A stretch of 64,000 bases of DNA from a virus (Duplodnaviria; Caudoviricetes): positions 1,500 through 65,499 of IMG/VR virus record IMGVR_UViG_3300009103_000025. One strand, 5' to 3'. The notes below the pieces were generated by a model that ran no database searches, was not told the DNA's origin, and saw only the letters and a list, made by a program, of their open reading frames with translations. The position numbers and the translations under genes are program-made. Below are positions 1 to 64,000 of this stretch, piece by piece (the stretch's first letter is position 1; each line of letters begins with the position of its first letter).

Positions 1-200
1 TGTGTATCTTGTTTCTTGTCTAACTCTCTCATTTGGTCAGCCTCCATTTCTTTATATTCCCATAATTCTTTAGCATTTATAATTAAAGTACCTTGAACTC
101 TAAATAAGCATCTAAGTAAGTCTTTATGTGAGTGGTCACCAAATAACTCATTACAAGCGTAACAACGCTCTTTTTTGATAGTGTTAGTCCCTATCGTCAT
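1..200 (-). CDS. Small Cys/His protein, partial (runs off the window edge)
   Basis: Hand translation MTIGTNTIKKERCYACNELFGDHSHKDLLRC...; not in the ORF track; overlaps the end of the upstream gene. Confidence 0.6.
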   Translation of the reverse strand, partial: MTIGTNTIKKERCYACNELFGDHSHKDLLRCLFRVQGTLIINAKELWEYKEMEADQMRELDKKQDT

Positions 201-345
201 GATACGTTCCTCCATCTATATTTCTTAACCCCTCTTCCTCATCTTGTTTGGCATGTACGTCTCTGATATGCTGTAAGACATCATCGAATGTTTCAAAGTC
301 TTTTCGTTCACAATATATACAATGTTTGATGTCATCATATGGCAT
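184..345 (-). CDS. C2H2 zinc-finger mini-protein
   Basis: CIYC-x12-HIRDVH motif; start moved to MPYDD (345) to avoid overlap with the upstream gene. Confidence 0.65.
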   Translation of the reverse strand: MPYDDIKHCIYCERKDFETFDDVLQHIRDVHAKQDEEEGLRNIDGGTYHDDRD

Positions 346-370
346 ACATTCGAAATTACGTGGTAGCAAC

Positions 371-553
371 TTATATACCTTGTTGTATGGTATCAGGTGA
401 ATATTGATTCTTGTTAAAGTCTCCAATCTGTTTCATATATTTAGATGTATAATCATTATAGAACCAAAGTGCAATCATAACAGCACCTACTGGCAGTAAG
501 AAGCCTGTACATGCGAAGAATATACCTAGGTATAGCATCCAATTAGGGCTCAT
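371..553 (-). CDS. Small membrane protein
   Basis: Hydrophobic N-terminus WMLYLGIFFACTGFLLPVGAVMIALWF; ATGA overlap with the 550-684 ORF. Confidence 0.65.
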   Translation of the reverse strand: MSPNWMLYLGIFFACTGFLLPVGAVMIALWFYNDYTSKYMKQIGDFNKNQYSPDTIQQGI

Positions 554-684
554 TTGTTGAGTTCCTCCTTGATTTTCCATAGGTCGTTTTGAACTCGCTG
601 GAAATCTCGGAGACAGAGTTGAATCTTGTCGCTTATCTGAGCCAGCCGTATGTTAACGTCGACAGACTGATTTATCTTATCCAT
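550..684 (-). CDS. 44-aa helical hypothetical protein
   Basis: Hand translation MDKINQSVDVNIRLAQISDKIQLCLRDFQRVQNDLWKIKEELNK; ATG lies 40 nt from the GTTAGTAAGCCTTA promoter. Confidence 0.6.
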   Translation of the reverse strand: MDKINQSVDVNIRLAQISDKIQLCLRDFQRVQNDLWKIKEELNK

Positions 685-706
685 ACATACTAGACGTACG
701 AACCAC

Positions 707-724
707 TTAATAAGGCTTACTAAC
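707..724 (-). promoter_or_regulatory. GTTAGTAA-type promoter
   Basis: Minus strand reads GTTAGTAAGCCTTATTAA, matching the genome-wide motif. Confidence 0.75.
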
Positions 725-767
725 GCACACCAATCCCAAAAAAAATTCGCCCTTCGGGCTCATAGAA

Positions 768-947
768 TTAGTCTTCTTCATGTACTTTTGTTTCTTGCAG
801 TTCTTTCATTTTGTCCTCTGCTAGGAACGTCAGTTTCCAGAACGTACGTTTGTGTTCGAGAGGCATCTCCGTTAACGCTCGTTTTCCGAATGTACCTTCA
901 AACCAACTTAATATTACATTATAGTCTTCAGGTTCAAGTTCTACCAT
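768..947 (-). CDS. 59-aa hypothetical protein
   Basis: Hand translation MVELEPEDYNVILSWFEGTFGK...KVHEED; followed by a small hairpin and T-tract. Confidence 0.7.
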   Translation of the reverse strand: MVELEPEDYNVILSWFEGTFGKRALTEMPLEHKRTFWKLTFLAEDKMKELQETKVHEED

Positions 948-1002
948 AGTTTGTTATCTTCGACATAACTAATAAGTATATCTGTTTATATAGGGGGTGA
1001 TC

Positions 1003-1105
1003 GTGTAGCTGGCTCGCAACACCAGACCTTCGTGGCTCTTATCTCATGTCCGTGTGAACACATAGAGATTTACCATTCGACGTGCTCTCGCTCACACTAC
1101 TACAC
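1003..1105 (-). ncRNA. Candidate structured ncRNA 1
   Basis: GC-richer intergenic segment closed by GTGTAG/CTACAC, with nested stems; two G-U pairs favour the minus strand. Confidence 0.45.
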
Positions 1106-1146
1106 AATATAGGAATCTTTTAATATGTTTATATGTATTTGTTCTT

Positions 1147-1272
1147 ATGGCAGACAAAATCATAGAATCTGAGAAACCTCAAGAGAAAGTAGAAAAGAAG
1201 GTAAGTAAGTCTTCTTGTGCATGTACTGGGTCTAGAAACATAGATTGTTCAGAACATGGTGACAAAAACTAG
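1147..1272 (+). CDS. 41-aa Cys/His mini-protein
   Basis: MADKIIESEKPQEKVEKKVSKSSCACTGSRNIDCSEHGDKN; TTTTAATA box 29 nt upstream. Confidence 0.55.
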   Translation: MADKIIESEKPQEKVEKKVSKSSCACTGSRNIDCSEHGDKN

Positions 1273-1322
1273 ACAAAAACGTTACATAATGTTTATATAA
1301 TGGGGTTATTAAGTCTTACTAT

Positions 1323-3329
1323 ATGGGATTTAAAGACACTCTAAGTGCATTTGCATCTAGATTTACCAATAAATCAACAACCGAAGGTACTACAAGACCT
1401 TCTATAGCAACACCATACATGAGCACTGATACAGGTGCTAAATTACCAATTTTCCCATTTCCTCTCATAATGATTTATGAGTTAGCAGATAACATAGATG
1501 CATTAAGAATACCTATTGAAACTCTAAACAGAGAAATGTTCAAGAATGGATTTGAGGTTGTAGAGAAATGGAAGTTTAAATGTGAGAATTGTGGAAAAGA
1601 ATTCCAATACAAACCAATCAAAGGAGACCATAAAGATGAACAACCATTTGAACAAAACGCAGATAATGAATCACAATCATTACCAAGAAATGATGCTAAA
1701 AAGGCTATTGCACATGAACTAAATGAATCAGAAGAGATGGAATGTGATACATGTGGTAGTGATAAATTATTAAGACCTATACCAGAAAATAGGAAAAAAT
1801 TAGAGAATTTACTCGTAAATCCTATCAATGGAAACGAACAAACCCTAGAAGATTTAGCAAGACAGTTAGAGAGAGATTTAGAAATTGCAGATAATGCATA
1901 TTGTTTAGTACTTAAGAATTATAAAATTGATGATAGAACTGGTAAGATTAATCATGAACAATCTGAAGTAAAAGAGTTACTTAGAATAGACCCCCCACAA
2001 GTCGCTTTAATTGCAGACTCTGATGGAAGAATTGGTTATGATGATAAGAGAAACAAAGTGTTTGTATGTCCTAGATTTGAACACCGAGATAGAAGATTAA
2101 ATGTACCAAAATGTGATAGATGTGGTGCAGAAGCATTAAAGGCAGTTATTGAAGTTAACTCAGTTTATTCAATCGGTATACCACAACCAAAACGTGTAGT
2201 ATATGGTGAAGGTGAAGTTATTTGGAAAGCAGGCAAATACAAACCATCATTGCTCTATGGGTACTCTCCAATATACTCTATTTGGTCAAAAGCAATGTCC
2301 TTATCCCATATGGATGAGTATATTAGAAAATACTTTGATAAGATGAGACCTCCAAGAGGTATGTTAGTTATTGCATCTCGTAACTATGAGACATTTAGGA
2401 AATCTTGGGATGTTTTAGAACAAAAAGCAACCGAAGACCCATACATGATACACCCATTATTGGTTGAATCAGACAAAGGAGGTAAGAATATGGCTCAATG
2501 GATTGATTTCACTGGTAGTTTGAAGGAATTAGAGTTTACTGAGATAAGAAGAGAGATTAGAATGATAATCGGAGCCGTTTTTGGCGTTCTACCATTATAC
2601 TTTGGTGAATTACCAAGTGGATGGAGTCAAGAAGGACTACAAGTTACTATCACTAACCGTGCAATTAAATGGGGTCAAGACATTTTAGCACAAGCATTTT
2701 TGAGAAAGTTCGCAAAATTATTAGAAGTTGATGATTGGGAGTTAAGATTAAAAGGTGGAGAAGAGAACGACAAACTCAGAGACCTACAAATACAAGGGGT
2801 TGAAATACAAAACATGGCAGCTATGCAAGGAATGGGCTTTGAAGTTACAAGAACACACACTGGTGAGTTCAAAGTATCTAAAAATCCAATTATTAACCCT
2901 ACAATGATGATGTTAGAGAGTAATAATGACGATGAAAAACCAAATACAAGTGGTTCAAAAGGTCGTGGTAGAGGCACAGCAGCTCCAAAAGAAGACCAAC
3001 AAGAAATAGACGGTAAACCAAAGAAACAAAGACCATCTGATAAGGGTGGAATTGGTCAAGGAGCACCAGCTAGTGGTAAAGGTACATCACAATCTAAGAA
3101 AGCAGACTTACAACCATACTTAGAACCTAGAAGATTCCCAGATGGAATCACACCAGCAAACTTCGAGATAGTAAAATCAACACTTCAAAGTGCAATAGAC
3201 TTCGATTGGACAAAGAAAAAGACTGTTGATGAGTTAAGAACCAAGGCAAACATGACAGTTAGACAAGCACGTGAAATAGTTAAACAAGAATTAGCAGATA
3301 CTAAAAGATGGGAAGAAGAAGAATTTTAG
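1323..3329 (+). CDS. Portal protein with zinc-ribbon insertions
   Basis: Portal-like segments (DLEIADNAY, YGYSPI, YIRKYF..PRGML, IGAVFGVLP); first gene of the head module; CxxC pairs. Confidence 0.85.
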   Translation: MGFKDTLSAFASRFTNKSTTEGTTRPSIATPYMSTDTGAKLPIFPFPLIMIYELADNIDALRIPIETLNREMFKNGFEVVEKWKFKCENCGKEFQYKPIKGDHKDEQPFEQNADNESQSLPRNDAKKAIAHELNESEEMECDTCGSDKLLRPIPENRKKLENLLVNPINGNEQTLEDLARQLERDLEIADNAYCLVLKNYKIDDRTGKINHEQSEVKELLRIDPPQVALIADSDGRIGYDDKRNKVFVCPRFEHRDRRLNVPKCDRCGAEALKAVIEVNSVYSIGIPQPKRVVYGEGEVIWKAGKYKPSLLYGYSPIYSIWSKAMSLSHMDEYIRKYFDKMRPPRGMLVIASRNYETFRKSWDVLEQKATEDPYMIHPLLVESDKGGKNMAQWIDFTGSLKELEFTEIRREIRMIIGAVFGVLPLYFGELPSGWSQEGLQVTITNRAIKWGQDILAQAFLRKFAKLLEVDDWELRLKGGEENDKLRDLQIQGVEIQNMAAMQGMGFEVTRTHTGEFKVSKNPIINPTMMMLESNNDDEKPNTSGSKGRGRGTAAPKEDQQEIDGKPKKQRPSDKGGIGQGAPASGKGTSQSKKADLQPYLEPRRFPDGITPANFEIVKSTLQSAIDFDWTKKKTVDELRTKANMTVRQAREIVKQELADTKRWEEEEF

Positions 3330-3397
3330 ACCCCACTAAAATAGATGCACAAGTTGAGGAGAAATCCTTATATATGGCGAAATATGACCATAATGTA

Positions 3398-3739
3398 ATG
3401 GTAGTATTTAGTAGAAAAAACAAAGATAAGATTCCAACCACTGACGACGCAAGAAAAACAAGATTACCTAGTGGTTCAAAAGTCAGATCAACTAAAGAAT
3501 CAGCAGATAGAGCCTTAAAGGCAGCTGAAGAGAAAGCCAAAAGAACAGAAGAGTTTAAGAAGAGACAACAATCACCAAGAATAACAAACGTTTATTCAGC
3601 CGACTTTTCAAATATAGACGAAGTTCTTGAAGATTGTAAAAAACACTCACGTGAGCAAGGTGTAAACGACTATGCATGTAAGAATATTTATTCTGCATTA
3701 GCTGAAGCACTAAGAAAAATAAAACTCGCACAAAAATAA
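3398..3739 (+). CDS. Hypothetical protein (head module)
   Basis: ORF 3308-3739; start moved to MVVFSRK, 30 nt after AAATCCTTATATA. Confidence 0.65.
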   Translation: MVVFSRKNKDKIPTTDDARKTRLPSGSKVRSTKESADRALKAAEEKAKRTEEFKKRQQSPRITNVYSADFSNIDEVLEDCKKHSREQGVNDYACKNIYSALAEALRKIKLAQK

Positions 3740-4180
3740 TTGGCAACTAAACTAAACGTTGATACTGGAGGAGAATATGTCGGTAAAAAACTCTGGGAGA
3801 ATCATCAAGCTAATGAATATACACGTGTAAACAACTACAAAGAAGGTGTTTGCTTAAATTGTCTTAAAGTTGATGCAGTTTCAGCAACAATAGTAACAAT
3901 TTGTGGTGATTGCGCTGGTAAAAGAGGTAGAGAACCACTTTTAGCCAAAGTTTCAGATAAAATGTATGGTCTTTGTTACTTTTGTGGTGAACATAAGTTC
4001 CATATTGAAGAAATTAACGGTAGATTCTGTCATCCATGTCATAGAAAGATAGCAGATGTCACAAAACAGTATAATAAAAAGGGTGGATTATTCGGAAATC
4101 CATTTTGGGAGAGAATTAAGAAGAAAAACGGTAAAGATTGGAGACAAATTATGTCTCAAAACCTAGGCAATAGGAGATAG
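3740..4180 (+). CDS. Cys-rich zinc-binding protein
   Basis: Four CxxC pairs; TTG start directly after the upstream stop. Confidence 0.75.
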   Translation: MATKLNVDTGGEYVGKKLWENHQANEYTRVNNYKEGVCLNCLKVDAVSATIVTICGDCAGKRGREPLLAKVSDKMYGLCYFCGEHKFHIEEINGRFCHPCHRKIADVTKQYNKKGGLFGNPFWERIKKKNGKDWRQIMSQNLGNRR

Positions 4181-4630
4181 AAGAATAAATTCTATTCTTT
4201 GGGCTTTTACATTAAAGAATTTTAAAGACCAATCGATTTTACAATCCTTTTTAGGTCTGTCACCCCAAAATCTACCTACTTTAAAGAATACTTTTGGTTT
4301 TCTCATTCTTTTTTTAAAGAACATTATGTTATCTGTCTTTGGGTCAAATCTAACTTCATCATATTTTACTAATCTTTCATCACCAGTAAGATATTGATGG
4401 ATATTATTTTTTTGATAACATGTTATTGACCTTGAAGTATCTGGTCTATCAAAAAACTTCTCTATATCTACAACACACATTATTTTATGATCATCACTAT
4501 CTGGGTTTCTAACATAAATATCACATAAATCTAATGATGCTTCATTAACATCAGCCTTATCTGACACCATGTGACCATTTCTTTTCACATATTCAGATAT
4601 TGTATCATAAACATGCACTGATATTCCCAT
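4163..4630 (-). CDS. Hypothetical protein, opposite in orientation to the head module
   Basis: 155-aa ORF; probable start MGISVHV 30 nt from the palindromic TATA. Confidence 0.7.
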   Translation of the reverse strand: MGISVHVYDTISEYVKRNGHMVSDKADVNEASLDLCDIYVRNPDSDDHKIMCVVDIEKFFDRPDTSRSITCYQKNNIHQYLTGDERLVKYDEVRFDPKTDNIMFFKKRMRKPKVFFKVGRFWGDRPKKDCKIDWSLKFFNVKAQRIEFILLSPIA

Positions 4631-4647
4631 AGTCACCAAAAGCATAT

Positions 4648-4661
4648 CTTTATTAATAAAG
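4648..4661. promoter_or_regulatory. Palindromic bidirectional TATA box
   Basis: CTTTATTAATAAAG is a perfect palindrome, 29-30 nt from each divergent ATG. Confidence 0.65.
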
Positions 4662-4677
4662 CTTTCGGATTTATTAT

Positions 4678-4893
4678 ATGGATGACGAAGGCACAGAAAT
4701 GTGTGATTGTGGTAAAAAACGTTATGGTTATTTTGCAGACGCTGGATTCATATTTGTATGTTTTGCGTGTGGTAGGTTCAAATGTGAAGGATTCTCACCA
4801 GAGATGGAACAGTTCTTTAAGGATGAACCAGCAGTGATTCTACAGTTAATACAAGACGGTGTATTCAAATCATTATCAGATATAAAAGAGTGA
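4678..4893 (+). CDS. Small zinc-ribbon protein
   Basis: CDCG...CFACG. Confidence 0.7.
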   Translation: MDDEGTEMCDCGKKRYGYFADAGFIFVCFACGRFKCEGFSPEMEQFFKDEPAVILQLIQDGVFKSLSDIKE

Positions 4894-4930
4894 TCTTAAT
4901 CCTTAAATAAGATAGCCTATTATTGTTCTT

Positions 4931-5173
4931 ATGATAGAAAGCATATTCGAAGAGATAATAGTGGCAATAGCTTTGGCAGTCGGTGGTGTATTATTCGCTT
5001 TCTTTAGAAAAATGGCTAGTACCCAAAAAGACCTTTGTAATAAGGTGACAGACCTCCAAAAAGCCCTCATTATTTTAGCAACTGCTTTAGACCGTCAAAC
5101 TAACCGTATTCATGAAGAGGCTGATTCTGATTTAGAGGATTTAGTCAGTAAGGTTATAAATGATTCAGAATAA
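4931..5173 (+). CDS. Single-TM membrane protein with coiled coil
   Basis: N-terminal hydrophobic helix followed by a heptad pattern. Confidence 0.75.
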   Translation: MIESIFEEIIVAIALAVGGVLFAFFRKMASTQKDLCNKVTDLQKALIILATALDRQTNRIHEEADSDLEDLVSKVINDSE

Positions 5174-5213
5174 TAATCAAAATGTTTATATAATTGGATC
5201 TAGGTGAGCTATT

Positions 5214-5474
5214 ATGGTAGATCCAGTACTTATAACAGTTGGAGCAGCTGTAATTGGTGCAGGGTTAAACACACTCCGAGGTTACCTACATCGAACAGAT
5301 GAATCTTTCTCTGCAAGGAAACTCGCTGGTGCTTTAATCGTCTCTACTTTCGCAGCTTTGGCTATAGGACAAACCTTAGCCGTTGAGGGAGTAGGAACCG
5401 TAGGACTAGCCTTAATTGGTTTGACCACAGGTTTCGCATCTGACTTTGCAGTCTCCAAAGCAAAAAAAGAGTAA
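5214..5474 (+). CDS. Holin-like 3-TM membrane protein
   Basis: 86 aa, three hydrophobic helices, basic C-terminus; function inferred from topology only. Confidence 0.55.
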   Translation: MVDPVLITVGAAVIGAGLNTLRGYLHRTDESFSARKLAGALIVSTFAALAIGQTLAVEGVGTVGLALIGLTTGFASDFAVSKAKKE

Positions 5475-5550
5475 AAGTAACCAAAAATTACATAATACCT
5501 CAACCCTTTTTTATTTAAAACTTTAAATATACGCATGTATAGAGATATAT

Positions 5551-6759
5551 ATGGACAAAATAGGTAAATTATTGACCAAATCCATGACAGTGTTAGATGC
5601 CACTGATGAGAATAGGTTTTTCGAAGGATATCTAACAGTAGAAATGAAGGATAAACAAGGAGAATTAACAATAGTAGATGAATTATACAAAGTATTACCA
5701 ATTTGGATGGATAGAGGAGCACCTATCACAGATACACATTCTAACAGAGTAGTAGGAAAAGGCATTAATTTTATGAAAACAGAATTCACACATGATGGTG
5801 AAACATTCCCAGCAATCAAAATAACTGGTAAAATACATAAGAATTATGAATTAGATGAAGATATCTGGATGAAGATAAAATCAGGCGAATATAAAGGTCT
5901 ATCGTTCGGTGGAGCCACAAAGGCTGATAGAACACCAAAAATCATGAAAGATGGCGATGTAGCTTATGCACTGACAGATCTCGAACATTATGAGGTAGCA
6001 GTATGTAAAGACCCAGCAGTACCATTAGCATTAATTACAGATTATAATCCATTAGCAAAAGCAACAATACCATCAGAACCTAGAGGAGATGGTAAAGAAA
6101 TTATCAAATGTGATAAATTTGGTTGTTATGTTGATAAGGTTCAACACACATCAGTAGACTTTTCTAATGCTGACGGAGACAGTAATCATGCTCAAGCAAC
6201 ACAGACAATAGATTCTGGAGGCATGGGTAAGAACGCAAAACCAGTAAAAATGCCAGAATTAGACTCTATTAACACATTGGAGGAAGTTACGGAGTTGGAT
6301 GGTGGTATAAAGGAAAATAAGCCTACTTTAGTTAAAAATGAGAGTCCAGCCCAGACTGGAACTGGTGGTGGGATTAGACCAGCACCTGATACAAACCAAT
6401 CTAATCAAGATGACCCAGATAAACAAACAGCACAAAATACAACTACAATAACACCTGTAAATCAAGCAGTACCAGCAATATTAGCTGCTGTAGGTAGAGG
6501 TGCAGCTACTGTAGGTAGAGCAGTAGCAGAAGGTGCTGGAGACTTTGCAGAAGGAGCAGCTAAAGAAACTGGTCATGAAATAAAAGAAGAAGTTGAAGAA
6601 AAAATTGCAAGTATTACAATTTTACACCGTGTAAAAGAAGAACTTCTAAAAAAGAAAGCAGAACATGAAAAATCTGCATATCAAACAGAAGATGGTAATG
6701 AAAAACTTGGTGGACAAGCAGAACCAGAAGATGCAATTAATCAAGTAAATAGAGAATAA
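5551..6759 (+). CDS. Prohead (capsid maturation) protease with disordered C-terminal extension
   Basis: FEGYLTVEMKDKQGE, DTHSNRVVGK, YKGLSFGG and EVAVCKDPA motifs typical of HK97-type/XkdF-like proteases. Confidence 0.85.
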   Translation: MDKIGKLLTKSMTVLDATDENRFFEGYLTVEMKDKQGELTIVDELYKVLPIWMDRGAPITDTHSNRVVGKGINFMKTEFTHDGETFPAIKITGKIHKNYELDEDIWMKIKSGEYKGLSFGGATKADRTPKIMKDGDVAYALTDLEHYEVAVCKDPAVPLALITDYNPLAKATIPSEPRGDGKEIIKCDKFGCYVDKVQHTSVDFSNADGDSNHAQATQTIDSGGMGKNAKPVKMPELDSINTLEEVTELDGGIKENKPTLVKNESPAQTGTGGGIRPAPDTNQSNQDDPDKQTAQNTTTITPVNQAVPAILAAVGRGAATVGRAVAEGAGDFAEGAAKETGHEIKEEVEEKIASITILHRVKEELLKKKAEHEKSAYQTEDGNEKLGGQAEPEDAINQVNRE

Positions 6760-6820
6760 TATCCTATATAAAAAATGACGAAATCTTTATATAGTGACTA
6801 TATATAGTTTTATTAATAAC

Positions 6821-7429
6821 ATGGTCGAAGAAGACAATTCTAACACACAAGTTGAAGAGGTTTCTACATCTAATGTAGAAAAATCAGACAACGAAGTTGA
6901 AAAGTCTTTCCAAGAATCTGTTAAATCAGGTTTTGATACATTGACCGAAGTAGTTCAATCTATCGCTGAAACACAAAAAGCAACACAAGAAACTTTGAGT
7001 GGTTTAGACAACAGATTGAAAGCTTTGGAAACCCCTACCGACTTGCCACTTACCCCAAAAGGTACAGCTGCAAGTGAGGATGTAGGAGCAAAAGTTACTG
7101 TACCAGACACCTATCAATCAAACTCAGTGCAAGCTGGATTAGATGACGATAGATCTGGAGACAAAAAACCAAGCTCAGACAAAGGTGGTTTGAAGATGCA
7201 ACAAAAATCAGACGATACAGAATTAATCGAGAAAGCAGAGCATACTTTCTCAACTGAAACTCCAAGACCAAATGCAGCTTTAGAAACTGTTGACAAATCC
7301 TTTAAAGATGAGTCATTGATTCTCAAAGACGCAAGAGCAAATGGAGCAGAAGGTTTGAGTCAAGTAGCTCGTGATATCCTCGCTGGAAAGTACTACATGC
7401 CTTCAGAAGACGAAGTAGGAGCATATTAA
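6821..7429 (+). CDS. Capsid scaffolding protein (putative)
   Basis: Acidic, coiled-coil, between protease and MCP; start at MVEED. Confidence 0.7.
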   Translation: MVEEDNSNTQVEEVSTSNVEKSDNEVEKSFQESVKSGFDTLTEVVQSIAETQKATQETLSGLDNRLKALETPTDLPLTPKGTAASEDVGAKVTVPDTYQSNSVQAGLDDDRSGDKKPSSDKGGLKMQQKSDDTELIEKAEHTFSTETPRPNAALETVDKSFKDESLILKDARANGAEGLSQVARDILAGKYYMPSEDEVGAY

Positions 7430-7430
7430 A

Positions 7431-8657
7431 TTGGTTCAAGTCAAAACAATCGATGAGCTTGAAGCACTCTATTATGGACACAACAGAAATCTCCTCCGTA
7501 AAGCAGACGCACCAGTTGTAACAAGTACAGCAGGCACATTCAACGCTATTTTTGGCGCATATGCATGGGCACAGCTTAACCTTGAAGCAAACGCCTTCGG
7601 TATTTTACCTAAATACCCATGGGACAAGTCTGGATGGAGGGTCATAACTGCAAAACCTTCTCTAGCAGCTAATACCAATCAAACGGCATTAGGTGGTACA
7701 GTAGAAGGTGGAGTTATTGCAGATACAATCAAACCAACATTGAAAGAAATCGATGTTAGACCAAAGACAGCACAGTTACCTTTCAGTGCATCAGAGGTTA
7801 TGGAATGGTTAGCAACACACTCTAAAGACGACATTTGGGGAGGACTTGGTTCACTCCGTTTGTTCATGGCAGTACAACACAAAGAGTTCCTAAACAGAAT
7901 GCTTTTGGCAGATGTGGAGAAAGAAGCAGCTGATGCTGGTGGTTCCAACGACAACGGTGGAACTAAAGACTTCGAAACTCTCGATAGAATCATTTCAAGT
8001 GATGCTGAAGAAGATGCATTAGGTGGTAGTTCTGCAAAGTACTATAATCCTTGGGCAGCTAACGCAGACATCGACAGAGATGGAGCTAGCGAATTTGATT
8101 CTACTGTAGAATCAGCTTCTGGTACAATAGGCACCAATGGAGTCCTTACTGACGATACATTACGTACTTTCTTAAGAAAGATACGCATTGCAGCTGGTAA
8201 AGATCCAAACGTATTCCTCGGTTCCCACGAAGTATACTCTGAAATCCAAGGTTTGTATATGCCTTCAGTCCGTATTCCAAATCCATACGGTGAAGCACTC
8301 GTACAAGTCGACGTAAATGGAATTCAAAGTTTCAAAGGAACAGGTGTAGGTATTCACGTAGATTCAATCTATGGAATCCCATTCATCCCATCAAAGGATG
8401 CACCAAGCAACTCAGCCGACTCAGCAGAAATCGGTAGATTATTCGCATTAGATACTTCTGATGCAGAAGGCTACGGATATCCAAGAATCGGAATTCAAAT
8501 TGCTATTCCAACAGAATACTACGAAGCAACTCGAAGAACCCCTGCATACCCATTCGTAAACAATGCATTTGTTGAGAAAGGTGTATTCAGAACTATGGGT
8601 GAAACAGTCTGTAGACACTTCAAATCACAAGGTAAGATTAGAGATATTAAACTTTAG
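7431..8657 (+). CDS. Major capsid protein (HK97 fold)
   Basis: 408 aa; position after the scaffold; strongly biased codons; TTG start preceded by GTAGGAG; T-tract terminator follows. Confidence 0.85.
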   Translation: MVQVKTIDELEALYYGHNRNLLRKADAPVVTSTAGTFNAIFGAYAWAQLNLEANAFGILPKYPWDKSGWRVITAKPSLAANTNQTALGGTVEGGVIADTIKPTLKEIDVRPKTAQLPFSASEVMEWLATHSKDDIWGGLGSLRLFMAVQHKEFLNRMLLADVEKEAADAGGSNDNGGTKDFETLDRIISSDAEEDALGGSSAKYYNPWAANADIDRDGASEFDSTVESASGTIGTNGVLTDDTLRTFLRKIRIAAGKDPNVFLGSHEVYSEIQGLYMPSVRIPNPYGEALVQVDVNGIQSFKGTGVGIHVDSIYGIPFIPSKDAPSNSADSAEIGRLFALDTSDAEGYGYPRIGIQIAIPTEYYEATRRTPAYPFVNNAFVEKGVFRTMGETVCRHFKSQGKIRDIKL

Positions 8658-8668
8658 TCAAATACCAA

Positions 8669-8685
8669 CCCCTTTTTTCTTTTTT
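8669..8685 (+). terminator. Archaeal-type T-tract terminator
   Basis: CCCCTTTTTTCTTTTTT immediately after the MCP stop. Confidence 0.7.
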
Positions 8686-8718
8686 AATCTTTATATATAG
8701 GTAATCCTAGGCATATAT

Positions 8719-9075
8719 ATGGCACACACCAGTTCAACAAAAGATTGGACAGATGCTAACGTGAGAAAAACACTCTCATGGCAAGCAGCTTTAACATCAA
8801 AGTTGCGAGTATATAAAATCAAAGTCACCTTTGGTGGTTCTGATGCATATGCAACCAACGGAGTGGCAGCTGATCTCAAAGAGAACAGAATTTCTACACT
8901 CGTTGCAGTGATTCCAGAGTATACGGACTCAGCATACAAAGTAGAATACGACAAAGCTAATGAAAAGATTAAACTCTATTCAGTAGGTGGTTCAGCTGGA
9001 GCAGTATTTGCAGAAGTTGCAAACTCAACAAGCATTGCAAACAAAGTTTGCGAATTCCTAGTCATAGGCTACTAG
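8719..9075 (+). CDS. Putative head decoration/cement protein
   Basis: Beta-rich 118 aa right after the MCP, with its own promoter and terminator. Confidence 0.6.
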   Translation: MAHTSSTKDWTDANVRKTLSWQAALTSKLRVYKIKVTFGGSDAYATNGVAADLKENRISTLVAVIPEYTDSAYKVEYDKANEKIKLYSVGGSAGAVFAEVANSTSIANKVCEFLVIGY

Positions 9076-9145
9076 AGTCCAAAACAGCCTCTTTTTTTTC
9101 TTTCAAAGGCATAATCCTTATATATTCGTGATTATCATATAATTC

Positions 9146-9412
9146 ATGGTAGAGTACAACCACGATGTAGTATCTTTTAACTCTGATACAACAATTAAAG
9201 CCAGTCATGGCGTTATTGTGAGTGTTTATGTAACAAAGACAGGTTCATCTGGTTCCAAAGTAGTCTTTAAAAATGGAGGCTCAAGTGGCACAACAGAGTT
9301 CAGTATATTTGCAGAACAACAAGGAACATACGTCGGAATTAACAGACGTTTTGAATCTGGTATATATGCAGATATCACAGGTGACGCTGAATATACAGTA
9401 GTTTACAAATAG
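9146..9412 (+). CDS. Small virion structural protein
   Basis: Beta-rich 88 aa ending FESGIYADITG; position in the morphogenesis module. Confidence 0.6.
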   Translation: MVEYNHDVVSFNSDTTIKASHGVIVSVYVTKTGSSGSKVVFKNGGSSGTTEFSIFAEQQGTYVGINRRFESGIYADITGDAEYTVVYK

Positions 9413-9452
9413 ACGTGAATATCTTTAAATATAGTGACTCAATAAGACTTAT

Positions 9453-10088
9453 ATGGCAACTACATATTGTTCAGTTGGAGATGTTTCTGATTTCCTCAGG
9501 GTTCCTATTACCAGTACTAGTACACCTAATAAGAAACAAATTCAGAAAATAATCAATCGTAAAGAAGATGAAATAGACAGACGTATTGGTCATGCTTGGA
9601 GAAGTAAAAAAGTAACAAGAGAAGTTCATGATTTACCATTATTATACACTTATGGATGGGGTACACCTATATTTTTACAACATAGAAATATTTATGATTT
9701 TGATACAGACCAAGGAGATAAAATAGAAATTTGGCAGGGTGCTAGTGCATCATGGGAAGATATTTTAGGAAATAGTTCATGGTATGATATTGAATATGAA
9801 TATGGTAGATTATACTTAAGAGGTTTCATATTTTCAATTTTGAGAAAAAACAGAGTAAGAGTAACTTACAGATACGGTGGAGAACAATTCGCTGGTGATA
9901 CAACAGTACCATCAGATATTCAAGACGCTGTAATTAAAATGACTGCAATAGAAATTCTCAATACAAGTTTCAGAATGGATGAACTCCCTACTGGTGGTAT
10001 GACAAATATATCGGAATCCAAAAGAAAGTGGGAGGAAGATATTGAAAAGTGTATCGAAAACAGAAGGGAGCTATTCGTGATACCATAA
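9453..10088 (+). CDS. Head-tail adaptor (gp6/gp15-like)
   Basis: N-terminal YCSVGDV; VRVTYRYG and VPSDIQDAVIKM motifs. Confidence 0.75.
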   Translation: MATTYCSVGDVSDFLRVPITSTSTPNKKQIQKIINRKEDEIDRRIGHAWRSKKVTREVHDLPLLYTYGWGTPIFLQHRNIYDFDTDQGDKIEIWQGASASWEDILGNSSWYDIEYEYGRLYLRGFIFSILRKNRVRVTYRYGGEQFAGDTTVPSDIQDAVIKMTAIEILNTSFRMDELPTGGMTNISESKRKWEEDIEKCIENRRELFVIP

Positions 10089-10717
10089 TGAAAATAGAAA
10101 GATACTTCAGAAAACAAGCAGTTAGATTATTTAACGAGGCTGGTTTTACTGCAAGTTTGAAAGGTAAAAAGGTAATGATTAATACACCAGTAGGTGTAAA
10201 GGACATTAGATTTTCAGAACCAGAATCAATGTTTGAGATAGTACAAAGATTTACTGCTTTATTCAAACCAAAAGAGAACCTATATGAAGAACCTCCAGAT
10301 GTAGTTGCAATGAATAAAAGTGGTCAATTCCCAGAAGAAAAACTACCAGAAGGTTATGCTAGATACGTTTTACCAGCAACATTCAAGCCAAACATAGCAA
10401 ATGTCAAGAAATGGGTTTCTCATCAAAAATTTGCTGGAAAGACAAATGAAGATTTAATTAATGAATATAATGAGAATTTTGGCAGATTAATAGAAAGACC
10501 ATTAACAAGAAAACAAAAGGATGAGTTAATAGATTCAATAGCCTATAAAATATCAAGAAAAATATGGTATGTAGGTAGAAGACCATCTGATATGACCGAT
10601 GTACAATGGAATACAATGACAAAGGCAATGAGACCAAGGGAAGGAAGTTATGGTACAAACGATACATGGACTAATTTTCCATATACTGAGTCTTATAAAT
10701 ATAGGAGTGGTTCATAA
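10088..10717 (+). CDS. Putative neck/tail completion protein
   Basis: TAATG coupling at both ends; IAYKISRKI segment; position. Confidence 0.55.
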   Translation: MKIERYFRKQAVRLFNEAGFTASLKGKKVMINTPVGVKDIRFSEPESMFEIVQRFTALFKPKENLYEEPPDVVAMNKSGQFPEEKLPEGYARYVLPATFKPNIANVKKWVSHQKFAGKTNEDLINEYNENFGRLIERPLTRKQKDELIDSIAYKISRKIWYVGRRPSDMTDVQWNTMTKAMRPREGSYGTNDTWTNFPYTESYKYRSGS

Positions 10718-11136
10718 TGGGTACAGCAAATTATGATGCAATTAATACAATAATCACAATACTTAATGATAATTGGACTGCTGGTAGGGTACCAAATATA
10801 GAAAAATCATGGGAAAAAAGAAGTGTGGGTTTTATTGATGATAGAAGAGACCAGATAATTATAACCCCAAAAGCAGAAGATGTCAAGTATTTCAGCCTTT
10901 ATGGTACAGACCATTTTCATGATGTAACTGTTGATTTTGACATAAGAACCTATCAAAATGATGATAGACATAATAATGTCGTAAAAGAGGCTATGAAGAT
11001 ATTAAAGGATAAAATTAGGGGTGGAGATGACTATGTAGATTTGAGGATTATAGCCTCATACACAAGAAACCAATATATGCGTAATATGTTCAATCATATA
11101 GTAACAGTTTCTCTCCGAAAGATGAATCCCTCATAA
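10717..11136 (+). CDS. Putative tail terminator
   Basis: 139 aa immediately before the tail tube gene. Confidence 0.6.
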   Translation: MGTANYDAINTIITILNDNWTAGRVPNIEKSWEKRSVGFIDDRRDQIIITPKAEDVKYFSLYGTDHFHDVTVDFDIRTYQNDDRHNNVVKEAMKILKDKIRGGDDYVDLRIIASYTRNQYMRNMFNHIVTVSLRKMNPS

Positions 11137-11171
11137 GAAATCTTTAAATACATTAAGCAGAATCAGTATAT

Positions 11172-12158
11172 ATGGTACGAACAGGTGCATATGCATACGC
11201 CAAATGGGGTTTAGAATCATCAACCTTCGCTGGCTCAGCTACTATTGACAAGTCATTTGGAGTAAAAACAGCTATTTCTGGCTGGACTTTATCAACCAAT
11301 AGACAACAATTAGGAGCACTTGGACAAGTAGAACCAGCCAAATACGCATACGGTACACAAAGTGGTACACTTTCAGTAAACTTTGTATTTGGAGATAAAA
11401 GTAGCCATGAATTATTTAACTGTTATTACCCAAGAAGTGGTTCAGCAGGCGCATATGTTTATGGTTCAGCAACTAGCAGTGGTCAGGGTCAAGCAAATAA
11501 AACATTTGTAGGAAAATCATTTTCTACAGAAATTGGATTTATAGCAGAAAACGCTGGTACTGATCAACACATTATCAGAACTCTAAAAGGATGTCTTTTG
11601 AACTCTCTAAACATAACAACAGCAATCAACGATGTAGTTAACTGTTCAGCAGATATTGCATACGGAGATGAAGATGCACCAAGTAATGGTGCTGGAGACT
11701 TTGACGGAATGCCAACTGATGCATCACAACCATTCACATTCGCACATGGTTCATTAAAAATTGGTGGTAACACAATAGCAGAAGTACAAGAAGTAGATAT
11801 TACATTTAACAACAATGGTGACCTATTATACCAATTAGGTAGTAACCAAGCAGTAACTGGTATAAAAAGAACATTAGATATTACTGGAAGATTTAAAGCA
11901 TCATGGCTTAACGATACACTATTAAGAGAAGTAATTAAACAATTAAAAGGTACAGCCTACAAAGAAGAAGTGGGTGGCTCACCAGAATTAGAATTATTCT
12001 TTACAAATGGAGCATCCAATCCAAAAACATTTAAAATAACTGGATATGGTTTAGGACTTGCAGACATTTCTATAACTGGTATTGAACCAGTAGAACCAGT
12101 TTTCGAAGAAATTAACTGGCAAATCAAAGCAGCTAAGATAGACGTAGACGACACCTAG
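11172..12158 (+). CDS. Major tail tube protein
   Basis: 328 aa, beta-rich, WGLESSTF N-terminus, own promoter; precedes chaperone and tape measure. Confidence 0.8.
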   Translation: MVRTGAYAYAKWGLESSTFAGSATIDKSFGVKTAISGWTLSTNRQQLGALGQVEPAKYAYGTQSGTLSVNFVFGDKSSHELFNCYYPRSGSAGAYVYGSATSSGQGQANKTFVGKSFSTEIGFIAENAGTDQHIIRTLKGCLLNSLNITTAINDVVNCSADIAYGDEDAPSNGAGDFDGMPTDASQPFTFAHGSLKIGGNTIAEVQEVDITFNNNGDLLYQLGSNQAVTGIKRTLDITGRFKASWLNDTLLREVIKQLKGTAYKEEVGGSPELELFFTNGASNPKTFKITGYGLGLADISITGIEPVEPVFEEINWQIKAAKIDVDDT

Positions 12159-12196
12159 ACGATAGGTTTATAAGTTAAAAGCATTCTTAGACACTT

Positions 12197-12568
12197 ATGG
12201 CAACAAAAAGTTTCGAGATAGATTGGATTAATGGTAAAGAAACTATAGAATATGATGATGATATCACATATGGAGAATTGGAGGCAATTCTTCAAGGTGC
12301 AATAGATTTATCAGATGTTTCAAAGCCTAAAGTCAATATCCCAAAATACAGATTTTCAATACTTATGAAAGTGTTGAAAAAAGCACCATTCCCAGTAGGT
12401 GATGCTGTTTCGATAAGAAATCTTAAATCAAAACAAGCAAATCAAATCATGAAGGAGGTCATGAAAGACTACCCTTTAGCGAAGTACTTAGGGGAGTGGG
12501 TGGAGAGTTTTACAGGCTCACTGAATCTGAACGAGCAAGATTCGGAATTTACTACGTCTGCGCCATAG
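12197..12568 (+). CDS. Tail assembly chaperone (G-like)
   Basis: Between tail tube and tape measure; contains a slippery heptamer. Confidence 0.75.
   Translation: MATKSFEIDWINGKETIEYDDDITYGELEAILQGAIDLSDVSKPKVNIPKYRFSILMKVLKKAPFPVGDAVSIRNLKSKQANQIMKEVMKDYPLAKYLGEWVESFTGSLNLNEQDSEFTTSAP
12472..12478 (+). other. Programmed -1 frameshift site C CCT TTA
   Basis: X XXY YYZ heptamer in the correct phase; the -1 frame is open to 12711. Confidence 0.75.
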
Positions 12569-12711
12569 AATTTGGCTGGGATCAAAAAACAGTAGACGCT
12601 CAAGACTCTAAGTATATAAAGAAATTATTAGCCGTGCTTAAAGAAGAAAGAGACAAAGAAAACAAGGCTATGAGTGCACGTCAATCCAAACAAGTAAAGA
12701 GGTTCATGTAG
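12478..12711 (+). CDS. Frameshift extension of the tail chaperone (GT-like)
   Basis: -1 frame SEVLRGVGGEFYRL...CAIEFGWDQKTVD, a typical GT C-terminus. Confidence 0.7.
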   Translation, partial: SEVLRGVGGEFYRLTESERARFGIYYVCAIEFGWDQKTVDAQDSKYIKKLLAVLKEERDKENKAMSARQSKQVKRFM

Positions 12712-12739
12712 ATATCTTTTTATATTGTGACCCTTATAA

Positions 12740-14449
12740 ATGAATATGAGTAGTCCAGAAGGAGATAATACAGATTTTACAGAGGTAAAAGACTTAGATA
12801 AGCTCTTCGAGATGCTTACTAAGACAATCGAAAAGTTAAACAAAAAACTCGATGATATGACCAAAACCACTGGTCAAGCAGCTACTGGCAATAAAGATTG
12901 GCACAAAACTCAGGCTCTTTTGAAGATTGAATTAGAAAAAGAACGTGGTAGACAGGTTAGAATGAATAAAGACCACGCTAAAGCATTATCTGAGGGTGGT
13001 AACCAGATGAAATTATTCACTGGTATGTTAACAAAAGGATTGCCTATCGGTGCAGCTTTTGGAATGTTAACTGGTAAGGCTGAAAAACTGGCTTTACAAT
13101 ATGAAGCAAATCAACAAGAATTAGCAAGTTTAGAATCATCATTAGAAAATTTGAATAAAAGATTAAATGACCCTGATTTAGACCCAAAAGAAAGAGGTAC
13201 TTTAGAAAGAGCAAAAGAGGGACTAGAAAGTAGAAGAGATACAGCACAAGGAAAAGTTGATGAATCTGGACAAGTAGCAGAAAAATTGGCTGGTGCCAAA
13301 GAATTCTTTGGAAAACATAAAATGGGTATGATGATAGGTGCTGGTTCAGCTGGAGTTCTTATAGGAATATTGAAGAAAGCATTAGATGCATCACCAATGT
13401 TTCAGCAAATTTACAAATTACTTAATTTTGGTATCATGATGATATTAAGACCAATAGGTGACTTCTTTGGTTTCTTAATGAGACCTATTATGATTATGTT
13501 ACTTAGAAAATTCATTATACCATGGTATACAAAGATGTACCCACAAATGATGAAATGGGGTAATGAGATTGGTACAAAATTAGCTGGAGCATTAACAGCA
13601 TTAGCTAATGGAGATATAGGTGGAGCATTCGCATCTTTATGGGGTGAAGTTGATTGGGGTCAAATAATCTGGGATGCAGTAAGATTAATGTCACCAGCTA
13701 TTGCAGCTGCTGACTTTATAGGAGGATTGTTTGGTGTTGGTGATAATACATGGACTAATGAATGGGGTAGAGAAGTAAGTAAGTGGTTTAAAAATGGATT
13801 AGCACAAGCTACCGTTGACTTTGATAATTGGAAATCATCTGTAGAAGAATGGTTTTCAGATGGTATATCAAGAACATATGCGAACTGGAATAAATTCTGG
13901 AGTAATATCTGGACATGGTTTAGTAATGGTATATCTGGTATAAGTGCATACTGGAATAATCTATGGGGTACAGTGTATGGATGGTTCTGGGGTGGAATAA
14001 ACTACATGCAAGATAATTTCAAAGGTATATGGGAAACTGTTTATAATTGGTTCTGGAATGGAGTTAATGGTATAGCAGCTGACTGGGGTAAGATTTGGGA
14101 TAATGTATTAGATTGGTTAAACCCACTATCAGCAAATAAATGGCAAGGTAAAAGTGGTACAAATCAACAAAATAATTCATCATCAAATAGTTGGAATCCA
14201 TTCACATGGGCTGAAGGTGGTCACATAACAGAACCTATAATGGGTATTGGTAGAAGTGGTCAACAATATTTAATGGGTGAAGCTGGAAATGAAACAGTAA
14301 TTCCAGACAAAAAACTAGGTGATATTGGTGGTACAAACATCACAATTAACATACAAAGTATGAGTGGTTCACAGCAAGACTTAAATAATCTAAGGCAAAC
14401 AATACTTAATGTGATGCAAGAGTCAAATACAAGGAGAGGTAGAGTATAA
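12740..14449 (+). CDS. Tape measure protein
   Basis: Helical; hydrophobic middle segments; Trp-spaced 11-aa repeats; C-terminal AEGGHIT..GEAGNE. Confidence 0.85.
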   Translation: MNMSSPEGDNTDFTEVKDLDKLFEMLTKTIEKLNKKLDDMTKTTGQAATGNKDWHKTQALLKIELEKERGRQVRMNKDHAKALSEGGNQMKLFTGMLTKGLPIGAAFGMLTGKAEKLALQYEANQQELASLESSLENLNKRLNDPDLDPKERGTLERAKEGLESRRDTAQGKVDESGQVAEKLAGAKEFFGKHKMGMMIGAGSAGVLIGILKKALDASPMFQQIYKLLNFGIMMILRPIGDFFGFLMRPIMIMLLRKFIIPWYTKMYPQMMKWGNEIGTKLAGALTALANGDIGGAFASLWGEVDWGQIIWDAVRLMSPAIAAADFIGGLFGVGDNTWTNEWGREVSKWFKNGLAQATVDFDNWKSSVEEWFSDGISRTYANWNKFWSNIWTWFSNGISGISAYWNNLWGTVYGWFWGGINYMQDNFKGIWETVYNWFWNGVNGIAADWGKIWDNVLDWLNPLSANKWQGKSGTNQQNNSSSNSWNPFTWAEGGHITEPIMGIGRSGQQYLMGEAGNETVIPDKKLGDIGGTNITINIQSMSGSQQDLNNLRQTILNVMQESNTRRGRV

Positions 14450-15480
14450 TGGTCAATCTATTACTTTATAAAAATTCATCAATGCATGAGGCATCTGGTA
14501 TACCAAAAACTTGGAGATACGAAATAAATAACTTAGAGAGTATTATGGTCTCATTAGATCAACCAGTATCACCTATGGCATTACCTCAAGAAGATGCTAG
14601 TGAGAATGTATTAGTAAAAATGGAGGGTAACACACAAACAGTAACTGTAAATTGGAAGGTAGCAGACTCATTTCCAAAACCTCAACAATGTAATACAAGA
14701 CTACTAACAAGTGGAATAAGCACAGACATAGAAGAATTTTATGCTGGTACTTCACCTTCTGCATCTTGGAGTGACGCTGTTTCATCTGATAGTGCTGGTA
14801 GAATAGTGAGTTGGTTACTAAGTACTTTTCAAGGAAAAGACCTTTCAGATAGATATTTCATAAAATTAGGTGAAGATGTAGACGTAATGGAGGGTTTCAT
14901 TACAAGAATTAATGCAAACATATCTGGTAATTCTCCAGTAGTTTGGGATGTAAGTATAACATTTATCATGGGTAATGTGATTTCAATTTATGAATCAGAC
15001 GCACCAAGTGAACCAAGAAATGTAGCAACATCAACTGTAAATGCATCTGGTGGTTCAAGTGGTACAAAGACAAGAATGATGGTTTCATGGTCAGTTCCAA
15101 GCGATTCGTCAAGCACAATTACAGGTTATGGTATATGGATAAAAGATGGAGAATCATCATATGGTGGTGAACCAGACTTTACAGTATCAGTTTATCAGGC
15201 AGCTGCAAGTCCTTCAAATACAAATACAGCAGCTAGAGATGCAGAAGTTCAAGGACATGTAACTGGTGGTTCTAATTATGAAGTATCATGGGGTGACCCT
15301 AATGCTGATAATACTGCATTCTTGAAAGATGACAGTTCTTCATATACAGACGCAGAATGGGATAAAGTTAAAGGAAAATCTTTATCGTCTGGAAAAGAAT
15401 ATTTCATAAAAGTAGCAGCTAAAAATATCGGTGGAGGATATGGCTTGAAGAGTAATGAAGTAGCCATTACGATGCCATAA
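14449..15480 (+). CDS. Distal-tail-like protein with FN3 domain
   Basis: Follows the tape measure; APSEPRNV..VSWSVP..ITGY..Y.IKVAAKN FN3 pattern. Confidence 0.65.
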   Translation: MVNLLLYKNSSMHEASGIPKTWRYEINNLESIMVSLDQPVSPMALPQEDASENVLVKMEGNTQTVTVNWKVADSFPKPQQCNTRLLTSGISTDIEEFYAGTSPSASWSDAVSSDSAGRIVSWLLSTFQGKDLSDRYFIKLGEDVDVMEGFITRINANISGNSPVVWDVSITFIMGNVISIYESDAPSEPRNVATSTVNASGGSSGTKTRMMVSWSVPSDSSSTITGYGIWIKDGESSYGGEPDFTVSVYQAAASPSNTNTAARDAEVQGHVTGGSNYEVSWGDPNADNTAFLKDDSSSYTDAEWDKVKGKSLSSGKEYFIKVAAKNIGGGYGLKSNEVAITMP

Positions 15481-17612
15481 TGAAAGATAGAGTAAGGTGC
15501 GTTGTTAATAACAAACCTATTGAATTAATATCTGCACATGTTGAAAAGAATGGTACAAGGGCAATAGATTCTGGAAAATTTACATTTTCAAGAAAATCAG
15601 CAGTTGATAAACACGATGAAGTATTATACATTCAAGATGTAACAAACGTAAAATATCTTACTGGTGTATGGAATTTTGAATATAGCACTAGAGATGAATC
15701 TGGTCATAGTTTAGATGGTTTAGAGACAGATGCAGATAAAACAACATTTACTTATGTAAAAGATTGTGATGGTATATGCTTACAGGGTGGTGATATTAGT
15801 GGTTCTGAAAGAAAACCTCCAAAAATACCAGACCCAAGAGCAACAACATCCTCTGATTTTACTATTGATTTTAGTCAACAATTTGATATTTTGGCTCTTA
15901 TTAAAGGAGATGATTATCCTAGACAGACAAAGAATGGTATTTTTGCAAAAGGTGATGCAAGTAATAATATAGAATTATACTTCACTTCTTCTGTAAATGG
16001 TTCAAGTAATAATGACCCAAACTATGCAAGAGCTGACATAGAAATAGGTGGAACCACTGTAAGTTTAGGCTACGGTACATCAAATGCATCTGGAACCCAT
16101 ACAAATATCAAAGAGTATGGAGATGGAGGAGCCACTGGTGAGGGAGCAGCTAGAGGTAGATATTATTGGGTTAGATTATATAGAGACCAAAACAATTTAG
16201 TTAAACTTGAAGTAAATGGTAATCTTGAAGGCAGTGCAACAATAACTGGAAATCCAAATACAACAGAACCGATGTATTTAGGTGCTGATAGATCTGGTGC
16301 TAATGTTATTAATAGCAGAATGGCACAAGTTAGAATGTATTGTGGATATTATCTAACAGAAAATGAATATGATGATTTAGTAAAAGCCAGAATATCAACA
16401 GAAATATGTAAGTTTGGAGGAAATGTGTGGAAAATAGATGAGAAAACAACACATAAAGTAGTTCACTGTAAAGGTTTTTCTGACAAATTACATAATATAG
16501 AAATAAAAACTGGTGGAACCTACCCTACAAATACAAATGATAATGGAATAATGAAATGGACTACTGGTGATGCTGATATCATTAAAAACGAGTATAAGTC
16601 AAAAAGAGGGTATGAAATAATAGAAGATTTAATTAAAGTGTATAATCAATCTCTAAACAACTTAATAGTTCATACTGCCGATCAAAGTAAATGGGATGAG
16701 ATGTACAATCACTATATTGCAACTGGAACTTTATACGCCAATCTTTTATTATTATCTTTAAATGAAGCGTCTGACACATCATTTAAAATAACTGGTAGGG
16801 GTGTTTTATTATTAGAAACCGATGATATTGATGCAAGCCAAATATTATTTAGGCAGGGAGCTAGTGCAAGAATAAAGGATTTAGGTACAGATGATAGTAA
16901 TGTTATAACCCAATTAACTCTCATTTCTAGTAATATATTAAGGTCACATAAAAGAAAAGTAACAAGTAATGATTTTTCAACTGACGGTAGTTATTATACG
17001 TTAACCTCAAATAAATTAGTAGGTAAACCAATATCAACTAAAGTAACAAGAAATAGTAATAATTATGTACTCACACAAGCTGATCAGGGAGAGTCATTAT
17101 TTCAACATCTGAATTTTAGGGTTAATACCAACGATAAAAGCATAACTCTGGCTGGTGCACTTGATACATCATCAGATGGGTATGACATAGAATATACATA
17201 TGAGGATGTTAATGATTCAAGTAAGTTTTATACTGCCAGAGATGGAGATTATGCAACTTTAGGGCTTTATTCGAAAACATACCAAGTCCCACAATTTGTG
17301 GGTACTGAGGGTTTGGCAACTGTAGCAACAAGAATATTTGGTAAATTCGGAAAATTAAACAGACGTATAAGTATTTCGGTTCCACACCTAGCAAACCACG
17401 TAAGAGAAAACTATGAGGTTAAGGTAGAAGCACCTCAACATGGAATAACAACGCCTGAAACACTGTCAGTTATGAGTATAGAGTACTTTTACCCAGAAGG
17501 TAGGACAATAATTAATATAGGAGAGCACCAATTTGACGCATTTGACTTAGATAAAAGCTTCGGAGAGGCTATTTCTACCCAAAAATCACACATTGTTACT
17601 AATATGGCTTAA
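15480..17612 (+). CDS. Baseplate hub/tail tip protein with LamG-like insertion
   Basis: LEVNG..MYLGAD..MAQVRMY concanavalin-like motif inside a hub-like protein. Confidence 0.6.
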   Translation: MKDRVRCVVNNKPIELISAHVEKNGTRAIDSGKFTFSRKSAVDKHDEVLYIQDVTNVKYLTGVWNFEYSTRDESGHSLDGLETDADKTTFTYVKDCDGICLQGGDISGSERKPPKIPDPRATTSSDFTIDFSQQFDILALIKGDDYPRQTKNGIFAKGDASNNIELYFTSSVNGSSNNDPNYARADIEIGGTTVSLGYGTSNASGTHTNIKEYGDGGATGEGAARGRYYWVRLYRDQNNLVKLEVNGNLEGSATITGNPNTTEPMYLGADRSGANVINSRMAQVRMYCGYYLTENEYDDLVKARISTEICKFGGNVWKIDEKTTHKVVHCKGFSDKLHNIEIKTGGTYPTNTNDNGIMKWTTGDADIIKNEYKSKRGYEIIEDLIKVYNQSLNNLIVHTADQSKWDEMYNHYIATGTLYANLLLLSLNEASDTSFKITGRGVLLLETDDIDASQILFRQGASARIKDLGTDDSNVITQLTLISSNILRSHKRKVTSNDFSTDGSYYTLTSNKLVGKPISTKVTRNSNNYVLTQADQGESLFQHLNFRVNTNDKSITLAGALDTSSDGYDIEYTYEDVNDSSKFYTARDGDYATLGLYSKTYQVPQFVGTEGLATVATRIFGKFGKLNRRISISVPHLANHVRENYEVKVEAPQHGITTPETLSVMSIEYFYPEGRTIINIGEHQFDAFDLDKSFGEAISTQKSHIVTNMA

Positions 17613-17664
17613 TCATGACTGTAGACACAAAATCTTTAAATACTCCAAACTATCTTAGATTATT

Positions 17665-18405
17665 ATGAGAATCACAGAAAACTCAGTTGATGAGCGTATT
17701 GAGCAATTCAATTCTTGGAAAGATAAACTCCCAAACTATCATAAAAGAGGAGTAGAAATTAACAAAAATGACAATATTACAATCGTAAAAGGTACTTATG
17801 AAGATGATGGTACATATCACAAACAAACAATGTTTACTCATAACTTAGTAACTTCTGATGGAGATATTTACTACGCAAAGAAAATAACTCTTAAAAAATC
17901 AGATGGTACAGCATATGCAGATACCGATTTCTCAACTGATAAGATTTTATTCCATCACGACGGTTCAACATCTGTTGATTCTAGTACTGTACACGGCTGT
18001 ATGATTTTAGGAAGCGCAACAGTAACTCCTCACCAAGGAGATACATATGGAGCATCTGGTTCATCTGGAACCACATTCAGTTCTGGAGCATATGATGCAT
18101 CACACTCAAGCATTAATACTACTAAAGCATTAAGAAGCAACTATCCTCGTTTCAACGATGGCGATGCTGACAACACTGGTGGAGCAAACGACCAAGTAAC
18201 ATGGTCATATAATTGGGCTACTGGAGACTTTGATACTACAGGTGCCACTGACCTAAAAGGTGGTGTCATTGTAGATAGAAACAAAGTTGCAACCCCAGCA
18301 AGCACAGCAAAACTATTGTGTCACTTTAACTTTGCATCTGCCTTCGAAAAGACTGGAAACGATACACTGAAAGTATTCGTAAACCACACCTTCGAAGGAG
18401 CATAG
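17665..18405 (+). CDS. Virion fibre-associated structural protein
   Basis: HNLVTSDG N-terminal and FEKTGNDTLKVFVNHTF C-terminal strands; own promoter. Confidence 0.6.
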   Translation: MRITENSVDERIEQFNSWKDKLPNYHKRGVEINKNDNITIVKGTYEDDGTYHKQTMFTHNLVTSDGDIYYAKKITLKKSDGTAYADTDFSTDKILFHHDGSTSVDSSTVHGCMILGSATVTPHQGDTYGASGSSGTTFSSGAYDASHSSINTTKALRSNYPRFNDGDADNTGGANDQVTWSYNWATGDFDTTGATDLKGGVIVDRNKVATPASTAKLLCHFNFASAFEKTGNDTLKVFVNHTFEGA

Positions 18406-18410
18406 TCAAA

Positions 18411-18509
18411 ATGGGATTTAAATTCTTAAAACAACAAAAAGACAATCCAGACAGTAAAATACACACTGCTGAACAAGTGATTGTAAAAAAAGGAGTTAAA
18501 ATAGATTAA
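18411..18509 (+). CDS. 32-aa hypothetical protein
   Basis: MGFKFLKQQKDNPDSKIHTAEQVIVKKGVKID fills the gap between flanking genes. Confidence 0.45.
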   Translation: MGFKFLKQQKDNPDSKIHTAEQVIVKKGVKID

Positions 18510-18510
18510 A

Positions 18511-19362
18511 ATGGCACGTAAAGCAATTTATAAACACGCAACACAAGTAGATGCATCAGCATACCCTGACGATCCATCAGCACCAATCGGTACTAATGAA
18601 TGGAACGAAAACCCAGACCCAGCTGGAATGTTAGGATTTACAGCACAAACAGCTGCATCAGCAACAAGTGTAGCAGTAGCAAACTCTGTATTATCATTAA
18701 CAGGTTCAACAGATGTAGCAACTTTTGCAACAGCAGACACAGCAGAAAATGATTTACTATGGGTTACAACAACTGGTACAGTTACATTGAAACATGGAAC
18801 TGGAAACATTTACACAAAATCAGGTGCAGATTTAGACTTAAGTACAACAGAACCAGCAATTTTCATTAGAAAATCAACAAACTGGTATCAATATGGTGGA
18901 GCACCTACAGCAAGTCCTACATTCACAGGTACTATTGCTGGAGCAAGTATGACATTATCAGGTAATTTAACAGTAAATGGAGCAACTACAACCATCAATT
19001 CTACAACAGTAACTGTAGATGACAAAAACATCGAATTAGCTTCAACAGCAAGTCCTACAGACGCACTAGCAGATGGTGCTGGTATTACAATTAAAGCAAC
19101 CACAGATAAAACCATCACATACACAAACGCAACTGGAGACTTTGATATCTCTGAAAACGTAGACATTGCAAGTGGTAAGAAATTTAAAATTAACGGAAAT
19201 GATGTATTCAGTCCAATAGACTTAGACAGAGTAGGTTCAGCACCAGCAGACCCAAGTGCTAACAAATGTTTAGTCTATGTCAAACAAATTGACAGTAACA
19301 ACGACGGAATATTTATTAAGATTAAGAAAGCAGGCTCATATAACGAGGTACAGGTGGCATAA
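18511..19362 (+). CDS. Tail fibre protein
   Basis: GNLTVNGATTTINSTTVTVDDKNIEL...ADGAGI fibre motif; Thr/Ala-rich. Confidence 0.75.
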   Translation: MARKAIYKHATQVDASAYPDDPSAPIGTNEWNENPDPAGMLGFTAQTAASATSVAVANSVLSLTGSTDVATFATADTAENDLLWVTTTGTVTLKHGTGNIYTKSGADLDLSTTEPAIFIRKSTNWYQYGGAPTASPTFTGTIAGASMTLSGNLTVNGATTTINSTTVTVDDKNIELASTASPTDALADGAGITIKATTDKTITYTNATGDFDISENVDIASGKKFKINGNDVFSPIDLDRVGSAPADPSANKCLVYVKQIDSNNDGIFIKIKKAGSYNEVQVA

Positions 19363-19364
19363 AC

Positions 19365-22310
19365 ATGGCAATTAAATACTTAGCAGGCAACAGATTAACT
19401 GGATTATCTACTGATACAAAACCTACAACTGTAGCAACAAACTCTGTCTTTACTGAAACAGATACCAAAAAAGACTATATCTTTAACGGCTCTGCTTGGG
19501 TAGCAGCTGGAGTAGGTGCAACTATTGAAGGTTCTGAAATTACAGATGGTACAATATCACTAGCAAAATTAGCTTCTGGTTCAGCAAACAAAACAATCGG
19601 TTTCGATTCAAGTGGAAACCCAGCTGAATTAGCATCAAGTACTGGTGTAGGAGCTGCAAGTTCTGTTATGGCTTATGATACACAAGGTAAATATTCTAAT
19701 TACAGTCCAATTCTAGGATGTCACACTGAAAAAAGAAAGAGAGACGGAACTGGTACAGCAACTTACTGGTCTGACTTTACTACTGGACATACCACTGGAT
19801 GGTCACACAGTGGAGACGGTGCTTATATTTCTGCTGGTACACTTCACGGTCAAGCAGATGAATCAGCCTCAGTTTATGATTTATACTCAGTATTAGGAAA
19901 TAAGAAAATAGATGTAAGAAACTGGTGTTTAAGATTTGTTTTTAGACCAGCAGCTTCATCAAGAACTCAAGGTACAATTTGTATGGGATTGTCTTCAAAA
20001 AGTCAAGCTTATCATGCAAACGAACAACAGAACTTTGTAGGATTCAGATACTCAGCCGATACAGGTGCTGGTGGATGGTCATGGGGTTCATGTTATGGTT
20101 CACAAAACCCACACAGTCATGCTGGAGACGATGGTATGGGTGGTTCAATTAACTATTCACAGACAAACAATGCATGGGCACACAAAACAAGAGTTTACAT
20201 TGAGATTATCAGAGAAGGAAACAGATTTATTTTCAGAAGATATGCAGATAATGACTTTAGAGAATGTGTAGACGAATACGAACAAAACTCTGAAGCACGT
20301 AGTTATTTCACTGACTTGGATGAATCAGAAGATGGAGATTCAACAACTCAAAACGACCAAAGATTAAGATACATTAAGATTATGGGTTATAACGGAACCA
20401 CAAGTGGACAAGGCATGATGGATGCTAAAGTTGACTATGTAGGATTCTGGAATGGTAGATGTGGATTACCTTCAGCACCTTATTACTTAACAAGAAGAGC
20501 ATGGGAAAGAAACACCAATGGTACAAAACCAGCAGGCGTAACCGAAGGTGGTTATGAACACTATGGTGCAACTACATTTAGAAACTTCCCAGTTACTGGA
20601 ACTGAAAACACAAACAGTGACCATAAATGTATTGGAAATGAATCTTCAACATTCTGGGATGCAGTAGGTGTTTATATTGACGAACAAGATCATCCAGCAG
20701 TATCAAACAGATGGAATGGAGAAAGAGACTCAGAATTTAACTGGGTTAGATATTACGGTTATCCATTAAGAAGTGTATCATTCTGGCTATGGAAAGAAGG
20801 TAGCCCTACTGGTAGACTTAGAGGAGTTGTTTATGGACAAAACTCAACATCACACTTTAGAGCACGTTCAACAAACTGGATAGATGCATCAACATTATCA
20901 TCAACAGCTGGTAAGGCTAACGCTACAAAATGTGAATTTTTCTTTGATGGTTACACACCAAGAAAAGAAGACCACTTTTTAGTAGAATTAGAAGCACCAA
21001 CTAAAACAGATGCAACAGATGGTTATGCAATACCAGCACCATACTATCGTGGACAATCAGACGGTAGTACAGCAAGAGTTCACATTGCTTGTAGAAATGA
21101 TACTAACAATGACATAGATGATAACTATTCTGGTCAATGGATGAGATTAGGTTATGCATACAACAGACAATCAACATCACAATCAAGTGGAGTTCCAAAC
21201 ATGGCAAGAACAGGTTCAACTAACACAAACGGCTACTGGTTTAACAACGGTGGTATTACAAGCGATTCTAACTGGACACCATGGGTAGAATGGAAATGGG
21301 GTGCAGACATGTATTGTTCTCCAAACGAAGCAAATCCATACATAGACTGTTATGTAGGAGAAGACCAATGGAAATATGAACAACATGGTAACAGTAGAAG
21401 TAACTATGACGATTGGCAATCAGAATTATCAAGTTCAAGTCCTTACACATATTCTTGGAACACAAGTGGTACATGGGAACAAACCGATGGTACAAACCAC
21501 GCAAACTTCTGGGATAATGATTCAGATTCATTAACATCAAACACAAGTACATATTACGTAAGAAGACAAAACTTTGAAGGAGATGAGTTTGATGCTTATC
21601 GTGAAGCAGACTTTAGTTCTTACAAACACAGAACTATTATATTTAGAATATACTACAGATATGGTTCAATCATGTGGTTCGGAAGAGGTCACAGTTCAAA
21701 CACATTCACACCAGATGACACTGGTTCAACACCATTCGAAAGATTTACTACTGACGACTGGGAAGAATTAGCTTATGATGAGAACTACTATGGCAACTGG
21801 GATCATAGAGTAATTGTAGTAAGTGGTTACTTTAGATATCTAAGAATGTACTTCCACTCAAGAGCAAACGAACAAAGAGCAGAATACCAATTCTACTGGT
21901 ACTCAGACTATCCAAGAAGATATGTATCACACATAGACATAGTACCATTCAAGAAACTATACACACATAACGGTTCATCAGCTAACCAATCAACAGACTT
22001 AATGACAGCAACACAGTTAGAAATTCAAAAGAGAAATGATGACGCAGCTTCTGACAGTGACAAACCAACTTACACCACAGTAAGAACAATTAACGTATCA
22101 GCATTAACAGATAATGAATCAAACTATATCAGAGTTCCAATCGCAGACACTACATCATATAGAATTAGATGTAAAGACTCTGGAAACAAAAGAATAGCAT
22201 TCAGTTCCATCAGAGTGAAATATCACACACAAAACGATGTATCATTCAACCATGGACACCAACCAATGACTGCAACTGATGCAAGCCTACAATTAAACGG
22301 TGAAGCATAG
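19365..22310 (+). CDS. Large tail fibre/adhesin, putative receptor-binding protein
   Basis: 981 aa; N-terminal anchor (ITDGTISLAKLA) followed by Trp/Tyr/Gly-rich beta domains. Confidence 0.65.
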   Translation: MAIKYLAGNRLTGLSTDTKPTTVATNSVFTETDTKKDYIFNGSAWVAAGVGATIEGSEITDGTISLAKLASGSANKTIGFDSSGNPAELASSTGVGAASSVMAYDTQGKYSNYSPILGCHTEKRKRDGTGTATYWSDFTTGHTTGWSHSGDGAYISAGTLHGQADESASVYDLYSVLGNKKIDVRNWCLRFVFRPAASSRTQGTICMGLSSKSQAYHANEQQNFVGFRYSADTGAGGWSWGSCYGSQNPHSHAGDDGMGGSINYSQTNNAWAHKTRVYIEIIREGNRFIFRRYADNDFRECVDEYEQNSEARSYFTDLDESEDGDSTTQNDQRLRYIKIMGYNGTTSGQGMMDAKVDYVGFWNGRCGLPSAPYYLTRRAWERNTNGTKPAGVTEGGYEHYGATTFRNFPVTGTENTNSDHKCIGNESSTFWDAVGVYIDEQDHPAVSNRWNGERDSEFNWVRYYGYPLRSVSFWLWKEGSPTGRLRGVVYGQNSTSHFRARSTNWIDASTLSSTAGKANATKCEFFFDGYTPRKEDHFLVELEAPTKTDATDGYAIPAPYYRGQSDGSTARVHIACRNDTNNDIDDNYSGQWMRLGYAYNRQSTSQSSGVPNMARTGSTNTNGYWFNNGGITSDSNWTPWVEWKWGADMYCSPNEANPYIDCYVGEDQWKYEQHGNSRSNYDDWQSELSSSSPYTYSWNTSGTWEQTDGTNHANFWDNDSDSLTSNTSTYYVRRQNFEGDEFDAYREADFSSYKHRTIIFRIYYRYGSIMWFGRGHSSNTFTPDDTGSTPFERFTTDDWEELAYDENYYGNWDHRVIVVSGYFRYLRMYFHSRANEQRAEYQFYWYSDYPRRYVSHIDIVPFKKLYTHNGSSANQSTDLMTATQLEIQKRNDDAASDSDKPTYTTVRTINVSALTDNESNYIRVPIADTTSYRIRCKDSGNKRIAFSSIRVKYHTQNDVSFNHGHQPMTATDASLQLNGEA

Positions 22311-22328
22311 ATAAAGGAGTAGCCTCAA

Positions 22329-25300
22329 ATGGCTTTCCTAAAGGTTTTTCAAAGTAACCTATTTGATAACGATCTTTTCTCTATAAACCAGACACTTGGT
22401 AAAACATTTCAGGGGTCTATTTTTGATTCAGATTTATTTCAGCAAGCTCCTACAACTATAACATATGTAAGAAACCCATTCCAGTCTAATATATTCCAAA
22501 AAACATACAACAGTAAGTTATTATTCCAAAAACAATATACACAAATATCATATGGAACTATCGCTAAGTTATTCCAAACTAACATATTTGATGTAGATAT
22601 ATTCCAGCAACCTCATACAATAAATGTTTATCCAAGAAAAGTATTCCAGTCTAATATATTCCAGAAAGTATTATTCCAAACAACTCAGGTAGCTAATGCT
22701 GGTAAATATGTATTCCAATCTGGATTATTCCAAGGAAATGTGTTTGATGTACCAAATTCAATCATTAAAACAATACAAGAAATAATAGGAATAGATGAAA
22801 CAATTCCAAAGGCAATAGGATTCCCAAGAATAACATATGATGCAGTACAACTTGTTATGCAAGTATATAAGGTCATGGGTAAGACAAAATCTAGGTCAGA
22901 TTTAGAAAGAATAACAGAAGTATTCTATCATACGAGGGCTCGGAGTAAACCATTAACACCAGATGTTGAAAATGTAGTAGAATTTATCGTTTATAATAAA
23001 ACCACAGACACCACTTATGTGTTTAAGGTATTTCAATCAAATATATTCCAGAGTAACGTATTCCAATTTAAGTATAAGAGAGTTAGAGAAACAGCAAACA
23101 AAGTATTCCAATCAATATTCCAGAGTGATATATTCCAAACATCAGGTCATAAGGTACAGACAGTACCAAAAACATTCAGCAGTATATTCCAAAGTGATGT
23201 ATTCCAAGGTAGTTATGATAAGACAACTGTTAACAGAAGTGTATTCCAATCTGGTATATTCCAAGTAGGACTATTCCATCAAACAATACAGAAATTCAGA
23301 GAAGAAAGAGACACGATATCTGTATCAGAAACTGTTTCATATGCTAAGGGTAGACCACAATCTATCTCAGAAACCGTAGGAATTACAGAACAAAACAACT
23401 ACATAGAGAACGCATCTGGTAGAGAATTATCTGAGACCATAACAGAGAATGTAAACGTAAGTGAAACAACCAAATCATCTGTAGGAAAAATAAAAACTGT
23501 AAGTGAAACATCATTAGTAAATGAAACAATAGTAGGAGAGCCTGCAAGAGATCCAAATATTGTTGCTAAATTATTCCAGACAAATGTATTTGACCAAGAC
23601 ATATTCCAGAAGAGGTATCTAAAGACAGTAACATCAGTAGGAAAGGTATTCCAGACAAACATATTCCAATCAATATTCCAGCAAGCATCTAACCCACAAA
23701 CTGTAGGTAAATTATTCCAGAATAATGTATTCTCTACAAAGATATTCCAATCTGATTCATTCTTAAGGACTTCATTAGGTAAAATACAAACAATATTCCA
23801 AGTAGGAGTATTCCAGTCAACAGCATTCCAAACAAAGGTACCAATACCAAAGGTAGCACCACTTGATACTGTAGGAATAACAGAGACAACATCAACGAGA
23901 AGAATACGTGATAACTTTAAATCAGTAACTGAAACAGTAGGAATATCTGATACACCTACAAAGGTAGAAGGATTTGTAAAGACATCAAGTGATACTATAG
24001 GAATCACAGATACATTAACTAAAGTATTTGGTATTGTTAGACTTGGTTCTGACTCTGTTAATATTAATGAATCAATCTCAGTAAAGATACACAAACAAAT
24101 AGATGAAAACATCAATGTCAGTGAGTCCATAATAAGAAAGAGAGACCTAGTAAGAGTGGTTAATGAGAATGTATCAGTAACAGAATACAGATTCAAACCA
24201 GTTGAGAGAGTAAGAGTTGTAAGCGAAACTGTTAATGTTAATGAGAGTGTTGTATTCCCATGGTACAAGAACATAACAGAAATAGAAAACATAAACGAGT
24301 TAGTAGTTAGGGCAAGAACAATACTAAGAACAATAACTGATAACATTGAAATTAATGAAAGTGGAACACCAAAACACTATGCAATAGAACCAAGTTATGT
24401 AAGCAAAGTATTCCAAACCAATGTATTCCAGCAAGATGTATTCCAGAAACTATATGATAAGAATGCAGTTAAACCAATAATATTCCAGTCTAATGTATTC
24501 CAGTCTGATATATTCCAGCAAAAACTACAACCATTAGAAAGAACTGTAGGTTCAATATTCCAGACTAATGTATTTGCAACCAATGTATTCCAGAAAACAT
24601 TTGATGCAACTGCACCACTTAATAGATTATTCCAGAGAAATGTATTCCAGTCTGATGTATTCCAGAAGAGATACCAACTATCAACTGCTGTTAAGAAAGT
24701 ATTTGATGGAGATGTATTCCAGAATAAAGTATTCCAGACTAAAGCATTTGATACTGCTATCACAGTTTCAAGACCAGTGTTCTCAGGTATTTACCAATAC
24801 CCACTGTTCCAAGCACCAGAACCAGTAAAGAAGTTTGTCGAAGATACAGAAGAGATAGTTGAAACATTAAGAGTAGTATTTGGTTCATCTCAGAGACCTA
24901 CTGATGTAATAAATGTTACAGAAGCATTATCTAGAGCAAGGACATTAGTAAGAAGTGTTAGTGAAACTGTTAATGTAATAGATACACCAGCACTATTCAA
25001 ACAAAGAACATGGAAGATAGCAATACCTGAAACAGTAGGAATTACTGATGAGATATTAACAAAGAAGAGACAGGTTACATACTTTGTCAATAAAGTATTC
25101 CAAACTAATATCTTTGACCAAGATATATTCCAGAAGAGATGGGATGAACATAGAATCGTACCAAAACTATTCCAAACTAACATATTTGACACTGATGTAT
25201 TCCAGCAAACATTCAACAGGTTTACTATTCCAGCTGTATTCCAATCTAATGTATTCAGTGGTAAATTCTGGCAGAAAGGATATGACACTAGAAAACTTGG

Positions 25301-28300
25301 TAAGTTTGTATTCCAGCCTTATGTATTTGATAGTGATGTATTCCAAGCACCAATTAGTAAGAAGGATGTCGTATATGATACAGTTAACATTAGTGAGGCA
25401 GTAAACAAAGTAGAAGGATTTGTAAAGGCTGTTAGTGATACTGTAGGTATTACAGAAGGAGTTAATGTATTAAAACAAAGAACAATAACAAAGACTGTTA
25501 CAGAGAATGTAAACGTAAGCGAGATAAACAACAGAGCAGTTCCACTAGTTAGAACTATCAATGAAAATGTATCTGTAATAGACCTTACCAAACATAAGAA
25601 AGAGCAAACAATATTCACAATTCCAAGAGTATTCCAAACTAATGTGTTTGATAATGATGTATTCCAGCAATTATGGGATCCATCTAGTACCTCTGTTAGT
25701 AAAGTATTCCAGTCTAACATATTTGATACCGACTTATTCCAGCAAGGATATAACACAAACATTAAGCCAGCTGTATTCCAGTCTAACGTATTCAATAATA
25801 AAGTATTCACTACAAAGGTATTCAACATACTAAAGAAATCAACTGTAGTATTCCAATCATTTGTGTTCCAGTCTAATACATTCCAGTCTGCAATAGGTAG
25901 AGCAAAATCAGTTTACGAATCAATAGGAATTACAGATGCATCTGCAATAGTGAAAGGATTTGTTAAGACTGCTACAGATAGTGTAGGTGTGTCAGAAACA
26001 ACACAAAGTATTGTTAGAAAGACACTAACAAAGACTGTTACAGACACTGTTTCATTAAGTGAGACACTAGCAAGGGCAACACCAAAGAAGATTACATTAA
26101 CAGAGAATGTATCTGTACTTGATACATATTCATCTTACTTCAAGAAACAGACAATATTCACTATCCCAAGAGTATTCCAGACTAACATATTTGATAATGA
26201 TGTGTTCCAGCAGTTATGGGATCCATCTAGTACAAGTGTTACAAAGGTATTCCAGAGTAATATATTTGACAGTGATGTATTCCAGACATCAACATTTGAT
26301 ACCACTGTTACACCAGCAGTATTCCAAAGTAATGTATTCAATAACAAGGTATTCACTACAAAGATATTTGATAGTAAGACTATATCAACTGTAGTATTCC
26401 AGCCTTATGTATTCCAGAGTACTGCATTCCAATCTGCAATAGGTAGGTCAAAGACAATATATGACATAGAAGGAATAGTTGAATCAACATCAATAGTTAA
26501 GGGAGATGTTGTACCTACTGCTGATACTGTAGGAGTAACTGAACAAGTCAACAGTATTGTAAGAAAGACAGTTAAAGCAACTGTTACAGAAACTGTCAGT
26601 GTAACTGAAGCAAACAATAGGGCTGTACCAAAATTCATAACTGTAACTGACAATGTTGCAATTAAAGATGATAAGACATCATACTTAGACAAACAGGTAA
26701 TATTTACTATCCCAGCAGTATTCCAGACCAATGTATTCGATGGTGATGTATTCCAGAAGCTATGGGATCCATCTAGTACAACTGTTAAGAAAGTGTTCCA
26801 GTCTAATGTGTTTGACCAAGATGTATTCCAGAAACAATACATTACAACAACAGTTCCAAAAGTATTCCAAACCAATGTATTCCAACAGAATATATTCCAG
26901 AAAGCAACAGACACCACAAAGAAACAAACATCTGTATTCCAACAGGGAGTATTCCAGCCAGATGTATTCCAAGCACCTACAGCACTTAACAAGGCAGTTT
27001 ATGATACTATTGGTATTACAGATAGTGAGAATCATAGATTTGGATTTGTTAAGACTGCAAGTGATAGTATCGGTATTTCAGAATCAACATTCTCTGGTAA
27101 GGGTAAGACAGTATCAGTCGTTGATAATGTATCATTAATAGAAACAACACAGAAAGTTATACAGAAGGTACAGGTAATAATAGATACTGTAAAGTCTATA
27201 GATACTACAGTACCATTCAGATGGAGAACTGTTACATTCATTTACAGTCCATTCCAATCCAATGTATTCCAATCCAATGTATTCCAAGACAGATATGAAA
27301 TATTCCCAAGTGGTAGACGTAGAGAAAAGATTGAGAAGGTATTCAGTAGTATATACCAAAGCGATGTATTCCAAGGAGACATATACGACACCAATCTGGT
27401 CTATAGAGTATTCCAGCCTACAATATTCCAGCAACCTTCATTCAGTTATCCAAAGGCAATATTCCAGAGAACATATTACAAGTCTGACATTGAAGAGAAA
27501 GAGACAAAGATATACCAAGAGAATATATTCCAGCATAACGTATTTGCAACAAGAACACCTCTACACATAGAGGAACTAAACCACTATGTAATAGAAGAAG
27601 TAGGAATAACGGAGTCAATATCTGTTAAGAAGGAGTCATTTGTATCTGTAGTAGAGAATGTATCTATTGGAGAAGCCACACAACCAGTAAGAACATTCAA
27701 CAAGACAATTACAGAACCAGCAGTATCTATCACTGAAAGTGTAGATAAAGCAAGAGAGATGAGTAGAATTGTTGATGAGAATGTATCTATAACAGAAACA
27801 ACTGGTAGACTACTGAACAAGTTCAAGGCTGTTGCAGAATCAGTTACAGTATCTATATTCCAAGGAGTACAAGAAAGAGCAAGAACAATCTCAAGAACTG
27901 TAACAGATAATGTAAGTGTCAGTGAGACAAAACAATACGCTATAGGATTAATCAGGTGGATATCAGACTCTGTAGGTATCACTGAAGCATTCAACAGATT
28001 CAGAGGTATTGCAAGACCAATAGCAGAAACAATCAATGTATCTGAAGGAACTGATAGAGTAAGAACATTGATTAGACATGTAGCAGAAAGTGTACCAATC
28101 AATGAGGCTGTAATAAAAGCAAGAACATTAATCAGAGTATTCACTGAGTCATTATCTGTAAGCATATGGCAACTCAATAAGAGATCAAGAGTACTTGCAA
28201 GAACAATAGGTGAGAGTATATCCATTGCAGAATCTAAATACAAGAAGATTGAAATAATCAGAGTAATAACAGACACTGTAGGTATCACTGAACTTATTAC

Positions 28301-31300
28301 AAGATTCACTGAGAAATTCAGAAAGATATCTGAGAGTATAGCAGTTAATGAATCATTAGTAAGAGTTAGAACATTAATTAGAAAACTATCAGATAATGTC
28401 AGTGTATCTGAATCAGTTGTAAGAACAAGAGAGATACTAAGAATATTAACAGAGTCTCTAGGAATTACAGATGTAGTTACAACATTCAGAGATAGGTTCC
28501 AAGCAATATCTGATATAGTTGAGATAGTTGACTTCAGAGGTAGAGTAAGAGAGTTAATCAGAGTCATAGTCAATGAGACCGTGGGTATTACTGAATCATT
28601 AGTAAGACTAAGAGTATTAAACAGAGTGGTTAATGAAGTAACTAACATCAGTGAAACAATTACAAGATTCACTCAGAAGTTCAGAACAATCACTGAGAAT
28701 GTTTCAATAACTGAGGCAGTAGATAAGGTTAGAACAATAATAAGAACACTCACAGATAATGTAGGTATCACAGAAACAATAACTAGAGTAAGAGAATTAG
28801 TTAGGGCTATAAGTGATTCTGTAACAGTCAATATATTCCAAGGTAGATTCAGAGTACTTGCAAGAACAATAGCAGACTCTGTTGAAGTGTCTGAATCATT
28901 AGTAAGAGTAAGAGGATTAATAAGAATACTATCTGAGAATACAATCATATCTGAATCAATCACAAGATTCACTGAGAAGTTCAGAAGTGTTACAGAGAAT
29001 GTAGCAGTTAATGAATCAATAATAAGAGTAAGAGAATTGTTGAGAATGATATCTGATAATGTCAACATATCAGAGTCTGTAGTAAGAGTGAGAGAATTAA
29101 TCAGAATGATTAGTGACTCTGTAGGATTAACAGATGTAATAACAACATTAAGAGAGAGATTCCAAGCAGTGTCTGACACCGTAACTATAGAAGACTTCAG
29201 AGGTAGAGCAAGAGAGTTAATTAGAATCATAGTAACTGAAACGGTGGGAGTTACTGAGTCATTAGTAAGAACAAGAACACTGAATAGAATCATTAGTGAG
29301 ATTACCAATATATCTGATACAATCCCACACTTTAAGACAATAAGTAAGGCAGTTGCAGATACTGTTGAGATAATCGAGACAGCAGTTAAGCAATATGTAA
29401 TCATGAGAATGATTAATGAATCTGTTACAATATCTGAGAGTGTATTAAGAACCAGAGTACTTAATAGAATCATCAATGAGATAGTTAATGTAACTCAGTT
29501 CCAAGGAAAGGTAGCTGAACTGGTCAAGATAATTAGTGAGTCTGTAGGAATAACAGAATCAATAGTAAGACTAAGAGACCTAATAAGAATCATTAATGAG
29601 ACAGTTAATGTCAATGAGGTTACAAAGATTCTACACTTCTTACAAAGAACAATAACTGAACCAGCAGTAGTAATATCTGAGAATGTAATAAGAAGTAGAG
29701 TACTTAACAGAATCATCAATGAGATTGTCAACGTATCTCAATTCCAAGGCAAGGTAGCTGACATTGTTAAGATAATAACTGAAACAATAGGTGTATCTGA
29801 CAGCATAGTAAGACTGATTGGTAGAGTAAGAATCATTGCAGAATCTGTAGACATAACAGAAACAAAGGTCAGAATAAGAGAAATTGTTAGAATGTTAACA
29901 GATACTGTCAACGTTAATGAGATTACAGACAGAGTAAGAGACTTAATCAGAATGATATCTGACACTGTAACAATAGATGACTTCAGAGGAAGAGCCAGAG
30001 AACTAATTAGAATAGTAGTAACTGAAACTGTCAACGTATTAGAGAACGCAACAAAAGCAAGAAGTATCATAAGAACAATAGCAGATGCAACATTGGGTAT
30101 TACAGAATCAATAGTAAGGTTCAGAGAGATCTCACGCATACTATCAGATACTATCAATACTAACGAGACTTTAGATACTATTAGAAACAGATTTGGTATA
30201 ATAACAGAATCTGTAATCATCTGGGAGAGTATAGAGAGAGCAAGAACATTAATCAGAAACATTGCTGATACTGTAACAATAGATGACTTTAGAGGTAGGG
30301 CTAGAGAACTAATTAGAATAATAGTCAGTGAGACTGTATCAATAGGAGAGTCAATAGTAAGACAATCTACAATAACCAGAGCATTTACTGAGGCTGTAAC
30401 AATAACAGAATCAGTATTAAGAACCAGAGAATTGACCAGAATATTATCTGACACAATCAATGTATCTGATATAGTAGGTAGAATACGAGAACTATCAAGA
30501 ATAATCAGCGATACTGTATCAATAGATGACTTCAGAGGAAGAGTAAGAGAATTAATCAGAATAATAGTCAATGAATCGGTGGGTATTACTGAAACTACAA
30601 AGTTCGCAATAGGAAAGTTCAGATCAATAGCAGATACTGTAATCATTACAGAAGGATTTGCAAAGGTTCAAGGTATAGCAAGAACCGTTGCATTAGATGC
30701 AGTTAACATCACTGAGTCTGTATTGAGAACCAGAGAGTTGAGCAGAATCATCAATGAGATAGTTAACATATCTCAATTCCAAGGTAAATTAGCAGATATA
30801 ATAAGAGTAATAGATGAGACTGTTAACATCTCAGAAACTGTTGTAAGAGTAAGAGACTTACTAAGACATGTTACAGACAGTGTGACAGTAACACAGTTCA
30901 GACAAAGACTAAGAGACTTAGTAAGAGTAGACACTGCTATTGTACATATCATAGAAGGAATACCAAAACAACTAGGATTGTCCAAGGTAATAAACGAGGA
31001 TGTTAACATCACTGAGTTTAGAAATGTATTCAACAATTTGATATTAATTATCAATGAGACAATACATGTAACAGAATCATTCATACTATTGGTAAGATTC
31101 GGATTTGGATTGGTCACTGGTTCAATAGGTTCATCTGTAGTACAAAACACATTGAGAACACACAATAAGACAGCAGATGTTGTAACAGCATTGAGAGATA
31201 AATCTATCAAGATATATATGAACAGTAAATCATTGAAAGAAGAGGCTAAGAGTAAGGCTGAAAGAGTGGCTGATAAAGCAAAGTCAGTCGCAACTGAGGC

Positions 31301-38739: not shown

Positions 38740-40074
38740 ATGGCAGTTGGCGAACCAGAAATTAGCCTCAATACATGGGGATTAAAATATGTTAGAAAAG
38801 ATGATAAAGGTCAAATTAAAGTTGATGGTGGAAAAGTAGGAGATACATCAGAAAAACCACAGCAAGCTTCTGGTACAACACCAGCAAGTAGCACTGGTAT
38901 TAATATACAACATGAAGATACTTCAAGTTCAGTGGGTGGAAAAGTTGACACTACTACATCATTTGGAGCTGGTCATGCAACAAGACACGCATCAACAGGT
39001 GATCAGGGTCAAGCAAATAGAAGTAATGTTAAACCATCAAAAGCACCATCATCCAAACCAAGTTCAAGTATAACTAATCCAAAAACAAGTAAAAGAGTAC
39101 CAGCAGAAAGTCAAACACATAATAGTGGAACTGGTACAGCAGCTGGAGCATTTACACCAGAAGGTAAAGAAACAACAGCTGGTCATGAAAAACATGGTGA
39201 CAAAGCACCAAGTCGTGGTTATGAATCAAACACTGAAAGAGATGAAAAAGGAAAAGAAGTTCTTGGTAAGAAAGGAAAACCAAAGAAAATAACAGTTCAA
39301 GATGACTCACCAAAAGCACCAAAGTGGACAGGTGGTAGAGCTGGTGGACATAAAATAAATAGAGAAAAACCAGAGCATGGTGGTACACCAAGTGGAGTGG
39401 CATCAACAAGTTTACCAAAGGCAAAAGCAATATTAGAATTAGCCATTAATAAATGTAAATTACTTAAAGCAAAAAGTAATCTCTCAAAAGGTTTGGGTGG
39501 AGAAGGTAGACACACAGCTGGATATCTCAAAGAGATAGAATCAGGTGCACAAAAATTCCTCAAAGATGGTAAAACTGGAGGTAGTGAATCACCAGATAAA
39601 TCTGCTAAAGAATATCTAGAGTCAAATAAAACAAGAACTGGTGCTAAAATACCAGACGAAAAACTAGGAGAATTACCACAAGGTGGTCAAGACAATAGTG
39701 GAAACTCAACTACAACAATCGAAGGCGCAGATGGTAAAGAAAAAGAGATAGAAACAGGCTATAAAAAATGGGAGAAAGAACACAAACAGAAAACAGAAGT
39801 ATTTAATAATGCATTAGAATTAGTCAATCAAACAATAGCAACAATCGAAAAAGATTTTCATCCAGCAGTGGATAGAGACACAGTAGATAAGGATGCAGCT
39901 GCAACTACATCTACACAAGGTATGGCAAATTTTGTTTACTCAGATGTCAAAGAAGATCAAGCAAAAAAGAAAGCAGAAAAACCATTTGGTAAAGTATTAG
40001 ATGAAGAAGGTAGACCAGATGAGTATACAAAAGAAGAGCATGCTGAGCATGACTCAAATAAAGACAAACAGTAA
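38740..40074 (+). CDS. Largely disordered Lys/Gly/Ser-rich protein
   Basis: 444-aa ORF abutting the previous gene. Confidence 0.75.
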   Translation: MAVGEPEISLNTWGLKYVRKDDKGQIKVDGGKVGDTSEKPQQASGTTPASSTGINIQHEDTSSSVGGKVDTTTSFGAGHATRHASTGDQGQANRSNVKPSKAPSSKPSSSITNPKTSKRVPAESQTHNSGTGTAAGAFTPEGKETTAGHEKHGDKAPSRGYESNTERDEKGKEVLGKKGKPKKITVQDDSPKAPKWTGGRAGGHKINREKPEHGGTPSGVASTSLPKAKAILELAINKCKLLKAKSNLSKGLGGEGRHTAGYLKEIESGAQKFLKDGKTGGSESPDKSAKEYLESNKTRTGAKIPDEKLGELPQGGQDNSGNSTTTIEGADGKEKEIETGYKKWEKEHKQKTEVFNNALELVNQTIATIEKDFHPAVDRDTVDKDAAATTSTQGMANFVYSDVKEDQAKKKAEKPFGKVLDEEGRPDEYTKEEHAEHDSNKDKQ

Positions 40075-40125
40075 CCCTTTTATAATAGATTTATAAGATT
40101 AATGTATGAACCGTGATGGTAAAAT

Positions 40126-40266
40126 ATGAGACGTGATGACACTCATTATTGTATAGAATGTGGTACTACCTTACCATGGAGGTATAAGGGAAGACAGCGC
40201 ATATATTGCTCTCAAATGTGTAGAAAACTATATACGGAAAAGAAAAAAGCAGAAAGTAGTGATTAA
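40126..40266 (+). CDS. 46-aa zinc-finger protein
   Basis: CIECG...YCSQMCR. Confidence 0.65.
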   Translation: MRRDDTHYCIECGTTLPWRYKGRQRIYCSQMCRKLYTEKKKAESSD

Positions 40267-40615
40267 GTTATACATAGATGGTGGAACTAGAGGTTCTAGA
40301 ATTTGTCTTGTAGACAGAGATGATGACTTCACCATTGTAAAAACTAGGGGTGCTGGATTGACCAATAATGAACTTGAGTATTTGGCACTAGAATATGCGT
40401 TGAGATATGTTGAAAATAGATATTCAAAAAAAGATGTCACAATACATAGTGATTCAAAACTAGTTGTTAATCAAATCAACGGTGATTGGAGAGTAACAAC
40501 TGAAACATTGAGACCATTATATCTTAAATGTATGAAGAGAATGAATAGTAAAATAAAATTAAAATGGGTAAGGAGAGATTTTAATTTTGCTGGTCATGTT
40601 CTTGAGAAACCTTAG
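40259..40615 (+). CDS. rnhA: Ribonuclease HI
   Basis: LYIDGG, TNNELEY.AL, IHSDSKLVVNQING.W and WVRR..N..A motifs; GTG start at 40259. Confidence 0.9.
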   Translation: MIKLYIDGGTRGSRICLVDRDDDFTIVKTRGAGLTNNELEYLALEYALRYVENRYSKKDVTIHSDSKLVVNQINGDWRVTTETLRPLYLKCMKRMNSKIKLKWVRRDFNFAGHVLEKP

Positions 40616-40820
40616 AAGGATATGTTGAGTGTGGTATTCCTCCCTCTCCAGAGTTTTGTACATAGTACTGAAGAATTCTATTGAATAATGCAGAATCACT
40701 TTCATACAAATCACCAGTCTTTGTTTTTTTAACAAACTTAGCAAATTTTCTGAAAGACTCTTTGTCCTCCCATTTGATACAGATTGTTGTATGTGAATTG
40801 CCTATTTTACGTCTTGCCAT
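40581..40820 (-). CDS. Small DNA-binding protein (RHH-like)
   Basis: HTTICI strand followed by two helices. Confidence 0.55.
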   Translation of the reverse strand: MARRKIGNSHTTICIKWEDKESFRKFAKFVKKTKTGDLYESDSALFNRILQYYVQNSGEGGIPHSTYPSKVSQEHDQQN

Positions 40821-40858
40821 ATATATGGTTTTTTTATTTAATATATAAGGTTTTCTAC

Positions 40859-41707
40859 CTATTCAAACTTGGAGGTAATAACATCTAAAATGCCGTCAAG
40901 TAATTCAAATATACCAATATCATCATTAGTATAACCCTGTATTCCTCCAAAGCCATCATTACCATAGATGATTCTCATTGCCTCTCTATCTGCTACTGGA
41001 ATTCCTATGTCTGGATATTCTTGGAATGGATTCATTTGTGGGTACATTAATGATTCAACTTTTCCTCCTACAGTGTCTTCAATATAATGACCGACACCTA
41101 AAGCATGACCTAACTCATGTTTAATAATACTTGAGAGTGCATCATTTCCTATTGGTTTTGGTGTCATATCAATCTCTACATTTTTTGGTGTTTCGTCATC
41201 ACATCCTATACAGAAACTAAATTTTTGACCTACTTCTATAGATTCTAAATAAATCATAATGAAAGCCCACTGATGACCTGATTTAGAAAAATCTATTTGG
41301 GTATAACCTAATGCACTTTGGTTAGGAATATGTTGACCCATGTTAGACCTATCAAACTCTATGAAAATATTACATTGATGAAAATCAGTAACTAATTTAT
41401 TGTAATGGTCTTCAAAAGGAATTAATTGTTGATGGATAACCCAGCCAGTAGGCTTGTGATGTTTTAAACCCTTTGTGTAATCATACATCGCTTCAGACCA
41501 AGCAAAAACTGCCTTATTTGCAACCTCTACATCATTCTCATGGAATCTAAATTGGAGTGTTGGTTCTGGTTCCATTATACAAACCATAGGATTGTCTTTA
41601 TGGGCTATTCCCATAGTCTCTAGTTTATCAGCGTTAGCACTGATAATCCCTGCCAATGTAATGATGCCTACTATAATAAGACCACAGGTTATCATAAATC
41701 TATCCAT
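40859..41707 (-). CDS. Membrane-anchored/secreted metzincin (matrixin-like) protease
   Basis: N-terminal hydrophobic helix; HELGHALGVGH; Met-turn SLMYP. Confidence 0.85.
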   Translation of the reverse strand: MDRFMITCGLIIVGIITLAGIISANADKLETMGIAHKDNPMVCIMEPEPTLQFRFHENDVEVANKAVFAWSEAMYDYTKGLKHHKPTGWVIHQQLIPFEDHYNKLVTDFHQCNIFIEFDRSNMGQHIPNQSALGYTQIDFSKSGHQWAFIMIYLESIEVGQKFSFCIGCDDETPKNVEIDMTPKPIGNDALSSIIKHELGHALGVGHYIEDTVGGKVESLMYPQMNPFQEYPDIGIPVADREAMRIIYGNDGFGGIQGYTNDDIGIFELLDGILDVITSKFE

Positions 41708-41757
41708 ATTATTTTCCAGTTAGTAACCCTTATATATTTAACCGTTATATGACTTCT

Positions 41758-42171
41758 ATGGGAACAAAAATCAAAGCAAAATTTGATGGAAACTGTAAGA
41801 TATGTGGAAACCAGTGGGCTGTAGGAGATGAGATATGTTATCAAAAAACACCTAAAGCCATATGTGTTGACCTAGAATGTTTCTCTCAACAGGGAGGAAG
41901 TCTTAGTACACCAAGAACTGGTAGTGGATTCGGTAATCCAGCAAACATAATAATCACAAAAGTTCCAGAGGTTCAGATTTCTGAGGACACTAAGATTATT
42001 GGAGGTTTGTGGAAACAATATTTTAGAGAGGCTCATGAGCTAACAAAACAAGTTTATCCACAAGAGGATGTTAACAGTGATAGATTTGGTATGATTAGAC
42101 AAACAGTATTAAATCAACTAGTTCACTTAGCTGGTGTCGTTGTTGCAAAAGCAAACGGTACTTCTGAGTAG
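41758..42171 (+). CDS. Zinc-ribbon protein
   Basis: KAKFDGNCKICG...CVDLEC; start set 39 nt after GTTAGTAACCCTTATATAT (41719). Confidence 0.75.
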   Translation: MGTKIKAKFDGNCKICGNQWAVGDEICYQKTPKAICVDLECFSQQGGSLSTPRTGSGFGNPANIIITKVPEVQISEDTKIIGGLWKQYFREAHELTKQVYPQEDVNSDRFGMIRQTVLNQLVHLAGVVVAKANGTSE

Positions 42172-42209
42172 TTAGTAACTCTTATATATTACCTACACAT
42201 ATCATAATT

Positions 42210-42545
42210 ATGCATGTATCAGAAGTTCTAGAAATAGATTCAAGTACAGGTAATTCTACTCCACTAACCGTGGGAGAGAAGATAGTCGTTCAAGGTTTCA
42301 AGATTAAACATGTTGAAGACCTTGATGCAGACGTGGCTGAAATTTCAACCACAAATGGAATGAGACATTCTTTTGGCAAGGCAATAGTCGGACAAGCAAA
42401 ATCTGATTATTGGATAAAAGCAGTAAAAGAATGTGTCAAGAAAGATGCATCAGACGGCTTAGATTGTTGGGTGGTTGAAATGGAAGCAGAAAAGACTGGC
42501 AGACCTATGTTAAGTTTAAGTATGTTCCAACCTAAAAACCACTAA
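42210..42545 (+). CDS. Hypothetical beta-rich protein (possible ssDNA-binding)
   Basis: Own GTTAGTAA promoter (42171) and T-tract; the function is a guess from context. Confidence 0.65.
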   Translation: MHVSEVLEIDSSTGNSTPLTVGEKIVVQGFKIKHVEDLDADVAEISTTNGMRHSFGKAIVGQAKSDYWIKAVKECVKKDASDGLDCWVVEMEAEKTGRPMLSLSMFQPKNH

Positions 42546-42658
42546 CATCCTTCTTTTTTTATTATGAACCAATATAATAAACGGTATATGGTAGAGAAAA
42601 TAGAGAGACCATATCAATGGTATCTTGATTGGCTTAGAAAGAAGGGATTTACTAAAAA

Positions 42659-42766
42659 ATGAAATGTGATAGATGTGGAAAAGAGATGAAAAAAATGACA
42701 GTATGTCACCAAATATGTGATAATTGTGGTGCTGTTGTAGACTGTTCTGATGGAGTTTTTGATTAA
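42659..42766 (+). CDS. 35-aa CxxCG zinc-finger mini-protein
   Basis: MKCDRCG...ICDNCGAVVDCSD; TAATG coupling. Confidence 0.6.
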   Translation: MKCDRCGKEMKKMTVCHQICDNCGAVVDCSDGVFD

Positions 42767-43074
42767 TGGTTAAATTTGAACAATTACCTAATGGAAAATG
42801 GAAGCCTATTAAAGAATATAAGCCTACCTATAAAGATGGTAAGAGAAAATACCATTGGGATGACCCAATCTATCAGAAAAAAGTGCAAAAAGCATTAGCG
42901 TCGATACAAAAAGAATGTCAGTTTTGTGGGGAGTATACACTAGCAGACCCATGCATACATCACCTACCTGATGGTTATAAAAATGATATGAGACGCAGAG
43001 CATATTATAAAAAACTAAAAGCTGAAAGAAATTCTGTAATTGAAGAAACAACAAAAGCAGATACACTTGATTAA
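42766..43074 (+). CDS. Hypothetical protein with CQFC..CIHH
   Basis: 102-aa ORF. Confidence 0.65.
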   Translation: MVKFEQLPNGKWKPIKEYKPTYKDGKRKYHWDDPIYQKKVQKALASIQKECQFCGEYTLADPCIHHLPDGYKNDMRRRAYYKKLKAERNSVIEETTKADTLD

Positions 43075-43138
43075 AAAACGCCTTAACTAAGGTTAGTAAT
43101 GCTTATAAGTAAGGATATCGCAGTCTAAGTAACGAAAA

Positions 43139-43987
43139 ATGTTTAGCAAAAAAGTGATAATTGACCTTCATGACTTAGGGTTGAAGATGGATTCTATAAT
43201 CCACGTTGAACCATTAGGAGATGAACATTTTGGTCATGTCGGAACTGACATGGACTTAATTAAAAAGGCAATTAAAAGAATATCAAATGCAAAAAACAGA
43301 TTCACCGTTTTCATGGGTGACCAACTGGATGCAATTAATATCTATGATAAGAGGTATAATCCAGACTCAGTTTTAACTCATGAAATTGATGACCAAAGAC
43401 AAAACTGGCAAGACGCACATGAGCCTCTATTTGAAATTCAAAGAGAGATTCGAAAAAAATACAAACAGTTTGAATATCCAATTACTAAAAACGAGAAAAT
43501 ACTAGGATTACTACATGGTAATCATGAGTATAAAATAAGAGAGCTTAATAGAACATATATTGAGAACCTTATGTGTAGACCAAATGGTATAGACTTCTTA
43601 GGAAGTAGAGCCACAATCGGTATATCAGTACAATGGAAAGGTAAAGTTCTAAACGAATGGACTATAGCATTAATGCATGGTTCTGGAGGAGGACAGCCTG
43701 AAACAATGTTACGTGATATGAAGAAAAATTGGTATTCAGATGTATTCCTTTGTGGACATCTTCACCAGAAGAGATACCACACGGAAATTGTAAATGACTT
43801 CAACTGGGAGACTGGCAAATGTGAAGAACGCTCAATTCACTTAGCAAATACTGGTTCTTTCCAATCAACTACAACTGACGGAGTAGATGGATATATGGAT
43901 AGAAAGAATGGTCTCGTAGGAGGTCAAACAGGCACAATTACTATCTCATTTGAGGGATATTCTGGAAAGGTGAGTGGTCATATATGA
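43139..43987 (+). CDS. Calcineurin-like metallophosphoesterase
   Basis: GDEHFG, MGDQLD, GNHE, MHG, GHLH. Confidence 0.9.
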   Translation: MFSKKVIIDLHDLGLKMDSIIHVEPLGDEHFGHVGTDMDLIKKAIKRISNAKNRFTVFMGDQLDAINIYDKRYNPDSVLTHEIDDQRQNWQDAHEPLFEIQREIRKKYKQFEYPITKNEKILGLLHGNHEYKIRELNRTYIENLMCRPNGIDFLGSRATIGISVQWKGKVLNEWTIALMHGSGGGQPETMLRDMKKNWYSDVFLCGHLHQKRYHTEIVNDFNWETGKCEERSIHLANTGSFQSTTTDGVDGYMDRKNGLVGGQTGTITISFEGYSGKVSGHI

Positions 43988-44271
43988 GACGTGCACAACG
44001 TAACAACCAAGGTCAACAATTAGTTGATAAGGATGATGATTCACCAAAAATACCAGCATATGAGAGAGTTAGAAGGTCAGTTATAGATGTTATAGAAGAG
44101 TCTGGTGATTATGGTATGACTGCTGGAGACTTGTATAAGTCTTGTTCAGAGATAGATGCCAGAAGAATCAGAGAGGCTGTACAGTCTTTAAAAGGTCGTG
44201 AGGAGATTTTCGGTGAGAAGTGTCGATGTGGTTGCGCAACTATCTACAGACTTAAAAAATATGACAGATAG
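43984..44271 (+). CDS. Winged-helix-like DNA-binding protein
   Basis: GMTAGDL...IREAVQSL pattern; C-terminal CRCGC. Confidence 0.55.
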   Translation: MRRAQRNNQGQQLVDKDDDSPKIPAYERVRRSVIDVIEESGDYGMTAGDLYKSCSEIDARRIREAVQSLKGREEIFGEKCRCGCATIYRLKKYDR

Positions 44272-44344
44272 TCAGCGAACCCAATCCTATTTTTTATAAA
44301 TGAGTGTTAGCAAAAGTTAAATACTCTCCACTCTTAGAGACTCT

Positions 44345-44548
44345 ATGTTTATCAAAATTACATGGAAAAATTCAAAAGGAGAGGACATGATGACACTCGT
44401 TGAACACACTAAAGTACAAGGTTTTATAAATGGTTTTGAAGAAAGACAGGTGGAACCATCATTAGATGTACCTGAAGAAATGACTCTTACGGAGTCTTCT
44501 ATCGGAAAACTAGAAGAAGCTTTAACTAGAGAAGAAATTCTTAACTAA
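44345..44548 (+). CDS. Hypothetical protein
   Basis: ATG 39 nt after GTTAGCAAAAGTTAAATA. Confidence 0.65.
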   Translation: MFIKITWKNSKGEDMMTLVEHTKVQGFINGFEERQVEPSLDVPEEMTLTESSIGKLEEALTREEILN

Positions 44549-44604
44549 GTTAATTTAGTTAAGTTAGTTAGCTAAGTGTTAGTTATGGTTAGTAAGCCTT
44601 ATAT
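44540..44604 (+). promoter_or_regulatory. TTAG/GTTAG repeat tract fused to the promoter of the MCM operon
   Basis: CTTAACTAAGTTAATTTAGTTAAGTTAGTTAGCTAAGTGTTAGTTATGGTTAGTAAGCCTTATAT. Confidence 0.6.
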
Positions 44605-44627
44605 GTATCTCATACATATCATATAAT

Positions 44628-44960
44628 ATGCAATTCAAAAGATCAACTGTAACAATTTCTGTAGGTGCCAATGCTCAGAAGATTTTTGAACAGTTAGATA
44701 AAATAAGACCATCACATATGAGTATGTCATTATTCATTGCAAGTATTGCTGATGAATATGTAAAAACTCATGGTAATAATTCTAACCTTCTGGATTTTGC
44801 AGAAATGAACGTAGAAGCAAGTTTACCACTATTTTACGCACCTATACAAAAGTGGGAGGAAAAAGTAAGAACCATGTCATCTGAGGACTTTATCAAATTA
44901 CAACAGAGACATGACCAATTAGGAAATATGATTAGGACATACGAGGCACGAAAATTATGA
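44628..44960 (+). CDS. RHH/CopG-like regulator
   Basis: TVTISV strand plus SMSLFIASIADEYV helix; ATGA overlap with mcm. Confidence 0.6.
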   Translation: MQFKRSTVTISVGANAQKIFEQLDKIRPSHMSMSLFIASIADEYVKTHGNNSNLLDFAEMNVEASLPLFYAPIQKWEEKVRTMSSEDFIKLQQRHDQLGNMIRTYEARKL

Positions 44961-46912
44961 GTGAAACTCAATATACTGAATCAGCACAGGTTGATAGAAT
45001 AAAAGAACTTCTAATGACCAATGAGTGGATTGACCAAATTGATAGGTTAAGACCTACTGATAGCCTAACCATAGATGTATCTGACCCTAAATGGGTAGAT
45101 ATTTTCCTTTATGATGAGGGAGGTTTTACCGATTTTGCAAGAAGAGCAATTCAAGAAATTCTTCAGCAAAAACACGTAGGTATAGACATCTCAAAAACAT
45201 TTGGTAGATTAAAAATCAGATTAGCATCTGAGAAATTAATTCCTATGGAGGAAATTAACTCTAAGAAAGAGGGTGAAAGTGTATCTTTCACATGTAATAT
45301 AATTGGAACCGATGCACCAAAAACATTTGTCAAAGAGGCTGATGTTATGTGTGACCAGTGTTTCACTGTAGAGCATGTTAAGGCTGGATTTGATAGGATT
45401 TTACCTACATTAATGTGTATGAATCCATCATGTAAAGGCAATAGAATGGATGTTCAAAAAACTGGCTTAGTAACAGAAGATATCCAAACACTCATTCTTC
45501 AACAACCATTAGAAAATGCAACTAAGAACTCACCAATAACATTCTATGGTAAAGTGACAGCAGACCAAGTAGGAACTTCATTTGTAGGTCAACGTAAGAA
45601 TATAATTGGCATATTCAGAAGTATTATTGACCCAAAGAAAGATGAAAATGAGGTATTAATTGATGTGTTATCAATAACTGATGTTGATGATGTAGAGGAA
45701 ATAGTTCCTACTCAAGCAGAAGAGGAACAAATTAAGAAGGATGTCAAAGATGAAGACTTTGTTGAGAAACTAAAAAACAGTTTTGCACCTCATATTTACG
45801 GATATGATGACATTAAACTGTCATGTATACTCCAATTACTGGGGGGTGTACCATCAAAGAAACGTGCAGATATTAACATCCTATTAGTGGGTGACCCATC
45901 AATGGCAAAATCTGAGCTATTGAAATATGGTAATCTGGTAACCCAGAAATCAATATACACATCTGGTAAAGGAACTACCAGTGCTGGTCTAACAATCGGT
46001 ATGGTAAAATTACATGATGGTAGAATGATAGCACAGGCTGGTGTTTTACCACTTTGTAATAACGGTCATGCATTTATTGATGAGTTTGACAAAATGAATA
46101 AAGATGATAGAAGTTCAATGCATGAGGCAATGGAACAGCAAACAGTATCAATAGCAAAAGCTGGTGTCACAATGACATTAGATGCAAAGGCATCAATTCT
46201 GGCAGCTGCAAACCCAAAGTTTGGTACTTATGATAGTAATCTATCATTAATGGATAACATAAACATACCAAGTCCATTACTATCTAGATTTGATTTAATC
46301 TGGCTAATAAAAGACAAAGTAAGTTTAGTCGAAGACAATGCAAAAGCAAATCACATATTAGATGGATTTGCATCAAACGAACCAGATAAATCATGTAGAT
46401 TTACTGAGAGACAATTAACAGCATTTGTTAATATGGCAAAAAAATGTACACCAGAACTCACAAGAGAAGTTCGTGATGAAATTGTCAGAATATATGAGAA
46501 ACTAAGGCAAGCATCAAACGAGCAATTCACTGTAGGAATAAGACAGTTAGAGGCTTTGGTTAGACTTTCTATGGCTCATGCAAAAATGAGATTGAAAGAT
46601 AAGGTAGAAATAGAAGATATAACAGCAGTCCGTGATTTGTTAGTATCAATGTATGCACACTTTGACATAGATATATCACAAGGAGGTTCACAAGCTAAAT
46701 TGTTTACCACTGGTACTATGACAAAAGAACAGAAATATCATACATTATGGTCTGAGTGCGCAGATAAAAACGGAAAGGTTAAATTGCAAGACTTTATGAA
46801 AAAGTTAGAGGAGAATGGATTATCAAACCTTGAAGCAGTTAAACTATTTCATAGATGGGAGAACACAAACACAATAAAGTTGATGGCAGATGGCACGTAC
46901 AAAAAAACCTGA
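44957..46912 (+). CDS. mcm: MCM replicative helicase
   Basis: Zn finger, GDPSMAKS, IDEFDKM, LLSRFD, sensor 2 IRQLEAL; no intein evident. Confidence 0.97.
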   Translation: MSETQYTESAQVDRIKELLMTNEWIDQIDRLRPTDSLTIDVSDPKWVDIFLYDEGGFTDFARRAIQEILQQKHVGIDISKTFGRLKIRLASEKLIPMEEINSKKEGESVSFTCNIIGTDAPKTFVKEADVMCDQCFTVEHVKAGFDRILPTLMCMNPSCKGNRMDVQKTGLVTEDIQTLILQQPLENATKNSPITFYGKVTADQVGTSFVGQRKNIIGIFRSIIDPKKDENEVLIDVLSITDVDDVEEIVPTQAEEEQIKKDVKDEDFVEKLKNSFAPHIYGYDDIKLSCILQLLGGVPSKKRADINILLVGDPSMAKSELLKYGNLVTQKSIYTSGKGTTSAGLTIGMVKLHDGRMIAQAGVLPLCNNGHAFIDEFDKMNKDDRSSMHEAMEQQTVSIAKAGVTMTLDAKASILAAANPKFGTYDSNLSLMDNINIPSPLLSRFDLIWLIKDKVSLVEDNAKANHILDGFASNEPDKSCRFTERQLTAFVNMAKKCTPELTREVRDEIVRIYEKLRQASNEQFTVGIRQLEALVRLSMAHAKMRLKDKVEIEDITAVRDLLVSMYAHFDIDISQGGSQAKLFTTGTMTKEQKYHTLWSECADKNGKVKLQDFMKKLEENGLSNLEAVKLFHRWENTNTIKLMADGTYKKT

Positions 46913-47957
46913 TAGCAACCCTTATAAGGTAGATGATGATAAGGAGAATATGTCTGGGGTCGAGGAAATAGCAAAAGCTGACGCTCAAGAAGAGCAAGTA
47001 CTTGACCTAGGCATCTCTCAACTAGATGGTGTCGGAGCTGTCACAGCTAAGAAACTAACTGACTTTGGCGTATCATCTCTAATTGATATCTGTATTAGGG
47101 GAGGTAGAGAAATATCTGAAATTACAGGTGTTGCAAAATCCAAAGCAGATGGTTGGGTTTTTAATGCTCAGAAAATATTAGAAGAGAACAATCTAATAAG
47201 AAAATCTGACATGGATGTAATAGATTTAATGGAATATCAGGCAAATTACCCTACCTTAGAAACCAAATGTACTGCAATAGATGAGTTATTTGGAGGAGGA
47301 GTAAAGCCAGAATGTACATATGAAGTATATGGAGAATTCGGTTCTGGTAAAACACAATTCTGTAATACACTCACATCTCAAGCAATAAATGATGGTGAGA
47401 ATGTAGTATGGATTGATTGTGAAGATACTTTCAGACCTACAAGAATATTAGAAATAATGAAAGCAAGAGAATATGTTGAAACAAGAGAGGATATGGAAAA
47501 GGCATTAGGTCGTATACAATATTATTATACTCCAAATACTGAGCAACTTCTAGGAACTATTAATGCATTATCAAAAATAATGGAGGAAAAAAGACCAAGA
47601 TTGGTAATCATAGATGGTGCTATAGGACAATTTAGGGAGGAATATCTAGGTAGAGGAACTCTAGCAGATAGGCAAAACCAAATTGCAAGACTAATGACTC
47701 ATATCAAAAACATATCATATTATTTTAGAACAACTGTTATCTACACAAATCAAGTACAAACAGACCCATCAGTTATGTTTGGAGACCCAGTAAAACCTAT
47801 TGGGGGTAATGTTGTAGGTCATGCAGCTACTTATCGTATTTATTTTAAGAAATCAGGCAAAAAAAGAATAGCAAGAATGGTTGATTCACCAGAACATCCA
47901 CAAGCAGATGCAGAATTTGCCCTCACAGAGAAGGGTATTGAAGACAAAGAAGATTAA
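46890..47957 (+). CDS. radA: Archaeal RadA recombinase
   Basis: N-terminal HhH, GEFGSGKTQ, IDCEDTFRP, GRGTLADRQ, RIARMVDSP. Confidence 0.97.
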   Translation: MARTKKPDSNPYKVDDDKENMSGVEEIAKADAQEEQVLDLGISQLDGVGAVTAKKLTDFGVSSLIDICIRGGREISEITGVAKSKADGWVFNAQKILEENNLIRKSDMDVIDLMEYQANYPTLETKCTAIDELFGGGVKPECTYEVYGEFGSGKTQFCNTLTSQAINDGENVVWIDCEDTFRPTRILEIMKAREYVETREDMEKALGRIQYYYTPNTEQLLGTINALSKIMEEKRPRLVIIDGAIGQFREEYLGRGTLADRQNQIARLMTHIKNISYYFRTTVIYTNQVQTDPSVMFGDPVKPIGGNVVGHAATYRIYFKKSGKKRIARMVDSPEHPQADAEFALTEKGIEDKED

Positions 47958-47980
47958 ATACTATGTATGCCTAACCATAA

Positions 47981-48078
47981 TGTGTGGCTAGAGCATGATT
48001 ATAAACATACAACACCATGTGAAAACATGCCAAGGTTTAACTAATCGTTTCCCTGCATTGATGCCACATTATTTTTTC
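47981..48078 (+). ncRNA. Candidate structured ncRNA 2
   Basis: TTAAATA box ~28 nt upstream; five nested stems capped by a GAAA tetraloop; T-tract downstream. Confidence 0.55.
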
Positions 48079-48098
48079 TTTGGGGGTAATTAAACATT

Positions 48099-48530
48099 AT
48101 GAACCCAAGAGAAAGAATGAGACAATCTAACAGACGAGCTGTAAACCATCTTTTATCCAAAGGATATGATGATATCTGGTTGAAACCACATGGTAGAAGA
48201 CAAGATTTAGTATATACTTTAGGTGAATGGTATAGAGCACTTGACTTATGGAATCTATTTGATGGAATATGTTTTGACCCACTCGGTAATATAGTCCTAA
48301 TTCAAATAAAAACAAATGCATGGGCTCAAGCAAAACCAATAACAGATTTCTTAGCAAACAAAAACAACCTTAAAGCATTAGTTATAAATGTAAAGGTTAC
48401 AGGTAAAAAATGGGAGGTACTTATTAGAGAATATGAATCCAATAATAGGAAAAGGCGAAAAAACTGCTCTCTCCGTCGTAACAGAATTGTTCGGAGAAAA
48501 CGCATATTATCTAACACAGGTACCGTTTAA
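48099..48530 (+). CDS. Hjc-like Holliday junction resolvase / PD-(D/E)XK nuclease
   Basis: L..KGY, DLWNLFDGI, LIQIKT. Confidence 0.7.
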   Translation: MNPRERMRQSNRRAVNHLLSKGYDDIWLKPHGRRQDLVYTLGEWYRALDLWNLFDGICFDPLGNIVLIQIKTNAWAQAKPITDFLANKNNLKALVINVKVTGKKWEVLIREYESNNRKRRKNCSLRRNRIVRRKRILSNTGTV

Positions 48531-48822
48531 AGACCTTCTATCCTCTGAGTTTTATGAGGATGGTCTTTCAGAAAGACAGAAGAAAGAGTCTGTCGATATA
48601 GTTGTTTGGACTCTTTTTGGTGCTATATGTGTCAGAGTTAACGGAGGAGACCACACTGGAGTATTAAAATCCCAGAGAGATTCGGTGCAAAAGAAAATGT
48701 TAGAGTGGTCTGGTCATAAAGTGGTTGATTTATGGTTCTACGATTGTCCTACATTATTCAAAGAAGAGTTGAATGATGAGTCTAGAAGAGAGGTTAAGGA
48801 AGCCTTTTACGGTCTAATATGA
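48433..48822 (+). CDS. Vsr/DUF559-like endonuclease
   Basis: GKGE, SVDIVV, VRVNGGDH..RD...LEWSGHKVVDLW. Confidence 0.6.
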   Translation: MNPIIGKGEKTALSVVTELFGENAYYLTQVPFKDLLSSEFYEDGLSERQKKESVDIVVWTLFGAICVRVNGGDHTGVLKSQRDSVQKKMLEWSGHKVVDLWFYDCPTLFKEELNDESRREVKEAFYGLI

Positions 48823-48947
48823 GGGTTGTAAGAAGCTCTTTATAACAATCATCACAATACTTCTGATTTGTCAATGCCAATGATTCATTTCTACATAAAA
48901 CACATGGTGTTAGAATATTTGTATTTTTATGATTGAACCAAGGAGTC

Positions 48948-49220
48948 TCATTTGTAGAGGTTGTCTGGTTCTGGTCTTTCAACAGGTTCCTCCGTTTTTT
49001 CTCCAGCTTTAGGTTTCTCTTCAGAATCCCTAGCCTTTAGAAACTCATGCATTAACTCGATTTTTTGTTGAAGGATTTTTTCCTTCATCATCATCATACC
49101 AATTTCTATCTCTCCATAAGAGATTTTTTCCTTGTTAAAATAATCTGTTATACTTTTATCAAGGTCATCATAGAATGCATTAATTACATCCCATCTTGGC
49201 TCTTGTGTTTCAAAACTCAT
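48948..49220 (-). CDS. Hypothetical protein
   Basis: Start moved to MSFETQEP. Confidence 0.65.
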   Translation of the reverse strand: MSFETQEPRWDVINAFYDDLDKSITDYFNKEKISYGEIEIGMMMMKEKILQQKIELMHEFLKARDSEEKPKAGEKTEEPVERPEPDNLYK

Positions 49221-49245
49221 AATATTTAAAGGTTTAGTATAACTA

Positions 49246-49491
49246 TTAAACTTTATGGCGCAATTTAGCCACAATGGCTAGGGTAACACCAATAATTGGT
49301 ATCATTTCTAGAGTATCTATACCATATAGAAGGAAATCAATAACAATACCATGACCGTGTAGAATGCCATGACCCCAAATACACTCCAAAGCCCACCACG
49401 AATGTGGGATTTGCATATATAAGATAATTGCTGAAATTATAAGGCTTTTAGCCATATGACGCTCGTACCAGTCAAAGAATCGTTTGAACAT
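49246..49491 (-). CDS. Small 2-TM membrane protein
   Basis: Two hydrophobic helices; QIPH..W motif. Confidence 0.7.
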   Translation of the reverse strand: MFKRFFDWYERHMAKSLIISAIILYMQIPHSWWALECIWGHGILHGHGIVIDFLLYGIDTLEMIPIIGVTLAIVAKLRHKV

Positions 49492-49542
49492 ACCTACTTT
49501 ATTCCACAAAGTTTTAATATATAACTCTTATTATTTTATCAT

Positions 49543-49800
49543 ATGGCTGACAATCTGACCGACTCATGTACCGTAGATTTTAGACTATTCGGTGAAAATA
49601 GAGGAATCTATTATGATGAAACAAACAGATGTTTGATATATTTGACCAATCATGAGACATTATCTGACCTTTATAGTACTATTCAACATGAATTAATTCA
49701 TTTCTGTCTTGCAAAACTGGGTATTACTGATGATATAGACGAAGAACAAGAAGAAAAATTAATATTTTTTATGGCTTGGGCTACTCAAGACTGTCTTTAG
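49543..49800 (+). CDS. Small HExxH metallopeptidase-like protein
   Basis: TIQHELIH...EE. Confidence 0.6.
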   Translation: MADNLTDSCTVDFRLFGENRGIYYDETNRCLIYLTNHETLSDLYSTIQHELIHFCLAKLGITDDIDEEQEEKLIFFMAWATQDCL

Positions 49801-50056
49801 AGTGTTTATTTTTATACCACTCTTCAACTTCTTCACTATCTGCTGATATTTTTCGTGCTATCTGCATTGTGTTTTGAAGTTTAAATTTCTTTGGCTTGTT
49901 TCTAACAAGACCATTACAACATCCACATCTCAACCTAGCCATAGAAGAATTTTCTCTATGTAGGTAGTTTTTATGGATGAATGTAGCGCATTCTTGGCAA
50001 TAATAGCTGTCACCATAGTATTTTTTAGTGAACCTAGAGCATAAACCATTACACAT
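49781..50056 (-). CDS. Zinc-binding protein
   Basis: CNGLC, YCQEC, RCGCC. Confidence 0.7.
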   Translation of the reverse strand: MCNGLCSRFTKKYYGDSYYCQECATFIHKNYLHRENSSMARLRCGCCNGLVRNKPKKFKLQNTMQIARKISADSEEVEEWYKNKHSKDSLE

Positions 50057-50241
50057 TAGGTAAAACCCCTAGGATATCCATCATCTCTTTTGTAATAATT
50101 TGGGTCTTTCTTTATATTTTCCTCATATTCTTTAATGCCTTTTGAAACATTTATGTAACAATCAGCACATAAAGTTATCTTATCTATTTTTTCTACGTTA
50201 CCCTCCTTCATACAGATGAGGCACATGGATTTATCCTCCAC
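50056..50241 (-). CDS. Small zinc-finger protein (start uncertain)
   Basis: CLIC...LCADC. Confidence 0.6.
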   Translation of the reverse strand: MEDKSMCLICMKEGNVEKIDKITLCADCYINVSKGIKEYEENIKKDPNYYKRDDGYPRGFT

Positions 50242-50506
50242 CAACTCGAAAAAACCTCCCAAGACTGTTGTTTGTTCTCTCCTCAGCCATGTCATACACA
50301 CTGGTAGACAGTAAAACCTCTTCTTCTAGGTCATTGTATAGACTATCTATATCTTCATCAGTTAGTTTTCTACAACGATTTGCCCTAATCATACCAAGAA
50401 GTCTCTTAACATCTACTCCTCCACCACCTTTCTTTTTATTGGCAACATCCATTGTCATCAATGTGGTTGCATGGTAGATGAATTTCTCCCTCTCTGTAAA
50501 TGTCAT
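50231..50506 (-). CDS. Hypothetical protein
   Basis: 91 aa; ATGA coupling. Confidence 0.7.
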   Translation of the reverse strand: MTFTEREKFIYHATTLMTMDVANKKKGGGGVDVKRLLGMIRANRCRKLTDEDIDSLYNDLEEEVLLSTSVYDMAEERTNNSLGRFFRVGGG

Positions 50507-50844
50507 ACTGGATTTGCAAGAAGGTGTTCTAATGATGCTAAATCCCTTTTTAGCTCAACATCTTCTTTTGCCTCCCAATATTCATAGGGATATTTACAGT
50601 TAGAGCAAGCACAGTTGTCTTTCTCTTCTTGTGTAAATTCTCGATAACCCATTTCTTCTGGGTAATTTGGATCTTCAGGGGTACCTTTCGGTATATGTTT
50701 GGGCATAAATAAATCCCTTTCAAGTTCCATTATACGTTTTATTGTTTTTGACCGTGAAAATACCAATATATCTCTACTTCTATCAGTATCTTGAACGGTT
50801 TTACATATAATGTCTTTGTATTTTTGTTTAATAGTTTCGTTCAT
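50503..50844 (-). CDS. Hypothetical protein
   Basis: ATG 40 nt from the promoter at 50864-50885. Confidence 0.7.
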   Translation of the reverse strand: MNETIKQKYKDIICKTVQDTDRSRDILVFSRSKTIKRIMELERDLFMPKHIPKGTPEDPNYPEEMGYREFTQEEKDNCACSNCKYPYEYWEAKEDVELKRDLASLEHLLANPV

Positions 50845-50930
50845 CCAATGACTAGGTAGCTTAGGGTATTTAAGCGTTACTAACCACAGTATAAACAGTA
50901 TGCATATTATGCATACTATCCATACTATGG

Positions 50931-52712
50931 TTAACGTAGAACTGATTTAACTAAGTTTTTGAATCTGTTTACAACAACATCTGATGCATCATACATAGAA
51001 CGCACATTCATTATTCTCTTTTTACCAAAGCATTCTTCTAAGAACCATTCTCCATACTGATGCATTCCTACTGAAACAATCATAATATTTGGTGTGGTTC
51101 TTCTTGCTCTCAATAAAGCCTTTTGATTCATTGCCAAAAGTTGTTTTTTCTTTAAAGAATAATAGTTGTTTTGATATTGTGGTAGTCCGTCTGTAATCAA
51201 AATCATTAATTTCTTCTGTCCTTTCATCCTTTTTAGTTGTCTAGATGAGTAATCTAGGGCTAAATGGGTAGGTGTCATCATGCATTGACCATCATTTCCA
51301 GTTACTATTTGGTTACAATCCTCTAAGTTATTGATGTCAGTTATACCAACATCACCTCTTTGGTTAGATGACCAAACATTTGCCTTTAATTCTATGTTAG
51401 GATAGTCTTTAACACTTGCAAATAATGATGCGACGAGTTGTCTTGCAACCTCTATTCTGCCATTTTCCATGGAACCAGAGGCATCTACACTGATTACAAC
51501 CGATGCTCCTTGATGTCTTTTTACATCCTTAAAGCATTTTGTAATATCATATCCTCTAATTTGGTTCTCAATATAGGCATCAATATCTATTTCATCACCA
51601 TCATAACCCACAGTAGGTCTAGACCTTTCAGTGATTGTTCTAAATATCTTTCTTAGACCAATTACTGTATCATTATCTAACTCTATACTATCAGACTTAT
51701 CACGATTCACTCTTAAGACGTACGATGGTACAGGTGTTTCAGTACTAGTTGATTCTTCACCCATTGAGTCTTGAATTTCTTGAATCTCTTCTTCACCACG
51801 TTCAGCCTGTTGAGACTCAAGCTCACTAAGTGCGTCTTCATCACCTTCTGCTTCTGCTATTTCATCAATTAAATCATCGTCTGTTTGTGAATCTAATGGG
51901 TCATCAGATAACTGTTGATGGTCTTTACCATCACCTTCAGTACTATCATGCTCCCATTCTTTATCCTCATCCGAATCATGTAAAGGCATATTCTCTTCTA
52001 TTGATTTCTCATATTGTGCTGTTTGCATCTTTGGAGGTAGTTGTTTCTTACGTTGTTTATCTAACTCCTTAAAATATTCATCCACAATGTGTTTTAATTT
52101 AGACATTTGGACTAATGCACCCAGTCTACCACTACCTACAATGTCATTTAATGCTTGACCTAACTCCTTTGAGTGTTTGAATTTTCTACCAGAAACTAAG
52201 TCATCCCTAAAGAATCTATGCATAAGTAGAATATCAACTGGATTGTTTTTTATTTTATTTTTATTAAATTTTTTACCTAGATTTGTTCTTGCTTTTACAA
52301 AACGTTTTTCATTTGCTAGCCAAAGTCTAGCCATCATAGATTCTATTCTTTGGTCTTCAAGAACATTCATCATATTCCACATCATATCATATCTCTCTTG
52401 ATTATGCCAATCTTCTTTATGCATCCATTTTTGCAATAAGTCTTTCATTTCTGGCATAGGTGTTTGCATCATAATATGACCTATTTCATGATTAAATGCA
52501 GTAAATTTCTCCAGACCTTTAACGGCAGGGGTTGCTACATTTAATATAAATTCTGTATTATTTGGTTTTTTATTATTTAAATTCTTATCGATAACTTTGT
52601 TATCATCATCCCAGTATGTAAGGTCAATCTTACAATCTCTCACATGTTCAGCAATATCTGCTGTCTTACGAAAGAATTCTTTGTCCGATAATAAGTCACG
52701 ATTTCTAGCCAT
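50931..52712 (-). CDS. VWA-domain protein (CobT/NorD-like partner of a MoxR AAA)
   Basis: HEIGH, NVLEDQRIE, acidic linker, MIDAS DASGSM, ITDGLP. Confidence 0.9.
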   Translation of the reverse strand: MARNRDLLSDKEFFRKTADIAEHVRDCKIDLTYWDDDNKVIDKNLNNKKPNNTEFILNVATPAVKGLEKFTAFNHEIGHIMMQTPMPEMKDLLQKWMHKEDWHNQERYDMMWNMMNVLEDQRIESMMARLWLANEKRFVKARTNLGKKFNKNKIKNNPVDILLMHRFFRDDLVSGRKFKHSKELGQALNDIVGSGRLGALVQMSKLKHIVDEYFKELDKQRKKQLPPKMQTAQYEKSIEENMPLHDSDEDKEWEHDSTEGDGKDHQQLSDDPLDSQTDDDLIDEIAEAEGDEDALSELESQQAERGEEEIQEIQDSMGEESTSTETPVPSYVLRVNRDKSDSIELDNDTVIGLRKIFRTITERSRPTVGYDGDEIDIDAYIENQIRGYDITKCFKDVKRHQGASVVISVDASGSMENGRIEVARQLVASLFASVKDYPNIELKANVWSSNQRGDVGITDINNLEDCNQIVTGNDGQCMMTPTHLALDYSSRQLKRMKGQKKLMILITDGLPQYQNNYYSLKKKQLLAMNQKALLRARRTTPNIMIVSVGMHQYGEWFLEECFGKKRIMNVRSMYDASDVVVNRFKNLVKSVLR

Positions 52713-53022
52713 TGTTTATCTCCTCAAACTTTTGTCTGTTTAGATAGTCCGTGGCTATTACTCTTTTACCAAACTCATTACAAGTACCAAACGACTTCAT
52801 TGGTTGTTCAGACTTTGTAACTGTATTCTTATTTCTCTTTCTTTTTGATTGGTAAAAACCAGCCTTACTCATAGTCATAAGAATAAAGTTTGGCTTGTAG
52901 TCTTCTGGATGTTCAGTAACAGCACAAACAGGGCATAGCTGATATTTCTTCCAGCATTGACCTTTGGCTCCTCCTCTACATCTAGTTCTAGAGCACATTT
53001 TACAGCGTACCATTAGATACAC
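52705..53022 (-). CDS. Cys-rich hypothetical protein
   Basis: CKMC, CPVC; lies between the AAA and VWA genes. Confidence 0.6.
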   Translation of the reverse strand: MYLMVRCKMCSRTRCRGGAKGQCWKKYQLCPVCAVTEHPEDYKPNFILMTMSKAGFYQSKRKRNKNTVTKSEQPMKSFGTCNEFGKRVIATDYLNRQKFEEINNG

Positions 53023-53047
53023 TCCTTGTTTTTAAAAAAATATTGGG

Positions 53048-53992
53048 TCATTTGAGATTCACCCCAAATGTTTCATTAGCTCTTGCTTTGATTAATTCCC
53101 TTTCGTTAGGGTCAGTGTACTTGATGAGAATTGTCTCTTTAATTGTTGTTTCAAGAATTTCAGCTGGTGATGCGTCTGGCATATCTTCCAATAAATCTCG
53201 ATATACTTCAGTGAATTGTATTAAATCTCTAGGAGATAACACATATTCTATATTGCCTTTTGTTCTTAAACTGTATGTATCTTGTCCAAGTGTTAGAAGT
53301 GGATTTTTAACATATTGTTCTGGAATATCTTTCCAATCTACAACTCTTGTTACCTCTTCAACAGAAGGATAGTCCCATACAGAACCAATTAAACGACTTC
53401 TCAAGTCTTCAGTTAGGTTATTTACTCCAGCATATTCAACTGGGTTTGTTGTAAGAATGATTGCTAATTTGCAATTTTCTTTTAGTCTGTAAGTTTTACC
53501 TCCAGCACTACAACTAGCCCTTTTGTCAAATGGTCTGTTAACCCATTTCTGAATGTCTTCTTCAAGAGCACCGACTTCATCAATGTATAGACATGCATGT
53601 CCAAAATGATTTGCTACTTCAAAAGCAGTAGGCAATAGTCCTCTCTCAAAATAAGAGCCATTTTTGTCAACTTGTAATCTACCTTGTAAATCACTTCTAT
53701 TGGTACCTACTCCACAGTTAAACTCTACTAATGCTATACCTTTATCTCTACATATGGCATGAACTAAAGAAGTTTTACCAAGTCCTTTAGCACCATAAAT
53801 GAGATATGGTTTATCTGCACGTTCAATGACACGTTCTACTCGTTTACGTTCACCATGTAAGTCAACGTATTCTCCCATATCATCTATGTTTTCTGGTGAG
53901 TATTCATCAAAGTTGATGCTGTTAATTCTACCAACAGCTTCATCTTTTTCCTCAGAAATGTTTTCAAGATATTTCATATCGTCTTGTGACAT
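53048..53992 (-). CDS. MoxR-family AAA+ ATPase (CobS/CbbQ-like)
   Basis: GAKGLGKT, LYIDE, TTNP..YAG, LRSR, SPRDL. Confidence 0.9.
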   Translation of the reverse strand: MSQDDMKYLENISEEKDEAVGRINSINFDEYSPENIDDMGEYVDLHGERKRVERVIERADKPYLIYGAKGLGKTSLVHAICRDKGIALVEFNCGVGTNRSDLQGRLQVDKNGSYFERGLLPTAFEVANHFGHACLYIDEVGALEEDIQKWVNRPFDKRASCSAGGKTYRLKENCKLAIILTTNPVEYAGVNNLTEDLRSRLIGSVWDYPSVEEVTRVVDWKDIPEQYVKNPLLTLGQDTYSLRTKGNIEYVLSPRDLIQFTEVYRDLLEDMPDASPAEILETTIKETILIKYTDPNERELIKARANETFGVNLK

Positions 53993-54095
53993 AGTATATA
54001 TTGTATTTACATCTTATTAAGCCTTACTATCCCAACTATGCATACTATTGATAGTTAATTGGGGTATTTAAACGTTGAAAGTGGTTGTAAAAAAA

Positions 54096-54485
54096 TTATA
54101 CTCTCTCTCTTAACTCTAACAATTTCTTAAGAACACGTTTCATTCTTTGTTCCTCATTCCTTAACTTTTGTTTTCTAATTTTGAAGTTCTCCACATTTGC
54201 TTGAGCAACTCTAATCTTATGCATAGCCCTATTACACTCAACATTACAAAACTTTGGTTTGTTAGAAGGAAGTGGTTTATTACAGTATAAACAATTATCT
54301 AGAGACACTGTTAATCCCATCTCTATCATAATCTTTCTTCTAGCATCTCTAACCTTTTTTTGTCTGTCAGCATATCCTTTTTTAATACACTCATCACATT
54401 TTATTCTAGCTGGTGAGTAATCTGTTGTTAGTGGATATATTTCACAGCCACATCCTTCACATGGCTTTTTAATCTCTTCACTCAT
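54096..54485 (-). CDS. Zinc-finger protein
   Basis: CEGC, CDEC, CLYC, FCNVEC. Confidence 0.7.
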   Translation of the reverse strand: MSEEIKKPCEGCGCEIYPLTTDYSPARIKCDECIKKGYADRQKKVRDARRKIMIEMGLTVSLDNCLYCNKPLPSNKPKFCNVECNRAMHKIRVAQANVENFKIRKQKLRNEEQRMKRVLKKLLELRERV

Positions 54486-54664
54486 TTTTTCACCCTATAG
54501 TATGCTTTTCTACACTCATCGTCACAATAAACCCTACTGTTATTGTATCTAGTTGAGACATATTTATTCCACTTACCACATTCACGGCAATTAAATGTCT
54601 TTATCCTAACATTTGGTTTACCAAACATTTGCTCCATCTCCCAATCAGATAAACCTTCAGCCAT
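54482..54664 (-). CDS. Small zinc-finger protein
   Basis: CRECG...YCDDEC; start MAEGL. Confidence 0.65.
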   Translation of the reverse strand: MAEGLSDWEMEQMFGKPNVRIKTFNCRECGKWNKYVSTRYNNSRVYCDDECRKAYYRVKK

Positions 54665-54866
54665 CTTGTTTCTCCTTAAGTTCCATAAAATCACTTGCTA
54701 TTGTTCTCTTAAACAAATCCATATCCTCTTTAGGTATCTCATCATTAGATAAGAAAAAATAAATTAAATTCATTGCACGTTTTAGCTGAGCTTGACAATC
54801 AAGCAATGCATAATATTGCTCTGTATCTCCCATTGGGTCACAATAATCACAACCCAAATTCTTCAA
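54657..54866 (-). CDS. Hypothetical protein
   Basis: Overlap-coupled ORF. Confidence 0.55.
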   Translation of the reverse strand: MKNLGCDYCDPMGDTEQYYALLDCQAQLKRAMNLIYFFLSNDEIPKEDMDLFKRTIASDFMELKEKQDG

Positions 54867-55128
54867 CTCCTATTTCTTTTCTAACCCACTCACAGTTATC
54901 ACACATACATCTAATAGATGGTATGACTTTATTAGCCCAGTACATTTCAGGGTCAGACCAGAAGTCTATCACCCCAGCTTGAGCTACTCTATCATGTGAG
55001 TGAACATTTTCAACTAATATTCTAAGTATAGCACTCATTTGTAATCCTTCAGTATCATCAAAGTAATCAAGGTTACTGTATTTTTTTATCAACTTGTGTT
55101 GACAATCCATTATAGGTGAACAAGTCAT
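54847..55128 (-). CDS. Hypothetical protein (CMCDNC)
   Basis: Coupled ORF. Confidence 0.6.
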   Translation of the reverse strand: MTCSPIMDCQHKLIKKYSNLDYFDDTEGLQMSAILRILVENVHSHDRVAQAGVIDFWSDPEMYWANKVIPSIRCMCDNCEWVRKEIGVEEFGL

Positions 55129-55529
55129 TATGGTATCTCTCCATCAGGGTCAGGTTTTTCATATTTTTTAATAATATCAAATATTCTATCAGATATTGCT
55201 AAAACTCTTTTATCATGATTTGCTATACCCATAGCACCTAATTCTAATTGTAGTTCTTGTAATTCATTTTTAATATCAATCATATCTTTCTCATAATGAG
55301 TATAATATTTACCATCCACTTTAACATAATGGTCTCCACAATCCATTGCTTCAGCTTCATTCTCATCCTTTGGATAATGAGGTTGTATCTTAGGCTCTGG
55401 GTCACTACCATCATGAACCTGTTCTATCTCCTCATATTTCTGAGCTACCTCTTCAGAAGCTTGGTCTTCAATTCCACTTAGAACATATTCCTCATAGAAT
55501 CCAACATCAGGCTCTTCTTCGTAACTCAT
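55128..55529 (-). CDS. Acidic hypothetical protein
   Basis: 133 aa; ATGA coupling. Confidence 0.7.
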   Translation of the reverse strand: MSYEEEPDVGFYEEYVLSGIEDQASEEVAQKYEEIEQVHDGSDPEPKIQPHYPKDENEAEAMDCGDHYVKVDGKYYTHYEKDMIDIKNELQELQLELGAMGIANHDKRVLAISDRIFDIIKKYEKPDPDGEIP

Positions 55530-55969
55530 CTATAATCTTCCTCCGTTACTGAAGCAGTGTATTTATTAATATTTTTTATTTTACTCATAAATTCATATAC
55601 TTCTTGCGCATTTGTTACACCTAATAAATTAAATAATATCAACAAAGTCGATAATGCATAATCATCTTTTTCTTCAACGTGTTGTTTATACTTAGATTGT
55701 CTTAAACATCTTATTGCATTGTCTACTGATTTATTCCACATTTTATTAAATTCCTTTTCACCAGCCTTAAATATCTTTAATTGTTCATCATCTAATTGTG
55801 ACTCTGGTGTCAATCCATTCTCACAATTCATACATTTCCAATGTCTACCATTTTTAATAAAACCTTGGTCAGACGCTAAAATCTCATCACTTGGTACTCT
55901 ATAACCACAATCTTTACAGTAATTACCCACTTCAGAAGGGTCATATACTATTCTATAGAATCTAGTCAA
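55526..55969 (-). CDS. Zinc-ribbon-containing protein
   Basis: CKDCG...CMNC. Confidence 0.65.
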   Translation of the reverse strand: MTRFYRIVYDPSEVGNYCKDCGYRVPSDEILASDQGFIKNGRHWKCMNCENGLTPESQLDDEQLKIFKAGEKEFNKMWNKSVDNAIRCLRQSKYKQHVEEKDDYALSTLLILFNLLGVTNAQEVYEFMSKIKNINKYTASVTEEDYR

Positions 55970-56162
55970 AGTTATTTGCCTCCTTTACATGTGTAACATG
56001 CCAGCATTCAGAGCGATATTTGAATCCTTTACAGTTACATTCAATCTCGCCATTACCTTTCAATACTACTTTATAGTATACATCAGGGTCAGACTTTGAT
56101 TGAACTTCCCATTGATTCGTAATTGAATCATTAAAGTCTGCAATAGAAGTAAAGAAATCCAT
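55962..56162 (-). CDS. SWIM zinc-finger protein
   Basis: V.SKSDPDVYY.V...CNCKGFKYRSECWH. Confidence 0.85.
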   Translation of the reverse strand: MDFFTSIADFNDSITNQWEVQSKSDPDVYYKVVLKGNGEIECNCKGFKYRSECWHVTHVKEANNFD

Positions 56163-56377
56163 TAGTAACCAAGCTCCGTTAATTTAAGATGAACTTCTTC
56201 TTTTACATCCTCTGGGATATAATCAAAGTATTCCTCCATTATTTTTAATGCTTCTTTACATTTATCCATACCAACATAAGCCTCAACCTCTTCAGTCCAG
56301 TTTTCACAAACTAACTCAATCATTTGGTCAGGGTCATTAGCAACAACATCGAATGCATCATTATAATCTATTTCCAT
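56162..56377 (-). CDS. Acidic hypothetical protein
   Basis: 71 aa; TAATG coupling. Confidence 0.65.
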   Translation of the reverse strand: MEIDYNDAFDVVANDPDQMIELVCENWTEEVEAYVGMDKCKEALKIMEEYFDYIPEDVKEEVHLKLTELGY

Positions 56378-56380
56378 ATC

Positions 56381-56623
56381 TTAATAATCATCTCCTTTTA
56401 TAAAAGCCTTACTATCAGCGTCTGGAATCCATTTTTTAATATCTTTTGGATAATACATGTAACCAGAACCATCACAATACCAACACTCAACATCTTGAGT
56501 ATCACCATCAGCCATTTCTACATCACGGATAAATCCATGCAAACAATATTTGCATTTTTCTTTAATTACGTTATTTTTTTCCATAACTTCAGTCTCATGT
56601 TTATCTTCGTGGTCTAAAGGCAT
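56381..56623 (-). CDS. DnaJ-type zinc-finger mini-protein
   Basis: CKYCLHG...CWYCDGSG; start MPLDH. Confidence 0.65.
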   Translation of the reverse strand: MPLDHEDKHETEVMEKNNVIKEKCKYCLHGFIRDVEMADGDTQDVECWYCDGSGYMYYPKDIKKWIPDADSKAFIKGDDY

Positions 56624-56745
56624 TATGTATCTGCACACTCCGTAAGTTTAGAATAACATTTTTCACATAAATTCCATATTACACCATCATGTGTATACCA
56701 TTGTTTCTCTGTTTTATGTCCACAACTGGTTTTTGGAAGTTTCAT
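56623..56745 (-). CDS. 40-aa Cys/His mini-protein
   Basis: Hand translation MKLPKTSCGH...LCEKCY; TAATG coupling at both ends. Confidence 0.55.
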   Translation of the reverse strand: MKLPKTSCGHKTEKQWYTHDGVIWNLCEKCYSKLTECADT

Positions 56746-57212
56746 TAGAAATCACCCCTTCTAACTTGATAACAATTTAATCCTATTTTACGCCACATTT
56801 CAACAACCTTTTGTCTGTCATCAAATGCAGTAACTGGATTAAAACCATCGTTTGTAATTTGCCAGTATAATTCTTCTTTAACAATCTCATCAGGTCTAAA
56901 GTCATCATCTTTTCTTAAATATAATTTATTATATCCCACTCCAGCTTGAGCTAATTGTTGTATTGTAACTTTTCTATGTCTCTCATTTCTAGCACTGGTA
57001 ATAATTACTTTTTCTCCAGCATCATATAATACTTCAGCTATCTTACAAACATCATAATTTGGTCTGTCCCACTCAAGCATACATTCAGGGTCTAGGAATA
57101 AATCCCAGTTCATAACTTTATCTTCATCTCTTTTTGCAAGTTTAGCACGTGCAACACGTAACTCTACATTCATTAAGGTACCATCTACATCAAAAATATA
57201 ATCTTCAGTCAT
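56745..57212 (-). CDS. HAD phosphatase, like the T4 PNK 3'-phosphatase domain
   Basis: FDVDGTL, TSAR, DFRPDEIVKEE, FDDR..VV.MWR..G. Confidence 0.9.
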   Translation of the reverse strand: MTEDYIFDVDGTLMNVELRVARAKLAKRDEDKVMNWDLFLDPECMLEWDRPNYDVCKIAEVLYDAGEKVIITSARNERHRKVTIQQLAQAGVGYNKLYLRKDDDFRPDEIVKEELYWQITNDGFNPVTAFDDRQKVVEMWRKIGLNCYQVRRGDF

Positions 57213-57296
57213 TATTATCATCTCCTTTAAACTGAGCGTAACAATCCCTACACATTGGAGGGTATGAAGTCCAGTCTATACTATTATGCATACATT

Positions 57297-57569
57297 TCAT
57301 TTTAAATCCTCCCTTTGGTCTTCAAATTGTTTGTAGGCATTTTGTTTCATAACTTCACTAATAACTGAAAACATCATTAATTTTAATGTATCTACTATGT
57401 TACCAGACTTTTCATCTCTCCATACAGAAGTAATAAAGTCTGCAAGTTGATTATACATTCTTTCATTTGAGCTTTCAATGTTTGGGTCAGTTAATATTCC
57501 TAAAATCTCAGACGAGAACTCTTTAGTCATAATTATTTTCTCATACATTTTATCATCTTTATCTGCCAT
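57297..57569 (-). CDS. Hypothetical protein
   Basis: ATG 39 nt from its promoter. Confidence 0.7.
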   Translation of the reverse strand: MADKDDKMYEKIIMTKEFSSEILGILTDPNIESSNERMYNQLADFITSVWRDEKSGNIVDTLKLMMFSVISEVMKQNAYKQFEDQREDLK

Positions 57570-57626
57570 AGTAATTATACCATAAACTCATATAAAAGAC
57601 TTACTAACCAGTAACGAATTAATTTT

Positions 57627-57680
57627 AAAAAGAAAAGAGTATTTGGCTCTAAGAGCCTCCTCAAATATCATCTTTTCTAC
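57627..57680 (-). ncRNA. Candidate ~55-nt hairpin sRNA 3
   Basis: Full promoter unit (57703-57741) with no start codon at the expected position; the transcript folds into one hairpin ending in a U-tract. Confidence 0.55.
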
Positions 57681-57765
57681 AATAGTATTTTATTTTTATT
57701 TTATTTAAGCGTTACTAACCACAACAGGGGTATAAAAGCGTTGAATACATGGTTAAAAAAAAGGA

Positions 57766-57900
57766 TTAAGGAGGCAATCCTAAATCTTTGGCTACTTTAT
57801 TAGCCATTTTTAAGGCACGTTCATTTGCACGTTTGTTTACTCCTTCTTTACAGGTACACTTAGTGTGTTTTATGCCACAGAAGTTACAATAATGTCTCAT
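57766..57900 (-). CDS. 44-aa Cys mini-protein
   Basis: MRHYCNFCGIKHTKCTC... Confidence 0.55.
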   Translation of the reverse strand: MRHYCNFCGIKHTKCTCKEGVNKRANERALKMANKVAKDLGLPP

Positions 57901-57908
57901 TGTATCAG

Positions 57909-64000: not shown

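Follow-up and report, generated by a model that had tools for sequence, protein, structure and literature searches.

An uncatalogued family of three-way-junction RNAs in the recombination region of probable archaeal tailed viruses

Introduction

A short intergenic stretch of a tailed virus genome, at positions 47981-48078 of the sequence analysed, carries a member of a previously uncatalogued RNA family of about 70-100 nt. We regard the existence of a genuine family of structured RNAs here as almost certain. Its members share a closing stem and two further arms around a junction whose single strands are nearly invariant, and they usually lie directly ahead of the same small gene. The family is a novel one inside a known kind, that of small structured viral RNAs and leader RNAs. 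To our knowledge, very few RNAs with a structured regulatory or catalytic role have been described from archaeal viruses. No account of such an RNA in these viruses appears in the titles and opening lines of abstracts searched in the open literature.

Our main reading, to which we give a probability of about 0.45, is that the element is a self-promoted viral RNA with a k-junction-like core, and that it also serves as a leader that modulates the downstream nuclease gene. A first-pass annotation, made from the letters of this one stretch, had proposed an independently transcribed, rod-shaped RNA, possibly one of a set of protein decoys or antisense regulators. That interpretation is partly supported by the comparative analysis: the transcription signals and the closing stem stand, and the rod does not.

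The locus and the virus

The sequence analysed, referred to here as the window, is a stretch of 64,000 nt taken from a record that represents a complete 65.5-kb virus with direct terminal repeats at its ends. The gene set of the virus includes a portal protein, a large terminase, a tail tube protein, an MCM and a RadA. Its MCM has matches only among archaeal tailed viruses, at less than 30% identity. The element lies between the gene for RadA on the left (46890-47957; Pfam Rad51 match, E 8e-55) and a gene for a 143-residue protein on the right, called res in this report (Table 1). No Pfam or PDB match was found for res. Its nearest named clusters in the ESM Atlas are Hjc, with scores of 0.90 and 0.89, and we take this as a lead that res may encode an Hjc-like resolvase. 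A blastn search of GenBank phages with the radA-res region gave no matches, and ARAGORN, which looks for the cloverleaf of tRNA and tmRNA, found no genes in the window.

A scan with a covariance model of the family (described below) finds one copy of the element in the 65.5-kb genome. The proposal that the element forms a set with candidates near 1003 and 57627 is thus not borne out. The region 995-1110 has a folding z-score of +1.19, and 57625-57680 is a simple hairpin.

Table 1. Parts of the element and flanking features, in window coordinates.
Feature	Position	Strand	Basis and remarks
TATA-like box TTAAATA	47954..47960	+	Overlaps the radA stop codon (47955-47957); read from the sequence
P1, 5' strand GUGUGGC	47982..47988	+	Pairs with 48063-48069; covariation in A1, RNAalifold
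J1/2 UAGA	47989..47992	+	Invariant; A1 columns 14-17
P2, 5' strand GCAUG	47993..47997	+	Pairs with CAUGC 48026-48030; covariation
UAUAA, internal or terminal loop of P2	48000..48004	+	AUA invariant (A26, T27, A28)
P2b, apical hairpin, optional	48005..48020	+	ACAU 48005-48008 with AUGU 48017-48020; covariation, RNAalifold
AAA, 3' side of P2 loop	48022..48024	+	A47 and A48 invariant, A49 at least 90% (first-sequence numbering)
P2, 3' strand CAUGC	48026..48030	+	Covariation with P2 5' strand
P3 hairpin	48031..48055	+	C48031-G48055; A48032 bulged; AGG 48033-48035 with CCU 48052-48054
J3/1 CAUUGAU	48056..48062	+	Nearly invariant
P1, 3' strand GCCACAU	48063..48069	+	Pairs with P1 5' strand
T6 run	48072..48077	+	Likely archaeal termination signal, with a putative role in termination
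GGGGGU ahead of res	48082..48087	+	Precedes the gene 48099..48530
res, 143 aa	48099..48530	+	Possible Hjc-like nuclease; ESM Atlas lead

A family of related sequences

Through RadA, 62 related viral loci were gathered, and in many of them the intergenic DNA is conserved. Common to these sequences are two invariant blocks, GGCUAGA and GCAUUGAUGCC, which are separated by 44-70 variable nucleotides. This two-block motif occurs once in the window, where no occurrence is expected, and it is present in exact form in 36 of the 62 RadA-linked loci. Aligning 27 distinct copies with MAFFT gave alignment A1, from which a covariance model, R1, was built. When applied to the 26 RadA loci that lack the exact motif, R1 recovers only two, one of which (L017) is cut off; the other is L055. 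The model also confirms 10 of 38 further viral loci found by pattern, at E <= 0.001. The viral pattern matches rejected include L127, which lies inside an open reading frame, L082, which has 58% GC, and L095.

A scan of metagenome contigs with a three-block motif gave 85 stretches, 80 of which were fetched; 64 of these 80 loci pass the covariance model (E <= 0.001). In all, 101 aligned rows reduce to 64 distinct core sequences of 56-88 nt. A second, model-fitted alignment (A2) holds 37 copies.

An 18-base motif has at least 120 matches in 596 Gb of cellular genomes, and the chance expectation, by our own estimate for 18 fixed bases, 31 spacings and 596 Gb, is about 500. Among 80 fetched cellular loci, the model passes L166 alone (E 9e-6), the rest having E >= 0.0085. 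Given this expectation and the failure of every fetched locus other than L166, the bacterial motif matches were rejected as chance.

The family is absent from Rfam 15. None of its 4227 models matches anywhere in the window at gathering thresholds, and at E <= 10 the region 47900-48150 gives only snoTBR4, which scores 14.2 bits where its threshold is 83.

The fold is a three-way junction

The rod described in the first-pass annotation, with nested helices and a GAAA tetraloop at its tip, is the minimum-free-energy fold of 47981-48078 (-19.8 kcal/mol), and every pairing listed for it is found in place. As a fold, it is unremarkable. Its z-score is -1.28, with 19 of 200 shuffles folding equally well or better, and the opposite strand does no worse (z = -1.43). 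Single-sequence folding establishes nothing by itself here, so the decision falls to the relatives.

Among the 27 distinct homologues, the closing stem is the sole helix of the rod that is conserved, with 96.3% of its cells paired. The inner helices (GCA/TGC, TGATTA/TAATCG, TAAAC/GTTTA and the CATGT-GAAA-ACATG hairpin) pair in just 51-63% of cells. The hairpin, paired in 50.9% of cells family-wide, takes bases that elsewhere in the family build the 3' strand of another helix, P2. A junction model, in comparison, pairs 73.5-98.7% of cells per helix. From these alignments, we read the rod shape and the GAAA tetraloop as an accident of the window's single sequence, and the family fold as a three-way junction.

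The junction joins the closing stem P1, an arm P2 with an optional apical hairpin P2b, and an arm P3. RNAalifold, run unaided on A1, predicts P1, P2b and P3; the fourth helix, P2, was recognised by reading the alignment. In A1, 90.1% of cells are in standard pairs; with the partners displaced by 1-3 columns, the figure is 32-49%. Double changes, in which both sides of a pair differ, are seen at 15 of 21 pairs. The covariation score of A1 is reached by none of 500 shuffles, a statistic that overstates independence since the sequences are related. In A2, the paired fraction is 89.3%, and double changes are seen at 18 of 21 pairs; this alignment, being model-fitted, leans toward the model. All four helices covary among relatives.

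The helices differ in detail. In P1, five of eight pairs have changed on both sides (A1), and its first three pairs, GGC/GCC, are conserved. P2 has double changes in four of five pairs in A1, and in all five in the model-fitted alignment. Its paired fraction (73.5%) is lowered by one-nucleotide register shifts in some members. P2b is paired in 98.7% of cells, with double changes in all four of its pairs in A1, and is absent from the shortest members, which have two nucleotides in its place. P3 is paired in 91.7% of cells. Its middle pair covaries (AU 20, UA 3, CG 2, GC 2), its bulged A is conserved, and its distal hairpins vary in length and sequence among relatives; in a constrained fold, the variable distal part has a small inner stem, AAC/GUU. 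Searching for further covarying columns, as pseudoknots would give, turned up none beyond the known helices. Complementarity between the P2 and P3 loops is limited to subgroups.

The single strands of the junction are invariant or nearly so. J1/2, UAGA, is invariant in 27 of 27 copies in A1 and in 37 of 37 in A2, and the sole variant seen, UACA, is in a weak chromosomal match (see below). In and around J3/1, CAUUGAU, no change is seen from G80 to A86 (first-sequence numbering) in any of the 27 copies, and the last U of CAUUGAU is replaced by A or C in a few members.

By nearest-neighbour rules, the junction in the window is 4.2 kcal/mol costlier than the rod, and the minimum-free-energy fold there has 7 of 20 consensus pairs. 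In the nearest relative, L001, and in the group of L010, the minimum-free-energy fold is the junction, with 19 of 20 consensus pairs. Many members reach the junction by minimum free energy.

Strand and transcription signals

Within the conserved pairs, G-U is found in 43 cells and A-C in 18. This excess of G-U over A-C indicates that the element is read as a plus-strand RNA.

Ahead of P1, 23 of 37 copies have a hexamer of the form TTA[TA]A[TA], for which the background is 4.4% per random 18-nt window; the copies are related, so that the nominal probability of the hexamer overstates the case. From the start of the hexamer to the first pair of P1 the distance is 27-30 nt in 22 copies and 36 nt in one. 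The position of the box is constant across upstream contexts, whether these are the 3' end of radA, an inserted open reading frame or a stand-alone site. The TTAAATA box of the window, already pointed out in the first-pass annotation, has the spacing of the virus's own genes. Upstream of the open reading frames of the window, the hexamer peaks at -28/-29 before the starts (17 cases), and a box is present at -36 to -24 in 23 of 71 frames. This spacing suggests that the genes of the virus are leaderless. By the same TATA spacing, the 5' end of the RNA is predicted at about 47981-47982, the first base of P1.

At the other end, the T6 run noted earlier does lie directly 3' of the closing stem, where it may terminate transcription. 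Four or more T residues come directly after P1 in 20 of 37 copies; the other 17 have no such run, so termination is not a feature of the family. As a separate observation, some members have a TATA-like stretch within P3, which could be a separate promoter for res.

These findings bear on the possibility that the element acts as DNA, as an origin or as a cruciform for recombination or packaging, or that it is a mere terminator hairpin of radA. The element does sit in a replication and recombination module, with MCM and RadA on one side of it and the putative resolvase on the other, and a stem followed by T residues looks terminator-like. A DNA-level role would leave unexplained the strand-specific G-U excess and the position-locked box upstream. 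As for a terminator, the element stays beside res, not radA, when an open reading frame is inserted after radA (intergenic distance 236-453 nt), and a multi-helix junction with invariant single strands exceeds what a terminator needs. We consider both versions very improbable.

Coding potential

No conserved open reading frame runs over the element in the 64 cores. Their lengths span all three phases (34, 18 and 12 cores), so that no single frame applies to the invariant 3' block, which is read in all three. Early in-frame stops are present in about 20 of the 64, and close relatives of 81 and 82 nt shift the frame. The 25-codon frame that overlaps the element in the window (MPNHNVW...) is not conserved, as an RNA reading of the element required.

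A plus-strand frame of at least 25 codons that starts with ATG covers the element in 24 of 37 copies. We attribute these frames to the relatedness of the copies and to the stop-free nature of the conserved blocks; some copies may be translated. Another view of the same frames is that the element encodes a small protein in a leaderless gene, with a frame of about 30 codons (MWLD...) that starts with the ATG at which P1 opens in one subgroup. The leaderless look of the virus's genes would suit such a gene, as would the position of this ATG at the predicted start of transcription and the frame (T)GG-CUA-GA, which meets no stop within 39 of the 64 cores. The ATG is confined, however, to the subgroup whose P1 begins AUG (the GUGGC-type P1), and the length phases and early stops given above are not those of a gene. 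The invariant blocks, moreover, are without third-position variation, and the stems have compensatory changes. A protein gene is therefore hardly credible as an explanation of the element.

Gene neighbourhood

In 32 of 37 copies, a homologue of res begins 8-29 nt past P1 on the same strand, and 24 of 30 new metagenome variants likewise have the element followed by res. At least 11 copies have no res downstream (5 of 37 and 6 of 30). The converse arrangement also exists. In L018, L035 and L046, res follows radA directly without the element (intergenic distance 0-31 nt), and in eight further res-bearing loci (L002-L004, L031, L047, L050, L051 and L058) the covariance model finds no match. Since res is present without the element in these loci, neither neighbour gene requires it.

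The copies away from res are found in varied settings. In L104, two minus-strand genes flank the element, which is antisense to them, has a box and a T-tract of its own, and is divergent from a gene with a weak VRR-NUC match (E 2.5e-4). In L055, L261 and L297 it is followed by a convergent HNH-like gene and then by a DUF2726 gene; a DUF2726 gene also comes after res in the window. The element precedes a Mu-like portal gene in L106, and in L288 a Prim-Pol-like gene lies 490 nt downstream. No close gene is present at the element in L123 and L316. From these alternative placements, the box and the RNA, in part with the T-tract, behave as an autonomous module that is usually located in the recombination region.

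Two readings of this neighbourhood have to be weighed. In the first, the element is a purely trans-acting RNA of about 90 nt, such as a sponge or a cofactor for an RNA-binding or junction-binding protein of host or virus, and its place before a nuclease gene is mere conservation of gene order in a recombination module. This agrees with the TATA-like box at gene-like spacing and with the T-tract after P1 in 20 of 37 copies, and the eight loci just described cannot be res leaders. The difficulty lies in the 32 of 37 copies in which the next gene follows P1 so closely that there is no room for a separate promoter, and in the 17 copies without a T-tract, where the RNA must run into the gene. We regard a purely trans-acting role as possible and rather doubtful.

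In the second reading, which is the one we prefer, the gap of 8-29 nt is too short for a promoter of the type used in this genome, and res is probably read from the promoter of the RNA, by read-through in copies that have a T-tract; the members with a TATA-like stretch in P3 may be an exception. The start of res so close to P1 in 32 of 37 copies makes it likely that the RNA is also a leader of res. The earlier description of the element as an independently transcribed noncoding RNA is therefore kept in part: it is a conserved structured RNA with its own box, and its independence is qualified by the closeness of res. Inspection of the flanks showed no conserved alternative pairing of the kind that would form an expression platform.

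Distribution and host

Among 401 Nitrososphaeria genomes, the exact motif is found in one, on a 2.5-kb contig, which indicates that the element is not a regular host RNA. This contig is L166, the cellular locus that passes the model, and it belongs to a bin assigned to Nitrososphaeraceae. The model gives two weak matches in 151 Nitrososphaeria genomes, with filters that also missed the known copy in G001. One of the two (G121) lies on a 2.8-Mb contig and has diverged, with UACA in place of UAGA; the other (G025) is without P1. In addition, a 44-kb contig binned as Candidatus Nitrosopelagicus encodes a RadA that is 72% identical.

On the basis of the contig with the divergent copy, L166 and the Candidatus Nitrosopelagicus contig, the carriers, which form a clade of MCM- and RadA-encoding archaeal tailed viruses, probably infect ammonia-oxidising Nitrososphaeria. 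The probable hosts are marine ammonia oxidisers, organisms that have a major part in the nitrogen cycle and are hard to study genetically.

A k-junction-like core

The arrangement of the core is suggestive of a k-junction. In a k-junction, of which TPP riboswitches have an example, a k-turn is expanded to a three-way junction (PMC4005666). The layout of the element is the same: potential G.A and A.G pairs are placed 3' of a short loop, AUU, with a C before it, and P1 takes the place of the non-canonical helix (PMC4005666). P3 occupies the position of the regular helix 5' of the loop, and P2 is inserted opposite the loop (PMC4005666). Both arms at these positions are backed by covariation. The letters concerned, the G-A of UAGA and the AUU-GA of CAUUGAU, are invariant, and the two G-A steps could form sheared pairs.

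The element also departs from the known form. The non-bulged strand of P1 is longer by one nucleotide (U47989 or A47990), and C48056, which is unpaired before AUU, is without a conserved partner. The continuous helix of a standard k-turn (3b.3n, 4b-4n) is not found, as U and A face a single U before GGC/GCC. In its extra nucleotide, the element resembles 'complex' k-turns and differs from the standard form. The U after G-A in CAUUGAU, which is A or C in a few members, corresponds to the 3b.3n position of k-turns, where such variation is tolerated. With TPP riboswitches themselves, the element has no sequence similarity and no Rfam match, and the rest of the element is unrelated to them.

The C'/D' motifs of archaeal box C/D RNAs, which are k-turns or k-loops bound by L7Ae, are a related comparison. 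The consensus of box C is RUGAUGA, and that of box D is CUGA. In the element, UUGAUGC resembles box C and CUAGA resembles box D with an inserted A, and the D-like box precedes the C-like box, which is the order of internal C'/D' motifs. The element differs in that guide regions and a second pair of boxes are missing. It has two hairpins where the motif has a short loop, and its flanking strands form a helix together. The possibility that it is a box C/D sRNA was rejected on the reversed box order (D-like 5', C-like 3') and on the interior, which consists of two covarying hairpins. No gene for L7Ae was found in the virus, so any partner of this kind would come from the host.

Proposed mode of action

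In the main reading, transcription of the plus strand would begin at about 47981, directed by the element's own TATA box at 47954-47960. The G-A of UAGA and that of CAUUGAU would form tandem sheared G.A pairs that extend P1, leaving AUU as the loop, with P3 as the regular helix 5' of the loop and P2 inserted opposite it. This k-junction layout would set P2 beside P3 and so create a compact core with a protein-binding surface or a ligand pocket. Candidate partners of the core are an L7Ae-type protein, another junction-binding protein or a small ligand. Most transcripts in the window would end at the T6 run and yield a discrete RNA of about 95 nt. In transcripts that read through, the RNA would form a 5' leader for the Hjc-like gene, ahead of which no separate promoter is obvious, and the state of the fold would set the amount of nuclease made.

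A bolder version, which we consider unlikely, is that the element represents a new class of functional RNA, the first of its kind from archaeal viruses, in which a k-junction core senses a metabolite or a protein in the manner of a riboswitch, or cleaves itself, and thereby times the expression of a Holliday-junction-type nuclease while the virus infects ammonia-oxidising archaea. If the core is indeed a k-junction that binds L7Ae or a ligand, this architecture would be newly exemplified outside riboswitches and ribosomes, and it would provide a handle on the timing of viral recombination enzymes. The 64 variants, the four covarying helices, the 18-nucleotide invariant junction and the promoter-like box are enough to design experiments on structure probing, binding and reporter expression.

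Other classes of RNA

Riboswitches with three-way junctions, such as those for purines and TPP, are like the element in size (70-100 nt) and in having a P1 that closes a junction with invariant nucleotides. Like them, the element has two further helices with conserved loops, which would lie side by side. Most of its copies are placed just ahead of a single gene family, with at least 11 placed elsewhere, and about half have a T-tract after P1. The element differs in showing no conserved alternative pairing, in having copies upstream of no gene, and in its archaeal-virus setting. No riboswitch model in Rfam matches it.

A comparison with the hammerhead raises the possibility of a self-cleaving or otherwise catalytic RNA that cuts itself from a radA-res transcript. 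The hammerhead layout is comparable, with three helices, strand lengths of 7, 4 and 1 and a G-C pair closing P1. The strands of the element, at 7 nt, 4 nt and 0-2 nt, follow in the same circular order, the junction is invariant over 64 variants, and loop-loop contacts may occur, given that one subgroup has complementary loops, CCCAA in P2 and UUGGG in P3. The hammerhead core consists of CUGANGA, GAAA and the cleavage-site H. The junction strands of the element are instead CAUUGAU, UAGA and C or CA, letters that differ from this core, and no ribozyme family in Rfam 15 matches even at E <= 10. A catalytic function is, in our estimate, quite improbable.

Finally, the pRNA of phi29 and the Y-RNA-like RNAs of phages are, like the element, virus-encoded, self-promoted and about 100 nt long, with a three-way junction. 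They give no match to the element by sequence or by model, the virus has no Ro60/TROVE protein, and the element is not at a genome end. The idea that the VWA protein encoded at 50931-52712 might act as a Ro60 partner of a Y RNA was dropped, as this protein is without a TROVE or PDB match. Its neighbour is an AAA_5 ATPase, and the two together resemble a CobS/CobT pair.

Boundaries and replacement of the res gene

The res gene, which encodes a possible Hjc-like nuclease, lies downstream of the conserved three-way-junction RNA. Its start codon varies among relatives (ATG, TTG, GTG, ATA or ATC at window 48099-48119 and in the related loci L005-L027 and L060). In the same loci, the peptide NPRERMR is conserved, as is GGGG(G)U upstream. 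The ESM Atlas record of the protein begins at residue 7. As judged from sequence, the gene would either rely on near-cognate start codons or have its true start at an internal ATG, at 48117. At the 3' end, the 143-aa ORF overlaps a DUF2726-like ORF. The basic C-terminal tail of the 143-aa product may not be real, because in most loci the alignment of relatives is limited to residues 1-112/125.

In one subgroup (L055, L261 and L297), res is substituted by an opposite-strand gene of about 106 aa, flanked by the RNA on one side and the DUF2726 gene on the other. The three copies share 69-95% identity. The product gave no match in a Pfam comparison; it contains Cys/His pairs, from which it looks HNH-like.

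Coordinates of the features discussed
Feature	Locus	Position	Strand	Remark
DUF2726-like ORF	window	48433-48822		shares ~98 nt with 3' end of 143-aa ORF (48099-48530)
res-replacing gene	L055	4228-4782	-
res-replacing gene	L261	2062-2403	-
res-replacing gene	L297	1679-1999	+
Divergent RNA copy	L253	9698-9813		2.8 Mb contig (G121)
G+C-rich segment	window	995-1110
Simple hairpin	window	57625-57680
3020-aa ORF	window	22329-31391		tail region
Phosphatase-domain protein	window	56745-57221	-
AAA_5 ATPase and VWA protein	window	50931-53992	-

Other candidate RNAs

A divergent copy of the RNA family, scoring 36.6 bits, is found on a Nitrososphaeria chromosome (L253), where 2 kb of sequence around it contain no long ORFs. 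Its junction strands are UACA and ACGUUGAU; the copy could be what remains of a provirus.

The first-pass annotation had grouped the RNA with candidates near 1003 and 57627. The former, relatively G+C-rich and downstream of a TTTATATA box, shows no fold signal (z +1.19). A core of 25 nt (about 1005-1029) recurs at 96% identity in a single record (G403) out of five from related viruses, and the segment may be a conserved DNA site instead of a structured RNA. The latter is a strong simple hairpin (z -3.67 on the plus strand, -1.94 on the minus) with A/T runs on its flanks and a minus-strand gene on either side, resembling hairpins of the terminator type. It does not belong to the RNA family: the covariance model gives a single match in the whole genome.

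Promoter-like boxes and other genes

Over all ORF starts of the window, a hexamer resembling a TATA box, TTA[TA]A[TA], shows a sharp peak at 28-29 nt upstream of start codons (17 cases), and 23 of the 71 ORFs have a box at -36 to -24. This peak suggests that many of the virus's genes would be transcribed as leaderless mRNAs.

The tail region holds one ORF of 3020 aa with no informative Pfam match, the sole match being to DUF2489 over about 50 residues. Another gene encodes a protein with a PNKP-type phosphatase domain (E 1e-32). An AAA_5 ATPase adjoins a protein of 593 aa that carries a VWA domain at its C-terminus, and we liken this pair to CobS/CobT.

Follow-up and report, generated by a model that had tools for sequence, protein, structure and literature searches.

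Near the end of an array of small gene cassettes that share repeated promoter and terminator elements, one viral genome carries a unit whose promoter is complete and behind which no gene opens. What does such a promoter make, and does its product have a role? The stretch analyzed here, hereafter the window, is 64,000 nucleotides long and derives from a 65,499-bp contig of IMG/VR; positions refer to the window unless another locus is named. A preliminary description of the unit took it for a cassette carrying nothing but a short hairpin RNA with a U-tract at its end, and proposed an early viral sRNA, for example an antitoxin mimic, a decoy for a defense protein, or an SD-like sponge. Four things are read directly: which sequence elements are present, how regularly they are spaced in the genome, that the gene content is archaeal, and that our searches gave no homologues. 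We regard the sequence observation as real and the RNA reading as plausible; a function for the RNA is unsupported, as are the early timing and each of the three roles proposed.

A real and functional RNA would be a rare instance of a marine archaeal virus using RNA to manipulate its host, and the molecule is short and easily synthesized. We know of no described regulatory RNA from viruses of ammonia-oxidizing archaea, and a non-exhaustive literature search, from which no claim of absence is made, gave no paper on small RNAs of thaumarchaeal viruses among the top matches listed. Even as an orphan cassette, the unit would mark the exact start set by a promoter and the exact stop set by a terminator, in an array whose cargo is seen to be lost or gained. 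The hairpin matters less than its setting, a virus of archaea that has a conserved box A and whose promoters and terminators follow a very regular grammar.

Archaeal gene content and possible host

The window encodes an MCM helicase of 651 amino acids (Pfam PF00493, E = 2e-75, with the MCM_lid and MCM_OB domains also matched), and a gene for a Rad51/RadA-type recombinase adjoins the MCM gene. When the MCM protein was searched with tblastn against the phage collection, all 19 matching records were archaeal viruses. Among the matches listed for TerL, the best is to Halogranum tailed virus 1 (2e-42), the runners-up being at about 1e-26. A search at the DNA level found no close isolated phage. Together, MCM, RadA, and the affinity of TerL to a haloarchaeal virus point to an archaeal tailed virus, and that the virus is archaeal we consider highly probable. 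The preliminary description had implicitly placed the unit in a bacteriophage; that frame was wrong, because archaeal replication genes are present.

Relatives of two proteins, RadA (72% identity) and a MoxR-like ATPase (53% identity), are encoded on the same 44-kb contig, which is binned with a Candidatus Nitrosopelagicus MAG. Binning is a weak indicator of the host, and with that reservation a marine ammonia-oxidizing archaeon seems the better guess for the host; this is possibly an archaeal tailed virus of marine Thaumarchaeota. In three small contigs from a Nitrosopelagicus-labeled MAG, 3 among 20 ORFs have TTAAAT-type boxes 22–24 nt 5′ of the ATG, an anecdotal count that is too small for use.

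A regular promoter and terminator grammar

Between 57.6 and 63.4 kb, a module recurs that runs from a stop codon through a C-rich stretch, six to eight T, ~13 nt, box A, 4–6 nt (in most copies), TGGTTAGTAA, gnCTTAAATA, and ~22 nt to an ATG. With at most one mismatch allowed, TGGTTAGTAA occurs 19 times against 7.3 expected, and none of 100 shuffles reached 19; the repetition of the module is clearly beyond chance. Of the 21 GTTAG[GT]AA sites in the window, 19 have a TATA-like octamer at +13 to +20 (module positions are counted from the T of TGG). An ATG follows at +42 to +44 in 16 of these 19 modules, which are found on both strands, and opens ORFs of 34–257 amino acids. Written out, the grammar that holds genome-wide is GTTAGTAA, 2 nt, CTTAwATA, 21–23 nt, ATG, the distance from octamer to ATG keeping within that range in 16 of the 19 modules. 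Plus-strand genes with the module include those at 31900, 32631, 41758, 42210, and 44628, and for the ORF listed at 41749 the true start is probably 41758.

The BRE is a purine-rich element directly upstream of the TATA box. In this genome the position, adjoining the TATA box on its upstream side, is occupied by (T)AGTAAG, an element that differs among related viruses. The cited passages of the GeneMarkS-2 study place the archaeal promoter box ~22–26 nt from leaderless starts and have 11 of 11 Thaumarchaeota in the leaderless-rich group (PMC6028130). Read by archaeal rules, the module fits a promoter of the BRE/TATA type that yields leaderless mRNAs. GGGAGG stands directly 5′ of a downstream gene start at ~57300. 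A sigma-70 reading was rejected: There are 58 promoter-like sites against 64.4 expected, and the distance from −10-like hexamers to the ATG is not constant.

Each cassette closes with a C-rich stretch and then a run of six to eight T. Leaving aside the gene-less unit, 9 of 13 T-runs are without an unusual upstream fold, and in 4 of 13 a hairpin ends 4–9 nt before the run. According to the portion of the termination study cited here, archaeal terminator U-tracts usually contain 4–7 U and need no hairpin, and aCPSF1 binds efficiently only where there are at least two U4 tracts (PMC8716108). The T-runs, with the C-rich stretches before them, accord with archaeal terminators of this hairpin-independent type.

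Box A (consensus aCGCTTwwwwACCCCT) has a TATA-like core and is present in 13 copies on the minus strand between 57726 and 63444. In 11 of the 13 it lies 12–16 nt after a T-run, and it is followed either by the promoter module or by further copies of itself.

Three of the 19 modules are exceptions to the grammar. One is the gene-less unit. Another, P62511, leads into a further box A and a long A-tract. The third, P43090 (43090–43141, plus strand), has its ATG at +50, in a GAAAA context similar to that in the gene-less unit, and opens a 282-aa ORF, apparently a genuine gene, with a weak phosphoesterase match; the spacing implies a predicted leader of ~7–8 nt without a Shine-Dalgarno sequence for this gene. 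The lack of a gene behind the promoter of the gene-less unit is a real exception among the 19 modules.

The gene-less unit

The preliminary description reported a complete box A and promoter at this site, and every element is indeed in place on the minus strand (Table 1). The promoter is undecayed, with box A, TGGTTAGTAA, TATA octamer, and A-rich spacer all matching the consensus of the early subfamily; pairwise, the spacer scores 16–17 with the four modules that it resembles, against a median of 9. A transcript of the unit is likely, since no conserved position of the promoter deviates. The usual place of the ATG was said to be empty, and it reads T-G-T-A-G (TTG, then TAG). The first ATG comes at +51 and does open the short ORF that the description had named as a possible competitor of the RNA.

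Table 1. Features of the gene-less unit and its surroundings, with the genes that indicate an archaeal virus (window coordinates)
Feature	Position	Strand	Basis
MCM, Rad51/RadA, and terminase genes	44957-47957, 35597-36979	+	Profile and sequence matches
T8 tract, terminator of the preceding cassette, ending the 48-aa gene (57766-57912)	57755-57762	-	T-run list
Box A, ACGCTTTTATACCCCT, 13 nt after the T8 run	57726-57741	-	Motif search
TGGTTAGTAA in BRE position, 4 bases after box A; followed by CGCTTAAATA (57702-57711)	57712-57721	-	Motif search
TATA-like octamer CTTAAATA, +13 to +20	57702-57709	-	Module survey
A-rich spacer, TATA to predicted start	57681-57701	-	Resembles P60810, P60254, P59479, P58466
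Predicted transcription start, G57680 or A57678	57678-57680	-	Position of the A of the leaderless ATG in other modules
Hairpin: 8-bp closing stem, 5-bp middle stem, GAGGA bulge, apical GGCUC-UUA-GAGCC	57631-57678	-	Fold
U4-C-U5 tract TTTTCTTTTT, predicted archaeal terminator	57627-57636	-	Sequence
27-aa ORF MIFEEALRAKYSFLFKINSLLVSKSFI, ATG at +51 (57671)	57588-57671	-	ORF list
Next promoter, TGGTTAGTAA-gt-CTTTTATA (TGGTTAGTAA at 57601-57610), without box A, 16 nt past the T-tract	57591-57610	-	Motif search
90-aa ORF, ATG at +42 of the next promoter	57297-57569	-	ORF list

At its far end, the unit has a U4-C-U5 tract that is shorter and more broken than the T6–8 runs elsewhere, and the U4 lies inside the closing stem of the hairpin. 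Archaeal termination calls for at least 4–5 U, ideally in two U-tracts, and for no hairpin; the tract is of this kind, and termination is predicted there. The core of the claim that a short RNA with a U-tract end is the only cargo therefore stands: The TATA octamer predicts a start at about 57678–57680, and the U4-C-U5 tract fits a terminator. What falls away is the bacteriophage setting.

Beyond the unit, the next promoter opens a run of genes from 57569 to ~54096, the 90-aa ORF being the first, that contains neither a cassette terminator of T7 or longer nor a further promoter module.

The predicted RNA and its fold

The hairpin folds as originally described, with AGAAAAGA pairing with TCTTTTCT, TATTT with AAATA, and GGCTC with GAGCC around a TTA loop, the GAGGA being bulged out (MFE −13.9 kcal/mol). 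The 54-nt RNA string given at that time is exactly 57680–57627, and the predicted product is an RNA of 47–54 nt. The first paired base is 57678 and the last 57631, so the hairpin is the whole predicted transcript. No more than 2 nt separate the predicted start from the hairpin, and the terminator forms part of the closing stem; for an accident, this looks tidy.

Compared with dinucleotide shuffles, the fold has a z-score of −1.56, and 13 of 200 shuffles are as good. Among windows of the same length on the minus strand between 50 and 64 kb, 59 of 1965 (3.0%) fold as well, and over the whole window the figure is 1.6%. The fold is modestly unusual, and not striking. Such pairing comes easily here, since a purine-rich coding strand faces a T-rich terminator.

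The apical palindrome (57645–57657) is unique in the window and 10 other loci searched, and as a single copy it was rejected as a repeated operator. Rfam 15, run in E-value mode over 50000–64000, gave three weak matches, none of them at 57.6 kb, and membership in an Rfam family was rejected, no covariance model matching at the unit. C/D box RNAs carry the motif pair RUGAUGA/CUGA; inspection by eye found no such pair, and a K-turn was also rejected by eye. In a crude test (sequences written with T, mononucleotide shuffles, 458 early-region windows), the best duplex of the RNA with the virus's own early transcripts reached −27.9 kcal/mol, a value that 15 of 20 shuffled RNAs equaled or bettered.

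The first 22 nt of the cargo match the start of the next gene, with its ATG changed to ATT, at 19 of 22 positions, and none of 300 shuffles scored as high. The core 12–14-mer, AGAAAAGATGAT(A), recurs elsewhere in the genome, including in coding sequence, and with the real genome as the null, 4 overlapping windows of 2541 score 26–28 against 27 for the match of cargo and next gene. Since the core recurs and real windows score alike, we give the resemblance little weight: The idea that the cargo arose as a copy of the start of the next gene is suggestive but not robust against the real-genome null, and was rejected.

Related viruses

Seven relatives (L061–L067) were found through the conserved ATPase alone, at 64%–70% identity, and their early genes nearly all differ from those of the window. 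Three of them (L061, L063, and L064) have the T-run and box A, and L063 and L064 also have the TATA octamer; box A was not found in the other four loci searched. Two more distant relatives (G001:C10 and G002:C2) showed neither box A nor a cassette array. A search with the PNK protein returned only distant contigs of jumbo-phage size, and one with a 593-aa VWA-domain protein returned a further relative, L042, that ends short of the early region.

No gene-less cassette was found in L063 and L064, where an ORF of 52–156 amino acids lies behind all eight recognized promoters. In two other relatives, a canonical promoter is followed by ~200–350 nt without an ATG ORF of at least 35 amino acids on that strand (L062, 356–731; L061, ~250–498). 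Both of these stretches start AATTGCAAGTCT, and we regard them as candidate longer noncoding RNAs.

The cargo itself has no recognizable counterpart. Against 11 related loci (138,716 bases), the best blastn result was a 12-nt exact match (E = 0.29); the exact pattern of the cargo had no match in viral_contigs and five in genome_contigs, these last in unrelated organisms and attributable to chance. Across the 11 loci, viral_contigs, and genome_contigs, no homologue with compensatory changes in the stems was found, and four relatives gave no match to Rfam. A tblastx comparison of the region with eight related loci gave no homologue among the matches listed, all of which had E values of at least 0.8. 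Searches for combined elements returned only matches expected by chance: ACCCCT...TGGTTAGTAA gave 28 single matches in viral_contigs, none with box A, and CGCTTWWWWACCCC...GGTTAG gave 3 in viral_contigs and 15 in metagenome_contigs. On these sequences, this genome is so far the only one with the unit, and nothing at the site, the 27-aa ORF included, is conserved in any relative found. No homologue was found either for the three genes around it (48, 90, and 171 amino acids), the 171-aa and 90-aa proteins having none in viral_contigs, so the non-conservation of the unit says little.

Two further features of the promoters vary or recur among these viruses. The 10–12 nt directly 5′ of the TATA box are alike throughout any one virus and differ from virus to virus, being TGGTTAGTAA in the window, TACTAGwTryT in L063, and AACTATCTAyT in L064; this divergence at the BRE position could reflect virus-specific factors, or homogenization of repeats within each genome. 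In the window, box A copies cluster at 62488–62631; four of them and the box-A-like GGCTTAAATACCCC lie within ~230 nt beside a 30-nt A-tract (~62445–62475), and L063 (3046–3137) and L064 (2029–2066) have a cluster of the same layout. The cluster could be a site for a regulator, a second TATA box, or an origin-like hub.

Possible roles of the unit

The reading we favor, tentatively and at somewhat less than an even chance, is that the unit is an orphan cassette without a gene and that its RNA is a by-product with no sequence-specific job, the lack of function being what we infer. It would be a transcription unit of an archaeal tailed virus that lost its gene or never had one. Host archaeal RNA polymerase, with TBP and TFB, would assemble on the TATA octamer and the TGGTTAGTAA in BRE position, start at about 57678–57680, where 16 sister modules put the AUG of a leaderless mRNA, and presumably terminate within U4-C-U5, which would give an RNA of 47–54 nt with its first and last bases paired into a hairpin. 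The cassette would be an orphan within a fast-shuffling array of promoter and terminator cassettes, and at most the unit would serve as one extra stop ahead of the long downstream operon. Its uniqueness, its degenerate T-tract (T4-C-T5 versus T6–8), and the lack of a box A after it favor an orphan cassette, and a fold not clearly above chance counts for a by-product RNA. Against this, the undecayed promoter, the fit of the hairpin to the transcript, the low percentile of the fold, and the noncoding stretches of L061 and L062 favor a real RNA.

These latter features would be accounted for by a trans-acting viral sRNA, made in quantity from the box-A promoter, stabilized by the pairing of its ends, and acting through its exposed GAGGA bulge, UUA loop, or U-rich tail on a host RNA or on a host RNA-binding protein, for instance one that binds U-tracts. 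In favor are an intact, canonical promoter, a hairpin that spans the entire predicted transcript and whose MFE ranks among the lowest 3% for windows of the region, and a GC-rich apical palindrome without a second copy; the stretches in L061 and L062 suggest that promoter-driven noncoding transcripts may be a habit of the group. The 3′ end also has the two U-tracts that, in the cited portion of the termination study, aCPSF1 reportedly needs (PMC8716108), a requirement that may extend to this RNA. However, neither a homologue nor a structural analog was found in our searches, the z-score is modest, no Rfam family matches, and shuffled RNAs did as well as the real one in the crude duplex test. 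We consider a trans-acting RNA unlikely. The most specific form of the idea, in which a virus of marine archaea, probably thaumarchaeal, has a small-RNA gene whose ~50-nt end-paired hairpin with a two-U-tract tail, made from a box-A early promoter, would be a decoy for a host RNA-binding factor (aCPSF1, an Sm-like protein, or the ribosome via GAGGA), is distinctly unlikely. At the opposite extreme, nothing might be made, the unit being a silent promoter copy or the hairpin a fortuitous pairing of purine-rich sequence with a T-tract. The ease with which purine-rich coding strands and T-rich terminators pair, the shuffles that fold equally well, and the recurrence of AGAAAAGATGAT in coding sequence all agree with this, but the promoter matches the consensus throughout, so there is no reason to think it inactive, and we find this very improbable. 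A micro-gene is hardly to be expected either. The 27-aa ORF exists, its ATG lies 8 nt past the usual start, and P43090, with its ATG at +50, indicates that a leader of 7–8 nt is tolerated at least once; yet the ORF crosses the T-tract, so that a terminated transcript would have no stop codon, and then the next promoter. No homologue of the peptide appeared among the tblastx matches listed, and 27 amino acids are within chance for AT-rich sequence, in which many ORFs of 20–30 amino acids were listed. The ORF is probably incidental.

The surroundings of the unit raise the possibility of a device acting in cis where the cassette array meets the long operon, shielding, occluding, or timing the promoter of 57569–54096. 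Polymerases would run for 50 nt and stop 16 nt before the next BRE/TATA; alternatively, the weak T4-C-T5 tract would be read through and feed the operon. The next promoter lacks box A and the transcript of the unit would stop just short of it, a layout that allows a role of this type. The site is the only one with two promoter modules 111 nt apart, and the unit is the last box-A promoter and has the weakest T-tract in the array. The downstream module is the only cassette promoter without box A, is not preceded by a T7–8 run, and heads the longest run of genes without a T7+ terminator or further module. The case is purely architectural, however, the same arrangement was found in no relative, and a read-through leader of the 90-aa gene would be ~110 nt long and without a Shine-Dalgarno sequence. 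We think a cis-acting device rather doubtful and prefer, with the reserve already expressed, the orphan cassette.

Comparison with known systems

The cassettes resemble archaeal transcription units in having a conserved element in BRE position and a TATA-like octamer 21–23 nt before the start codon, the latter as in the cited passages of PMC6028130, and in first genes without a Shine-Dalgarno sequence and T-run ends without an adjoining hairpin, as in those of PMC8716108. They differ in that a host BRE is shorter and far less uniform than TGGTTAGTAA, which also varies between related viruses, and in the additional conserved box A that precedes it; in the gene-less unit, moreover, no gene follows.

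Another likeness is to the PeSL cassettes of T4-like phages, which the cited part of the source describes as small repeated units of terminator and promoter between orphan genes of a hyperplastic region, thought to drive gene gain and loss (PMC4122927). Here too a repeated composite of terminator and promoter flanks orphan genes, 13 of the 15 ORFs in the cassette region (63858–57766) having no Pfam family at E ≤ 0.01. The likeness is one of analogy and not of homology: PeSL cassettes are built from a stem-loop and an early sigma-70 promoter, both bacterial signals, and the sequences do not resemble one another. By this analogy, it is plausible that the empty unit is a product of PeSL-like shuffling.

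Lambdoid phages make two short transcripts that run from a promoter to a nearby terminator, oop RNA, which is antisense to cII, and 6S RNA (pR′ to tR′), the substrate of Q antitermination. In them, as predicted for the unit, the terminator lies 50–200 nt after the promoter and a small hairpin-ended RNA is made upstream of or beside a long operon. In contrast, the lambdoid RNAs depend on bacterial RNA polymerase and on hairpin-dependent terminators, and neither an antisense partner nor an antiterminator is seen here.

The hairpin leads directly into a U-tract, as in a bacterial intrinsic terminator, but the stem next to the tract is rich in A-U pairs and the G-C pairs are at the tip. The closing stem has six A-U and two G-C pairs, whereas the bacterial type has a GC-rich stem of 7–8 bp before its U-run, and the unit was not among the sites listed by a scan for bacterial terminators (at least three G-C pairs, loop of 3–8). 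A bacterial intrinsic terminator was rejected on these grounds; the virus appears to be transcribed in the archaeal way, for which no hairpin is necessary.

Other features of the genome

A direct repeat of 119 bp, 100% identical, is shared by the two ends of the source contig (contig 1–119 and window 63882–64000). At only 119 bp, the repeat is most probably an overlap left by the assembly of a circular or permuted genome rather than a true terminal repeat.

Among the tail genes lies a 3020-aa ORF (22329–31391, plus strand) with an unexplained match to DUF2489 (Pfam, E = 1.6e-7, 31.8 bits against a cut-off of 27); no PHROG family or PDB sequence matched it better than E = 0.2. A phage-encoded or virion RNA polymerase was considered for this ORF and rejected, the RNA polymerase motifs searched for being absent, as was any PHROG or PDB match at the thresholds used, and the reading was dropped because MCM indicated an archaeal host.

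The MoxR-like AAA ATPase (314 amino acids) and the 593-aa VWA-domain protein are encoded ~340 nt apart at 50931–53992 on the minus strand, with a 102-aa ORF between them. The ATPase is present in all seven relatives, L061–L067, and the VWA protein in all eight when L042 is added; the two are the best markers for the virus group. Within the cassette region, a 100-aa protein (62660–62962, minus strand) matches the cyanophage family Kyano_Gp96 (Pfam, E = 2.4e-11) and is among the few early proteins common to the window and L063.
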